A DNA stretch of 64,000 nt from Escherichia coli. GTDB taxonomy: Bacteria; Pseudomonadota; Gammaproteobacteria; Enterobacterales; Enterobacteriaceae. Position numbers and translations under genes: made by a program. Shown here piece after piece: positions 1 to 64,000 of this stretch (the first letter of the stretch is position 1; each line of letters opens with the position of its first letter). Below the pieces are notes generated by a model. That model was not told where the DNA came from. It did not search any database and saw only the letters and a list, made by a program, of their open reading frames with translations. The stretch is from assembly GCF_024700885.2 (NCBI RefSeq), contig NZ_CP117016.1. One strand, given 5' to 3'.

Positions 1-350
1 GCTGCAAGGAACATAGTGTAGGTTGCCATATGCGAGGCAGGGAAAAAAAGTGTACAACCACCAATATACAGCGTCAGGCCAATTAAAATTGCCACCTTAT
101 AACTGGTCTTTTTAATCACAAGGGATGCTGGTATTGCAATTAAAAAATAACCTCCATAAAATGCGCTCTGCACCAATGCTGAAGCAAAGTTACTTAGCGA
201 AAATACACTTTTGAATTGAGTGATTAATATGTCATTTAATGCAGCTGCGCATCCCCATAGCGGGAATAAACACGATAACAAAATAAACTGGAACAAGGGA
301 GTCTTATTCAGATATCCATCAGGCATCTGAATGATGTTTTTATCGTTCAT
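1..350 (-). CDS. deoP: Deoxyribose permease (MFS, FucP-like), N-terminal part; gene continues past window start
   Basis: Minus-strand ATG at 350 gives MNDKNIIQMPDGYLNKTPLFQFILLSCLFPLWG..., FucP-like TM segments; lies 27 bp downstream of deoK. Confidence 0.65.
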   Translation of the reverse strand, partial: MNDKNIIQMPDGYLNKTPLFQFILLSCLFPLWGCAAALNDILITQFKSVFSLSNFASALVQSAFYGGYFLIAIPASLVIKKTSYKVAILIGLTLYIGGCTLFFPASHMATYTMFLA

Positions 351-377
351 AGTGCTACCTTTAACTGTGCAGGATGA

Positions 378-1298
378 TTATTCGTTTAAGGTTAAAAATT
401 CATTAAATTGTTCAATACTCGGATAAGATGATTGCGTACCTTTCCCTGTGACGCTGAAAGCGGCAAAGAGAGCGGCTTTTTTCAAAGCGGCTTCAACATC
501 ACCGCTTTGAACATAATAATGGGAAAAGCAACCAATAAATGCGTCACCAGCGCCACTAGTATCAACAGCATTTACTTTGAATGCAGGAACATGGACTTCC
601 TGATCGCGGGTCATCCATAATGCGCCTTTTTCGCTCATGGTAACAATAATATTGTTCAGCCCTTTATCAACTAACGAACGTGCGGCCAAACGAATATGAT
701 CATAAGTATCAACCGACATACCGGTTAATATTTCCAGTTCTGTTTCATTCGGGATAAAGAAATCACATTTGCAGGCATAAGACATATCTAACTCACGCAA
801 TGCCGGAGCCGGATTTAATAACACTTCAATACCATTTATCTTACCAAACTCAATCGCGTGGTAAACTGTTTCCAGTTGAACTTCCAGTTGTAAAACGATC
901 AATTTGCATTTTTTCAGATCTTCTGCAGCTCGATCGATATCTTCCGGGGAAAGAAATTTATTCGCTCCCTTAATTATTAATATACTATTGCTCGAGTTGG
1001 CATTAACAAAGATCGGTGCAACACCACTGCTGGTACAGGGGACCTTCTCAACATAAGTGGTATTAATTCCCCATGATTCAAGATTACGAATAGTATTATC
1101 CGCAAAAATATCATCACCTACTTTAGTCAGCATCAGGACTTTTGAATTCAATTTAGCCGCCGCCACCGCTTGATTAGCACCTTTCCCACCACATCCGATT
1201 TTGAAGGCAGGTGCTTCCAGAGTTTCTCCTTCTTTAGGCATCTGATTAGTGTAAGTAATGAGATCCACCATATTGGAACCAATAACTGCAATGTCCAT
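378..1298 (-). CDS. deoK: Deoxyribokinase, ribokinase/PfkB family (306 aa)
   Basis: MDIAVIGSNMVD... with GG motif (KIGCGGKGANQA) and C-terminal DTSGAGDAF anion-hole motif; start taken at internal ATG with AGAGG RBS. Confidence 0.8.
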   Translation of the reverse strand: MDIAVIGSNMVDLITYTNQMPKEGETLEAPAFKIGCGGKGANQAVAAAKLNSKVLMLTKVGDDIFADNTIRNLESWGINTTYVEKVPCTSSGVAPIFVNANSSNSILIIKGANKFLSPEDIDRAAEDLKKCKLIVLQLEVQLETVYHAIEFGKINGIEVLLNPAPALRELDMSYACKCDFFIPNETELEILTGMSVDTYDHIRLAARSLVDKGLNNIIVTMSEKGALWMTRDQEVHVPAFKVNAVDTSGAGDAFIGCFSHYYVQSGDVEAALKKAALFAAFSVTGKGTQSSYPSIEQFNEFLTLNE

Positions 1299-1603
1299 TT
1301 CACTACCTCTTATAAACTTTCGCATAACAATGGTATTTAAATAACATTAGCATGTTACTTTTGCATCATTTGTGACTGAGATCGCGATTAGCACATCAAC
1401 CCGATGTTTATTTAATAGACTTCCAGTCTCATCACTCAGGCCAACACTATCTAATCATAAGCAACCTAACAAGATTAGTGCCCAAAACTCAGCAGCCTAT
1501 ACCCTTTTCATTTCAAAGGGTCGGTCGTATAGTATGGTAATGAAAACAATGTTTACTAACGCCAAAATGTTATTTTTATAACATTCTTACGGAGAGAGAG
1601 TTG

Positions 1604-2386
1604 ATGGAAACGAAGCAAAAAGAGCGTATCCGACGTTTGATGGAACTGCTTAAGAAAACTGACAGAATCCATTTGAAAGACGCAGCGCGAATGCTGGAAG
1701 TTTCTGTAATGACTATTCGTCGCGATCTCCATCAGGAAGATGAACCTCTGCCACTGACCCTACTGGGTGGCTATATTGTAATGGTGAATAAACCCGCGCC
1801 ATCCATGCCAGTAATCCATGACGTTCCAAAAAATCATCGTGATGACTTACCTATTGCAATTCTGGCTGCCGGAATGGTTAATGAAAATGATCTGATCTTC
1901 TTTGATAATGGCCAGGAGATACCACTCGTTATAAGCATGATCCCGGATGCAATCACCTTCACCGGCATCTGTTACTCACATCGCGTCTTTGTTGCGTTGA
2001 ATGAAAAGCCTAATGTAACAGCAATACTTTGTGGTGGTACGTATCGTGCCAGAAGTGATGCTTTTTACGATGCCAGTAACTCTTCGCCATTAGACTCTCT
2101 CAATCCGCGAAAAATATTTATTTCCGCCAGCGGTGTGCATAATCACTTTGGCGTCAGCTGGTTTAACCCTGAAGATCTTGCCACTAAGCGTAAAGCGATG
2201 AACCGTGGACTACGGAAAATTTTGCTCGCCCGCCACGCGTTGTTCGATGAAGTGGCCTCTGCCAGCCTTGCACCGATCTCTGCATTTGACGTTCTGATTA
2301 GCGATCGTCCGTTACCGGCAGATTATGTTACGCACTGCCAGAATGGTTCTGTAAAGATCATTACACCTGATTCAGAAGACGAATGA
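1604..2386 (+). CDS. deoQ: DeoR-family transcriptional regulator, divergent from deoK
   Basis: N-terminal HTH (RIRRLMELLKKTDRIHLKDAARMLEVSVMTIRRDL) plus sugar-binding-type C-domain; GGAGAGAG RBS before ATG 1604. Confidence 0.75.
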   Translation: METKQKERIRRLMELLKKTDRIHLKDAARMLEVSVMTIRRDLHQEDEPLPLTLLGGYIVMVNKPAPSMPVIHDVPKNHRDDLPIAILAAGMVNENDLIFFDNGQEIPLVISMIPDAITFTGICYSHRVFVALNEKPNVTAILCGGTYRARSDAFYDASNSSPLDSLNPRKIFISASGVHNHFGVSWFNPEDLATKRKAMNRGLRKILLARHALFDEVASASLAPISAFDVLISDRPLPADYVTHCQNGSVKIITPDSEDE

Positions 2387-3431
2387 CTTACTGAAAAAAC
2401 ACCACAATCTTGTTAAACATCGTCGGATTGGACTGATTACGTTGCACTTTCACCACATATTCCAGCTTATCTATTTGGCTTATCACCTACTCCAGACGCT
2501 GGTCATCCTTGACCAGTAGCCAGATATGGCTTTTGTCGCAGTCCTGAATCGGCAGGCAGAGAATGTCTTCAACGTTAAGAGCGCGACGGGCAAAAGCCCA
2601 CAAAGGTGAGTCATTACACCCGGATGGTAAACAGGCACTTCCTTGTTGTAGAAGCCGTTATATTGCCCATAATGTCTGGGTTTTTAATGCATACTGGGTA
2701 ACAACCGGACGAATCTTCGAATATCACTGGCGCTGCCAGCCGGTTTGAATTCATCTCACAACCCTGCATAGAGCGAATCTCCTGCCTGCACGTCACTCCA
2801 CTCCATGGTATCAACTTCACACTCTTTATCTGCGGCTAGCTTCAGCCACCAGATAAGCATCGACTATGAAAGATGAGCCATGACAACATAACGTTGGTAA
2901 CGCTCTGACGCCTTAATGGAAGATGCCTGCCACCATAGGGAATGTAAACGACTGAAGTGTGGCCTTTAATGCCGTGAACGGCTCATGGTCTCCTGGCACG
3001 GTTGCCGCCCCAACCTGTAACAACATTCCACAGTACAATGTCTGCCAGAGTCAGAGCCTCCCATGCTTGTTGTAGTAACTCTACCAGTTACGAACATCCT
3101 TCCTCAAAATTGTTGTCATATCTCGCATGGAAGAAAAGATCCTGGCTAAGGAGCAACACACAACGTATTGCGGAACTTGCATATTTTTCCTGTAACTAGT
3201 GTATTACCACATATGGTAATAGCTACCTGTGTGGTTTCGCTGGATAGCAAGGGGATTTATTCGCAAGTAAAATGCCTGATAAAATACACGAATCTAGTAA
3301 TCATCAATATTTACTCTGGTCGAATGACGCGTGAAAGTGGACGGCCAACAGACGCAGTCAGTGATCTACAGCCTGTTGAATAAAACCCCGGATGCTTCCC
3401 CCGATTCTGCAAGTAATACTTCGGTTATTTG

Positions 3432-3537
3432 CACTATTTTATCCCTGTTGAATTTGGTTAAGCCGGTGCAGACGCGCCGGGAAACGCACACCTGAACCGG
3501 CACAATAAAATACAATACAACCCCCTGTTACTGGAGA
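3432..3537. repeat. 106-bp sequence, identical second copy at 17603-17708
   Basis: Exact match read by eye between the two loci. Confidence 0.85.
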
Positions 3538-3544
3538 AATGCCT

Positions 3545-3838
3545 GCGCCGGGGTCCGATATGGCAGTATTGTTGCAGCCTGCGGCATGGCTCAGGGGATG
3601 GATTTGATGGGCAATATGGCTCCGTTTATTCTGCGTGGTGTCACGCTGAAAGGGATTGATAGCGTCATGTTCGCGAAAGAGAAAAGAGCAGCAATCTGGC
3701 AACAGGCGGTATAGTATTTGCCAGAGTCCAGAATGGATAGTCTCACTACCGTTTATCCGCTCAGTGACGCCATCACTGTGGCTGAAAAACTTCTGAGTGG
3801 CGGAATTCGCGGTCGTGCAGTCATTCAATATAGCTAAT
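3545..3838 (+). pseudogene. C-terminal fragment of a YhdH/AcuI-like quinone oxidoreductase
   Basis: Translation ...VAACGMAQGMDLMGNMAPFILRGVTLKGIDSVMFAKEKRAAIWQQAV(stop)...LSGGIRGRAVIQYS matches the MDR oxidoreductase C-terminus; no N-terminal part, internal stop. Confidence 0.55.
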
Positions 3839-3894
3839 TAGATGGATGCCGAGCTCAGGCTTAGTATAATAAGTTTTAGGGGCTGCGGCCCCTT

Positions 3895-4551
3895 TTACTG
3901 GCCAGTTGTTGCTTCCTGAGAAGACTGATAGCGTACCGAGGTTTTGAAATAGCTCCAGAAGTCGTACACTGGCTCAGTAGAACAATATAGTTTGGAACGC
4001 ATTACCGCACCTTCCCAGCCACTCCAGAAAATAGCCGCCAGTTGTGTATTATTCATATTTGAACTTATTTCGCCTGAAGATAACGCGTCGGACAGGCAGG
4101 CCGCAACAAGTGCCTGCCAGCTCTCAAGAATATTCTGTAGTACTTTAATGAAGGATTGGGGAAGCCCCGGACTCTCCTGCATCATATTTCCAACCAGGCA
4201 GCCGCGGGTAAAATTGTATTTTTTAATCCCCTCACAGGCATCATTGATGAAATTTTCCAGACGTACCATTGGTGTGCAGGATGATTCATGTAGATGTTTT
4301 TTGAGTTTATGCTCGAAGAAACTGTCATAGGCGTTCAGAACGGTCTGAGCATAATCCTCTTTACTCTTAAAGTAGTAATAAAATGAGCCTTTAGGGACAT
4401 TGGCATTTTTAACAATGGCATCGACTCCCGTCGCAAGAAAACCATTCTGCGTCAGCAGTTCAAGGCCACTGCGGATCAGATCATTACGAGTATCTGCATA
4501 GGTACTTTCTGTCTTTCGCGGCCTTCCCCGGCCACGATTTTCGCCTGTCAT
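3895..4551 (-). CDS. TetR/AcrR-family transcriptional regulator
   Basis: N-terminal TetR HTH (RNDLIRSGLELLTQNGFLATGVDAIVKNANVPKGSFYYYFKSKE); GGAG RBS before internal ATG. Confidence 0.8.
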   Translation of the reverse strand: MTGENRGRGRPRKTESTYADTRNDLIRSGLELLTQNGFLATGVDAIVKNANVPKGSFYYYFKSKEDYAQTVLNAYDSFFEHKLKKHLHESSCTPMVRLENFINDACEGIKKYNFTRGCLVGNMMQESPGLPQSFIKVLQNILESWQALVAACLSDALSSGEISSNMNNTQLAAIFWSGWEGAVMRSKLYCSTEPVYDFWSYFKTSVRYQSSQEATTGQ

Positions 4552-4798
4552 GACCCATCTCCTACATTTTATTAACGCAAAAGAATAAGTGATTTTGCGC
4601 GAGAGCTTCAATCAGTTTATCCCCGCAGTGGCAAAGTGTTCGCTTTTGCCGACTGGACAGTGGCAGTGCCTGTCGCTACTGCGCCATCGCTGAACAGTGC
4701 AGAATTAGCAACGTTTGCTTTTGGCACAAAGCATACGCCCATTCTCACGCGAATGCTTTGCCCTTGACTTGCCAACAACCGAATCGCTTGCTCTGCAG

Positions 4799-6091
4799 CT
4801 ATGTTTTTTTATTAGAATATTCGCCACTAAATAAATTATAATAAGTTGATTTTATTAGATATCTATCAGAATCTATATGGTCAGCACGAGTTGCATGCTC
4901 TAATGTTTCAAATGCCAGGGTATGTGCGGCTTCAGCAAATATCCCTGGCCAACCTTTACTCAGCATCGACAGTCCTTTAAGGACTCTTATCTGAATCTCC
5001 CTCATACTGGCACCATCGCGCGCGACAGGTGAGAAAAAGTCTTCCAGTAGATCGTTATTCTGAAGTGGTGCAACATGTACTGAAGGATATTTCACTTCTA
5101 TTTCATCAGATTTATTCTGCGCGTAAGTGGAAAGTATACGAACACCTCTGCCAATGACATCAATGGCGGTTCCAGGATCGTTCACTGCAGGGGAAAGGGC
5201 CCGGCAGGCTATTTCGGCCATGACGCTAAGACAAAATCGAGGATCCTGAGCAAATGAACGTGCATCCGAGACAATAATCGTCTCAAGTAAATCGGTGCTG
5301 ATTGACGACTCCTGGCCCTGACTCAGGTACAAAACTGGCATGGACGGATGTATGAAACTGCCTGGCTGCGCCACGAGGTATACATGACGGGGATCATTGG
5401 TCAGCAGCTTGCTAAGTTTCACCATATCAATATATTCAACATAGCCAATCTTCTTCGGATAAACTGCAACCGTTCCTTTCGGCTGTTCATTGTTCTCAAG
5501 CCATGGATATCCGCCGAGACAGGGATTTCTTGCTCTCGCAATAAATGTTTCGATGGCCGCCTGTTCTACTTGTGCCGTTGTCTCACCAACCCTCCCCAGA
5601 GAGGTCAAATGCTGTATCCAGCGAAGCAATGTGATGAGGATTAAGGCAATGACAACCAGTGTGACAATGAATAAAATGACTCTCCCCCTTTCTCCATAAG
5701 CTCCCATATTGAGGGCAATAATCCCTACCAGACTGAAGAGAAAAGAACCGATGAAGGTGGCCAGTACATTTTGTGTGGTGACGTCTTCAACAACTAAACG
5801 CGTAGCTCTGGGAGTCACATTAGTAGTGGCTGAACCGTAGGCTGTGACCATGATACTCAGCGAAAATGTGGTCACTGCCAGCATACTCGATGCCAGTATG
5901 TTCAGAATGTTATCGACTGCTTCCGCACCAACCTTCACGGAAACCGACTCAGGTATCATTGATTTAAAAAGAATTGATAAAAGGGCCGTTATTATCGCGA
6001 CAATTGCGAATAACGTTGCCCTGAACCATAGTTTTTTAATTGTCTGCTTCAGCATCCATTTCCAGCGTGAAATCATTCTGCATTCCCTCAT
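4799..6091 (-). CDS. Membrane protein, DUF2254-like; start codon uncertain
   Basis: Several N-terminal TM helices followed by a soluble domain; family assignment from memory. Confidence 0.5.
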   Translation of the reverse strand: MRECRMISRWKWMLKQTIKKLWFRATLFAIVAIITALLSILFKSMIPESVSVKVGAEAVDNILNILASSMLAVTTFSLSIMVTAYGSATTNVTPRATRLVVEDVTTQNVLATFIGSFLFSLVGIIALNMGAYGERGRVILFIVTLVVIALILITLLRWIQHLTSLGRVGETTAQVEQAAIETFIARARNPCLGGYPWLENNEQPKGTVAVYPKKIGYVEYIDMVKLSKLLTNDPRHVYLVAQPGSFIHPSMPVLYLSQGQESSISTDLLETIIVSDARSFAQDPRFCLSVMAEIACRALSPAVNDPGTAIDVIGRGVRILSTYAQNKSDEIEVKYPSVHVAPLQNNDLLEDFFSPVARDGASMREIQIRVLKGLSMLSKGWPGIFAEAAHTLAFETLEHATRADHIDSDRYLIKSTYYNLFSGEYSNKKT

Positions 6092-6138
6092 ATTGCGGCC
6101 GGGATAATAATTGCCGCCCCCAGGACGGCATGTTGCTA

Positions 6139-8142
6139 TTAACGAACCAGGTGCAGGAAGTGCAGATGTTTTTCGTACTGGTCCAGTATGTCATTAATCA
6201 GCTGTTCCTGGTTCCAGCCCATCACATCATAATTTTGACCGCCTTCTTTGAGATAAACCTCAGCGCGATAATATCGATGTTGTTCAGTCTGCTGCTCATC
6301 ATTATCCATTGCGGCGAGCGCGAAGGTCGGTGAGATATACCCGCGAAGCCTCACTTCATATATAAAATTCAGCTCGTTGCCCAAATCGACTTCAAGACGA
6401 ATACGATCGTCGACTGCATCACTAATGTGGCTTATCGTCCCCTGCTTGTTCAGTTCCTCCTGAACCAGCGTCATGGCGGGCTGGATAACGTCGTCCATAA
6501 AACGTTTCACAAGAGATCGCTTCGGCAGATACGCGATATTGCGTAACCTTCTCTGCCAAGGAATTGGGTTACGTGCAGCCGTAGGAGCAATTGTCGCCAT
6601 GCTCAGGCTTTCACGCTTGGTCAAATCCCGGCGCAAAGCTTTTAAAAGTCCGTATATAGATATTAGTAAGATCACTGAGAAGGGCAATGCACTCGCTATT
6701 GTCACCGTTTGCAGCGCACTTAGCCCTCCGGCAAGGAGAAGCGCAATTGCAACAATGCCCATGAGCGAGGCCCAGAATATTCGCTGCCAGACGGGTGTGT
6801 TTGCCACTCCACCTGATGCCAGAGTATCCACAACCATTGCCCCCGAATCAGCAGACGTTACAAAGAAGACGATGACCATCGCCATTGCAATGAATGACAG
6901 CACAGAAGAGAACGGGAAATGCTCCAGGAAATTAAACAGGGCCAGCGCCACATCCTGCTGAACAGTATTGGCGAGGTCTGTGGCCCCCTGGTTCATAATG
7001 AGATAGATCGCGCTGTTACCAAACACCGTCATCCACATTAGCGTAAAACCCGCGGGAACAAACAGCACGCCGGTGACAAACTCGCGAATGGTTCGCCCGC
7101 GGGAGACTCGTGCGATGAACATCCCCACAAACGGCGACCATGAAAGCCACCATCCCCAGTACAGTAATGTCCAGCCCCCCAGCCAGTTGCTCGACTTGGG
7201 CTCATACGCGTAAAGGTTGAACGTTTTACTCACCAGTTCCGAAAGATAACCGCCCGTATTTTCCACAAATGACTTCAGCAGAAGCACGGTTGGTCCCAGA
7301 CACAGGACCAGCGCCAGGAGCAACAAAGCCAGACCCAGATTGAGTTCAGACAGGATACGTATTCCCTTATCCAGACCGGACACCACTGAAATCGTCGCTA
7401 ACCCCGTGATGACCACGATCAGAATTACCTGCACCGTTTCATTGATGGGCACCCCGAAAAGATGGTTCAAACCGGCATTCACCTGCAAAACACCGTAACC
7501 CAGTGATGTCGCAACGCCAAAGACCGTGCCTATAACAGCGAAAATATCAACCGCATGTCCTACAGGTCCGTATATGCGATCGCCAATAATGGGATAGAGT
7601 GCGGAGCGCAGAGTTAAAGGCAGACCGTGACGGTAACTGAAGAACGCCAGAATCAGCGCCACAATGGCATAAATTGCCCATGCGTGCAGTCCCCAGTGGA
7701 AAAAGGTCAGACGCATTGCTTCCTTAGCTGCCGCAACGGTTTCTGGAGTGCCAACGGGTGGCGAAAGATAATGCATTACAGGTTCGGCAACGCCAAAGAA
7801 CATCAGGCCGATCCCCATCCCTGCCGAAAAAAGCATCGCAAACCAGGAGTGGTAGCTGAAATCAGGCTGCGCATGGTCCGGGCCCAGCTTGATATCACCG
7901 TAGCGTGAGAGTCCAAGGAACGTGACACTCAGTAAAATCAGGGCCACAGCAAGGATGTAGAACCAGCTGGCATTCGTGAAGATTTGTTGCTGAAGTAGTT
8001 TAAAATTTTTGTCGGCGACATCCGGGAATACGGCGGCAAAGGCGACAAGAAGGAAAATTAGCAAAGCAGATGTAAAGAATACCGCTTTGTTAATCTGACT
8101 TGTAGACTTCTTTGGGATTGTATCATTTTCACTCATAATCAT
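6139..8142 (-). CDS. BCCT-family transporter (BetT-like) with long cytoplasmic C-terminal tail
   Basis: BCCT signature WTLLYWGWWLSWSPFVGMFIARVSRGRTIREF and BetT-like length (667 aa). Confidence 0.8.
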   Translation of the reverse strand: MIMSENDTIPKKSTSQINKAVFFTSALLIFLLVAFAAVFPDVADKNFKLLQQQIFTNASWFYILAVALILLSVTFLGLSRYGDIKLGPDHAQPDFSYHSWFAMLFSAGMGIGLMFFGVAEPVMHYLSPPVGTPETVAAAKEAMRLTFFHWGLHAWAIYAIVALILAFFSYRHGLPLTLRSALYPIIGDRIYGPVGHAVDIFAVIGTVFGVATSLGYGVLQVNAGLNHLFGVPINETVQVILIVVITGLATISVVSGLDKGIRILSELNLGLALLLLALVLCLGPTVLLLKSFVENTGGYLSELVSKTFNLYAYEPKSSNWLGGWTLLYWGWWLSWSPFVGMFIARVSRGRTIREFVTGVLFVPAGFTLMWMTVFGNSAIYLIMNQGATDLANTVQQDVALALFNFLEHFPFSSVLSFIAMAMVIVFFVTSADSGAMVVDTLASGGVANTPVWQRIFWASLMGIVAIALLLAGGLSALQTVTIASALPFSVILLISIYGLLKALRRDLTKRESLSMATIAPTAARNPIPWQRRLRNIAYLPKRSLVKRFMDDVIQPAMTLVQEELNKQGTISHISDAVDDRIRLEVDLGNELNFIYEVRLRGYISPTFALAAMDNDEQQTEQHRYYRAEVYLKEGGQNYDVMGWNQEQLINDILDQYEKHLHFLHLVR

Positions 8143-8246
8143 TTATTCCATTAATTAAATTCGCACTGGATAGAAGGTACTACCTCTCACAAAGTAGCAA
8201 AGTTCAACTGGCTATGCGGCGTTAATCGGAATGCATGGTGGAATGT

Positions 8247-9493
8247 TGAGGTGTACTGGCAATAGCGGACACTACCATTTGTTCTTTTTTTAAGCAGCCA
8301 TCTGATGATATTTTTCCCTGAAGGCTGCCGGGGAGATATTCCCCAGACGAGAGTGACGACGCTGACGATTGTAGAAAATCTCAATGTATTCCCGTATTAC
8401 TGAGATGGCTTCATCCCGGTTATTAAAACGATAGTGGCTCAGGCTCTCATTTTTCAGCGTTCCCCAGAAGCTTTCCATCGGAGCGTTGTCGTAACAGTTA
8501 CCTTTACGCGACATTGATGTTTTCAGACCAAACTGCTCCTGTATGACACGGTAATCGTATGCGCAGTACTGTGAACCTCGATCAGAGTGGTGGATTAGCC
8601 CGGCAGGTGGGCGCTGGCTCCTGAGCGCCATAAACAGGGCTTTACCTGTCAGCTCTTTTGTCATGCGCTCTCCCATGGCGTAGCCGACAATTTCGCACGT
8701 ATAAACATCTTTGATGCCAGCGAGGTACAACCATCCCTCCTGTGTGGCAACATACGTCAGGTCCGCCACCCAGACCTGATTTGGTGCTGTAGGAGCGAAC
8801 GTCTGGTTCAGCAGATTTGGCGCAACTGGCAGATTGTGGTTCGAGTTCGTAGTCGCTCTGAACTTGCGTTTCTGCTTACAGCGTAGCCTTAGCTCCTTAC
8901 GAAGACGTGCCAGTCGGTCACGACCAACGATGATGCCATTCTCTGCCAGCTCCGTCTGGAGCTGCCGGGTTCCATATGTTTCGCGAGTGCGGATATGCGC
9001 CACCTTAATCTCCAGTTTTAGCCGCTCATCACTTTGTTTTCTGTCTGAGGGTTCATGCTGTACCCAGTTGTAATAACCGCTCCTGGATACACCAAATACC
9101 TGACACATCGCTTCAATGGGAAATTGTTGTCGCCATTGTTCGATTAACGCGTATTTTTCAGCGACTCCTGTGCAATTTAATATATCTCGCTCAAGGCGAG
9201 CTTCATTTAACGCCTTACGCAGTTGCAGAATTTCAGATTCCAGTTCAGCCACCGTGCGGGAACCAGGAGTACCGAGCCCTTTTCTGGCGGCGGTAACCCA
9301 TTGTCCTAAAGTGCCTTCAGGAAGAGATAATCGGGAAGCACCTTCACTGATCGAAAGTTGATTTTCAAGAACCGTTCTGACAGCTTCGGCTTTGAACTCT
9401 TTAGAGTAACGTTGGGTTTTTCTGCTCATTATTAGCTCCTTCTGATGCCATTCTATTTCAGGAAGGAGTGTCCGTTAAACTCAGGCTACCTCA
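8247..9493 (-). mobile_element. IS3-family insertion sequence (IS600-like), about 1.25 kb
   Basis: Imperfect terminal inverted repeats TGAGGT...CGGACACT at both ends flanking the transposase ORF. Confidence 0.7.
8290..9429 (-). CDS. IS3-family transposase, OrfA and OrfB fused in one 379-aa frame
   Basis: OrfA-like HTH and leucine zipper (LQLRKALNEARLERDIL) continuous with DDE OrfB (DLTYV, HSDRGSQY, GNCYDNAPMESFW). Confidence 0.85.
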   Translation of the reverse strand: MSRKTQRYSKEFKAEAVRTVLENQLSISEGASRLSLPEGTLGQWVTAARKGLGTPGSRTVAELESEILQLRKALNEARLERDILNCTGVAEKYALIEQWRQQFPIEAMCQVFGVSRSGYYNWVQHEPSDRKQSDERLKLEIKVAHIRTRETYGTRQLQTELAENGIIVGRDRLARLRKELRLRCKQKRKFRATTNSNHNLPVAPNLLNQTFAPTAPNQVWVADLTYVATQEGWLYLAGIKDVYTCEIVGYAMGERMTKELTGKALFMALRSQRPPAGLIHHSDRGSQYCAYDYRVIQEQFGLKTSMSRKGNCYDNAPMESFWGTLKNESLSHYRFNNRDEAISVIREYIEIFYNRQRRHSRLGNISPAAFREKYHQMAA

Positions 9494-9575
9494 TTGGTTC
9501 CCACTACTTATTTGGTGGACACCACTTTGTCTAATTCGTCAGATTCTGACCAGACGGTTCAGGCTGTACGCTTAC
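9494..9575. repeat. 82-bp IS66-family terminal fragment (solo end), identical to 17521-17602
   Basis: Ends in revcomp GTAAGCGTACAGC; identical to the left end of the IS66 copy at 15315-17602. Confidence 0.75.
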
Positions 9576-9609
9576 AAACAACTAGTGGAAATACTTGTAC
9601 TTTATAATT

Positions 9610-10554
9610 TCAAGGGTACGGGTCCGCTTCGTTTGATTTGCGTGTTTTTAACAATTTTAAAACCCAGACATACTGTTCCGGATGTGGCCCCACCAAAATT
9701 TCCACTGTTTTGTTCATTTGTCGGGCAATCATTTTATTGTCCGCGCTGGCAATGCAAGCATCCATTGGTGGCCGAATTTCAATAGTCAGGAGATGTTTTT
9801 TTTCATCATAAACCGGGAAAAGTGGTATAATCATAGCCTGACTGATGTTCATCAGACGTCCAATGATTGGTAATGTCGCTTTATAGGTCGCAAAAAAATC
9901 AGCAAATTCACTGTATTCAGGACCATGATCCTGATCTGGGAGGTAATATCCCCAGTATCCCTGGCGTACTGACTGAATAAATGGTTTTATCCCATCCTCC
10001 CGGGCATGTAAGCGCCCCCCGAATTTACGCCGTACTGAATTCCAGACATAATCAATCACTGGATTTCGTTGCTGATGAAACATGGCGGCCATTTTTTTTC
10101 CCTGAGCTGCCAGCAACATTGCAGGAATATCCACGCTCCAGCCATGGGGAACCAGAAAAATCACATTTCTATTATTGTGTCGAATTTCCTCAAGAATTTC
10201 GAGGCCTTTCCAGAACACTCGTTTCTGGAACTTTTCCGGACCACGAATTGCCAGTTCTGCCATCATCACTATGGATTGCAATGCTGTGGCAAACATTTTG
10301 TCGACAATTATTTCCCGTTCTGTATCACTCTTTTCTGGGAAACAAAGCGATAAATTAATCGTCGCCCTGCGACGAGCTTTTTTGCTCAATCTGCCCACCC
10401 AACGCCCTATTTTTGCCAAGACAGGATCTCTGAATGAAGGGGGAAACATTGAAATACCTGCAATCATTCCCAAAAGGAACCATGTAGACCAGTAAACAGG
10501 GGAAAGGTAATTTTTCTTAAATTCAGGAATAAACTCAGATTTATATTTTTTCAT
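9610..10554 (-). CDS. Lipid A secondary acyltransferase, LpxM/MsbB family (msbB2-like paralog)
   Basis: Lauroyl/myristoyl acyltransferase motifs (FLVPHGWSVD, YLPDQDHGPE); virK fragment immediately upstream as in shf-virK-msbB2 modules. Confidence 0.8.
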   Translation of the reverse strand: MKKYKSEFIPEFKKNYLSPVYWSTWFLLGMIAGISMFPPSFRDPVLAKIGRWVGRLSKKARRRATINLSLCFPEKSDTEREIIVDKMFATALQSIVMMAELAIRGPEKFQKRVFWKGLEILEEIRHNNRNVIFLVPHGWSVDIPAMLLAAQGKKMAAMFHQQRNPVIDYVWNSVRRKFGGRLHAREDGIKPFIQSVRQGYWGYYLPDQDHGPEYSEFADFFATYKATLPIIGRLMNISQAMIIPLFPVYDEKKHLLTIEIRPPMDACIASADNKMIARQMNKTVEILVGPHPEQYVWVLKLLKTRKSNEADPYP

Positions 10555-10618
10555 TATTTAGTGCGAATGCCTCTACCAAAATTATCATTACTGTTTTATT
10601 CAGAGAATACATCAAACC

Positions 10619-11233
10619 TTAATTTAAATTCTGATGTTCTGAGTGTACAGGATATGCATCCAAAGAGCGGATAGTAGTTTCATGGATATAATCCAGCAAA
10701 GCGTATCGTTTTCGGTACTCAGAGCGTTTTTTACTGGCTATATCGCTTAGCGGCTTTCGAATCACCTGGGTTGGTAATCTGTACCAGTCACCACAGGTTT
10801 TTCCTGCTACAGACTCCCAGAAATCACTATAGACCGCAACAAAGGTTTTGCGTTTCTGATACCAGTATCTCAATTGCCGGAAAACATGACTGTGCTCACT
10901 GACTGCCAGACACTCAGAGATATTGCAAGCTTTCATCAACGCACAAAATGCTTCAAAAATAATCCGTTTTGGGAAAATCCCATAACAGGCCCGGGTTGCG
11001 CACCGAATAACATCAGGTCCGGTATTTTTAGGGGCTCCCTGTAATCCGCCAATAAAAGCAATGTGTCCATTTTGAGTCAGAATGACTGAAAATGTTAACC
11101 GGGCAATAACTGTTTTATTGTAAAACAATGACAACATCAACTCTCCTTCCCGGTCAAAACCACTGGGAGAACACTGGATATCAAAATTCTCTCCATCTTT
11201 CCCGATGAATTGGACTAATGATACCGATTTTTG
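10619..11233 (-). pseudogene. virK: virK-like (DUF535) gene, C-terminal part only, cut by IS1
   Basis: Open frame runs from the IS1 boundary (...FIGKDGENFDIQCSP...) to the stop at 10619; N-terminal half absent. Confidence 0.55.
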
Positions 11234-11288
11234 GGTAATGCTGCCAACTTACTGATTTAGTGTATGATGGTGATTTTAAGGTGCTTGC

Positions 11289-11564
11289 GTGGCTTCCATT
11301 TCCATCAGATGTCCTTCCTGCTCCGCTACTGAAGGCGTGGTGCGTAACGGCAAAAGCACTGCCGGACATCAGCGCTATCTCTGCTCTCATTGCCGTAAAA
11401 CATGGCAACTACAGTTCACTTACACCGCCTCTCAGCCCGGTACGCACCAGAAAATCATTGATATGGCCATGAATGGCGTCGGATGTCGCGCCAGTGCACG
11501 CATTATGGGCGTTGGCCTCAACACGGTTTTACGTCACTTAAAAAACTCAGGTCGCAGTCGGTAA
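11289..11564 (+). CDS. insA: IS1 InsA
   Basis: [40 protein letters not shown]... Confidence 0.9.
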
Positions 11565-11986
11565 CCTCGCGCATACAACCGGGCAGTGATGTGATTGTCT
11601 GCGCTGAAATGGACGAACAGTGGGGCTACGTCGGTGCTAAATCACGTCAGCGCTGGCTGTTTTACGCGTATGACAGGATACGGAGGACGGTTGTGGCGCA
11701 CGTCTTCGGTGAACGCACTCTGGCCACACTGGAGCGTCTTCTGAGCCTGCTGTCGGCCTTTGAGGTCGTGGTATAGATGACGGATGGCTGGCCGCTGTAT
11801 GAATCACGCCTGAAGGGAAAGCTGCACGTTATCAGCAAGCGTTACACTCAGCGCATTGAGCGACATAATCTGAATCTGAGACAACATCTGGCAAGGCTGG
11901 GACGGAAGTCACTGTCGTTCTCAAAATCGGTGGAGCTGCATGACAAGGTCATCGGGCATTATCTGAACATAAAACACTATCAGTAA
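11483..11986 (+). pseudogene. insB: IS1 InsB frame with premature stop (TAG at 11774-11776)
   Basis: Copy 2 reads ...VVIWMTDGW (TGG); copy 1 reads ...VVV(stop)MTDGW (TAG). Confidence 0.85.
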
Positions 11987-12071
11987 GTTGGAGTCATTAC
12001 CTCCTCCCGAACTCAAAGCTATCATACAGATAATTACTGGTTAACCCTATATAGGGCATTTTAAAGTGTTG

Positions 12072-12408
12072 TGATCTTACCCAGCAATAGTGGACACGCG
12101 GCTAAGTGAGTAAACTCTCAGTCAGAGGTGACTCACAAGACAAAACAGTTTCAACCAGTAAAAAAACGTAAACACCATTCGCATGAATTTCGTAGTTAAG
12201 ATCTGAAGCTTGCAGAATGCATCGGTGTTACTGCCGGAGTCCGTGAACTTAGTCTGCATGAATCACCACAGCTTTACATCTGTCGCAGTAAACAGCAAAA
12301 TCAGCAAACTTACTTAATTATATCGAGTGCGATTACAATCGCTGGCGATGGTACAGTTGGTGTGGCGGTCTCAGTCCGGAACAATTTGAAAATCAGAATC
12401 TCACTTAA
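12072..12408 (+). mobile_element. IS3 remnant with large internal deletion (left end and orfA 5' joined to orfB 3' end; right IR missing)
   Basis: TGATCTTACCCAGCAATAGTGGACACGCGGCTAAGTGAGTAAACTCTCAGTCAGAGGTGACTCACA then ...[33 protein letters not shown] tail. Confidence 0.7.
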
Positions 12409-12746
12409 AACGGCATCCATTTTACAAAAGATGGCCGTCTGTGTATTTATAATGAATACCTTCTACATGTTTAGAGTGCATAATCCACGACAAGGCGATA
12501 TCCTAAAAATTAGCTAGCAGGCAACTTTGATGGCATAGATAATGTTTTTAGTAAAAAAGAGTTGACTTAATATAATACAGCCTCTTCCTACATAAGAAGG
12601 AATGTGCTCACAAAAAAAAACATTAGTCTGCTTCCTGTTCTTACAATAATCAGTATTATGTATTTTATTTATATAGCAAAATATGCTTGTTACACCTGTC
12701 ATAATTAGGCATGGTAAAATTATTGACTGAACCCTGGGGGAGAAAG

Positions 12747-13004
12747 ATGCACAGTGATTATTATAATATGGTTTTTGGTGAAAAATTGGCCAATATTTTA
12801 TATGAAGCTAACTCTCAATTTTTTTACGAGAGAAATGTCATAGAAGAGGCAGTCAACGCTTTATTCTGTGAGCGTGAAATAATAAACAACAAGAACATAA
12901 TAAAGAAGCTGATGTTCTTTTTGTCAGATGTTAATCACACCAAGAAAGATGTTGTTCAGAGCGCACTTAATATTATCATTGACATTACATCAGGTGATAT
13001 TTGA
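12747..13004 (+). CDS. Hypothetical protein (85 aa), AT-rich
   Basis: ORF with GGGGGAG RBS; no recognisable family. Confidence 0.3.
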   Translation: MHSDYYNMVFGEKLANILYEANSQFFYERNVIEEAVNALFCEREIINNKNIIKKLMFFLSDVNHTKKDVVQSALNIIIDITSGDI

Positions 13005-13264
13005 GATTTTACATAAAAGATAATCTCTCAAGGAGTCTTATCTGAAAACGAAATATATAGTCCCTCTCGTTTTGTAATATCGATTGGCTTTGTTGAATCG
13101 GTTACGTACCCCGGAGCCGGTCATATTTTCAGGTAATACACACGCTTTCAGACATTTCGGCTTTCGTCATTTTGGTATCATGGGCATAGCTTCTGCTACC
13201 TGACCATCATAATCACGCAGCTTCAGTGAAGCAGTGACCACCTGTTTAACCCGGTGTATCGTTA

Positions 13265-13465
13265 TGATCTTATCCAGCAATAATGGACACGCGGCTAAGT
13301 GAACCGCCCCGGGTTTCCTGGAGAGTGTTTTATCTGTGAACTCAGGCTGCCAGATCATCGTTTCCGATGGAAGCATAATAAGCTTTTTCTGCTTCTGCCG
13401 GTGGGATATGGCCCTGCCTTTCCAGCAATCGTCGATTGTTATACCAGTCCACCCACGTGAGTGTG
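13265..13465 (-). mobile_element. IS3-family right-end remnant (transposase C-terminus plus terminal IR)
   Basis: Minus strand encodes ...QYDELTTLTWVDWYNNRRLLERQGHIPPAEAEKAYYA then IR ending ...TGTCCATTATTGCTGGATAAGATCA. Confidence 0.65.
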
Positions 13466-13754
13466 GTCAGCTCATCATACTGACACGTGCATTACCCCTA
13501 CCGCGATAATGCAACCGTACAATATAGGGCGTTTCCTAAACGCAGCCCTCATCACTCCAATCCAACAAGACACAGCATTTTTGATCACGAAGAAAGACAA
13601 ATAATTTCCGTAAATGTTTCCGTTGTTACAAATAACAACAGTGTTTTACATTTCTTTGGCCTCAGGCCCGCGCATGTTGCCATTCGATGTCATTTTCCTG
13701 ACTCGTTTCTTCTTTATGGTGTAGTGTGATCTTCACTTTATGGATGCTAACAAT

Positions 13755-15113
13755 ATGAAAAGAAAAATTATTCCCGTGCTAATCGGTTGTACGCTCTCTT
13801 TCTCTGCCCTGGCGGCACAACCTACGGCTGAGCGCTATGTCGTCAGTTTTCCAGAAGGCACGCACGTGAACTACGCCGGCGCATTTGCCAGTGCATTCCC
13901 GAACGGCCTTCCGGTTGGGATAGGTTCTGGCCTGCTGTTCACCGGTAAACAGGGCGATGCCCTGACATTCGCAACCATTACCGATCGCGGTCCGAACGCG
14001 GATTCACCGAAAGAGGGGAAAAACGAAACTAAAATTTTCGTTACGCCAGATTTCGCGCCGCTGCTGATGACGATTCGTGTACAAAACGGCAAAGCGGAGG
14101 CCATCGATCCCCGTCCTCTGCATGACGATAAAGGCGCGATCAACGGTCTGCCGCTGGCAAGCGACGTGATTGGCTCCACCAATGAAGTGGCCTTCAGCGA
14201 CACGTTACATAGACTGAAGGGGGATAATCGCGGGCTGGATACGGAAGGGATCACTCCGGATGGTAAAGGAGGTTACTGGCTGTGCGATGAGTATGGCCCG
14301 TTCCTGATTAACATCGACAGTAAAGGGAAAATCCTGGCAATCCACGGTCCGCAGGCGGCGGAAGAGGAAAAAGCGATTGCGGGCGGTTTGCCAAATATCC
14401 TCAAATGGCGTCAGGCGAACCGCGGCTTTGAAGGCCTCACCCGTATGCCGGACGGGCGTATTATTGTCGCCGTGCAAAGTACGCTGGATATCGACGCTAA
14501 GAGCAAGAAAAAGGCGCTGTTTACGCGTCTGGTGAGCTTCGATCCGGCAAGCGGAAAAACCGCGATGTACGGTTATCCCATCGACAGCGCGGCCTACAGC
14601 AAAAACAGCGACGCTAAAATCGGAGACATCGTGGCGCTCGATAACCAGCACATCCTGCTGATCGAACAGGGAAGAGATAAAAACAACAGAATGCGTAACC
14701 TGATTTACGAGGTCGATCTCAATAAGGCGAGCGACCTGTCAGGCTTCGACAAGCCGGGTGAGTATCCGGAGTTTGATGATGAGAAAACCCTGTCACAGCG
14801 CGGCATTACCCTTGCGCAGAAAACGCAGGTTGTTGATCTGCGCTCCTTGGGCTGGCAGCAGGAGAAGGCTGAAGGGTTGGCGCTGATCGACAGCAAAACG
14901 CTGGCGGTGGCGAACGATAACGACTTTGGCGTGAAGGTGGCGATGCAACATCCGGTCGAGGGCAAGACATTCAAGGATTATCGGGTGAACGCGGAAGGAA
15001 AGCTGACGCTTGACGACAAGCAGGTTGAAACGACCCTCAGAGTGAAGCCACTGGAGAAACCGGAGTCTGACAGTGAACTGTGGATTGTGACGCTGCCGGA
15101 AGCGTTGAAATAA
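13755..15113 (+). CDS. Secreted phytase-like / esterase-like beta-propeller protein (452 aa)
   Basis: Signal peptide (MKRKIIPVLIGCTLSFSALAAQP); repeated D-x-G/beta-strand blocks; family assignment from memory. Confidence 0.5.
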   Translation: MKRKIIPVLIGCTLSFSALAAQPTAERYVVSFPEGTHVNYAGAFASAFPNGLPVGIGSGLLFTGKQGDALTFATITDRGPNADSPKEGKNETKIFVTPDFAPLLMTIRVQNGKAEAIDPRPLHDDKGAINGLPLASDVIGSTNEVAFSDTLHRLKGDNRGLDTEGITPDGKGGYWLCDEYGPFLINIDSKGKILAIHGPQAAEEEKAIAGGLPNILKWRQANRGFEGLTRMPDGRIIVAVQSTLDIDAKSKKKALFTRLVSFDPASGKTAMYGYPIDSAAYSKNSDAKIGDIVALDNQHILLIEQGRDKNNRMRNLIYEVDLNKASDLSGFDKPGEYPEFDDEKTLSQRGITLAQKTQVVDLRSLGWQQEKAEGLALIDSKTLAVANDNDFGVKVAMQHPVEGKTFKDYRVNAEGKLTLDDKQVETTLRVKPLEKPESDSELWIVTLPEALK

Positions 15114-15351
15114 GTTTATAAGGTACGGACAGCAGTATCGCTTAGTTTTTCAAATTCATGTATGTGAACAATATTGGGGTTCCGGCGTAGACCCCCAATG
15201 AAAGCGTCACCACGTGAAAACATGCCTGCACGGTTTACACGTCATCCCATGGTGGCAGCCGGTTAACTTTCCTGCGCCACCAGTGGAAAAAGGCCATAAG
15301 CAGTCCGAACAAAAGTAAGCGTACAGCGAGGGCCGTATTGACGGGGATGTG

Positions 15352-16736
15352 TTATTCAGCTGGCAGTGCTATGCGCCACGGAAGCAGTTCGCTGACCCGG
15401 TTGACCGGCCAGTCTGCTATGACGCCAGGCACATGGCGAAGGTAGCTTTCTGGATCCACGTCATTCAGTTTGCACGTCCCGATCAGGCTGTACAGTAGCG
15501 CTCCCCGCTCACCACCATGGCCAGAGCCGAAGAACAGGGTCTTCATCTTTTCACGCAACCAGCTTTCCAGGGATTTCAACAGCGGTTTCGTTTTTCGCTG
15601 ACGTTCAGCAAGCCGCTGCTCTGCCGGCATTCCCCTTATATCCGCCTCTATGGCGTACAACTGACCGATCTGCTCCAGGGCTTCTTCCGTCAGTGCTGAC
15701 GGGATGCGGACGTGCACATCGTGGATCTTTCGGCGGGCATGAGCCCAGCAGGCAGCTTCCGTTATCCCACCATTGCGATACAGCTCGTTGAACCCGGCGT
15801 ACGCATCCGCTTGCAGCACACCGCTGAAGCAAGCAAGATGAGTCTGCGGATGGATGCCTTTTCTGTCCGGGCTGTAAGCGAACCTCACTGCAGGTGCCAA
15901 CGCTGACCCGGCATTGCGGTCATCACGAACATACGCCCACAACCGCCCGGTCTTCGTCTTCTTATTACCCGGCAGCAGTACCTGGACCGGGGTATCATCG
16001 GCATGGAGTTTGCCGTCAGTCATGACATAGCCATGAAGCGCCTCTTCCAGCGGAGACAGCAGCCGGCAGCATGCATCCACCCAGCCCGACAGCAGTGAAC
16101 GGCTCAGCTCCACACCTTGCCGGCCGTATATTTCTGACTGGCAATACAGCGGGGTGTGCTCTGCATACTTCGAGGTCAGCACGCGGGCCAGCAGCCCCGG
16201 TCCGGCGATACCCCGCTCGATGGGCCGCGAAGGTGCAGGTGCCTGCACGATGGCATCGCACTGAGTACAGGCATGTTTTTCCCGTACCGTCCGGATAACC
16301 CGGAAGGCGCTACGCATCAACTCCAGCTGTTCGGCGGTATCCTCGCCCAGATAGCTCAGTGAACCGCCGCAGTTCGGGCAGCACGGCGCCGCAGGCAACA
16401 GTCGCTTTTCGTCACGGGGTAGTGATTCAGGGAACGGCTTACGGGTGCGGGTCTGACGCAACGGACGCTGTACTGCCGGGTCATACACCCTACCAGTCAG
16501 CGTATCGCTCTCTTTCTGAAGCCGGTTCAGATCGGCTTCCATTTGTGCGATACGGCGGGAGACTTTTTCGGAACGACTGCCGAAGTTCATCCGGCGGAGT
16601 TTATCCAGCTGCGCCTGCAGATGTCTATTTCGCGCTCCCGGTTGCTCAGCTTTTCCTGCAGGGCGTGGATCAGCGCTTCCTGTTCGGCCAGGCGCTGTTT
16701 CAGCAGGAAGATGTCGTCAGAAGAGATTTCGTTCAT
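15352..16736 (-). pseudogene. IS66 TnpC transposase with frameshift near the N-terminus
   Basis: MNEISSDDIFLLKQRLAEQEALIHALQEKLSNRERE... continues in another frame as ...QLDKLRRMNFGSRSEK...; shift lies around 16600-16630. Confidence 0.75.
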
Positions 16737-16785
16737 AAGCCCGTATTTTACCGGGCTTATTCTGTGACAACCAGGATAAAGAGAT

Positions 16786-17133
16786 TTACAGCATGGTCAG
16801 GGAGGTCAGCAGCCGCTTGGGCTGTCGCCAGTCGATACCTTCCAGCAGCATCGCCAGCTGCGCCTGCGTAAGGAACACTTTGCCATCACGGGCTGACGGC
16901 CAGGCGAAGCGCCCACGCTCCAGCCGTTTGGTCAGGAGGCACAGTCCGTCACCGGTGGACCACAGCAGTTTAACCTGACTGCCGCTGCGGCCCCGGAAAA
17001 TGAAAACATGGCCGGACATGGGATCGTCTTTCAGCGCCGTCTGTACTTTCGCAGCCAGGCCGTTGAAGCCATTTCTCATATCGGTGATACCGGCAACCAG
17101 CCAAATTTTGGTCCCGGAAGGTAACGGGATCAT
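16786..17133 (-). CDS. IS66 Orf2 (TnpB)
   Basis: MIPLPSGTKIWLVAGITDMRNGFNGLAAKVQ... Confidence 0.85.
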   Translation of the reverse strand: MIPLPSGTKIWLVAGITDMRNGFNGLAAKVQTALKDDPMSGHVFIFRGRSGSQVKLLWSTGDGLCLLTKRLERGRFAWPSARDGKVFLTQAQLAMLLEGIDWRQPKRLLTSLTML

Positions 17134-17468
17134 CGCTTCAGTTCCTGTATCAGCAGAGTCAGGAGCTTTTCGCTGACATTGCCATTGAAGCGGAGCGTCC
17201 CGTGCCGGAACGTTACCTCACAGCTGATACTGAGGGTTTCCGGGTCCTCTGCGAGCGATTCTGGCTGTTCGGCAGCTGCATCGGGAGTCACAGGAAGTAG
17301 CTGGGGGCTCTCTGAAGAAGGTAATAGCAGCTTTCCCTCGCGCCATTGTTGTCGCCATTTGAACAACAGATTGGCGTTAATGCCATTTTCAAGAGCAAGT
17401 TTTGAGATGGATATCCCGGGTTCACAGGAGGCAGCAACGAGCTGCTGTTTAAATTCGGGAGGATAATT
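17130..17468 (-). pseudogene. IS66 Orf1 (TnpA) without a canonical in-frame ATG start
   Basis: Frame encodes ...PEFKQQLVAASCEPGISISKLALENGINANLLFKWRQQWREGKL but is preceded by TGA with no ATG. Confidence 0.6.
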
Positions 17469-17602
17469 AGGGCAGCCTTTTCACCTGCCGGGAGTCACAT
17501 TTTTCTGCATATCTGACACTTTGGTTCCCACTACTTATTTGGTGGACACCACTTTGTCTAATTCGTCAGATTCTGACCAGACGGTTCAGGCTGTACGCTT
17601 AC

Positions 17603-17708
17603 CACTATTTTATCCCTGTTGAATTTGGTTAAGCCGGTGCAGACGCGCCGGGAAACGCACACCTGAACCGGCACAATAAAATACAATACAACCCCCTGTT
17701 ACTGGAGA
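17603..17708. repeat. Second copy of the 106-bp sequence at 3432-3537, abutting the IS66 terminus
   Basis: Exact match. Confidence 0.85.
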
Positions 17709-17864
17709 TACGAATGGAATGACGAGGCAGCCTGTCAGTCACAGGGGGCTGTTGGCATAAAATCAACGGAAAGGCCACCAACACCGGAATTAAGCTCCAC
17801 AGTCCCCGCACTGGCAATCCATTCCCGGGAAAGGCATCACCGCAAACTGCTCCGGAGGCAACCA

Positions 17865-18299
17865 TTACAGCCTCTGTAACGGATTATCAGCCCTGGCATC
17901 TTCCGACGGCACCTCCTGCCGCCCCCACGCCCTGCTGTATACCCCGGTACCGCAGCGTGGGCAGCACTTTTCCCCCTCATAATCTTCGTCACACATCACA
18001 CAAAACCACTTTCTCACCTTCACCGTATAATCCGGAACCGTCATGCCCTGCAGATGCAAACGACGGGCCTCTTTCTCCGCCGGGTCAAGCCAGGTACATC
18101 GCAGCAGGATTTTTTCAGCGACAGTCATCTGGTCATGTTCAAACCACGGTGGTTGTCCGTCATTGCCCCGCTGAAGTGTTAACGGGCATCCACAGGACAC
18201 ACAGCACAAAACGTCCTGTCGGTTGTGCTTCGCAGCTTCTTTCGCCGTAACAAAATGGCCTTTGCTGTCATTCGCCATATAACAGTTCAGAATTCGCAT
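17865..18299 (-). CDS. Cys-rich zinc-ribbon protein (144 aa), paralog of the next gene
   Basis: CxxC...PWFEH...WxCxxC...YxGExxCxxCxTG pattern shared with 18287-18694; AGGAGG RBS. Confidence 0.55.
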   Translation of the reverse strand: MRILNCYMANDSKGHFVTAKEAAKHNRQDVLCCVSCGCPLTLQRGNDGQPPWFEHDQMTVAEKILLRCTWLDPAEKEARRLHLQGMTVPDYTVKVRKWFCVMCDEDYEGEKCCPRCGTGVYSRAWGRQEVPSEDARADNPLQRL

Positions 18300-18694
18300 A
18301 TTTCCTCCTGAGTTGTCCGGGGAATACTGAATCCTCCGGTCTGGCAGTGTGTGCAGTACTGCTCCCCATAATAATCGTGGTGACATTGTCTGCAGTGCCA
18401 GCTGGCTTTACGCACCACGGGTAAGGCATCCGATACGAATTGCTGCAGACGTTTAATCAACTGTATTTCTCTGCGCTCCGGCCTGACATAAGGGCACTGT
18501 TGACCGTGCTCTGTCAGCCTGTCGTCAGTGTGTTCAAACCAGGGAAGTTCAGTGTCGTATTGCGGATGGTATCTGAGTGCACTGCCACACAAGTGGCAGG
18601 TGTAGTTAGCATAAGGTGCGTCCTGTGCAGTACGGGCGCCCGTCAGACGTCCGTTGCCATCAAGAGCGATAAAGGATTTTGCGTACATAGTCAT
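18287..18694 (-). CDS. Cys-rich zinc-ribbon protein (135 aa), paralog
   Basis: Same Cys/PWFEH pattern; overlaps the downstream paralog start by 13 bp. Confidence 0.55.
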   Translation of the reverse strand: MTMYAKSFIALDGNGRLTGARTAQDAPYANYTCHLCGSALRYHPQYDTELPWFEHTDDRLTEHGQQCPYVRPERREIQLIKRLQQFVSDALPVVRKASWHCRQCHHDYYGEQYCTHCQTGGFSIPRTTQEEICEF

Positions 18695-18947
18695 ATTCCT
18701 TAGCCGCCAGACGACACGCAGGCAACAGCCGTCCCGGTACGGGCAGCGTGGTCAGGGTGTGAATGGCGGTTCAGTTAAAATCTGGACTGGAGTTTGGGTA
18801 AAGCAGGCTGGTTGCTGTTACAGCACTGTGGTTGTCACACAATGGAACACTGACGTAAAAAACAGTCAGTGGGCGAGTGGATACATCGTTGCCGCCAGAC
18901 AACAACCCATACTTTTGGTTTGCCGGATATTGGCGCGCCAGTCGTGC

Positions 18948-19517
18948 TCAACTCCGGCTACAGCCAAAATTGCGCTCACCGGTGCAGTGAGCTTTGGTAT
19001 GCTCTTTCGCCAGATAGTCAGCACGTTCCAGCACTTGCTGAAAGCCGGTGTCATCATTACGCGCCAGCCACACCGCCGGCCAGGCCGGAAAATGCACCAG
19101 CGTGGCATGGCACCCGACATCCACTCCCAGGGCACTGCACCACGCCTGTTTAATCATCCCGGCCAGAGACTCCGGAGCGCGGTAATCACCGGCACGACAC
19201 CAGGTATCCCGGTTGACCAGCAGCATCAGGTGATAGTGTTTTTTACCTTTGAACTCCCCAAACTCCCGGGCCCAGACGTAATGCAGGGGGGTGGGATGCA
19301 CGCGTTTACCTTTCCGATGCTTACGTTTCTGGTAAGCGTCGATTCGGGCTTTCAGGGCATTGATGAAGCGGGATATCACAGCTGCGTCCGTTGCTGCCGG
19401 TACATCCGGGAGACGCAGGTCAACCCGCAATGCCGTCAGGCGGGGATGAACATTCAGTGCGTGCCGCACCGTCTCACGAATACGTTGCTGCCAGAAGGGG
19501 TTGTATTTGTAGGTCAT
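18948..19517 (-). CDS. Inovirus Gp2-like / YagK-YfjJ family protein
   Basis: LTALRVDLRLPD...HYHLMLLVNRD... resembles CP4-type prophage YagK/YfjJ; GGAGA RBS before MTYKYNPF. Confidence 0.6.
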   Translation of the reverse strand: MTYKYNPFWQQRIRETVRHALNVHPRLTALRVDLRLPDVPAATDAAVISRFINALKARIDAYQKRKHRKGKRVHPTPLHYVWAREFGEFKGKKHYHLMLLVNRDTWCRAGDYRAPESLAGMIKQAWCSALGVDVGCHATLVHFPAWPAVWLARNDDTGFQQVLERADYLAKEHTKAHCTGERNFGCSRS

Positions 19518-21144
19518 GGTTAAATCTCCGTATGGTTCATACGGAATAGCCACGTCGTAAAAAATGCGCAGAGTCCCTGAAGTGACCTCCGGCAGGACAC
19601 TGTCTCAGGCACTCTGTGATAACCCGAACGGTCGTCTCCGGACTGACGGTTGAATTTTCAGCGTCGTTTTTTAATGTAAAAAACCGGTTACGGGTAAGGC
19701 TGTGAGGAGGGAGTGATGGTGATACGCAAAAAGAAGTGCAGGGATTGTGGAAACGCGATTACTCATAATACAGTGTGTTGCCCGTATTGTGGTTCTGTCG
19801 ACCCCTTCGGCTACTACCGGAATACAGACCGTATCGTTACCATACTGCTGGCGCTGATTATTGTGGTCCTGCTGACTACTGTCAGCGTCAGTGTGTGTAT
19901 ACTGTGTAGCTGGTGAGATAACGGTTCATGTATCCCCTGAGCTGACAGTGTACCGTGTATATTAAGCGTAACCGACAGGTTCTCCTTCATACCATATTAA
20001 ATTTTCCAGGGATTGCCGCTGCCTTATTTCGTCTCATACAGGAAAACTCATCTGGGTTTCTGACAAATACGCGAAACTCACAGCCCCTCAATATCAACCA
20101 CACGTTGTAAGCCGGTAATACCTGAAAATCAGCCTATTACCGCCCACGCCTCCGGCACCATTCCCTTTTGATTTCGAATTCTTTGTTGTCGCTATACCGC
20201 TTAATGTTCCCGGTCCTCCGGTGCAGATAACACCGGAGTCATCGTAGCGCTGCTTCAATATTCAGGTGACATATTTCCAGACGGAAGCCGGCGCGCGATC
20301 GTAAAGTTTGTTCATTGTCAGTTCTGCCAGCCGGTTGTCAACGGCAGAGTTAAAGGCTTCCAGCTCCGCAAGGGTAAGTTTATAACGCGTGTGGGAATTC
20401 ACTTTTCCCGCGTCTCCTGACGTATTACGGGCTGCCACTTACCTGGTGTCCCGCAATACAGCCTTAGTGTTCCGTTATCGGGGATCCGGACGCACCGCAA
20501 CAACCGGGGAAGTATTTCTGGTTTAGAGCATTGTCAAGAGGGATTTCTCAGCCCCTCACTCACCGCTCAGTCTCAGGGCAGGAGCATTAATACGCTCAGT
20601 TCATGTCTTATACAGGAATGGGCACAGGGGGAGCTGGCGTGTCACTGCTGATTTTACGCATCAGCGTTCATGTATCTGCACTCTGATACATGAACGATTC
20701 ACAGCGCTCTGTTACCGGAGAGATTTACTCTCTTAGCTTACTCTGGCAAATCCTTTACGTTACTCTCTGATGACTTCTTATATTTATAATACCAATCAGA
20801 CAGCCTTATCCCATCGGTGATATCAGTCTCCTCCTCGCCAGGAACGGGCTGACTCACTGTAACCACCTCCGAAAACAACTCTGCAATTATCAGAACGCCT
20901 GCTTCTCTCCCTGTCCTCACGAAAACTATCCCCTCTTTATCGCGCGTGCGTGCGGAAGCATCTTTTCGCAACAACCACCCGGTATACCGGTACGGCTCAG
21001 CCACCGCAACCTCCCCGTTTATCTCCTGGCGGTCACATTCCCGATTATTTTTTACGTTTCTCCCCGGTTGTTATGCCGGTGAAGGTGGCGCGCTGTTTTC
21101 ATGACCACACCGGCTGGTTTAACAACATCCGGAGGAACATTCTC

Positions 21145-21351
21145 ATGGCTACCCCAGTTTCACTGATGGATGACCAGATGGTCGACATGGCATTTATCAC
21201 TCAACTGAACGGCCTGACAGATAAGTGGTTTTACAGGCTCATCAGGGATGGGGCCTTTCCGGCTCCCATCAAGCTGGGCCGCAGCTCCCGCTGGCTGAAA
21301 AGTGAAGTGGAAGCCTGGCTACAGGCGCGTATTGCACAGCCCCGCCCGTAA
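21145..21351 (+). CDS. alpA: AlpA-family phage regulatory protein (68 aa)
   Basis: MATPVSLMDDQMVDMAFITQLNGLTDKWFYRLIRDGAFPAPIKLGRSSRWLKSEVEAWL; GGAGG RBS. Confidence 0.8.
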   Translation: MATPVSLMDDQMVDMAFITQLNGLTDKWFYRLIRDGAFPAPIKLGRSSRWLKSEVEAWLQARIAQPRP

Positions 21352-21439
21352 TTTCTGACCGTTATCCGTTCACCCGCAGCAGACGTAATCCCCGGCCTGC
21401 CGGCGGCATTCTGCTGCCTGTTATATCCCCGTGAGGAAT

Positions 21440-22048
21440 ATGAAAATGAAACAACAGTATCAGACCCGCTACGAATGGCTCCACGAAAGCTACCAGAAAT
21501 GGCTGACCGGCTTCACCCGGCACGCCGTATCCTGGGGCGTGTGTCATCCGAATATCTACTACTTCCATAATCTGACGCCCGGTTGGGTGTCATTCAATGG
21601 TGAAAAACCGGAGATTGCCATCGTACCCCAGAGCCTGCACCGGCTGATTTATGGCCCTGACAAACGGGCCACGCCGCCCCTGGATGATGATCTGATTGTG
21701 AATTTATGCACCAGTGAACATCTGCTGGTTCATCATCCGATGCTGGAAGGCATTCTCCTGTCTGAATGTGAACGTCTGAGGCAGCGTTCTCTGGCAAATA
21801 AACTGATCAGCCTCTTCCGTCAGTTTGGTGGCACGGAGTTGCGCCTCAAACTGGTCTGGCTTTGCTGGCTTGATTTAATGACCGGAAACAGCCTTGAAGA
21901 CTGGAAAGAGAACCTGAAACGGAAATCAGAAAAAGAGCTGGAGGAATGGATCATCAACCGTCAGAGGCAGAGCGCAGCACTGACGGATCTGATGGATCAG
22001 TACGTGCTCCTGGCATACCGCACAACGGTTGACGATAGCCGCAACTGA
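21440..22048 (+). CDS. Hypothetical island protein (about 202 aa)
   Basis: ORF directly downstream of alpA; no family recognised. Confidence 0.35.
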   Translation: MKMKQQYQTRYEWLHESYQKWLTGFTRHAVSWGVCHPNIYYFHNLTPGWVSFNGEKPEIAIVPQSLHRLIYGPDKRATPPLDDDLIVNLCTSEHLLVHHPMLEGILLSECERLRQRSLANKLISLFRQFGGTELRLKLVWLCWLDLMTGNSLEDWKENLKRKSEKELEEWIINRQRQSAALTDLMDQYVLLAYRTTVDDSRN

Positions 22049-23233
22049 TGCCGGTTGCTTCCGGAAGGTGTGACAAAATACGGAAATGATGATGCTCCCG
22101 GCCCCGCATGCTCACCTGCAGAGCGTGTTCGTCGTCATCATACTGAGCCATGACGGGCGTCTTAAGGGCATCCTGTCATTGCTGAGCAGGCAACACCACC
22201 AGAGGAGCCACGGACAGGGATGTTCTTTACAGCCCGATACACGCCAGGTTCTCAGCAGACTGAATGTGCAGGTGCGGTTATTCACCAGAAATGGCATGCT
22301 GCGGTACATACCCATCCTGGTGACAATATGTACGTGGCGACAGCGATCCCGGCACTGTGGAAGAGACTCACTCAGCCTGCAGGATATTCTTTCCGGCATC
22401 CGGGAATGTCCGCCTGAATGCAAACAGGATGATATTTGAATCCGTAATACTGTTCTTTCATCATAAATAATTTATGCAGATACAGTTAACCGTTACAGTA
22501 GCCGGTTTGTTTTACCGGGAAATAATATCCGTCAGACTGATGCCGGAACATATCTGAAACACGTTATGATGTTTTGTTATCAGAAATGTTGTATATTCTT
22601 ATCCGTGGCGACAGTTTAATGCCCTCTGGTATCACCTTGGATTTGCCCCTATATTTACGGGACACGCCTCTTTTCATTGTGCTCCTTTTCAGACTTCATT
22701 TTCCGTAAGTGTTCCCCGGCATAAAGGAGGTACCTTTCTGGCGTTTATAACTCTCTTTATCGGTGACGCCGGTAATACAGGGAATACCACACCGACAAAC
22801 GAGGTATTAACAGACGATATTTCAGTGTCCATAATTTTTCTGTCCGGTTAAATAACGTCAGTCTGCTGCCCTCTGACTGTAATCATCAAAGCCGGAATGC
22901 ATACCGGGTTACAACGTAAAAAAAGTGATGCTGGCCCCCGGTGCAGCTGGCGGGCGAAACATGTTTACCTTTCAATACCCCCTGTCTGCAGTCTCCACTC
23001 TTCCATCCTCTTAAGCTACGTCGGCCACATGAGTGCACTTCCATGATAACAGGTATTCCTGTCAGCATAACGAAGCCGGTTACCTTCCCTTCCTCCTGCA
23101 TTTCCTGTCAGAATGACTGTACAGCGCGCAGATTGCCTTTTTATTGACCACCTTAATATACCATTATAAACTTCTTTTTATCATGTTATTATCACCTTAT
23201 TATGTTTAATTTTTAAGCAACCGGAGAAAGAGG

Positions 23234-24151
23234 ATGGTTCAGAAAATTTTGTCGGATAAGGTTATGAATGAAAGAACAAATGCGTATTACTCTTATTATC
23301 TTGGAGAGCGTAATATCTCCGTACTGCCCCTTAATGTTTATGATCCCCCGGAACGTTTTATCGCTTACATAAAAAAAAACAGAGAAAATCTGAACATCAC
23401 ACTTTCAGATTTTGAACTTGAACAAATCATTTCTGGTATGCGTCTGAAGGCACTGGCCTCCCTGGTGCCCCTGGAAAAAATATCCTGGATCGCGGGCAGT
23501 GAACGTGCATGCTTATTTTCCTGGTATCTGTTGATGCAGTTTATCCAGAATAACAGGACAAAAATAAGCGCAGACTTGCTTCAAAAGAATAAACTGTATC
23601 TTAAAGAAGAGTATTTAGAAGGGAATGCCTTCCCGTCGGACTCATCGACACAGTTCAGACAAATACTCAGAGTTCTCGATATTCTTTCTGATAAGAATTT
23701 GCGGGATGAGTGGATAATCCAGACCAAAGACAGATGGATGCGGGCATTTAAATCAAAGAGTCCTTTCAGTTACCTCCTCCCGGAGAACGAACATGAATGC
23801 ATATGGACATGGAATTATTTGAAGGGAAAAAATATTGCACTGGAAAAACTGGCCAGTTTTCCTGGTTCTGCTGATATTTACCACGCAATTCACCTTTCAT
23901 TTGACATATGGGTTACCTGTCCACTCACCTCACCTGACGATATAAAAAATTTCAGAAACAGTTTCAATAAGGCCAAGGCGCAGCGCAAGTACAAAAAAAT
24001 GCAGGAAGATAAAGTCAATGTACAGTTTTTTCTTGACGCAGAAACCAGGGCGCAGCTCAAAGAATTATCGAGGGTCAGAAGACTCAGTACCGGCGAAATG
24101 CTGCATGACCTGATTGTTGAAGAGTATAAAAGGTACCGACATTCCAGATAA
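23234..24151 (+). CDS. Hypothetical protein (305 aa)
   Basis: ORF with GGAGAAAGAGG RBS directly upstream of the GTPase gene; no family recognised. Confidence 0.4.
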   Translation: MVQKILSDKVMNERTNAYYSYYLGERNISVLPLNVYDPPERFIAYIKKNRENLNITLSDFELEQIISGMRLKALASLVPLEKISWIAGSERACLFSWYLLMQFIQNNRTKISADLLQKNKLYLKEEYLEGNAFPSDSSTQFRQILRVLDILSDKNLRDEWIIQTKDRWMRAFKSKSPFSYLLPENEHECIWTWNYLKGKNIALEKLASFPGSADIYHAIHLSFDIWVTCPLTSPDDIKNFRNSFNKAKAQRKYKKMQEDKVNVQFFLDAETRAQLKELSRVRRLSTGEMLHDLIVEEYKRYRHSR

Positions 24152-24235
24152 TTTCAGACATATATTATCTCCGTGAGTCCCCCACCACCTTTCCGGTGTG
24201 CGGGGGTTTTGTCTTTTTTCACCGGGAATACATGT

Positions 24236-25108
24236 ATGAATCCGTCTGATGCCATTGAGGCAATTGAAAAACCGCTCTCCTCCCTGCCTTACTCACTTTC
24301 CCGTCACATCCTGGAACATCTGCGCAAACTCACCAGTCACGAACCCGTGATTGGCATTATGGGTAAAAGCGGGGCCGGTAAATCCTCACTCTGTAATGCA
24401 CTGTTTCAGGGGGAGGTCACCCCGGTCAGTGATGTTCACGCCGGCACCCGGGAAGTGCGGCGCTTCCGTCTGAGTGGCCACGGTCACAGCATGATTATCA
24501 CTGACCTGCCCGGGGTGGGCGAGAGCCGGGACAGGGATGCAGAGTATGAAGCCCTGTACCGTGACATTCTGCCTGAACTTGACCTGGTACTGTGGCTGAT
24601 TAAAGCCGATGACCGTGCCCTGTCTGTGGATGAGTATTTCTGGCGACACATCCTGCACCGGGGACATCAGCAGGTGCTGTTTGTGGTGACGCAGGCCGAC
24701 AAAACGGAGCCCTGCCATGAATGGGATATGGCCGGCATTCAGCCTTCTCCCGCACAGGCACAGAACATTCGTGAGAAAACAGATGCGGTATTCCGGCTGT
24801 TCCGGCCCGTACATCCGGTTGTGGCCGTATCGGCCTGCACCGGCTGGGAACTGGATACGCTGGTCAGTGCGCTCATGACAGCGCTTCCCGACCATGCCGC
24901 CAGTCCCCTGATGACCCGCCTGCAGGACGAGCTGCGCACGGAATCTGTCCGGTCTCAGGCCCGTGAACAGTTTACCGGTGCGGTGGACCGGATATTTGAC
25001 ACGGCGGAGAGCGTCTGTATTGCCTCTGTTGCACGCACGGTTCTGCGTGCCGTCCGTGACTCGGTGGTCTCTGTTGCCCGCGCTGTATGGAACTGGATTT
25101 TCTTCTGA
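24236..25108 (+). CDS. YeeP/YfjP-family small GTPase (290 aa), apparently intact
   Basis: P-loop GIMGKSGAGKSSLCNALF, G3 DLPGVGES, G4 TQADK; lies upstream of flu as yeeP does in CP4-44. Confidence 0.75.
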   Translation: MNPSDAIEAIEKPLSSLPYSLSRHILEHLRKLTSHEPVIGIMGKSGAGKSSLCNALFQGEVTPVSDVHAGTREVRRFRLSGHGHSMIITDLPGVGESRDRDAEYEALYRDILPELDLVLWLIKADDRALSVDEYFWRHILHRGHQQVLFVVTQADKTEPCHEWDMAGIQPSPAQAQNIREKTDAVFRLFRPVHPVVAVSACTGWELDTLVSALMTALPDHAASPLMTRLQDELRTESVRSQAREQFTGAVDRIFDTAESVCIASVARTVLRAVRDSVVSVARAVWNWIFF

Positions 25109-25227
25109 ACACTCTGCCAGGGGAAATGCCTGATTACATTGCGTTAACCAACTGAAAACATGACACAAACACCTCATGCCCCTCCTGTTTCTCTTGCGTG
25201 ACTGCTCTGCTGTTAATAGAATAAAAC

Positions 25228-25263
25228 GATCGATAAAACAGGTATCGATCGTTACTATCGATC
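25228..25263 (+). promoter_or_regulatory. Three clustered GATC (Dam) sites in the flu leader: probable OxyR/Dam phase-variation switch
   Basis: GATC at 25228, 25247 and 25260, about 220 bp upstream of the flu ATG. Confidence 0.6.
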
Positions 25264-25480
25264 GTTTATAGTGGTTAATGGTCTGCGAAAAGGCAGCTGA
25301 ATCTCTTCATCATGCAGAACGGAATTGCACACAACGGACTGATACTTCTCTGGCGGATGAGAGAGGGGAAGCATTTATGTCCGGGAAAAACCACTTTATC
25401 TGACCATGCTGTTTTGTACCTGCCGGTATCCACATTTGTGGGTACCGGCTTTTTTATTCACCCTCTGTAAGGAAAAGCTG

Positions 25481-28327
25481 ATGAAACGACATCTGAACAC
25501 CAGCTACAGGCTGGTATGGAATCACATTACGGGCACCCTGGTGGTGGCTTCCGAACTGGCGCGCTCACGGGGAAAACGCACCGGTGTGGCGGTTGCGCTG
25601 TCTCTTGCTGCTGTCACGTCAGTCCCGGTACTGGCTGCTGACACGGTCGTACAGGCGGGAGAAACCGTGAGCGGCGGAACACTGACAAATCATGACAACC
25701 AGATTGTCTTCGGTACGGCCAACGGAATGACCATCAGTACCGGTCTGGAGTATGGGCCGGATAACGAGGCCAATACCGGCGGACAATGGATACAAAATGG
25801 CGGTATCGCCAACAACACTACTGTCACCGGTGGTGGTCTTCAGAGAGTGAATGCCGGAGGAAGCGTTTCAGACACGGTTATCAGTGCCGGAGGCGGACAG
25901 AGCCTTCAGGGGCAGGCAGTGAACACCACTCTGAACGGCGGTGAGCAGTGGGTACATGAAGGCGGGATTGCAACGGGTACCGTCATTAATGAGAAGGGCT
26001 GGCAGGCCGTCAAATCCGGCGCAATGGCAACCGACACGGTTGTGAATACCGGCGCGGAAGGGGGACCGGATGCAGAAAATGGTGATACCGGGCAGTTTGT
26101 TCGCGGAAATGCCGTACGTACCACTATCAATGAAAATGGTCGTCAGATTGTGGCTGCTGAAGGAACAGCAAATACCACTGTGGTTTATGCCGGCGGCGAC
26201 CAGACGGTACACGGGCATGCGCTGGATACCACACTGAATGGCGGTTACCAGTATGTGCACAACGGAGGCACAGCCTCTGACACGGTTGTAAACAGTGACG
26301 GCTGGCAGATTGTCAAGGAAGGTGGTCTGGCGGATTTCACCACCGTTAACCAGAAAGGCAAACTGCAGGTGAACGCCGGTGGTACAGCCACGAATGTCAC
26401 CCTGAAGCAGGGAGGCGCACTGGTCACCAGTACGGCGGCAACCGTCACCGGCAGCAACCGTCTGGGCAATTTCACTGTGGAAAACGGTAATGCTGACGGT
26501 GTTGTTCTGGAGTCCGGTGGTCGCCTGGATGTACTGGAGGGCCATTCAGCCTGGAAAACACTGGTGGATGACGGCGGAACCCTGGCAGTGTCTGCCGGTG
26601 GTAAGGCAACAGATGTCACCATGACATCCGGTAGTGCCCTGATTGCAGACAGTGGTGCCACTGTTGAGGGGACCAATGCCAGCGGTAAGTTCAGTATTGA
26701 TGGCACATCCGGTCAGGCCAGCGGACTGCTGCTGGAAAATGGCGGCAGCTTTACGGTTAATGCCGGAGGACTGGCCAGCAACACCACTGTCGGACATCGT
26801 GGAACACTGACGCTGGCTGCCGGGGGAAGTCTGAGTGGCAGAACACAGCTCAGTAAAGGTGCCAGCATGGTACTGAATGGCGATGTGGTCAGTACCGGCG
26901 ATATTGTTAACGCAGGGGAGATTCGCTTTGATAATCAGACGACACCGGATGCCGCGCTGAGCCGTGCTGTTGCAAAAGGCGACTCCCCGGTAACGTTCCA
27001 TAAACTGACCACCAGTAACCTCACCGGTCAGGGTGGCACCATCAATATGCGTGTTCGCCTTGATGGCAGCAATACCTCTGACCAGCTGGTGATTAATGGT
27101 GGTCAGGCAACCGGCAAAACCTGGCTTGCGTTTACAAATGTCGGAAACAGTAACCTCGGGGTGGCAACCTCCGGACAGGGTATCCGGGTTGTGGATGCAC
27201 AGAATGGCGCCACCACAGAAGAAGGTGCGTTTGCCCTGAGTCGCCCGCTTCAGGCCGGCGCCTTTAACTACACCCTGAACCGTGACAGCGATGAAGACTG
27301 GTACCTGCGCAGTGAAAATGCTTATCGTGCTGAAGTCCCCCTGTATACATCCATGCTGACACAGGCAATGGACTATGACCGGATTCTGGCAGGCTCCCGC
27401 AGCCATCAGACCGGTGTAAACGGTGAAAATAACAGCGTCCGTCTCAGCATTCAGGGCGGTCATCTCGGTCACGATAACAACGGCGGTATTGCCCGTGGAG
27501 CCACGCCGGAAAGCAGCGGCAGCTATGGCTTCGTCCGTCTGGAGGGTGACCTGCTCAGAACAGAGGTTGCCGGTATGTCTCTGACGACAGGGGTGCATGG
27601 TGCCGCAGGCCATTCTTCCGTTGATGTTAAGGATGATGACGGTTCCCGCGCCGGCACGGTCCGGGATGATGCCGGCAGCCTGGGCGGATACCTGAATCTG
27701 ACACACACGTCCTCCGGCCTGTGGGCTGACATTGTGGCACAGGGAACCCGCCACAGCATGAAAGCGTCATCGGACAATAACGACTTCCGCGCCCGCGGCT
27801 GGGGCTGGCTGGGCTCACTGGAAACCGGTCTGCCCTTCAGTATCACTGACAACCTGATGCTGGAGCCACAACTGCAGTATACCTGGCAGGGACTTTCCCT
27901 GGATGACGGCCAGGATAACGCCGGTTATGTGAAGTTCGGGCATGGCAGTGCACAACATGTGCGTGCCGGTTTCCGTCTGGGCAGCCACAACGATATGAGC
28001 TTTGGTGAAGGCACCTCATCCCGTGACACCCTGCGCGACAGTGCAAAACACCGTGTGCGTGAACTGCCGGTGAACTGGTGGGTACAGCCTTCTGTTATCC
28101 GCACCTTCAGTTCCCGGGGTGACATGAGCATGGGGACAGCCGCCGCCGGCAGTAACATGACGTTCTCACCGTCCCGGAATGGCACGTCACTGGACCTGCA
28201 GGCCGGACTGGAAGCCCGTGTCCGGGAAAATATCACCCTGGGCGTTCAGGCCGGTTATGCCCACAGTGTCAGCGGCAGCAGCGCTGAAGGTTATAACGGT
28301 CAGGCCACGCTGAATGTGACTTTCTGA
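25481..28327 (+). CDS. flu: Antigen 43 autotransporter adhesin (948 aa)
   Basis: [35 protein letters not shown]... signal/passenger repeats and C-terminal beta-barrel ending ...GQATLNVTF. Confidence 0.9.
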
Positions 28328-28397
28328 TAATCAGGTCACTCTCCTTCAGGCCCCGGTCATCATGACCGGGGCTTTTTACTTTCAGGGAGCAACAGAT

Positions 28398-28556
28398 ATG
28401 CCGGGTTGTACATCACGTTTATTGCCCGAAGGCCCTTTCTCACGCGAACAGGCTGTTGCCGTCAAAACAGCTTACCGCAATGTATTTACTGAAGATGACC
28501 AGGGAACATATTCCCGGCTGGTTATCCGTAATGCTGAAGGTCAGTTGCGCTGGTGA
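28398..28556 (+). CDS. Small hypothetical protein (52 aa)
   Basis: ORF with AGGGAG RBS between flu and the DUF932 gene. Confidence 0.35.
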
Positions 28557-28710
28557 TGCCGGAACACAGCTTAATACTCAGCTCGCCAGTTAAGGGCTTC
28601 TCAGACAATAAACGTCATTCATTTCATCTGTCAGGCCGCGTCTTCTCCGGGAGACGCAGCTTTTTCATTTATTACACCAGTAAATCGTAACCACCGATAA
28701 GGAGCAAATT

Positions 28711-29529
28711 ATGCGACTAGCCAGTCGTTTTGGTTATGCGAACCAGATACGCCGTGACCGTCCGCTGACACACGAAGAACTGATGCACTATGTTCCCAGT
28801 ATTTTCGGTGAAGACCGGCATACTTCCCGCAGTAAACGATATGCGTACATTCCCACCATCACCGTACTGGAAAGCCTGCAGCAGGAAGGTTTTCAGCCAT
28901 TCTTCGCCTGCCAGACCCGCGTGCGCGACCCGGGCCGCCGGGGATACACAAAACACATGCTGCGTCTGCGGCGGGCCGGAGAGATAAACGGAGAACATGT
29001 CCCTGAAATTATTCTGCTCAACTCTCATGACGGTACCTCCAGCTACCAGATGCTGCCGGGTTACTTCAGATTCGTCTGCCAGAATGGCTGCGTCTGCGGT
29101 CAGTCTCTGGGGGAAGTGCGTGTTCCACACCGGGGAAATGTGGTGGAGAAAGTTATCGAAGGGGCTTACGAAGTGGTGGGGGTTTTTGACCGGATTGAGG
29201 AAAAGCGTGATGCCATGCAGTCGCTGGTCCTGCCGCCACCGGCACGCCAGGCGCTGGCACAGGCGGCACTGACTTACCGTTATGGTGACGAACATCAGCC
29301 AGTCACCACCGCTGACATTCTGACGCCACGACGCCGGGAGGATTACGGTAAGGACCTGTGGAGTACTTATCAGACCATCCAGGAGAATATGCTGAAAGGC
29401 GGGATTTCCGGCCGCAGTGCAAAAGGAAAACGTATCCACACCCGTGCCATTCACAACATCGACACCGATATTAAGCTCAACCGCGCATTGTGGGTAATGG
29501 CAGAAACGCTGCTGGAGAGCCTGCGCTGA
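28711..29529 (+). CDS. DUF932-family protein (YfjQ/YafZ-like)
   Basis: Position and sequence typical of CP4-type prophage DUF932 proteins. Confidence 0.6.
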   Translation: MRLASRFGYANQIRRDRPLTHEELMHYVPSIFGEDRHTSRSKRYAYIPTITVLESLQQEGFQPFFACQTRVRDPGRRGYTKHMLRLRRAGEINGEHVPEIILLNSHDGTSSYQMLPGYFRFVCQNGCVCGQSLGEVRVPHRGNVVEKVIEGAYEVVGVFDRIEEKRDAMQSLVLPPPARQALAQAALTYRYGDEHQPVTTADILTPRRREDYGKDLWSTYQTIQENMLKGGISGRSAKGKRIHTRAIHNIDTDIKLNRALWVMAETLLESLR

Positions 29530-29870
29530 TGCAGCATGTCCCTGAAGGCGTGATTCAGGCACCAGAATCACCCGACGCCCCGGAGGCGCTGCCGGGGTGT
29601 CGTTCCATTTCTGATGATGACCTGTGCGCCTGGTGTACCCGTCTGCTTTACCGTCCCGGAGAAATCAGTCTGTGCAGACTGAGTATACAGGCAATGGCAT
29701 CTGGCCATCCGTCTGTGACCGGAACGGTTACGCGTACGGCTGTCCGGAATTTCAGCCGAATATCATTCATCCCTGATATTACCGGGTCATCACGGTCAGT
29801 GATGAACGTGATGTTGCCAGGTCCCGACCTTTACTCCCTCTCATTTATTCACATTACAAGGATTTCATAC

Positions 29871-30344
29871 ATGAAAACATTGTCTCAGAACACCACCTCT
29901 TCGGCCTGTGCACCGGAGACTGACCTGCAACAACTGGTTGCCACCCTCGTCCCTGATGAACAGCGCATCAGCTTCTGGCCGCAGCACTTTGGCCTCATTC
30001 CACAGTGGGTGACCCTGGAGCCCCGTGTCTTCGGCTGGATGGACCGTCTGTGCGAAGACTACTGCGGTGGTATCTGGAATCTGTACACCCTGAACAACGG
30101 CGGGGCATTTATGGCACCCGAACCGGATGACGATGATGACGAAACATGGGTACTGTTCAATGCCATGAACGGTAACCGCGCTGAAATGAGTCCGGAAGCT
30201 GCCGGCATTGCTGCCTGTCTGATGACGTACAGTCATCATGCCTGTCGTACGGAGTGTTATGCCATGACGGTCCATTATTACCGGCTGCGGGATTACGCCC
30301 TGCAGCATCCGGAATGCAGCGCCATTATGCGCATCATCGACTGA
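29871..30344 (+). CDS. Antirestriction protein, KlcA/ArdB-like (YfjX family)
   Basis: MKTLSQNTTSSACAPETDLQQLVATLVPDEQRISFWPQHFG...; upstream frame open to 29490 but homology begins here. Confidence 0.65.
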   Translation: MKTLSQNTTSSACAPETDLQQLVATLVPDEQRISFWPQHFGLIPQWVTLEPRVFGWMDRLCEDYCGGIWNLYTLNNGGAFMAPEPDDDDDETWVLFNAMNGNRAEMSPEAAGIAACLMTYSHHACRTECYAMTVHYYRLRDYALQHPECSAIMRIID

Positions 30345-30359
30345 ATGGAGAGAAGTACA

Positions 30360-30836
30360 ATGCAACAGCTTTCCTTTCTGCCCGGAGAGATGACGCCCGG
30401 CGAGCGCAGCCTCATTCAACGGGCCCTGAAAACCCTGGACCGCCATCTTCATGAACCCGGCGTGGCCTTCACCTCCACCCGTGCGGCACGAGAATGGCTG
30501 ATTCTGAACATGGCGGGACTGGAGCGTGAAGAGTTCCGGGTGCTGTATCTGAACAACCAGAATCAGCTGATTGCCGGTGAAACCCTCTTCACCGGCACCA
30601 TCAACCGCACGGAAGTCCATCCCCGTGAAGTGATTAAACGCGCCCTGTATCACAATGCCGCTGCTGTGGTGCTGGCACACAATCACCCGTCCGGTGAAGT
30701 CACACCCAGCAAGGCAGACCGCCTTATCACGGAACGTCTGGTACAGGCACTGGGCCTGGTGGATATCCGGGTGCCGGACCATCTGATAGTCGGTGGCAGC
30801 CAGGTTTTCTCCTTTGCCGAATATGGTCTGCTTTAA
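30360..30836 (+). CDS. RadC-like JAB-domain protein (YeeS/YkfG family)
   Basis: JAMM motif HNHPSGEVTPSKADRLIT; GGAGAG RBS. Confidence 0.75.
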   Translation: MQQLSFLPGEMTPGERSLIQRALKTLDRHLHEPGVAFTSTRAAREWLILNMAGLEREEFRVLYLNNQNQLIAGETLFTGTINRTEVHPREVIKRALYHNAAAVVLAHNHPSGEVTPSKADRLITERLVQALGLVDIRVPDHLIVGGSQVFSFAEYGLL

Positions 30837-30898
30837 CCCGTCACAACCACATCACACCTGTTTTCACTTTTATCTTCTGTCTTCAGAGGTATCCCACT

Positions 30899-31120
30899 AT
30901 GAAAATCATCACCCGTGGCGAAGCCATGCGTATTCACCGTCAGCATCCGGCATCCCGTCTTTTTCCGTTCTGTACCGGCAAATACCGCTGGCACGGCAGT
31001 GCTGAAGCGTATACCGGTCGTGAAGTGCAGGATATTCCCGGTGTGCTGGCCGTGTTTGCAGAACGCCGTAAGGACAGTTTTGGTCCGTATGTCCGGCTGA
31101 TGAGCGTCACCCTGAACTGA
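30899..31120 (+). CDS. YeeT-like DUF987 protein (73 aa)
   Basis: Position and size as yeeT upstream of cbeA. Confidence 0.6.
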   Translation: MKIITRGEAMRIHRQHPASRLFPFCTGKYRWHGSAEAYTGREVQDIPGVLAVFAERRKDSFGPYVRLMSVTLN

Positions 31121-31282
31121 TGTTCCGTCACCCGGAAAACGAGTACGACTGGCTGAGCTCAGACGCCGCTGTGGATGAGGCCCTGCTCATCAACGAATAC
31201 ACCTTCACCGAAGCCGGTCTGTGCACCGGCTGACCCGTCATCGTTAAACTATCATTCACCGATTTTCTGTGAGGATTTTATC

Positions 31283-31651
31283 GTGTCAGACACACTTTCC
31301 GGGACAACGCATCCCGATGACAATGACGACCATCCCTGGTGGGGACTACCCTGCACAGTGACGCCCTGTTTCGGCGCCCGTCTGGTGCAGGAGGGTAACC
31401 GGTTGCATTACCTTGCCGACCGTGCCGGTATCAGAGGCCGGTTCAGAGATGCGGATGCGTACCCTCTGGACCAGGCCTTTCCGCTGCTGATGAAACAACT
31501 GAAATTAATGCTCACCAGTGGTGAACTGAATCCCCGCCATCAGCATACCGTGACACTGTATGCGAAGGGGCTGACCTGTGAAGCCGACACCCTCGGCTCC
31601 TGTGGTTACGTTTATCTGGCTGTTTATCCGACACCTGAAACGAAAAAGTAA
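31283..31651 (+). CDS. cbeA: CbeA/YeeU-family antitoxin (122 aa), GTG start
   Basis: [50 protein letters not shown]...; GAGGA RBS before GTG. Confidence 0.75.
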
Positions 31652-31740
31652 ACCACCAGAATAACCTTCTGCTCCGGCCTGGTGTTTTCACCACGCCACT
31701 GTCCCATTTTTTATCTCTGCATATCAGGAAAATCTTCAGT

Positions 31741-32115
31741 ATGAAAACATTACCCGACACGCATGTACGGGAGGTATCGTGCTGCCCGTCTCCCGTCACC
31801 ATCTGGCAGACACTGCTCACCCGGTTACTGGACCAGCATTACAGCCTTACGCTGAATGACACACCGTTCGTGGATGAACGCGTGATTGAGCAGCATATTG
31901 AGGCAGGCATTTCACTGTGTGATGCAGTGAACTTTCTCGTGGAAAAATACGCACTGGTACGAACTGACCAGCCGGGATTCAGCGCAGGAGCCTCGTCGCA
32001 GTTAATCAACAGCATTGATATTCTCCGGGCTCGCCGGGCAACAGGCCTGATGACCCGCCACAACTACAGAACGGTGAACAATATCACCCTGGGTAAGTAT
32101 CCGGAGGCGAAATGA
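31741..32115 (+). CDS. cbtA: CbtA/YeeV-family toxin (124 aa)
   Basis: [43 protein letters not shown]...; follows the antitoxin. Confidence 0.75.
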
Positions 32116-32603
32116 TGAAACTGGCCCTGACACTGGAAGCCGACAGTGTTAACGTACAGGCACTGAATATGGGGCGAATTGTCGTTGACATTGATGGTGT
32201 TAATCTCGCTGAACTGATTAACATGGTCTGCGATAACGGCTACTCCCTTCGTGTTGTTGATGAATCTGACCGGACCTCAGCAGACTGCACGCCACCATTT
32301 GTTGCCCTTACCGGCATACGCTGCAGTACCGCACATATCACGGAAACGGACAACGCCTGGCTGTACTCGCTGTCACACCAGACCAGTGACTTCGGTGAAT
32401 CAGAATGGATTCATTTTACCGGTACCGGTTATCTGTTACGTACCGATGCGTGGTCATACCCGGTTCTGCGGCTTAAGCGCCTGGGGCTGTCAAAAACGTT
32501 CCGTCGTCTGGTCGTCACACTCATCCGGCGTTATGGTGTCAGTCTCATTCATCTGGATGCCAGTGCCGGATATCTGCCGGGTTTACCCACTTTCGACTGG
32601 TAA
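32112..32603 (+). CDS. YeeW-like hypothetical protein (163 aa)
   Basis: Start overlaps cbtA stop (ATGA); position as yeeW in CP4-type elements. Confidence 0.5.
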
Positions 32604-32619
32604 TCCGGAAATTCACAAC

Positions 32620-32796
32620 ATGAAATCATTAACCACGGAAACAGCGCTGGATATTCTGATTACGTGGCTGCAGGACAATATCGACTGCGAATCGGGAATT
32701 ATCTTCGACAACGATGAGGATAAAACAGGTTCGGCAGCACTGTTGCGCTGTATCGAACAGGCCAGGGAGGGTATCCGTACCCTGCGCCAACAGTAA
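32620..32796 (+). CDS. Small hypothetical protein (58 aa)
   Basis: MKSLTTETALDILITWLQDNIDCESGIIFDNDEDKTGSAALLRCIEQAREGIRTLRQQ. Confidence 0.4.
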   Translation: MKSLTTETALDILITWLQDNIDCESGIIFDNDEDKTGSAALLRCIEQAREGIRTLRQQ

Positions 32797-33706
32797 CTTT
32801 TGCACCAGAACCAGTGAAGATCACTCACCCGATTTCACTTCCCTGACGTCAGCCTGAACACGGCTGGCGTTTTCATTTATAAACAGAAAGGAAAAATGAT
32901 GATGTCAGATACCACACTCTCCCGCCCGGAGGTGGTCAGCGGGCATACGGACGTTATCTATTCCACCTCAGTCTGCCACATTCTGGCTGTACGAAAGAGT
33001 ACACTGTTGCCAATCGACACAATTATCCGGCATCAAGTAAGCGATATCAGTTAACCGATATAGATGGGGAAGATGCTTTTATCCGGATTGGTTCTATCGC
33101 GATGGTGCGAGTACCACTTGATGCAATGGAGCCTGTCGAGGAAGATGACGAGTAACAGAGCTCGGTATCTCAATCAGGACCTGATTGTCCTGGTTCGATG
33201 CCGAAAACCAGTGATTTTTCGTGTTGGTATCTGTGTTGGTATAGGATGGTGTTGTTTATTATTAACAATTTTAAATCATGAGGTTAAATCGCATGTTTGA
33301 GTCCGGCCTTCGCACCACATCGTATGCAAATCGAGTCGCTCAAGGGCGGCTTTTTTTGTGCCTGTGTTTTCACTACTTTGTTTGTATGTAACGCTGATAA
33401 TCTAAGAACTTCGGAAGCCCCATTCCCATCAATGATGTTCATTCATCATCCTGAAAATTAAGTAGATATAAAACTTCATTGCCTTGGTCTAATGGCTCAG
33501 GAAATAGATTGCATTTAGCGAGTGGCATTCTTAATGTGCCATTGTTTAGCCATGAAACGATGCGTAAAATTGCTGATTTTATGTGTCAAAGGCCCGCAAC
33601 CGGAGATGTCCTTACTTCAAGGATCAACCACTATTGGCGTATCCTTTTACTATCTTGATTCAATTCAGCAGGTTATCGTCAAAAGTACAGCGAAGAGAGA
33701 GAAAAG

Positions 33707-36598
33707 ATGATTGGTACAACACCTTATCATGCGAAATATTTTGCGCATGAACTTTCCATTCTCCATTCAAACAATGGGGTGGACCGTCTGTCTCAATCGC
33801 TGTTTGATGCAAGCGTAGATCTAAATCCTCATCAAATTGAGGCGGCTCTTTTTGCTATTGAAAATCCGCTAAGCAAAGGTGTTGTGCTTGCCGATGAAGT
33901 TGGTTTAGGTAAAACCATTGAAGCGGGGTTAGTGCTTTGCCAGTTGTGGGCTGAAAGAAAACGTAAACTGTTGATCATTTGTCCTGCTTCACTGCGTCGC
34001 CAATGGGCGAGCGAGTTACAGGAAAAGTTCAATCTACCTTCTCAGGTGTTGGACGCGAAAACGTATAGCCAGCTTCAAAAAGAAGGGATCCATAATCCCT
34101 TAAATAATAAATCGATCACTATCATGTCATACCACTATGCTGCTCGGTTAGAAGAAAAATTGGTGGCTGAAATGTGGGATCTGGTTGTTATCGACGAAGC
34201 CCATAAACTGCGTAATGCTCATCGAGAAAGTAACAAAATGGGGCAAGCGTTAAAGCGTGCGCTTGATGGGCGGAAAAAATTACTACTGACCGCAACGCCT
34301 TTACAGAATTCGTTAATGGAACTGTATGGCATGTCGACGCTTATAGATGAACATACCTTCGGCGAAGTTAAAGCGTTCAGAAAGCAATATATGCAGGCAG
34401 ATAGCGATATTGCGGAGTTGAAGGGGCGATTGTCGCGTTTTATCAAACGAACTTTACGCAAGAATGTGCTGGAGTACATCAAGTATACAGAACGTAAAGC
34501 GATCACTATTCCTTTCTATCCGAGCGAACAGGAGCAGGATCTTTATGAACGCGTACAAAAATTGCTTGAACGTGAGGATAGCTATGCCTTACCAAAACGA
34601 CACCGGCATCTGACGGGGCTTATTCTCAGAAAGCTACTTTCCTCAAGTACGAAAGCTGTATTGAATAACTTGCAGATCCTTAAGAGTCGTTTAGAAAGGT
34701 TAAAGCTGGAAGGTATCGTTGAAGATGATATGAACATCATCCAACAGATCATAATGGATGACGATCTTGAAGATGACATCGTGGAAGATGCCGAATCAGT
34801 GGCTTTAGATACCGAGTGCAAAGTTGTCGATTCAGACGCGCTTCAGGCAGAAATCAATGAGCTGGAATCACTCATTGTCAAAGCAGAACAGATTGGCACT
34901 GATACCAAATCAAAAGAGTTGCTTTCTGGCCTGGAGCAAGGTTTTGCACAGCTTGCCGAAATGGGGGCTGCAAAAAAAGTCATCATCTTCACGGAGTCAA
35001 TGCGAACTCAACAGTATCTTGCACATTTTCTGGAAAACAATGGCTACCAGGGGAAAGTAGTAACCTTTAGTGGCACAAACAATACACCGCAGGCAAACAA
35101 GATCTACCAGCAATGGCGCGAGGAATATCAGGGATCTTCTCGTATTACCGGGTCGGCGCAAATTGATAAACGCTCGGCTTTGATCGACCACTTCAAAGAT
35201 CATGCTGAAATCATGATAGCTACAGAAGCTGCAGCTGAAGGGGTGAACCTGCAATTTTGTTCGCTACTGATCAATTACGATTTACCCTGGAACCCACAAC
35301 GCATTGAACAGCGTATTGGACGTTGTCACCGATACGGGCAAAAATTTGATGTGGTTGTTATTAACTTCCTCAATCAGCGAAACCAGGCCGATCAACGCGT
35401 TCTTGAACTCTTAACTGAAAAGTTCAGCCTGTTTGATGGCGTGTTTGGCGCATCGGATAGTGTGCTTGGCAGCATAGAAAATGGTGTGGATTTTGAAAAA
35501 AGGATCCAGTCAATTTATGAGTCATGCCGTACCCCCGAGGAGATAGAGCTGGCTTTTGAAAGGTTGCAGAAAGAGCTGGAAGATGAAATCAATCTCAAGA
35601 TGCAGAAGACGCAAGAACAGTTGCTTGAGCATTTTGATGAAGATATTCACGATATCCTTAAAATAAGGCTTGATGAAGCTCGGGAGCGTCTGGATAAAGT
35701 CGGTCGTTGGTTTTGGGCCGTGACCTGTCAGCAGCTCAAACAATATGCTGATTTTGATCATGAGCATCATCGTTTCACTTTACGTGAATCAGTAAATGAA
35801 CTGCCTGTCGGGCAGTACCAGCTGTTGCGCAAAGATGGTAGGCAAAATAGTGCGTTACAAATGCAGGATCACCACAGTTTTGCATATCGGATCAATCATC
35901 CGCTGGGTGAGTACGTCATTGAGGGGGCTAAGGTCCAGGAGACGAAAACAGCTGAAGTCATCTTCGATTACAGTAACCACACAACGAAAGTCTCGGTGGC
36001 TGAGCAGCTGAAAGGGCAATCAGGGTGGTTAACACTAAATTTGCTTACTGTTGATGCGTTTAACAGGCAGCAATTTTTAGTCTTTACCGCAAAAACTGAC
36101 AACGGACGTGTGGTAGATGGTGAAGCTTGTAAACGTCTGTTCAACTTGTCTGCAATAACCAACGAAAAGCTGGATAATTCGGCAAGTTCAGATGCATTAC
36201 CTGATGACTTGATCTTACTCAAGAACAGGCAAATTGACGCCAGACTTGCGGAAGTTCTGGAGCAGAACAATGTCCTTTTTGAAGCTGAAAGAGATAAGCT
36301 GGAAAAATGGGCTGAAGATATGATCTTTGCGGCGGAAGAAGCATTACGCGATACCAAAATGCAAATCAAGTCGTTAAAGCGAGAAGCCAGACTGGCGCAA
36401 TCGATGGAAGAACAAAAGCAAAACCAGGAAAAGCTGAAGCTACTGGAACGGCAGCAGAAACGCCAACGTATGGAAATTTTTGACATTGAAGATGAGATCG
36501 CTGACAAGCGGGATGAACTCATCAGTGCCCTTGAAGAGCGGATGAAGCAAAAAACGGATATCACCGAGCTTTTTTCCATCCGCTGGAAAGTTATTTAA
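33707..36598 (+). CDS. SNF2-family DEAH-box ATPase/helicase (963 aa) with C-terminal coiled-coil tail
   Basis: Walker A DEVGLGKT (33893-33916), motif II VVIDEAHKLRN (DEAH 34193-34204), motif III LLLTATPLQNS, helicase-C NLQFCSLLINYDLPWNPQRIEQRIGRCHRYGQ; AGAGAGA RBS. Confidence 0.85.
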   Translation: MIGTTPYHAKYFAHELSILHSNNGVDRLSQSLFDASVDLNPHQIEAALFAIENPLSKGVVLADEVGLGKTIEAGLVLCQLWAERKRKLLIICPASLRRQWASELQEKFNLPSQVLDAKTYSQLQKEGIHNPLNNKSITIMSYHYAARLEEKLVAEMWDLVVIDEAHKLRNAHRESNKMGQALKRALDGRKKLLLTATPLQNSLMELYGMSTLIDEHTFGEVKAFRKQYMQADSDIAELKGRLSRFIKRTLRKNVLEYIKYTERKAITIPFYPSEQEQDLYERVQKLLEREDSYALPKRHRHLTGLILRKLLSSSTKAVLNNLQILKSRLERLKLEGIVEDDMNIIQQIIMDDDLEDDIVEDAESVALDTECKVVDSDALQAEINELESLIVKAEQIGTDTKSKELLSGLEQGFAQLAEMGAAKKVIIFTESMRTQQYLAHFLENNGYQGKVVTFSGTNNTPQANKIYQQWREEYQGSSRITGSAQIDKRSALIDHFKDHAEIMIATEAAAEGVNLQFCSLLINYDLPWNPQRIEQRIGRCHRYGQKFDVVVINFLNQRNQADQRVLELLTEKFSLFDGVFGASDSVLGSIENGVDFEKRIQSIYESCRTPEEIELAFERLQKELEDEINLKMQKTQEQLLEHFDEDIHDILKIRLDEARERLDKVGRWFWAVTCQQLKQYADFDHEHHRFTLRESVNELPVGQYQLLRKDGRQNSALQMQDHHSFAYRINHPLGEYVIEGAKVQETKTAEVIFDYSNHTTKVSVAEQLKGQSGWLTLNLLTVDAFNRQQFLVFTAKTDNGRVVDGEACKRLFNLSAITNEKLDNSASSDALPDDLILLKNRQIDARLAEVLEQNNVLFEAERDKLEKWAEDMIFAAEEALRDTKMQIKSLKREARLAQSMEEQKQNQEKLKLLERQQKRQRMEIFDIEDEIADKRDELISALEERMKQKTDITELFSIRWKVI

Positions 36599-36603
36599 TT
36601 GAT

Positions 36604-39600
36604 TTGAAAGAGAAAATAATGAGTAAGTACAACGAATTAGTTAAGAAGCTAAAAGAAATTTTTCAGATTGATCGACCAGAACTGGATTTCGGTATTTATC
36701 GTATTTTAAATGCACGTGCTGATGAAATTAACGACTATCTGGATAATAAGCTGAAGGCCAAAATCCAGTCTGCGCTGGCGGATGCAGGAAATGCCAATAA
36801 ATCAGAATTAGAACATCAGTTGCAACTGACAATAAAAGCGGCAACTGATGCGGGTGTGGACCCTGCTGATAGCCCGAAAGTACAGGAGCTTAAAAAGCAA
36901 CTGGCGGCTATGGCATCCGGAGCAAATGAGCATGAAAATGCAGTATTTTCCCATCTGCTGACTTTCTTTTCGCGTTATTATGACAACGGCGATTTTATCA
37001 GCAAACGCCGTTATAAAGGTAATACCTACGCCATCCCTTATTCTGGCGAAGAAGTGATGTTGCACTGGGCAAATAAGGACCAGTACTACATTAAAAGCGG
37101 TGAAAACTTTGCTAATTATTCATTTAAATTAGATGATGGTCGTAAAGTTAGCTTTAAATTGCTCGCAGCGGACACAGCAAAAGATAACCGTAAAGATAAT
37201 GAATTAGATCGCTGCTTTGTACTTATTGAGCCGCATGTTCGTACCAAAATTGATGAAGAAGGCGATGAGTACGAACAAGAATATAAGCCAGTAGAAGTGG
37301 TGAAAACTTCATCTGTGGTTGACGGTAAACTCGTTGAAACAGAAGAGTTAGTTATTCACTTCGAATATAAGGCCATGAAAAAGGGCACTAAGCAGGATGC
37401 TTTAGTGCAGTCCGCTATTTCAACAATTCTGGCTGATAAAACAGTTCAACAGCATTGGGTTGATCTTGCTAAACGTGCGCCAACAGAAAAAAATCCGTCA
37501 CGTACAGAGTTGGAGCGTCATCTTACAACTTATACCCAGCGTAATACAGCAGACTACTTTATTCATAAAGATCTCGGTGGTTTTTTAACTAACGAACTGG
37601 ATTTTTATATTAAAAATGAAGTAATGAATCTCGATAATGTGCAAAATGCAGAAGTGTTTGCCAATATTGAGAAACAATTGCGCATGATTCAATGTTTGCG
37701 TACTGTTGCGCTGGAACTCATTGCATTTTTGGCACAAATTGAGAATTTCCAGAAGAAACTTTGGACTAAGAAGAAGTTTGTTGTTTCAAGTAATTACTAT
37801 ATTACTATGGACAAAATAAGTTCAGAGTTTTACAGTGAAATAATTAATAATGAAAAAATAGTCCAAGAATGGATTGAATTAGGCATCTTAGATGAGAAGC
37901 CATCTACCTCTGATGTGGAGTTGCTCAAGTTTGCAACAGTTAATTTATCTCATTTAAACGGAGATCTAAGGAAAAAAATATTAAATAGTATCAATGATAT
38001 TGACGATAATGTTGATGGCGTTTTTATTAATGGTGATAATTATCAAGCGTTAAATCTTTTGAAGAAAAAATATAATTCCGTAATTGATTGTGTCCATATA
38101 GATCCACCATATAACACAGATACTAGTGGTTTTTTATATAAAAATAGCTTTAAGCATTCAAGTTGGCTGAGTATGATGGATAGCCGTTTGCTTTTTGTTA
38201 AAAATTTACTCAGTGAAAATGGTGTATTTTTTTGTCATATTGATGAAAATGAATATGAGCGACTTTATTTAATTAATAAACAGTTAGGTCTTATCGATGC
38301 AGGGACAATTATTTGGGATAAACGCAATCCCATGAATGGTGGTAGTGGCATTGCGATTCAACATGAATATACTACTTGTTTTACAAAGAACATGATTTCT
38401 ATTAATAAGAAAAATGAGAATGTATTAGAAATACTCGAATATGCAAAATTAATTAAGAATAAATATCCTGTAATTAACAGTGAAGCAAAGAAAAAATTTT
38501 ATGATTGGGTAACAAAGAATAAAAAACTTACTGGAGGTGAACAAGCTTACAAATATATCGATGAGAAAGGTCGAGTGTACCAGAGTGTCAGCCTCCGTGC
38601 CCCAGAGCCAAGGACTGACAAGAAATTCTATATACCATTAATTCATCCAGTTACCGGGAAACCATGCGCTATGCCACCAAATGGTTTTTCTCGTACCCCA
38701 GAAACATTAAAAGATATGATGGATAAGGGGGATATACTATTTGGTGTTGATGAAACAACGCAACCTAGACAGAAAGCATATTTATATGCTGACGCTAAAA
38801 AGCAAATAACATCAATAATTCAGGATGCTAAAAAAGGAAAAACTCAAACAACTCATCTTGGAATTGATTTTCCTTATTGTCACTCAACTTCTTTATATAA
38901 TTATTTAATTGGGAGTGCATCTCATAATAAAAATGAGATAATATTAGATTTTTTTGCTGGTTCAGGAACAAGTGGCCACTCAGTCATAGAGTTGAATCGT
39001 AAGGATGCGGGTTCAAGGAAATATATACTTGTTGAACAGGGGGAGTATGCACAAAATGTAACTTTAAGCAGGTTGAGAAAAGTTATATTCAGTAGCAATT
39101 GGAAAGATGGTAAAGCTATGGATTCAACGACAGGCTCATCTCATATACTTAAAGTTATGAAAATAGAAAGTTACGAAGATGTATTAAATAGCCTTCGATT
39201 TGAACAACAAAAAGAAATAAAAGATCTTTTTGATACAGTGAATGAATCAGTAGCAAATGAGTATTTAATAAAATATATGCTTGAAACAGAAAGCAAAGGT
39301 TCACTACTCAGTACTGATAATTTCAAAAAACCATTTAACTACGAAATGGATATTGCGACGGATTCCGCCGGTGCCACTGAGCGTAAAAACATCGATTTAG
39401 TTGAAACTTTCAACTATCTCATTGGTTTACATGTGAAATCCATCGAATCCAATATCGAACGTGGCTATGTGCGTGTTGAAGGAATGCTACCAACAGGCGA
39501 GCGTACCCTTATTCTGTGGCGCGATTGCGACAAGATCGGTTATGAAGAATTGAATAAATATGCCAACCGATTCGATTTATATGCAAAAGAAAACACGTTC

Positions 39601-39741
39601 GACGTTATCTATATCAATGGCGATCATAACTTACCTACCGCCTTTACTGTTGATGAAGAAGACGGCGAGATTGTTCGTAGCCTGAAAATCCGCCAGATCG
39701 AACCTGAATTCTTGAACCTGATGTTTGCGGAGGAGGTTTAA
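36604..39741 (+). CDS. Large beta-class DNA methyltransferase (N6-adenine/N4-cytosine type; 1045 aa) with about 490-aa N-terminal extension
   Basis: Motif IV HIDPPYNTD (38101-38112) precedes motif I ILDFFAGSGTSG (38951-38977), the order seen in Type III Mod; starts 6 bp after the SNF2 stop. Confidence 0.8.
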   Translation: MKEKIMSKYNELVKKLKEIFQIDRPELDFGIYRILNARADEINDYLDNKLKAKIQSALADAGNANKSELEHQLQLTIKAATDAGVDPADSPKVQELKKQLAAMASGANEHENAVFSHLLTFFSRYYDNGDFISKRRYKGNTYAIPYSGEEVMLHWANKDQYYIKSGENFANYSFKLDDGRKVSFKLLAADTAKDNRKDNELDRCFVLIEPHVRTKIDEEGDEYEQEYKPVEVVKTSSVVDGKLVETEELVIHFEYKAMKKGTKQDALVQSAISTILADKTVQQHWVDLAKRAPTEKNPSRTELERHLTTYTQRNTADYFIHKDLGGFLTNELDFYIKNEVMNLDNVQNAEVFANIEKQLRMIQCLRTVALELIAFLAQIENFQKKLWTKKKFVVSSNYYITMDKISSEFYSEIINNEKIVQEWIELGILDEKPSTSDVELLKFATVNLSHLNGDLRKKILNSINDIDDNVDGVFINGDNYQALNLLKKKYNSVIDCVHIDPPYNTDTSGFLYKNSFKHSSWLSMMDSRLLFVKNLLSENGVFFCHIDENEYERLYLINKQLGLIDAGTIIWDKRNPMNGGSGIAIQHEYTTCFTKNMISINKKNENVLEILEYAKLIKNKYPVINSEAKKKFYDWVTKNKKLTGGEQAYKYIDEKGRVYQSVSLRAPEPRTDKKFYIPLIHPVTGKPCAMPPNGFSRTPETLKDMMDKGDILFGVDETTQPRQKAYLYADAKKQITSIIQDAKKGKTQTTHLGIDFPYCHSTSLYNYLIGSASHNKNEIILDFFAGSGTSGHSVIELNRKDAGSRKYILVEQGEYAQNVTLSRLRKVIFSSNWKDGKAMDSTTGSSHILKVMKIESYEDVLNSLRFEQQKEIKDLFDTVNESVANEYLIKYMLETESKGSLLSTDNFKKPFNYEMDIATDSAGATERKNIDLVETFNYLIGLHVKSIESNIERGYVRVEGMLPTGERTLILWRDCDKIGYEELNKYANRFDLYAKENTFDVIYINGDHNLPTAFTVDEEDGEIVRSLKIRQIEPEFLNLMFAEEV

Positions 39742-39743
39742 GA

Positions 39744-42700
39744 ATGGCTAAAAAACCGACCACCGGTAAAGCTGTTAAAAAAGAGACAAACAGCAAACTG
39801 AGCTTTCATAAGCAACTGGTTTTGAACCGCTTTATGTTCCATTTTTTTAAAGATGGCACATTGCAAGGTTTAAAAAATCGGTTAGGTGAAGATCGCTTTG
39901 AAGGCATCCATGAAGATGGCCAAAGCTTGTTCTTCCATGAGCTGAGTAACTATTTATTCGAGGTCGATCTTATCGATCTCGATGAACTGCGTCGTTACGA
40001 TCTCAATATCGTACAGCACTGGCAGCAGATAACTGAGCACCGTAATCGCAAAGAAGACACCGTGCTGAATATGAAATATTTTCAGTACTTGTCGCTTCTG
40101 TTTACCGAGATCTACCTGGACTGGTACTTCAATCGTAAACAGCAATTACTCGATGGGCTAAATAACGAGCTGGCAGCATACAATGCTGAAAATGATAAAA
40201 CAGCAAAAGACCGGGCTAATCAGTTCAAATCATACATTCTAGATGACTTGAATAAACTTGCATACTGGAACGCTACCGGTTCGGGTAAAACACTGCTATT
40301 GCATGTCAATATTTTGCAATATTTACATTATTTCCAGAACGGTAATACCCACCATTACCCGGATAAAATCATCCTGCTTACGCCGGATGAACGCCTGTCG
40401 AAGCAACATTTAGATGAGCTGGAAAACTCAGGATTTACCCAATACCAGTTATTCGATAAGAGTAAATCTGCGCCCTTCAAAGGCACGATTGAAGTTATTG
40501 ATATCAATAAACTTGCCGATGAAATGGGTGACAAAACTGTTGCCGTTGAGGCATTTGAAGGCAACAATCTGGTTCTGATTGATGAAGGGCATAAAGGCAC
40601 CGGAAGTGCTGCTGGTGCCTGGATGCGCCGTCGTGACAAATTAACACGTGACGGATTTGCGTTTGAATATTCAGCAACTTTTGGCCAGGCAGTAGCCGGT
40701 GGCAATAATGTTGAGGCAGTTGAAACAGAAATTCAGAAGAAAAAAGCAAAGCTGCTTTTTGAAACAACGGCCTTAGGTAAACTGAACGAAGAAGAGTTAG
40801 CGCAAATAGCATTAACCAGCGAAGAAAAACGAGATGCGCGTATTCAGGCGACGCGAGAGGTCTATGGAAAATCGATTCTGTTCGATTACTCCTATAAATT
40901 CTTCTATGAGGATGGTTATGGTAAAGAATCACTGATTCTTAACCTTAATCCTGAAGAGGATAAAAAAGATGAGCGTCGGTATGAGTATTTTACCGCGTGT
41001 TTGCTCAGCTTTTATCAGCAACAATATTTATTCAATAAGAATAAAGAAAAATTAAGTGAATTTAATATCGAAAAACCGCTGTGGGTTTTTGTCGGTAATA
41101 CGGTAAGTGGTGAAGATTCAGACATTCACGCAGTATTGCGTTTTTTAGCATGGTTTTTAAACCACGAAACGCAGGCAAAAGCGTGGATTAACGATCTCAT
41201 TAAAAATAAAGCGCGAATCCTCGATACCAAAGAGCGTAACATTTTTGAAAATCGCTTTACTGCACTAATGAACGCTCCGGAAGATATCTACGCAGATATT
41301 CTTTCTCGCTTGTTTAACACCACTCACTCTGGTCAGCGACTGCGAGTTCTGAATTTAATAGGCAGTAAAGGTGAACTGGCATTACAGGTTGGTGAGGCCG
41401 AACCGTTTGGCCTTATCAATATTGGTGATGCACCGTCTCTTTACAAAATGTGTGAAGAGGATACGACATTTGATTATCAGAGAGATGATTTTGCAAAGTC
41501 ACTCTTTCATACGTTAAATGACAAAGACTCGCGACTACATATTTTGATCGGCTCGCGAAAATTTACTGAAGGCTGGAGCAGTTGGCGCGTCTCAACGATG
41601 GGATTGCTCAATATGGGCCGTGGAGAAGGTTCACAGATCATTCAGTTATTTGGTCGTGGCGTACGCCTTAAAGGTCGCAATTATTCTTTGAAACGCAGTA
41701 CACCCGGTGAGCGTCCGAAAGGGTTGCATCTGGAAAAATTAGAGACACTGAATGTATTCGGTGTACGTGCCGATTACATGGCAACCTTTAAACAATACCT
41801 GGAAGATGAAGGGATTACGCCAAGTGACGAGATCCTTGAGCTGAATTTTGAAACTCGGCCAAATATGCCAGCAACCAGGCTTAAAACACTTAAGCTTAAA
41901 GATGGTTATAAAGATAATCAAAGACTCGGCTTTAAACGTGTCTATTTTCCCGAATTGTATGAAGTTCCTGCTGATTTTCAGGGGAAAATTAAGCAGCCGC
42001 ATATTAAGCTGGACTTATACCCGAAACTTGAGTCGATTGATACCAGCAGAAAAGGGGACAATACTCCGGTTAACGTGCGCAATGAAGCGAAGTTAGATTA
42101 TAAAATCATTAGTGCATTTGATTTTGATCGGCTTTATCTCGCCATTCAGAATTATAAACTACAACGCGGCTGGTCAAATTTACGTGTGGATAAACAACGT
42201 TTGATCGACTTTTGTACCGGTAAGACAAAGATCGGAAATAGTTGGTATACCCTTTTGATTCCAGCTTCAGAGCTTGAGATTAAGCAATATGCAGATATTG
42301 CTAAGCAGGAAGATATTATGCTTCGTCTGCTGACTGATTATACTGATCGCTTTTACAACACCTTGAAAAATGCTTATGAAGGTCAGTTTTATGAAGTCAC
42401 GCAGGTGAAAGAAGATGATCCTGGTATGATCAAAATGTACCATTTCGAGATCGAAGAAACTGATGATGGGTTGGCTTATGCCAGTCGGCTGGAACAATTA
42501 CAACAATTGGTCATCGACGGCGAAATCGGTAAAGCAAAATCCTGGAGTGCATCCGGGATGGTTGCTATTACCTTTGATAAACATCTCTATTACCCGCTTC
42601 TTTCGATTGAAAAAAATGCCAATATACCGCTAAAAATGCGACCGGCAGCACTTGGTGCGCCAAGCGAGATTACTTTTGTTCAGGATCTTCAGTCTTTTGT

Positions 42701-51862: not shown

Positions 51863-52765
51863 ATGAAACGAGTTATTAACCTGTTTGCTGTACTGCTGAT
51901 GGGCTGGTCGGTAAATGCCTGGTCATTCGCCTGTAAAACCGCCAATGGCACCGCTATCCCTATTGGCGGTGGCAGCGCCAATGTTTATGTAAACCTTGCG
52001 CCCGCCGTGAATGTGGGGCAAAACCTGGTCGTGGATCTTTCGACGCAAATCTTTTGCCATAACGATTACCCGGAAACCATTACAGATTATGTCACACTGC
52101 AACGAGGCTCGGCTTATGGCGGCGTGTTATCTAATTTTTCCGGGACCGTAAAATATAGTGGCAGTAGCTATCCATTTCCGACCACCAGTGAAACGCCGCG
52201 GGTTGTTTATAATTCGAGAACGGATAAGCCGTGGCCGGTGGCGCTTTATTTGACGCCTGTGAGCAGTGCGGGCGGGGTGGTGATTAAAGCTGGCTCATTA
52301 ATTGCCGTGCTTATTTTGCGACAGACCAACAACTATAACAGCGATGATTTCCAGTTTGTGTGGAATATTTACGCCAATAATGATGTGGTGGTGCCCACTG
52401 GCGGCTGCGATGTTTCTGCTCGTGATGTCACCGTTACTCTGCCGGACTACCCTGGTTCAGTGCCGATTCCTCTTACCGTTTATTGTGCGAAAAGCCAAAA
52501 CCTGGGGTATTACCTCTCCGGCACAACCGCAGATGCGGGCAACTCGATTTTCACCAATACCGCGTCGTTTTCACCTGCACAGGGCGTCGGCGTACAGTTG
52601 ACGCGCAACGGTACGATTATTCCAGCGAATAACACGGTATCGTTAGGAGCAGTAGGGACTTCGGCGGTAAGTCTGGGATTAACGGCAAATTACGCACGTA
52701 CCGGAGGGCAGGTGACTGCAGGGAATGTGCAATCGATTATTGCCGTGACTTTTGTTTATCAATAA
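51863..52765 (+). CDS. fimH: Type 1 fimbrial adhesin FimH (300 aa)
   Basis: MKRVINLFAVLLMGWSVNAWSFACKTANGTAIPIGGGSANVYVNLAP... Confidence 0.92.
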   Translation: MKRVINLFAVLLMGWSVNAWSFACKTANGTAIPIGGGSANVYVNLAPAVNVGQNLVVDLSTQIFCHNDYPETITDYVTLQRGSAYGGVLSNFSGTVKYSGSSYPFPTTSETPRVVYNSRTDKPWPVALYLTPVSSAGGVVIKAGSLIAVLILRQTNNYNSDDFQFVWNIYANNDVVVPTGGCDVSARDVTVTLPDYPGSVPIPLTVYCAKSQNLGYYLSGTTADAGNSIFTNTASFSPAQGVGVQLTRNGTIIPANNTVSLGAVGTSAVSLGLTANYARTGGQVTAGNVQSIIAVTFVYQ

Positions 52766-52838
52766 AGAAATCACAGGGCATTGCTAATGCAGGTACGCAA
52801 TATTACCTGAAGCTAAAACCTGCACGTTAGCCCTTTGT

Positions 52839-52883
52839 AGGCCAGATAAGACGCGTCAGCGTCGCATCTGGCATAAACAAAGC
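52839..52883. repeat. REP (palindromic unit) element
   Basis: GCCCTTTGTAGGCCAGATAAGACGCGTCAGCGTCGCATCTGGCAT. Confidence 0.6.
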
Positions 52884-52908
52884 GCACTTTACCGACAATC
52901 CGAACAGA

Positions 52909-52940
52909 GCCTGCCAATGGCAGGCTCAGGTGCTCTTTTA
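52909..52940. terminator. Hairpin between convergent fimH and gntP (possible bidirectional terminator)
   Basis: AGCCTGCC-AAT-GGCAGGCT stem-loop followed by a T-rich run. Confidence 0.35.
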
Positions 52941-54281
52941 CGCTACCATGCTAATAATCAGCACAATAATCAGCCCAACCACGGAGTTGACCAGCTCCAG
53001 CAGACCCCAGGTTTTCAACGTGTCTTTTACTGACAGGTCAAAGTAACCTTTGAACAACCAGAATGAGGCATCGTTAATGTGGGTGAGGGTGTTGGAACCC
53101 GCAGCCGTCGCCAGTACCAGCAGCGCCGGATTCACGCCAACCAGCTGACCAGTTGCTGGATCAAGGATTGCTGCACTGATAATCCCGGCGGCGGTCATCG
53201 CTGAAACCACACCCTGACCCGTCGCCAGACGAATCAGTACGGTGATCAGCCATGCCATGATGTAGGGCGAGATATTGCCGTGGGACATCAGCATGCCGAT
53301 GGTGTCGCCGATGCCGGTGTCGATGATGGTCTGCTTCAGCACGCCACCTGCACCGATGATCAGAATCACCATTGCAATGCTTTTCACCGCGCTTTCAAAA
53401 GCGTTCATTACCCACTGCATATCGTGCCCGCGCGCGGTGCCAAAGAGTACGAATGCAACCACCATCGCAATAAACATTGCAATCGGCGAGGAACCGATAA
53501 AGTTAACCACTTCCCACGCAGGGGTATCTTTTACCAGCCAGATATTGGCGATGGTGGTAGAGATCATAATGATCGCCGGGATCAACGGCACCAGAATCGA
53601 AACGCCGAAAGAGGGCAGATTATTCATATCTACCGGTTGATCTGCTTTCAGGAATGATGGCGTTGGGCGCTCAAGATTGCCGAGGAACTTCGGCAGGATC
53701 AGACCTGCGCAGATGACACTTGGGATCGTCACCAGTACGCCATAGATATAAACCATCCCCATATCCGCGCCATAAGCATTCACCAGCGCCACCGGACCCG
53801 GCTGCGGTGGGAACAGTGAATGTGCGGTAGTGGCAGCTGCTACTGCCGGGATCGCCAGTTTCAGGAACGGAATTTTAGCTTCGGCGGCAATAACAATAAC
53901 CAGCGGTGCTAACATGATAAAGGCCACTTCATAGAACATCGCCAGACCGAAAATCAGGCCGATGATAATCACCGACAGCTGTACATAACGCAGACCGAGA
54001 CGTGCCAGCAGCGTATGCGCTATCTGGTGAGCCGCGCCGGAGTCGACCATCAATTTACCGATGACCGCACCGAACACCACGATGATAGCCAGTTCCCCCA
54101 GCGTGTTGCCGAAGCCCGCTTTCATGGTGTGCAGCAGCGACATCAAATCCATGCCCGCCAGCATCCCGACGGACAGCGCCGCCACCAACAAGGCCACCAT
54201 TGAATTGATTTTGAACTTCAAATTCAGTACCAGCATCAGACCAATGCCGAATACCACCCAGAGAATGTTAAGCACATGCAT
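52938..54281 (-). CDS. gntP: Fructuronate/gluconate transporter (447 aa)
   Basis: [43 protein letters not shown]... Confidence 0.9.
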
Positions 54282-54620
54282 AACGTTTTACCTTACCTGG
54301 TTGAACCGTTGTTATTTTGGGCGATATGTTATGTAAATTGGTCAACCATTGTTGCGATGAATGTCACATCCTCTGATCAATAACCATCGATTACCTTTTG
54401 CTGCAATTTGCAGCAACAACCAGGAGAGTGAAATTCTTGTGATGTGGTTAACCAATTTCAGAATTCGGGTTGACATGTCTTACCAAAAGGTAGAACTTAT
54501 ACGCCATCTCATCCGATGCAACGCCACGGCTGCGGTCTGGTTGTTCATCCGGATACCTAAACAACTCCAGGGTTCCGCGTCTCTTTGCTGTGGAACCCAC
54601 TATGTGAAAGAGGAAAAATC

Positions 54621-55805
54621 ATGGAACAGACCTGGCGCTGGTACGGCCCAAACGATCCGGTTTCTTTAGCTGATGTCCGTCAGGCGGGCGCGACTGGCGT
54701 GGTTACCGCTTTGCACCATATCCCGAACGGTGAAGTATGGTCCGTAGAAGAGATCCTCAAACGCAAGGCTATCGTTGAAGATGCAGGCCTGGTGTGGTCT
54801 GTCGTAGAAAGCGTGCCAATTCACGAAGATATCAAAACCCACACTGGCAACTATGAGCAGTGGATCGCTAACTATCAGCAGACTCTGCGCAACCTGGCGC
54901 AGTGCGGTATTCGCACCGTGTGCTACAACTTCATGCCGGTGCTCGACTGGACCCGTACTGACCTCGAATACGTGCTGCCAGACGGCTCCAAAGCTCTGCG
55001 CTTCGACCAGATCGAATTCGCTGCATTCGAAATGCATATCCTGAAACGCCCAGGTGCGGAAGCGGATTACACCGAAGAAGAAATTGCTCAGGCAGCTGAA
55101 CGCTTCGCCACTATGAGCGACGAAGACAAAGCGCGTCTGACCCGTAACATCATTGCCGGTCTGCCGGGCGCGGAAGAAGGGTACACCCTCGACCAGTTCC
55201 GTAAGCACCTGGAGCTGTACAAAGATATCGACAAAGCCAAACTGCGCGAAAACTTTGCCGTCTTCCTGAAGGCGATTATTCCGGTTGCCGAAGAAGTTGG
55301 CGTGCGTATGGCTGTTCACCCGGACGATCCGCCGCGCCCAATCCTCGGCCTGCCGCGCATTGTTTCTACCATTGAAGATATGCAGTGGATGGTTGATACC
55401 GTAAATAGCATGGCGAACGGTTTCACCATGTGCACCGGTTCCTACGGCGTGCGTGCTGACAACGATCTGGTTGATATGATCAAGCAGTTCGGTCCGCGTA
55501 TTTACTTCACCCATCTGCGCTCCACCATGCGTGAAGATAACCCGAAAACCTTCCACGAAGCGGCGCACCTGAACGGTGACGTTGATATGTACGAAGTGGT
55601 GAAAGCGATTGTTGAAGAAGAACACCGTCGTAAAGCGGAAGGCAAAGAAGACCTGATCCCGATGCGTCCGGACCACGGTCATCAGATGCTGGACGACCTG
55701 AAGAAGAAAACTAACCCAGGTTACTCCGCAATTGGTCGTCTGAAAGGCCTGGCCGAAGTTCGCGGTGTCGAACTGGCGATCCAGCGCGCTTTCTTTAGCC
55801 GTTAA
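54621..55805 (+). CDS. uxuA: Mannonate dehydratase (394 aa)
   Basis: [41 protein letters not shown]... Confidence 0.92.
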
Positions 55806-55885
55806 TATCCACCGGCATGGCTGCGCGCCGTGCCGGTTCCTTCTTCCTTGCCGTCACTCTCTGAAGACGGATTCTGGAGTTTACG

Positions 55886-57346
55886 ATGACTACTATTGTT
55901 GACAGCAATCTGCCGGTTGCCCGCCCGTCATGGGTGCATTCTCGTCTGGAATCACGCATTGTGCATCTCGGTTGCGGGGCGTTTCACCGCGCGCACCAGG
56001 CGCTGTATACCCATCATCTGCTGGAAAGTACCGACAGCGACTGGGGTATCTGCGAAGTTAACCTGATGCCAGGTAACGACCGTGTGCTGATTGAAAACCT
56101 GAAAAAACAGCAACTGCTGTACACCGTGGCGGAAAAAGGCGCGGAAAGCACCGAACTGAAAATTATCGGTTCGATGAAAGAAGCGCTGCATCCGGAAATC
56201 GACGGCTGCGAAGGTATTCTCAACGCGATGGCGCGTCCGCAGACGGCGATTGTCTCTCTGACGGTCACGGAAAAAGGCTACTGCGCTGATGCGGCAAGCG
56301 GTCAGTTGGATCTCAATAACCCGCTGATCAAGCACGATCTGGAAAACCCGACTGCGCCGAAGTCTGCGATTGGTTACATCGTCGAAGCCCTGCGTCTGCG
56401 TCGTGAAAAAGGGCTGAAAGCGTTTACGGTGATGTCCTGCGATAACGTGCGTGAAAACGGTCATGTGGCGAAGGTCGCGGTACTGGGGCTGGCTCAGGCG
56501 CGTGACCCGCAGCTGGCGGCATGGATTGAAGAGAACGTCACCTTCCCGTGCACCATGGTTGACCGCATCGTTCCGGCGGCGACGCCAGAAACCTTACAGG
56601 AAATTGCTGACCAGCTGGGTGTTTATGACCCGTGCGCCATTGCCTGCGAACCGTTCCGTCAGTGGGTGATTGAAGATAACTTCGTTAATGGTCGTCCGGA
56701 CTGGGATAAAGTGGGCGCACAGTTCGTTGCAGACGTTGTGCCGTTCGAAATGATGAAGCTGCGTATGCTGAACGGCAGCCACTCTTTCCTGGCATACCTC
56801 GGTTACCTCGGCGGCTATGAAACTATTGCCGACACCATGACTAACCCGGATTATCGCAAAGCGGCCTTTGCCCTGATGATGCAGGAACAAGCGCCAACGC
56901 TGTCGATGCCGGAAGGTACGGACCTGAACGCCTATGCGACGCTGCTGATCGAGCGTTTCAGCAACCCGTCTCTGCGTCACCGTACCTGGCAGATTGCGAT
57001 GGACGGCAGCCAGAAGTTACCGCAGCGTCTGCTGGATCCGGTGCGTCTGCACCTGCAAAACGGCGGCAGCTGGCGTCACCTGGCGCTGGGCGTGGCTGGC
57101 TGGATGCGTTACACCCAGGGCGTGGATGAGCAGGGTAATGCCATTGACGTGGTCGACCCGATGCTGGCCGAGTTCCAGAAGATTAACGCGCAGTATCAGG
57201 GCGCAGACCGCGTGAAAGCGCTGCTGGGCCTGAGCGGTATTTTTGCCGATGATCTGCCGCAGAATGCCGACTTTGTTGGCGCGGTGACGGCGGCATATCA
57301 GCAGCTGTGCGAACGCGGTGCGCGCGAGTGTGTGGCTGCGCTGTAA
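55886..57346 (+). CDS. uxuB: D-mannonate oxidoreductase (486 aa)
   Basis: MTTIVDSNLPVARPSWVHSRLESRIVHLGCGAFHRAHQALY... Confidence 0.92.
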   Translation: MTTIVDSNLPVARPSWVHSRLESRIVHLGCGAFHRAHQALYTHHLLESTDSDWGICEVNLMPGNDRVLIENLKKQQLLYTVAEKGAESTELKIIGSMKEALHPEIDGCEGILNAMARPQTAIVSLTVTEKGYCADAASGQLDLNNPLIKHDLENPTAPKSAIGYIVEALRLRREKGLKAFTVMSCDNVRENGHVAKVAVLGLAQARDPQLAAWIEENVTFPCTMVDRIVPAATPETLQEIADQLGVYDPCAIACEPFRQWVIEDNFVNGRPDWDKVGAQFVADVVPFEMMKLRMLNGSHSFLAYLGYLGGYETIADTMTNPDYRKAAFALMMQEQAPTLSMPEGTDLNAYATLLIERFSNPSLRHRTWQIAMDGSQKLPQRLLDPVRLHLQNGGSWRHLALGVAGWMRYTQGVDEQGNAIDVVDPMLAEFQKINAQYQGADRVKALLGLSGIFADDLPQNADFVGAVTAAYQQLCERGARECVAAL

Positions 57347-57482
57347 CTAACTGATTACCCTACAGACTTACTGGTCAATCAAACTGATATTTGGTTGACC
57401 AGTTTTCGTTTTTTTGCCCACCTGTACGTGCCAACTTCCAGTGCTAATGGTATAGTTTGAGATTAACGGGTGCCGTAAAATT

Positions 57483-57524
57483 GCCCGTTGTAGGCCGGAT
57501 AAGGCGTTCACGCCGCATCCGGCA
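57483..57524. repeat. REP (palindromic unit) element
   Basis: GCCCGTTGTAGGCCGGATAAGGCGTTCACGCCGCATCCGGCA. Confidence 0.6.
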
Positions 57525-57560
57525 AAAATTTGATTAACCGCACCTAACGGACACAACACC

Positions 57561-58334
57561 ATGAAATCTGCCACCTCTGCGCAAAGACCTTACCAGGAAG
57601 TCGGGGCGATGATCCGCGATCTGATCATAAAGACGCCGTACAATCCTGGCGAACGGTTGCCGCCGGAGCGTGAAATTGCAGAAATGCTTGATGTCACGCG
57701 GACGGTGGTACGTGAAGCGCTGATCATGCTGGAGATCAAAGGGCTGGTGGAAGTGCGCCGGGGTGCCGGTATCTATGTTCTTGATAGCTCAGGCAGCCAC
57801 AACACAGACAGTCCGGATGCCAACGTTTGCAATGATGCGGGTCCTTTTGAGCTGTTGCAGGCGCGACAGCTTCTTGAGAGCAACATCGCCGAGTTTGCCG
57901 CCCTGCAGGCTACCCGCGAAGATATCGTCAAAATGCGTCAGGCATTGCAACTGGAAGAGCGTGAACTGGCTTCCAGTGCGCCGGGCAGCAGCGAAAGCGG
58001 TGACATGCAGTTCCATCTCGCTATTGCCGAAGCAACGCATAACAGCATGCTGGTGGAGCTGTTCCGTCAGTCCTGGCAGTGGCGGGAAAACAATCCAATG
58101 TGGATCCAGTTGCACAGCCATCTGGATGACAGCCTGTATCGCAAAGAGTGGTTGGGCGATCACAAACAGATCCTCGCCGCGTTAATCAAAAAAGATGCCC
58201 GAGCGGCGAAGCTGGCAATGTGGCAGCATCTGGAAAACGTTAAGCAACGTCTGCTGGAATTCTCGAACGTTGACGATATTTATTTTGATGGCTATCTGTT
58301 TGATTCATGGCCGCTGGATAAAGGCGACGCCTGA
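57561..58334 (+). CDS. uxuR: GntR-family regulator of hexuronate metabolism (257 aa)
   Basis: MKSATSAQRPYQEVGAMIRDLIIKTPYNPGERLPPEREIAEMLDVTRTVVREAL... Confidence 0.9.
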   Translation: MKSATSAQRPYQEVGAMIRDLIIKTPYNPGERLPPEREIAEMLDVTRTVVREALIMLEIKGLVEVRRGAGIYVLDSSGSHNTDSPDANVCNDAGPFELLQARQLLESNIAEFAALQATREDIVKMRQALQLEERELASSAPGSSESGDMQFHLAIAEATHNSMLVELFRQSWQWRENNPMWIQLHSHLDDSLYRKEWLGDHKQILAALIKKDARAAKLAMWQHLENVKQRLLEFSNVDDIYFDGYLFDSWPLDKGDA

Positions 58335-58346
58335 CTTATTATAATA

Positions 58347-58378
58347 AGCGCAAGGGTAAACGTTCCTTGCGCTTTCTT
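58347..58378 (+). terminator. Rho-independent terminator after uxuR
   Basis: AGCGCAAGG-GTAAACGTT-CCTTGCGCT stem-loop followed by TTCTT. Confidence 0.6.
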
Positions 58379-58571
58379 AAATTAAGAAGTCGCAATGAGT
58401 ATTACTTTGTAAATTGCAGGGGATTGTTTAGCTATCTGTATAACCTGAATGTTAGTACTCATTCTTCCTGGTAGTTATTTACCAATATAATTCCATTCAC
58501 CATTTTTTAATTCAAACAGTTCTGGAAGAGATGACGGTTGCAGAGTCATACGTTTGAGTGGTGCATTTTCA

Positions 58572-59150
58572 TCACCCGGGATAGGCTTCTATACCAATTA
58601 TTGGGTCATTACCCAACTCAATATTAGCATTAAGTAATGCGGCAAGGGCGAATCCGGAAGAATTTGCTACCCCTGTTACCGTCATTATCTGATCAATATA
58701 GATATCAATCCTTGGCTGCTCATTGGTCCATCTTTTTGCCTGAGAAGCTGGAAGGGTTGAAATATATCCTATCGTGGTTCCGGCATAACCAGGAACATTG
58801 CAACCAGGGCCTAATGTTATTTCATGAACTGTATAGTCCTCAACAGGATCGAAAGGGCCTTTCATAAATAAATTTAGCCGTAATCCTTTTGCTAACTCTG
58901 TGGCAGCATGCGCCTTTTTACATATACCACCATATATTTCGTCTAAAGCTGAGGTGATTTTCAAGTTTCGATAGAGCATACGTCCTGTTGTTGTAATACC
59001 ATTGAATTCTCTGCATGTTTCTGTCACATAATTAAATGGCCAGGACTCTTTACTAATATCAAGTTTTCTAATTTCGACAACGCTTTTTCCATCGTAATTA
59101 TGGTTATTGCCACGAGCAAGAGGCGGAAGATAGATATTTTCCGTATCCAT
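58572..59150 (-). CDS. yjiC: YjiC-like hypothetical protein (192-aa ORF; true N-terminus uncertain)
   Basis: Position between uxuR and iraD as in E. coli; sequence not independently recognised. Confidence 0.45.
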   Translation of the reverse strand: MDTENIYLPPLARGNNHNYDGKSVVEIRKLDISKESWPFNYVTETCREFNGITTTGRMLYRNLKITSALDEIYGGICKKAHAATELAKGLRLNLFMKGPFDPVEDYTVHEITLGPGCNVPGYAGTTIGYISTLPASQAKRWTNEQPRIDIYIDQIMTVTGVANSSGFALAALLNANIELGNDPIIGIEAYPG

Positions 59151-59932
59151 GCGTGCACGTTCATGTTTACGTGTTAACTCACTGTCGACTTTTGGATGAT
59201 GAAGGAAGTGATTATCTGTAATAATTTAACTCTGAAGGGCATTGCTTAATGGCATAGACATAATAGTTACCTTTTATGAGTATTTCACTGATGTTTAGAA
59301 AAATAGATAAATTTTTCTGTAGTAAAAGAGAAGTAAACAAATGACATGCATGTTTCTGTTGTAGTGATATCAACTCTACACAGTGATATTAAAGGGTAGG
59401 AAACACTATAAAGTATCAAAAAACGCTCATTTAAAATTATTTGCATGCAATTTAAAAGCATATCTTATTACTAATTGGAATTTGATGTTGCTATATTGAT
59501 GTCTATATTAATAATGCCTGTGAATGGTATTTTTGATGTATTTGATATGTTATCAATTTATATTATTTACAAACTAATTGTTTCAAATAATACATGGCTG
59601 ATTATGCGGAAATAAATAATTTCCCACCGGAATTAAGTAGCGGTGGTGACAAGTATTTTCATCTACGTAACTATTCGGAATATTCAGAATATACTAGCGG
59701 TTTTTTTTTGAGTTTGATGATTTTTATCAAATCATGACTTTTTTCCTGAAAAGTCAGTAGATATTCATAGGCAAGTAAGGTTTTATACTTTGCTGACAGG
59801 ATTCAGGCCTGTCTCAGACTGACATGGATGTAATGAACAAAAGGGAATGGCTATGGAAAATGAGCATCAATACAGTGGTGCCCGGCATTCAGGGCAAGCC
59901 GCATATGTTGCTAAACGTCAGGAGTGCGCAAA

Positions 59933-60325
59933 ATGATGCGCCAATCACTTCAGGCTGTTTTACCTGAAATTTCAGGCAATAAAACGTCATTGCTGCGTAA
60001 ATCGGTATGCAGCGATCTCCTCACTCTTTTTAATTCTCCTCATTCGGCATTACCGTCATTACTTGTTTCAGGCATGCCCGAGTGGCAAGTGCATAACCAG
60101 AGCGACAAACATCTTCAGAGCTGGTATTGCCGTCAGCTGCGTTCTGCACTGTTATTTCATGAGCCACGGATTGCGGCGTTGCAGGTCAATTTGAAAGAAG
60201 CGTACAGCCACACGCTGGCGATCAGCCTTGAGATAATGCTGTACCACGACGATGAACCGCTAACGTTTGATCTGATCTGGGATAATGGCGGTTGGCGTAG
60301 TGCGACGCTGGAGAATGTCAGCTAA
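59933..60325 (+). CDS. iraD: RssB anti-adaptor IraD (130 aa)
   Basis: [52 protein letters not shown]... Confidence 0.85.
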
Positions 60326-61229
60326 GCACAATCTCCAGCTCGCGCAGTTCACGCCAGAAGCGTTCGGCAACTGGATTCATGCGGGTATTCATCCGGTATG
60401 CGTAGGCCTGAATCGGGATCACCAGTTCTTCCCGATTCAGTACAACGAGCTGCCCGCTGCGAATTTCTTGTTGGATGGCGTACTCCGGCAGCCAGGCAAT
60501 CCCACAGCCGTCGAGGGCAACCTGCTTTAAAAGCTCGCTCATCGAAGAGACAAAAAAGGTGCTGAAACTCAACTCACTGTGGCGCGTCAGGGTGCGATTA
60601 ATCAATCGCCCCATGTAGGAGTTGCGGCTGTAATTCAGTAACGGAAAGTGTGGCTGCGCGAGGTTAAACAGTGCTTCTCCGTGTTCGTCACTGGCGCAGA
60701 CGGGGAACAATTGAGATTCAAATAAGCGAATGTGGTCAAACGGTGCTTCCAGCAAATCTTCGTCGTGAAAGGAAAAAATACAGTCACTTTGCCCTTCACG
60801 CAGTTTATCGACCGCTTCATCGACATCAATGGCTTCAATCGCCCAGGTAAAGAGCGGCGGCATCTGGCTGATAATGGACGGTAACAGACCGAGGGAAAGA
60901 GAGTGTGCAGCGGCAATCTTGATTTTACGTTGCGCGTAATCGCTGCCGCCACGCAGCTCTGCCAGGTTGCTTTCTAACTGTTGTAACAGATGGCGGATCT
61001 GCGAATGAAAGATTTTCCCTTGTTCCGAGAGTTGCAGCGGCGTCACCTGGCGGTTAAACAATTCAACGCCAATCGCCTGTTCCAGTGCACGGATGCGGCG
61101 GCTGAATGCCGGTTGCGAGACGTTGCGACTGACTGCCGCCTGGGAAAAGTTGCGGCATTTTTCCAGGGTCAGAAAATCATAAAGCCATTTTGTTTCAATA
61201 TTATGCAAAACCGCACCACAGTCATCCAT
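60318..61229 (-). CDS. hypT: LysR-family regulator HypT/YjiE (303 aa)
   Basis: [50 protein letters not shown]... Confidence 0.85.
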
Positions 61230-61293
61230 TACGTTTTACTCTGTCAGCCGCCCTTGCGGGCATTCTACGTCCATTCGGGCGGCTGACAACCGT

Positions 61294-62466
61294 TTAAGCC
61301 ATTTCAAACGTTCCTTTCACGCAGGCTTTGCCGTCTTTGACCATCAGTTTGCCGCGAGCGTATACCTGCTCAATGCGCAATTCTGGCGTCATGACCAGTA
61401 AGTCTGCGTCATTGCCTGGCAGAATTTCGCCTTTCCCGCTCAGGTTAAGGAAACCGGCTACGCTACTGGTGAGCGGGCGAAGGGCATCGCTGATACTGAA
61501 ATCATAGTCCTTGACCAGCACCTGCACGGTTTCCAGCAACGTTTCAAAACCTGCAACACCGATATGGGTTAAATTCCCTTCGTCATCGAAGAACGGCTGG
61601 CTACCGTTGCCGTCGGAGCTGAGGGTGACGCGTGCCAGCGGAATACCGGCCTGAACGGCGCGGGCAATACCTTCGGCAGGGGCGACCGGTTCGTCAATGC
61701 TGCTGGTGATGTCGATAGTGCCGCCTTTGTGCGCAAACTCCAGCGCCTGCTCAAACAACGGAACGTTGCGGTTAACGTGGGTCGGCAGCAGCTTGCTGAT
61801 CGGCACATCGCAGTTTTCCAGCAGGTCATAGACAGGCTGTAACGCCTTTTTGCTGTCGCCCATGTGGAACACGGTGACGCCAGGTTTGCCGCCGAGCAAA
61901 CCGCCAACGCGGGATTCCGCCGCCATATTAGCCAGGTGATAAACGTCAGGTGCGGCAGAACGGTGATCAGAGATGGCGCATTTCACACCAATCACGCGAT
62001 CGATAATCGCCACGTCTTTTTCCACGGAACCTGTAATGGTGCGGGAAGGGACATGATAAGCGCCGGTCAGCATCCAGGCGCTGATGCCTTCTTCATTGAG
62101 CGCACGGGTCTTGGCGAGCAGGGATTCCGGGTGACGAGAGATAGAGTCAGTGCCGAGCAGACCAACCACTGACGTGACGCCCGCTTCCGTCAGACGACTT
62201 AACGCCACTTCCGGCGTGCGCGTCGTGGGACCTGCTTCACCGCCACCGCCAATTAAATGAACGTGTTGATCAATAAAACCTGGGCAGAGGATCTGCCCGC
62301 TGAGATCGACAACCGTGCAGTCCGGTACAATATCAGAAGGGATATTACTGGCAACGGCGATAATTTTGCCGTTAGCGACGAGGACATCGCAAACTCCCCG
62401 ATCTTCCGGCGCATACAAATGCGCTCCCTGCAGCAGGGTAAAACCGGCTGCGGTATAATCAATCAT
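61294..62466 (-). CDS. iadA: Isoaspartyl dipeptidase (390 aa)
   Basis: MIDYTAAGFTLLQGAHLYAPEDRGVCDVLVANGKIIAV...HVHLIGGGGEAG. Confidence 0.9.
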   Translation of the reverse strand: MIDYTAAGFTLLQGAHLYAPEDRGVCDVLVANGKIIAVASNIPSDIVPDCTVVDLSGQILCPGFIDQHVHLIGGGGEAGPTTRTPEVALSRLTEAGVTSVVGLLGTDSISRHPESLLAKTRALNEEGISAWMLTGAYHVPSRTITGSVEKDVAIIDRVIGVKCAISDHRSAAPDVYHLANMAAESRVGGLLGGKPGVTVFHMGDSKKALQPVYDLLENCDVPISKLLPTHVNRNVPLFEQALEFAHKGGTIDITSSIDEPVAPAEGIARAVQAGIPLARVTLSSDGNGSQPFFDDEGNLTHIGVAGFETLLETVQVLVKDYDFSISDALRPLTSSVAGFLNLSGKGEILPGNDADLLVMTPELRIEQVYARGKLMVKDGKACVKGTFEMA

Positions 62467-62478
62467 GGTAACTCCTTG

Positions 62479-62940
62479 TTAAACAATAAGCTGCATAACC
62501 CAGATCGACAGCAATGCGTTAATCACGCAGACCGTAATGATATGCGGGTAATATTTGGCATTCACTTCGGCTGTCCCCAGGCAGCGACCGACATTTTGCA
62601 CCGGGTTGCCCATTAAATACATCGCGGGCAGTAAAACGGTGACATCGTGACCGGTTAATGCGCCAGCGGTTGCCAGACTGGCGGCAACACCGACTGCGCC
62701 GCCCATACTCATTAATGCGGCTAAAAGGACGGTTGCCGCTTCACCGGGCAATCCCCACAGCGCCATTACCGGTTCACAGATATGCCCCACCCAGTCGAGC
62801 AGGCCGGTAATTTTCAGCGCCTGAATGATGACAAACGCCATCACCACGTTTGGCAGCAGGTTGGTGGTGGCGATAGTAAAGCCACGGCGCGCGCCATCGA
62901 TAAACATATCCATGACGTTTTTGCGGACCTGAGTTGTCAT
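62479..62940 (-). CDS. yjiG: Inner-membrane protein YjiG (153 aa)
   Basis: Position and size immediately downstream of iadA as in E. coli. Confidence 0.75.
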   Translation of the reverse strand: MTTQVRKNVMDMFIDGARRGFTIATTNLLPNVVMAFVIIQALKITGLLDWVGHICEPVMALWGLPGEAATVLLAALMSMGGAVGVAASLATAGALTGHDVTVLLPAMYLMGNPVQNVGRCLGTAEVNAKYYPHIITVCVINALLSIWVMQLIV

Positions 62941-63620
62941 GCTTGCGCTCCTTGCGTTGGGTTGCGACGTTCTTCGAAGTTAAGCCAGACGCGCAAAATG
63001 TTGGCTCCGACAAATTTAAACACCAGGATGACTGCTAAAGGTACGATTACGGACGTGCCCAGAAAGGCAAACACCGCGACGCCGGAAGAGAAGTAGTTGG
63101 TGATAATGGCGCTACCGCTGGTTTGATATGCGGCGAAAATCACTTTATCGCGTTCGGTAATTTCACCTTCCTGCGCCAGCTCTTTGGTCATACCGGCGGC
63201 GGCATCGGTGTTTTGCAGGTTAGCGATCAGCGCCAGCGAGCAGATCCCTGGAATGCCCAACAACGGTTTTAGCACTGGCGTCATTAACTGCTGCGCGGCG
63301 CGTAATCCACCAAGACCATCGGTAATTGAAATAATCCCCAGAGAGAGAATGACTGACGGTGCCAGCTCCAGCGCAAAGAGAAAGCCATCTTTAGCCCCCG
63401 CGCCACCCGCGCCGCGAAACGAGGTGGTGGCTCCGTTCGCACCAGGCAGTTGCCCAAATGATCCGTTCAGCACGGAAAAATCAAAAACGCGCCACCAACT
63501 GTCTGTCCCGGAAAAAACACCGGAAAAAAAGATTATGGTGAGAAAAAAAGCCAGATACCCTTTAATGCCCACTTTTTCTGTCGCCAGCTCCCCGGCTACA
63601 GCATCCCCTTGTTGTGTCAT
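62937..63620 (-). CDS. yjiH: Inner-membrane protein YjiH (227 aa)
   Basis: MTQQGDAVAGELATEKVGIKGYLAFFLTIIFFSG...; overlaps yjiG start by 4 bp. Confidence 0.75.
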   Translation of the reverse strand: MTQQGDAVAGELATEKVGIKGYLAFFLTIIFFSGVFSGTDSWWRVFDFSVLNGSFGQLPGANGATTSFRGAGGAGAKDGFLFALELAPSVILSLGIISITDGLGGLRAAQQLMTPVLKPLLGIPGICSLALIANLQNTDAAAGMTKELAQEGEITERDKVIFAAYQTSGSAIITNYFSSGVAVFAFLGTSVIVPLAVILVFKFVGANILRVWLNFEERRNPTQGAQA

Positions 63621-63869
63621 AACAATCCCCATTGTTTTTTTGTGTTTGTGTGTTGCTTGAGCCAGGAAAATTCCTGGAGCTGAAAAACCTTATCAGCCAT
63701 GTGGGTATGGGGAAAATGCAAGTATGTTTCTGGCTATGCGTTTTTTGCATAGCGGAAAAATTACGCTATGGGGAAAAGGTTCTGCGCAGGATTGAGTTGC
63801 AGTAAATTCATAAACCCAGTGACAATGACATCAGTAAATAAAAACAGAAAATCCAGGGACGAAAACGCG

Positions 63870-64000: not shown

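Follow-up and report, generated by a model that had tools for sequence, protein, structure and literature searches.

A predicted type IV CbeA/CbtA toxin-antitoxin pair in the terminal module of an Escherichia coli leuX island

We analysed a toxin-antitoxin (TA) pair carried on a 64,000-nucleotide stretch of Escherichia coli DNA (contig NZ_CP117016.1; hereafter the window). Our results make it very probable that the pair is a canonical, intact type IV CbeA/CbtA (YeeU/YeeV) toxin-antitoxin system, that it sits in the fixed terminal module of an island at leuX, and that the nearby restriction-modification (R-M) operon is a separate cargo. The pair is already known: proteins identical to those of the window are present in RefSeq, relatives have been characterised by experiment, and the genomic context has been published. 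Indeed, the TA family has been characterised since 2003-2017, and the window pair is one of thousands of near-identical copies. The features on which the analysis rests are as follows (coordinates are those of the window).

25226-25462: IsrC sRNA (Rfam RF00124), 5' of Ag43
ends at 28327, + strand: Ag43 gene, a member of the module
between Ag43 and DUF932, + strand: frameshifted DUF905 remnant (RefSeq/Pfam listing)
28711-29529, + strand: DUF932 gene (Pfam; RefSeq of the identical E24377A locus)
29871-30344, + strand: ArdB/KlcA-type antirestriction gene (Pfam; E24377A RefSeq)
30345-30836, + strand: RadC-like JAB gene (Pfam; E24377A RefSeq)
30899-31120, + strand: DUF987/YeeT gene (Pfam; E24377A RefSeq)
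31271-31275, + strand: cbeA ribosome-binding site GAGGA, 7 nt 5' of the GTG
31283-31651, + strand: cbeA (yeeU-type) antitoxin open reading frame, GTG start, TAA at 31649-31651, 122 aa
31652-31740, + strand: cbeA-cbtA spacer, 89 nt
31726-31729, + strand: AGGA (ribosome-binding) of cbtA, inside the spacer
31741-32115, + strand: cbtA (yeeV-type) toxin open reading frame, ATG start, TGA at 32113-32115, 124 aa
32112-32603, + strand: DUF5983 gene (full-length YeeW-type), 163 aa
32620-32796, + strand: small open reading frame of 58 aa, the last module gene; a DUF957 domain protein according to RefSeq
32845-32871, + strand: terminator-like hairpin with T-rich tail that closes the co-directional string (consensus scan only)
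32902-33155: DUF4942-like and HTH pseudogene fragments downstream of the module (RefSeq)
33299-33366, + strand: remnant of the leuX tRNA 3' end, GAGTCCGGCCTTCGCACCA (remnant proper 33299-33317), then a hairpin resembling the leuX terminator and a T run

Both genes of the pair lie on the + strand, cbeA first and cbtA second, with the antitoxin gene 5' of the toxin gene across a gap of 89 nt. CbeA matched Pfam PF06154 (CbeA_antitoxin) over its full length (178.7 bits versus a gathering cut-off of 27, E 3.8e-53), while CbtA matched PF06755 (CbtA_toxin) over model positions 1-112 of 112 (201.8 bits versus a cut-off of 25, E 2.5e-60). CbeA also matched solved structures of YeeU/YfjZ, including the YeeU crystal structures (PDB 2inw, E 4.7e-75; 2h28, E 6.8e-74) together with PDB 2jn7 and 2ea9 (E about 1e-42 each). 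Alignment to the three K-12 pairs, which the preliminary description had proposed as a check, gave CbeA identities of 89% to K-12 CbeA/YeeU, 61% to YafW and 64% to YfjZ, and CbtA identities of 85% to K-12 CbtA/YeeV, 59% to YkfI and 63% to YpjF. Because these values are 89%/85% for YeeU/YeeV versus 59-64% for YafW/YkfI and YfjZ/YpjF, protein alignment assigns the pair to the YeeU/YeeV (CbeA/CbtA) subtype. In the identical locus of strain E24377A, RefSeq lists the antitoxin as WP_001295723.1 (YeeU family antitoxin) and the toxin as WP_000854765.1. A scan of CbeA, CbtA and DUF5983 matched no NCBIfam model, and in PHROGs the same three proteins gave weak matches only, to families without an assigned function. 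A tblastn search found a single TA copy within the window. The preliminary description, made from the sequence alone, had named the family and reported two intact genes of 122 and 124 aa in canonical order with a GTG-initiated antitoxin; open reading frames, Pfam, alignments and RefSeq agreed with it throughout.

We considered the position of the cbeA start, as an in-frame ATG at 31175 would extend the product to 158 aa. This ATG was rejected. The start context of K-12 cbeA, ATCGTGTCAGAC, is the same as that of the window gene, the E24377A RefSeq annotation begins at the identical GTG (31283), and the crystallised YeeU chains align to window CbeA from residue 1. Since these three observations agree, the GTG is taken as the predicted true and canonical start of cbeA. 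A promoter scan returned 6 matches versus 5.5 expected by chance, none of them convincing directly 5' of cbeA, and because of this we infer that cbeA and cbtA are expressed within a longer operon.

The spacer can form the hairpin GGCCUGGUG-UUUU-CACCACGCC. Its predicted RNA fold has an energy of -19 kcal/mol, with a mild z score of -2.1. In an alignment that includes about 10 flanking nt per side, the spacer was 95% identical by column to that of K-12, whereas identity of the flanking coding sequences was lower, at 89% and 82%. Spacers of 88-89 nt are typical of the CbtA subtype; those of the YkfI and YpjF loci measure 20 nt (PMC5371832). At a permissive E-value, Rfam matched nothing in or around the TA pair between 24 and 34 kb; IsrC (RF00124) was the sole match in this interval.

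We next examined the residues linked to target choice. In K-12, CbtA binds the H6/H7 loop of FtsZ, blocking division, and the flat face of MreB, blocking elongation (PMC5624674). The F65S substitution in K-12 CbtA abolishes FtsZ binding and R15C abolishes MreB binding, and the protein is non-toxic only as the F65S R15C double mutant (PMC5624674). F65, the FtsZ determinant, is retained in window CbtA and is invariant among the four paralogues. At residue 15 window CbtA has Cys, where K-12 CbtA has Arg. We surveyed both positions in 70 near-full-length cluster representatives taken from the homologue search: F65 was present in 69 of the 70, while residue 15 was Cys in the majority (47/70) and Arg in 19/70. 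Cys15 accompanies an N-terminal variant of the form PDTHVRE..S.C, which is that of the window, and Arg15 accompanies the K-12 CP4-44 variant, PVLPGQAASSR. Residues 82-85 form a second variable patch (GASS in the window versus CTRS in K-12 CbtA). Because this patch assorts independently of the N-terminal variant, the CbtA alleles are mosaics. Arg15, which was defined as an MreB determinant in K-12 CbtA only, is specific to the K-12 allele rather than a residue that defines the CbtA family, since Cys15 is the majority natural state and is found in YkfI and YpjF as well.

These comparisons argue well for FtsZ as a target of window CbtA. Targeting of MreB by its allele class is probable: YpjF, which has Cys15, nevertheless binds MreB, and a C15R change in YpjF or YkfI is without effect (PMC5624674). 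Dual targeting is not assured for window CbtA, because it has Cys15 and R15C abolishes MreB binding in K-12. A rather unlikely reading is that natural Cys15 alleles, that of the window included, act on FtsZ alone (division-only toxins), in contrast to the K-12 allele with its two targets. We found no solved structure of CbtA. An AF2 model consists of helices only, apart from an unstructured stretch at residues 1-17, and puts F65 in a helix spanning residues 59-73; its confidence is low (pLDDT 68.8), too low for a fold comparison to be informative.

By analogy with K-12, to whose tested proteins those of the window are 85-89% identical, the 124-aa toxin would bind FtsZ at the H6/H7 loop and probably also MreB at the flat double-filament face, thereby blocking division and elongation. 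K-12 CbeA is described as neutralising CbtA in the type IV manner: it does not bind the toxin but instead binds the polymers of FtsZ and MreB and bundles them (Masuda 2012, as relayed in PMC5624674). The 122-aa window antitoxin would likewise leave the toxin free and bundle FtsZ and MreB polymers, making them toxin-resistant. On the same identity, over-expressed window CbtA is predicted to be toxic, giving lemon-shaped or filamentous cells, and CbeA to rescue cells from it. As to what the pair does for its host, only modest oxidative-stress and biofilm phenotypes have been reported for chromosomal CbtA/CbeA (PMC5371832); element maintenance or modulation of stress and physiology seems to us the most likely role.

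We then asked how widely the pair is distributed. Many complete E. coli genomes, E24377A among them, carry a locus whose DNA is 100% identical to the 833-bp TA stretch; the annotations there read 'type IV toxin-antitoxin system YeeU family antitoxin' for the first gene and 'TA system toxin CbtA family protein' for the second. Of 5426 complete E. coli genomes, 4926 contained related TA DNA, almost always on the chromosome and with three sites per genome as the median; in only 79 of those genomes was the TA contiguous with the SNF2/Type III R-M operon found in the window. Complete E. coli genomes contain roughly 13,400 CbtA-type loci in total, and the multi-copy count agrees with the published variation in CbtA copy number among genomes (PMC10790755). 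Among 50,697 phage records, a tblastn search with CbtA gave one match only, to a 3.2-kb fragment; CbtA is thus not a typical phage gene.

The pair might instead be a relic left by a prophage-like element that has decayed, and be devoid of present function. Decay is evident nearby: collinear E24377A retains only a pseudogene of the island integrase, IS elements are abundant, and the neighbouring DUF905, DUF4942 and HTH genes are reduced to fragments. Against this, both TA reading frames are intact and have good ribosome-binding sites, the same sequence recurs in many unrelated strains, and the key residue F65 is kept, as described above. Moreover, codon differences from K-12 are mostly synonymous in both cbeA (21 synonymous to 13 non-synonymous) and cbtA (32 to 18), an excess consistent with purifying selection. 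We regard the relic explanation as extremely unlikely, and retain the view that the pair is an intact TA system.

The pair is embedded in a module whose genes all run in one direction, in the order Ag43, DUF932, antirestriction, RadC, DUF987, CbeA, CbtA, DUF5983 and DUF957; the 58-aa reading frame that RefSeq assigns to the last of these (32620-32796) has no match in current Pfam. Positions 24556-32903 of the window are collinear with the K-12 element CP4-44, from yeeP to just past yeeW. The CP4-44 pair resembles that of the window in its GTG start, gene order, 88-89-nt spacer and F65, and the two elements share the ATGA overlap of yeeW/DUF5983, the upstream yeeS (RadC) and yeeT (DUF987), and Ag43 with IsrC sRNA. 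They differ in that DUF932 and the antirestriction gene occupy the place of CP4-44 yeeR, in that DUF5983 is full length (163 aa) in the window but truncated to 64 aa (yeeW) in CP4-44, and in the site of the element, which is leuX in the window and the CP4-44 site in K-12. The YafW/YkfI (CP4-6) and YfjZ/YpjF (CP4-57) pairs belong to the same two Pfam families, have toxins with Cys15 and F65, follow the same order of DUF932, antirestriction, RadC, DUF987, antitoxin and toxin, and, like the window pair, lie near the attachment site of their element (PMC5624674; PMC5371832). They are unlike it in their 59-64% identity, their 20-nt spacer and the lack of a DUF5983 gene after the toxin. In addition, the YkfI and YpjF toxins lack 11 C-terminal residues of window CbtA, and the YafW and YfjZ antitoxins lack 14-15 N-terminal residues of window CbeA.

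The gene that follows cbtA raised the question of whether the functional unit comprises three proteins, CbeA, CbtA and DUF5983, the last acting as a regulator, second antitoxin, chaperone or toxin sensor. The DUF5983 ATG overlaps the cbtA stop codon (ATGA), an arrangement conserved in K-12, which suggests that DUF5983 is translationally coupled to cbtA. DUF5983 directly followed CbtA in 6/6 CbtA-subtype loci inspected, the two form a recurrent pairing in a pan-genome TA survey (PMC10790755), and a preprint reports that DUF5983 and ANF00264 proteins consistently adjoin cbtA/cbeA (10.64898/2026.06.09.728211). The family is narrow (a search of 1.84 billion representatives yielded 219 clusters at E <= 1e-3), and its members have two domains that are separable in nature and a conserved motif, GIxCSTAHITxxDN. 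An AF2 model of DUF5983 is confident (pLDDT 87) and shows the two domains, and a fold comparison of this model found no known fold relative. However, K-12 yeeW is cut to 64 aa, and cloned CbtA and CbeA nonetheless behave as a full toxin-antitoxin system (PMC5624674, PMC5371832). DUF5983 is also missing from the YkfI and YpjF loci, and adjacency and coupling by themselves do not demonstrate a function for it. Because the K-12 copy is truncated and the gene is absent from the YkfI and YpjF loci, DUF5983 is not essential for TA function, although a modulatory role is possible. We therefore judge a three-protein functional unit to be rather unlikely, and prefer the two-gene CbeA/CbtA system. Similarly doubtful is a broader scheme of a three-part CbtA module in which DUF5983 would tune or trigger CbtA, with the terminal module stabilising the boundary of the leuX island beside defence hotspot #37.

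We next turned to the boundary of the island. The leuX remnant at 33299-33317 has one G deleted relative to leuX, and the alignment to the K-12 leuX 3' end and its downstream sequence runs on to about 33366. The remnant is unique in the window and had no match in 100 shuffles. It lies about 500 bp past the last module gene and about 1.2 kb downstream of cbtA, and the same leuX repeat occupies the same relative position in 5/5 other loci compared. About 55 kb upstream in E24377A, whose genome is collinear, lies leuX, and after it a degraded tyrosine integrase gene (a pseudogene). Because the leuX 3' end is found here and leuX with the degraded integrase there, we interpret the repeat as an attR-like sequence that bounds the TA-bearing island. 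GC content falls at this boundary from 51-60% to 30-45%. Among all complete E. coli genomes, 5058 matched part of the junction (32600-33720), and only 97 of them ran on into the operon side. In sampled genomes that have the island end but lack the operon, homology stopped at 33316-33366; in more distant variants of the module it stopped before 33316. No second leuX repeat was found downstream of the R-M operon within the window.

CP4-44 collinearity, the leuX repeat, and leuX with the integrase pseudogene in E24377A place the pair in a P4-like element near its attachment site, as is the case for the homologous K-12 pairs, which reside in P4-like prophages near attachment sites (PMC5371832). 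The pair would accordingly be a fixed gene set of the accessory module that is conserved at the terminus of a P4-like (CP4-type) integrative island, here inserted at tRNA-leuX. This module would form the end of the island away from the integrase, with about 500 bp between its last gene and the attR-like repeat. In mobile elements that carry defence systems, RadC/ArdB and CbtA/CbeA modules have been reported to occupy the end away from the integrase, beside a direct repeat (PMC12458937, preprint). The window module resembles these terminal 'moron' modules (RadC/ArdB, CbtA/CbeA and DUFs; PMC12458937) in this respect. Unlike those elements, in which cargo lies between integrase and module, the window has its restriction operon outside the leuX repeat, between the repeat and nanS/nanM/nanC. 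The conserved CbeA-CbtA-DUF5983-DUF957 string plus the leuX repeat thus provides a landmark for the outer edge of the leuX island. The restriction/defence cargo that starts directly past that edge is strain-specific, and the landmark helps to delimit the neighbouring candidate defence operon.

The cargo past this boundary varies, and five different cargoes were present downstream of it in the sampled genomes. The following were recorded.

Window and E24377A: DrmD-like SNF2, Type III Mod and Type III Res, then a phosphorothioate-dependent restriction enzyme
SE15 and strain 439: Type IIS R-M (Alw26I/Eco31I/Esp3I family) and McrBC
Ec-2844: Type I HsdRSM, DUF4942 and McrB; its CbeA and CbtA proteins are identical to those of the window
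TW08637: restriction-enzyme remnant and HNH endonuclease

The leuX locus is known as E. coli defence hotspot #37 (PMC12707154, PMC10121019), at which defence systems differ between strains, as they do here, and which carries defence genes in 97% of isolates (PMC12707154). Because the leuX repeat is present, leuX lies upstream in the collinear genome, and five cargoes occur downstream of the boundary, we identify the locus as this leuX-anchored hotspot with strain-variable cargo. In the operon next to the module, PADLOC matched DrmD (1e-199), MTase_III and REase_III; none of its models was matched by CbeA, CbtA or DUF5983. The preliminary description had put the pair about 1.6 kb from the candidate defence operon, in agreement with the measured distance (33707 - 32115 = 1592 nt), and had proposed that its presence adds to the defence-island character of the segment. 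The latter view held for the segment, which is hotspot #37, but not for the TA pair, which is a fixed island module inside the leuX repeat with no PADLOC match.

We also weighed whether the TA pair could be genuine defence cargo, that is, an anti-phage abortive-infection module working with or backing up the restriction operon. The pair lies 1.6 kb from the DrmD-like and Type III R-M operon and the phosphorothioate-dependent restriction enzyme, the same module abuts restriction-type genes in 4/5 other genomes sampled, and some TA systems, type IV AbiE included, defend against phage (PMC3985639, PMC7438911). In contrast, PADLOC has no model for the three proteins, and our literature search found no paper reporting anti-phage activity of CbtA/CbeA; matches to 'CbTa…' were mostly to Clostridium botulinum Tad1, which is unrelated to CbtA, and were set aside. 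Furthermore, this operon adjoins the TA in just 79 genomes as against the 4926 with related TA DNA at a median of three copies, and the pair, on the island side, is separated from the operon by both the leuX repeat and the drop in GC. Where the same module ends in K-12, core genes follow and no defence system is present. A defence role of this kind is, in our assessment, very unlikely. Since the pair lies inside the leuX repeat and the SNF2/Type III R-M operon lies outside it, the TA pair belongs to the constant island end that borders the hotspot rather than to the variable defence cargo. The operon is best explained as a separate, lower-GC cargo just outside the boundary with no functional tie to the pair. 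What the TA pair indicates is the edge of a mobile element; by itself it is no evidence of defence.

Two further features of the module were noted. A 37-aa reading frame at 31120-31233 was rejected as a likely gene; it has no Pfam match, and differs from its counterpart in SE15 by 11 non-synonymous versus 1 synonymous changes. The frame is unannotated, overlaps the DUF987 stop codon as TGATG, and is open in 6/6 loci compared, E24377A included. A second terminator-like hairpin, a consensus match only, is located after Ag43.

The leuX-integrated island that ends in the CbeA/CbtA module is bounded by the following feature:

33299-33366: a remnant of the tRNA-leuX 3' end, GAGTCCGGCCTTCGCACCA, with one G deleted, then a hairpin resembling the leuX terminator and a T run

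GC content falls at this position, and homology ends here for E. coli genomes that share the same island end without the SNF2/Type III restriction-modification (R-M) operon. The feature at 33299-33366 is an attR-like island boundary.

From the leuX repeat to nanS/nanM/nanC (33400-45000), comparison with loci L008-L012, taken from other E. coli genomes at the same boundary, demonstrates a variable defence hotspot. Past this one common boundary, the cargo takes five forms among the strains sampled. Three are R-M systems: Type III beside a DrmD-like helicase, Type IIS together with McrBC, and Type I together with McrB. The other two are an HNH endonuclease and a phosphorothioate-dependent restriction enzyme. 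This variation agrees with published hotspot #37. Within the window, the hotspot carries the following genes:

33707-43124 (+): three-gene operon
43786-44715 (-; 43786-44658 in RefSeq): ORF annotated by RefSeq, at the identical E24377A locus, as a phosphorothioated-DNA-binding restriction endonuclease

The operon has a GC content of 30-45%. Its SNF2 helicase (963 aa) has DrmD as top PADLOC match (E 1e-199), while the Type III methyltransferase (1045 aa) and restriction subunit (1126 aa) both gave full-length PADLOC matches; no DrmA, DrmB or DrmC gene accompanies the three genes. The operon resembles a Type III R-M system supplemented with a DISARM-type helicase more than it resembles classical DISARM. 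The minus-strand ORF matched HNH and Type IV methyl-directed restriction entries in PADLOC, and is followed by pseudogene fragments of HNH and sialate O-acetylesterase genes.

We likewise compared the toxin, CbtA (31741-32115), with homologues P0003-P0120. CbtA alleles are mosaics: the N-terminus occurs as two variants, PDTHVRE..C15 and PVLPGQAASSR15, each found in free combination with several states at residues 82-85 (GASS, CTRS, GAPS and others). Since Cys15 is the majority state among these proteins, the R15 determinant, defined by experiment in K-12, is an atypical one. The cbeA-cbtA spacer (31652-31740) displayed 95% column identity to K-12, compared to a lower 89% and 82% for the flanking coding sequences, and contains a small GC hairpin; it may be a regulatory element.

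Two small ORFs lie around the pair:

31120-31233 (+): unannotated 37-aa ORF, overlapping the DUF987 stop as TGATG
32620-32796 (+): 58-aa ORF, DUF957 by RefSeq annotation

The 37-aa frame was open in all six loci compared, and lies in a stretch (31121-31258) for which BLAST gives no match in K-12 CP4-44. With 11 non-synonymous codon changes to 1 synonymous relative to SE15, and no Pfam match, it probably does not encode a conserved protein. The 58-aa ORF, which lacks a match in current Pfam, NCBIfam and PHROGs, may correspond to AntiFam entry ANF00264, argued in a 2026 preprint to be a real, cbtA/cbeA-associated protein.

Further upstream lie:

25226-25462 (+): IsrC sRNA (Rfam RF00124 'IS102', 74.6 bits)
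25406-28327 (+): Ag43/Cah-family autotransporter gene
about 28398-28593: frameshifted DUF905 remnant, after the autotransporter gene

IsrC sits directly upstream of the autotransporter gene, whose start it overlaps; K-12 CP4-44 has the same arrangement.

Follow-up and report, generated by a model that had tools for sequence, protein, structure and literature searches.

A conserved N-terminal module of the Type III methyltransferase M.Eco86II and its possible role in a constant frame around an exchangeable methylase cassette

Introduction

The question raised by this locus is why a Type III methyltransferase of Escherichia coli should carry several hundred residues ahead of its first catalytic motif, and what those residues might do. 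The gene lies in a stretch of 64,000 nt from contig NZ_CP117016.1 (assembly GCF_024700885.2), here called the window. The original prediction, which was made from the letters of the DNA, described an N-terminal extension of about 490 residues and offered three roles for it: a sensor, a partner-interaction domain or an unusual target-recognition module. That a long N-terminal part precedes the motifs is real, the open reading frame (36604–39741, + strand) being present and its frame continuous. Its size, its relationship to the rest of the protein and its likely partners are dealt with below.

Identity and Gene Organization of the Operon

The window operon is the Type III restriction–modification system Eco86II, made up of an SNF2-like ATPase, Mod and Res. 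The first gene (33707–36598, + strand) encodes the 'third gene' product of Eco86II, a 963 aa SNF2/DrmD-like SF2 helicase-ATPase identified by Pfam (SNF2-rel_dom at residues 42–289, Helicase_C at 437–544), NCBIfam (DISARM_DrmD_b at 666.7 bits, short of its 950-bit cut-off) and PADLOC (a DrmD match limited to residues 31–680), and this protein has a long C-terminal tail resembling a coiled coil. It ends 20 nt before the mod ATG. The mod gene (36619–39741, + strand) is the M.Eco86II allele and specifies a 1040 aa beta-class N4-cytosine methyltransferase for GAGCC (PADLOC; PMC8259958), residues 1–1040 of which match the PADLOC MTase_III profile PDLC03646 end to end (profile positions 1–1057). The res gene (39744–43124, + strand) encodes 1126 aa with an SF2 helicase (Pfam ResIII, residues 167–293) and a C-terminal PD-(D/E)xK nuclease; PADLOC REase_III PDLC03654 matches it end to end, and all of 32 sequences compared retain the motifs GSGKT179, DEGH280 and PD1023...DPK1043 without change. 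An adjoining Res gene with SF2 helicase motifs and this type of nuclease marks the system as Type III, as do several features of Mod: motif IV precedes motif I, the Pfam domain N6_N4_Mtase (PF01555) covers residues 489–812 (E 6e-29), and a hypervariable target-recognition domain (TRD) lies between the halves of the core and is replaced among E. coli alleles.

The TRD DNA is 100% identical to that of strains NCTC86, F9792 and B4103-1, the SNF2 and Res proteins have the same amino-acid sequences as the NCTC86 copies, and Mod differs by a single residue from M.Eco86II of NCTC86 (F778V) and by a single residue from Mod of B4103-1 and F9792 (D869G). This identity to the type system, and the helicase-like ATPase gene directly 5' of mod, place the operon in the Eco86II/BspHIV subgroup. 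Since Eco86II, operon and protein alike, has already been published and biochemically characterised, from E. coli NCTC86 (Murray et al. 2021, PLoS One, PMC8259958), no new system is revealed here. Those authors found that the fourth base of GAGCC becomes m4C, for which Mod suffices without a partner, and they describe partial cleavage by Mod and Res of plasmids with head-to-head sites, at a distance of about 25 bp on the 3' side; the role of the helicase-like ATPase gene 5' of mod was left unexplained. The N-terminal region of Mod is absent from the text of PMC8259958 ('N-terminal' has 0 occurrences), and that paper contains neither the frame and cassette mosaic nor the co-variation with Res described below, although the object itself is identical. 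When the literature was searched for later work on Eco86II/BspHIV, or for a three-gene Type III variant with a name of its own, the 2021 paper was the sole result.

Other defence systems were considered because the SNF2 gene is DrmD-like. DISARM class 1, ARMADA and BREX share with this operon a DrmD/BrxHII/ArmA-like SNF2 ATPase gene adjoining a large methyltransferase gene in a defence island, but their methyltransferases are PglX-like, with NPPW, whereas the enzyme here is a beta-class PF01555 protein with DPPY, and their modules work with YprA/DrmA-DUF1998 helicases, whereas here there is a Type III Res and no DrmA, DrmB or DrmC. PglX-like NPPW methyltransferases belong to the gamma class. 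DISARM class 1, which is defined by DrmA, DrmB (DUF1998) and usually DrmC, along with a PglX-like DrmMI and a DrmD scoring above the curated cut-off, was rejected, given that Mod and Res have no DrmA/B/C/MI matches and that the DrmD_b score is below its cut-off. ARMADA, defined by a PglX-like NPPW methyltransferase and the YprA-like helicase ArmC (10.1101/2025.09.15.676423), was also rejected, the operon having a DPPY beta-class methyltransferase and a ResIII-type helicase with a PD-DxK nuclease in place of NPPW and ArmC.

Start, Length and Size of the Extension

The open reading frame had been listed from a TTG five codons upstream of the mod ATG. The true start is the ATG at 36619, which gives a protein of 1040 aa; RefSeq begins there (WP_000049824.1), and homologues start at the same MSKYNEL or MSKFNEL residues. 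The motif positions originally given, about 500 for DPPY and about 780 for motif I, proved accurate. In TTG numbering they are 500 and 784 (FAGSG), and in ATG numbering, used from here on, 495 and 779, so that motif IV occupies residues 495–498 (38101–38112, + strand) and motif I residues 779–783 (38953–38967, + strand).

The early TTG and the many database entries of about 380–450 aa might raise the suspicion that the extension is artefactual, through a wrongly called start or the fusion of two genes, but this explanation is highly improbable and can be taken as already refuted. The frame is continuous, and the RefSeq annotation gives 1040 aa in numerous complete genomes; full-length homologues among the matches listed are mostly about 950–1170 aa and come from many phyla; and many of the short entries carry a 'partial' label from their source or lie on short contigs. 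The plasmid with cloned, active M.Eco86II measures 5.9 kb and the M.CinI clone 4.7 kb (PMC8259958), sizes compatible with some 3 kb of inserted mod DNA if our own estimate of the vector size is used. When the N-terminal 464 aa served as query, 2359 cluster representatives (50% identity) were retrieved, 863 of them at <1e-30, and the region is therefore not a chance open reading frame.

While an extra N-terminus exists, the figure of 490 aa is too high: compared with a canonical Mod, only about 370–430 aa are additional, because some 60–120 of the residues before DPPY correspond to an ordinary NTD and the methyltransferase fold. The C-terminus is also longer than in a canonical Mod, by about 58 aa. 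The architecture is not that of canonical EcoP15I-like enzymes, with 1040 aa against about 600–650, and with a core alignment that begins at residue 462 here but at 90 in EcoP15I (residues 90–472 of the 644 aa EcoP15I Mod align to 462–810, E 1.7e-39). EcoP15I and EcoPI (PDB 4ZCF; Gupta et al. 2015, PMC4490356) do share the beta-class core with motif IV ahead of motif I, the inserted TRD, the mod–res operon and cleavage at about 25 bp, but the EcoP15I NTD consists of 47 aa of helices (aa 14–60), whereas here about 386–430 aa with an unrelated predicted fold come before the core, a different C-terminal domain of 210 aa follows it, an SNF2 gene is added, and the modification made is m4C instead of m6A. 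The Res protein had no phmmer-detectable similarity to PDB chains, including EcoP15I Res.

Fold, Conservation and Distribution of the N-terminal Module

From the AF2 model, the comparison of alleles and the co-variation analysis, a constant N-module was delimited at residues 1–386 (36619–37776, + strand). Its AF2 model (pLDDT 85) predicts a helical hairpin (34–120), a conserved loop with a beta-rich subdomain (121–255) and a helical subdomain (256–386) that ends in the motif FQKKLWxKKKF; a separate model of the N-terminus only was built from an alignment of 87 rows. The following alpha/beta linker (387–470; 37777–38028, + strand) is variable, and is predicted to pack on the methyltransferase domain; it has pLDDT >90 in the full-length model, while residues 386–396 lose their strands in the N-terminus-only model. 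Next come the methyltransferase core with its inserted TRD (38029–39108, + strand), recognized from Pfam N6_N4_Mtase and the EcoP15I alignment, and a C-terminal domain (831–1040; 39109–39738, + strand), recognized from its family-wide conservation and without a Pfam match in the window protein or the 78 aligned homologues. The full-length model has a pTM of 0.80, an indirect hint that the N-module may pack against the C-tail.

The statement that the first half carries no recognisable methyltransferase motif was borne out, as Pfam gives only the N6_N4_Mtase domain, and searches by domain and by fold matched no known Mod N-terminal or target-recognition domain. Before about residue 460 there was no match outside the protein's own family in Pfam, NCBIfam, PHROGs, PDB or the AlphaFold DB families. 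Pfam returned nothing in the N-terminal region of Mod or of any of the 78 aligned homologues, PDB contained no relative by sequence or by profile, and Foldseek against AFDB50 recovered the same family only. Part of the N-module is held in common with PADLOC MTase_III PDLC03638 (an 816-aa profile, compared at profile level), residues 89–195 matching profile positions 44–153 (E 3.8e-7) and residues 246–470 matching 157–384 (E 2.8e-23), but that profile has a shorter N-terminal region, leaves the first ~90 residues (most of the helical hairpin) unmatched, and its alignment stops at 947.

The N-module family comprises over 2,300 clusters at 50% identity and occurs in at least 556 species-level genomes from many phyla. 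Its mean identity (0.43) equals that of the catalytic core (0.42–0.44), and the most conserved stretches of the whole of Mod, residues 121–160 and 301–340, are found within it, as are the invariant polar or charged residues R119, D125, N152, D154, Q155, K159, D312, H316, E326, E375 and K386. The single most conserved stretch, 139–158, has pLDDT <50, which would fit an interface that becomes ordered on binding and, equally, a contact with a ligand or with DNA. The best explanation is that the N-module is a family-specific, non-catalytic unit of about 386 residues (about 430–460 if counted to the methyltransferase fold) with a predicted fold without known relative. It represents a very widespread and strongly conserved domain of ~386 aa, for which Pfam holds no family and neither solved nor predicted structures offer a relative.

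Given so many invariant polar or charged residues, a basic FQKKLWxKKKF patch (residues 377–387) and an invariant loop (139–158) predicted to be disordered in isolation, it could be speculated that the N-module binds DNA non-specifically or acts as a sensor, whether as a clamp on flanking DNA, as a detector of phage cues or as an allosteric switch between methylation and restriction, and a fold without known relative leaves room for a new activity. We consider this rather unlikely. Residues 1–386 are neutral to slightly acidic, with a net charge of about -5 (the C-terminal domain has -16), unlike the DNA-binding core and TRD at +11; Pfam, NCBIfam, PADLOC and PHROGs gave no sign of nucleotide binding, nuclease activity or ligand binding; and canonical Type III enzymes, which have no such domain, also cleave at ~25 bp.

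Mosaic Structure of Mod Alleles

Comparison with the E. coli alleles RS571 and XH990 shows that Mod is a mosaic. Identity to the window protein is 97–100% at residues 1–386 and about 900–1040, but only 5–57% at residues 387–895, and the linker (387–470) diverges along with the rest of this central segment. XH990 has the same Res protein as the window despite its different cassette. Base composition also marks the boundary, with a GC of 0.316 for residues 387–895 against 0.393 for the N-module. The claim that the first half is the most AT-rich part of the operon must accordingly be withdrawn, since the N-module is close to the operon mean (0.399) and the GC minimum lies in the catalytic/TRD cassette (0.284 at 38000–38499). 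The N-module and the last ~145 residues (896–1040; 39304–39738, + strand), constant in E. coli alleles from about residue 900, thus form a constant frame around an exchangeable cassette, 387–895, that contains the catalytic core and the TRD. The boundaries at 386/387 and ~895/900 are now defined for truncation, chimera and structural work.

This mosaic disposes of the target-recognition option. An extension outside the catalytic motifs, and without recognisable methyltransferase motifs of its own, might have been an unusual or second TRD, but it is conserved like the catalytic core and stays constant while the specificity cassette is swapped. The true TRD (561–755; 38299–38883, + strand) has a mean identity of 0.15, against 0.43 for the N-module, which is 97–100% identical among E. 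coli alleles with different cassettes. The window's TRD DNA is present in only 33 of the 166–192 E. coli genomes that match mod or the operon, whereas the N-terminus is present in most. A second TRD is thus extremely improbable.

Allelic cassette exchange is a familiar feature of Type I hsdS genes and of phase-variable Type III mod alleles, where conserved flanks likewise surround a variable, recombining centre that sets specificity. The present case differs in that the exchanged segment holds the whole catalytic core besides the TRD, and in that the conserved parts on either side, of 386 and ~145 aa, are not short stretches but large protein domains.

Co-variation with Res

With target recognition set aside, partner interaction is the best supported of the three options originally offered. 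Over 32 loci, a small sample, N-module divergence follows that of Res closely (rho 0.88, Mantel p<=0.001) and that of the Mod C-tail (rho 0.86), and the C-tail follows Res (0.84), but the N-module does not follow its own catalytic core (rho -0.01, p 0.53) or TRD (0.03). Its relationship with SNF2 is weak (rho 0.44, n=19). Simple linkage does not explain why the N-module should follow Res more closely than the physically adjacent SNF2 gene. Of 55 loci with sufficient sequence, 52 have a Res of the family on the same strand, no more than about 6 kb downstream from where mod starts, and two of the remaining three have one at a greater distance. The charges given above for the N-module, the C-terminal domain and the core with TRD also count in favour of a frame that meets proteins.

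Our preferred reading, to which we give a probability of about one half, is that the N-module and C-tail act as a constant frame that couples an exchangeable methylase cassette to its Res. In EcoP15I the 47-aa helical NTD dimerises Mod and the CTD contacts Res (PMC4490356), and by analogy the frame may physically contact Res, mediate dimerisation, or both. Its job would be one of assembly: the two parts would keep Mod dimeric and attach it to the divergent type of Res that belongs to this family, and new specificity cassettes could be swapped in without breaking the Mod–Res complex. Such an arrangement would explain how specificity, and possibly chemistry, can change while the Mod–Res machine stays intact. 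Mod alone methylates fully in E. coli, so the N-module is not needed for recruiting a methylation partner.

A point against this reading concerns recombination. Cassette exchange by homologous recombination needs conserved flanks, and the co-variation of frame and Res could instead stem from this, so that it need not mean co-adaptation between proteins.

The Upstream SNF2 Gene

The N-module might alternatively be a docking site for the upstream SNF2/DrmD-like ATPase, recruiting a third subunit to Mod–Res. An SNF2 homologue lies directly upstream at 40 of the 63 loci with enough sequence and elsewhere within the locus at about nine more, the association has been reported in more than 500 genomes, and among the systems of that report the third gene occurs only in those with a long Mod, Eco86II and BspHIV (Murray et al., PMC8259958). 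The coiled-coil-like tail of SNF2 and the N-terminal helical hairpin of Mod would be candidates for such a contact, and the hairpin is about 49 aa instead of about 95 in loci ordered Mod–Res–SNF2. Against this, the N-module tracks the adjacent SNF2 far less well than Res (0.44 versus 0.81–0.88), and its architecture is unchanged at the 14 of 63 loci where no SNF2 was found in the flanking sequence, which reaches as far as 10 kb to either side of the match to the N-module. SNF2 peptides were not found in partially purified, active Eco86II (PMC8259958), and strain F9792 keeps an intact Mod although its SNF2 gene is frameshifted. We regard docking of SNF2 as possible but doubtful.

A more elaborate scheme, which we think quite improbable, would make the N-module a new-fold regulatory hub through which SNF2 and/or Res control methylation versus restriction, with loop 139–158 as the switch. 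If it were true, Eco86II-type systems would be mechanistic hybrids between classical Type III restriction–modification and the helicase-plus-methylase defences (DISARM, BREX, ARMADA).

A dependence of N-module architecture on SNF2 was also considered and rejected, as hairpin length and motif spacing are the same with and without SNF2; the shortened hairpin is confined to loci with the gene order Mod–Res–SNF2.

Operon Organization and Identity with Eco86II

The mod gene lies on the plus strand behind a SNF2/DrmD-like gene (33707–36598, +, 963 aa) and ahead of res (39744–43124, +, 1126 aa), all three running in the same direction within an island of low GC (about 0.40; flanks 0.49–0.53) that adjoins the fim/nan region. 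Its start is the ATG at 36619 (MSKYNEL), as given by RefSeq and by homologue alignments, and it ends at 39741, specifying a protein of 1040 aa; the TTG start at 36604 (1045 aa) arose only from a mechanical ORF call. A number of complete E. coli genomes, E24377A among them, carry the 9.7-kb operon with 100% identity; 192 E. coli genomes match some part of it, and 166 match mod. Mod and Res give end-to-end matches to the PADLOC models MTase_III PDLC03646 and REase_III PDLC03654, models that derive from catalogued RM systems, and the first gene specifies a DrmD/BrxHII-like SNF2 ATPase that scores under the NCBIfam curated cut-off for DrmD.

The TRD-encoding DNA (window 38200–38900) is 100% identical in strains NCTC86, F9792 and B4103-1, all listed as GAGCC m4C systems (Murray et al. 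2021, PMC8259958). The SNF2 and Res proteins show no difference from the NCTC86 copies, and Mod carries one difference from NCTC86 (F778V) and one from B4103-1 and F9792 (D869G). Residue 778 (window 38950–38952) is F here, within motif I (DFFAGSG), and V in M.Eco86II of NCTC86, the F being nearer the family consensus DYFAGSG; residue 869 (window 39223–39225) is D here and G in the other two strains. Published experiments on Eco86II therefore hold for the operon of the window: M.Eco86II alone makes m4C at the fourth base of GAGCC, and the partially purified enzyme, with Mod and Res, cleaves 3' of the site at a distance of about 25 bp (PMC8259958). The enzyme with the long N-terminus has thus already been published and biochemically characterized, its family is catalogued in REBASE-derived models, and the N-terminal extension is a real feature but not a new kind of system. 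The N-terminal region of Mod is mentioned nowhere in Murray et al. 2021 (PMC8259958), and what the present analysis adds are its domain boundaries, the lack of fold relatives found, and a frame and cassette organization with co-variation of Res.

The N-Terminal Region of Mod

The original prediction placed DPPY near residue 500 and motif I near 780, behind a very long N-terminus devoid of methyltransferase motifs. Counted from the TTG, DPPY and FAGSG lie at 500 and 784 (495 and 779 from the ATG), and the N-terminus is indeed free of such motifs: the sole Pfam match in Mod is N6_N4_Mtase at residues 489–812, and EcoP15I Mod (644 aa), the best-matching relative of solved structure, aligns through its residues 90–472 to residues 462–810. 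The excess length is real but had been overestimated at about 490 residues; the actual surplus over a canonical Mod is about 370–430, because the 60–120 residues before DPPY are ordinary NTD and MTase fold. It had also been described as richer in AT than any other part of the operon, which is incorrect: GC is 0.393 in residues 1–386 and averages 0.399 over the operon, and the minimum (0.316) falls in residues 387–895, with 0.284 in window 38000–38499. An annotation artefact was considered as an explanation for the extension and rejected.

The region is widespread. With residues 1–464 as query, 2359 representatives of 50%-identity clusters were recovered (863 below 1e-30), and most of the 150 matches listed are proteins of about 1000–1100 aa. 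When one genome per species was scanned by pattern, at least 556 proved to encode it; they belong to Pseudomonadota, Chlorobiota, Chloroflexota, Desulfobacterota, Planctomycetota, Verrucomicrobiota, Bacteroidota, Firmicutes, Actinomycetota and one candidate-phylum bacterium. Aligned over 78 full-length homologues, the N-extension averages 0.43 identity to the query and the catalytic core 0.42–0.44, and the conservation peaks of the whole Mod are at residues 121–160 and 301–340. Residues 561–755, between the core halves, average only 0.15 and, judged from the alignment, are the real TRD; this pattern rules out the suggestion that the extension is an unusual target-recognition module.

AlphaFold2 modelled residues 1–471 confidently, with a pLDDT of 85 (full length, pLDDT 81.6 and pTM 0.80), predicting a long helical hairpin (residues 34–120), a beta-rich subdomain (about 155–254), a helical subdomain (259–383) and a small alpha/beta linker (387–470); residues 139–158 are invariant yet predicted to be disordered. 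Pfam has no match to the N-terminal region in any of the 78 family members, NCBIfam and PHROGs searches returned no family for it, and the matches of a PDB profile search were confined to the MTase part. The best 50 Foldseek matches in AFDB50 are exclusively long methyltransferases of the same family. The alignments of PADLOC models for Mod proteins of canonical size do not begin before about residue 460. Part of the N-module (residues 1–386) is shared by a second PADLOC family of Type III Mod proteins, PDLC03638 (profile of 816 aa), which aligns to residues 89–195 and 246–470.

Frame and Cassette Organization of mod

The alleles of E. coli strains RS571 and XH990 are 97–100% identical to the window over residues 1–386 and about 900–1040, but only 5–57% identical over residues 387–895. 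The mod gene is thus a constant frame, made up of the N-module and a C-tail (about residues 896–1040), around an exchangeable, AT-rich cassette (window 37777–39303; loci L083 and L084) that holds the catalytic core and TRD. XH990 has the same Res protein as the window despite its different Mod cassette, and the TRD seen here is common to 33 of the 166 E. coli genomes matching mod.

Across 32 species-level loci, divergence of the N-module follows that of Res (Spearman rho 0.88, Mantel p ≤ 0.001) and of the C-tail (rho 0.86), against rho values of −0.01 (p 0.53) for the catalytic core and 0.03 for the TRD. Among the 19 loci with all three genes it tracks Res (rho 0.81) more closely than the adjacent SNF2 (rho 0.44), the reverse of the order expected from physical linkage alone. 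Co-variation of frame and Res could arise partly from conserved flanks being needed for cassette recombination. Of the 55 loci with sufficient sequence, 52 have a family Res downstream on the same strand, no more than about 6 kb from the mod start, and two of the remaining three have it farther off. In the Res of the window the Walker A, DEGH and PD...DxK motifs are invariant and about 165 residues precede the helicase core; a phmmer search with this protein matched none of the PDB chains, not even EcoP15I Res.

Proposed Role of the N-Module

In EcoP15I, the interface of the Mod dimer is built in part by a 47-aa helical NTD, and one Mod touches Res through its CTD (PMC4490356). By analogy, the N-module most likely has a similar assembly role on a larger scale, as suggested by its position, its conservation and its co-variation with Res. 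We infer such a role for the frame as a whole, in which N-module and C-tail would dimerise Mod and dock it onto the family's own divergent Res, an arrangement that would let whole MTase/TRD cassettes be exchanged. The N-module and C-terminal domain are neutral to acidic and the core and TRD basic, which fits protein–protein rather than DNA contacts. A DNA-binding, sensing or regulatory domain, to which the many invariant polar residues of the N-module might point, is a less likely alternative.

The N-module might instead be a docking site for the SNF2 ATPase, whose gene is directly upstream of mod in 40 of 63 loci with enough upstream sequence, farther upstream in four, and downstream of res in five (from Pasteurellaceae, Neisseria, Moraxella and Cardiobacterium). 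The hairpin is shortened, to about 49 residues against about 95 elsewhere, only in loci with the order Mod-Res-SNF2 (L043, L046, L047, L048, L050 and L051), of which L047 (Pasteurellaceae) is a sixth example outside the 63, having too little upstream sequence. This explanation is weakened by the 14 of 63 loci in which SNF2 was not found up to 10 kb on either side of the N-module match, by the weaker co-variation than with Res, and by the activity of partially purified Eco86II in which no SNF2 peptides were detected (PMC8259958). Motif spacing in the N-module is alike in loci with and without SNF2. In F9792 (L086, positions 1–899) SNF2 is annotated as frameshifted and Mod is intact; GAGCC m4C methylation (EcoF9792I) is listed for this strain (PMC8259958), which fits methylation being independent of SNF2. 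The functions of the N-module, a widespread domain, and of the SNF2 ATPase are now more testable.

Neighboring Genes

About 19 of 80 related loci carry 1–1.9 kb of extra genes between mod and res (L008, L010–L012, L017, L018, L020, L022, L024, L025, L027, L032, L034, L035, L038, L040, L055, L059 and L062). Judged by eye, these look like DUF1016/YhcG-like proteins, RhuM-like proteins, or an AAA ATPase with a DUF4276-like partner of about 215 aa, and they resemble cargo genes frequent inside Type I RM operons.

In the window, a phosphorothioated-DNA-binding HNH restriction endonuclease (43786–44658, −; NCBIfam NF045808, 438 bits, cut-off 180) is encoded on the strand opposite to res, about 660 bp downstream of it, forming a small defence cluster with the RM operon; between res and the endonuclease gene is a hypothetical ORF of 100 aa (43171–43473, −), also annotated in E24377A and NCTC86. 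Upstream of the operon, at about 21500–33200, is a CP4-like prophage remnant (from the annotation of L001) with genes for an Ag43 autotransporter, an antirestriction protein, a JAB-domain (RadC-like) protein, a YeeU/CbtA toxin–antitoxin pair and DUF proteins, which makes the RM operon cargo at the border of an integrated element.
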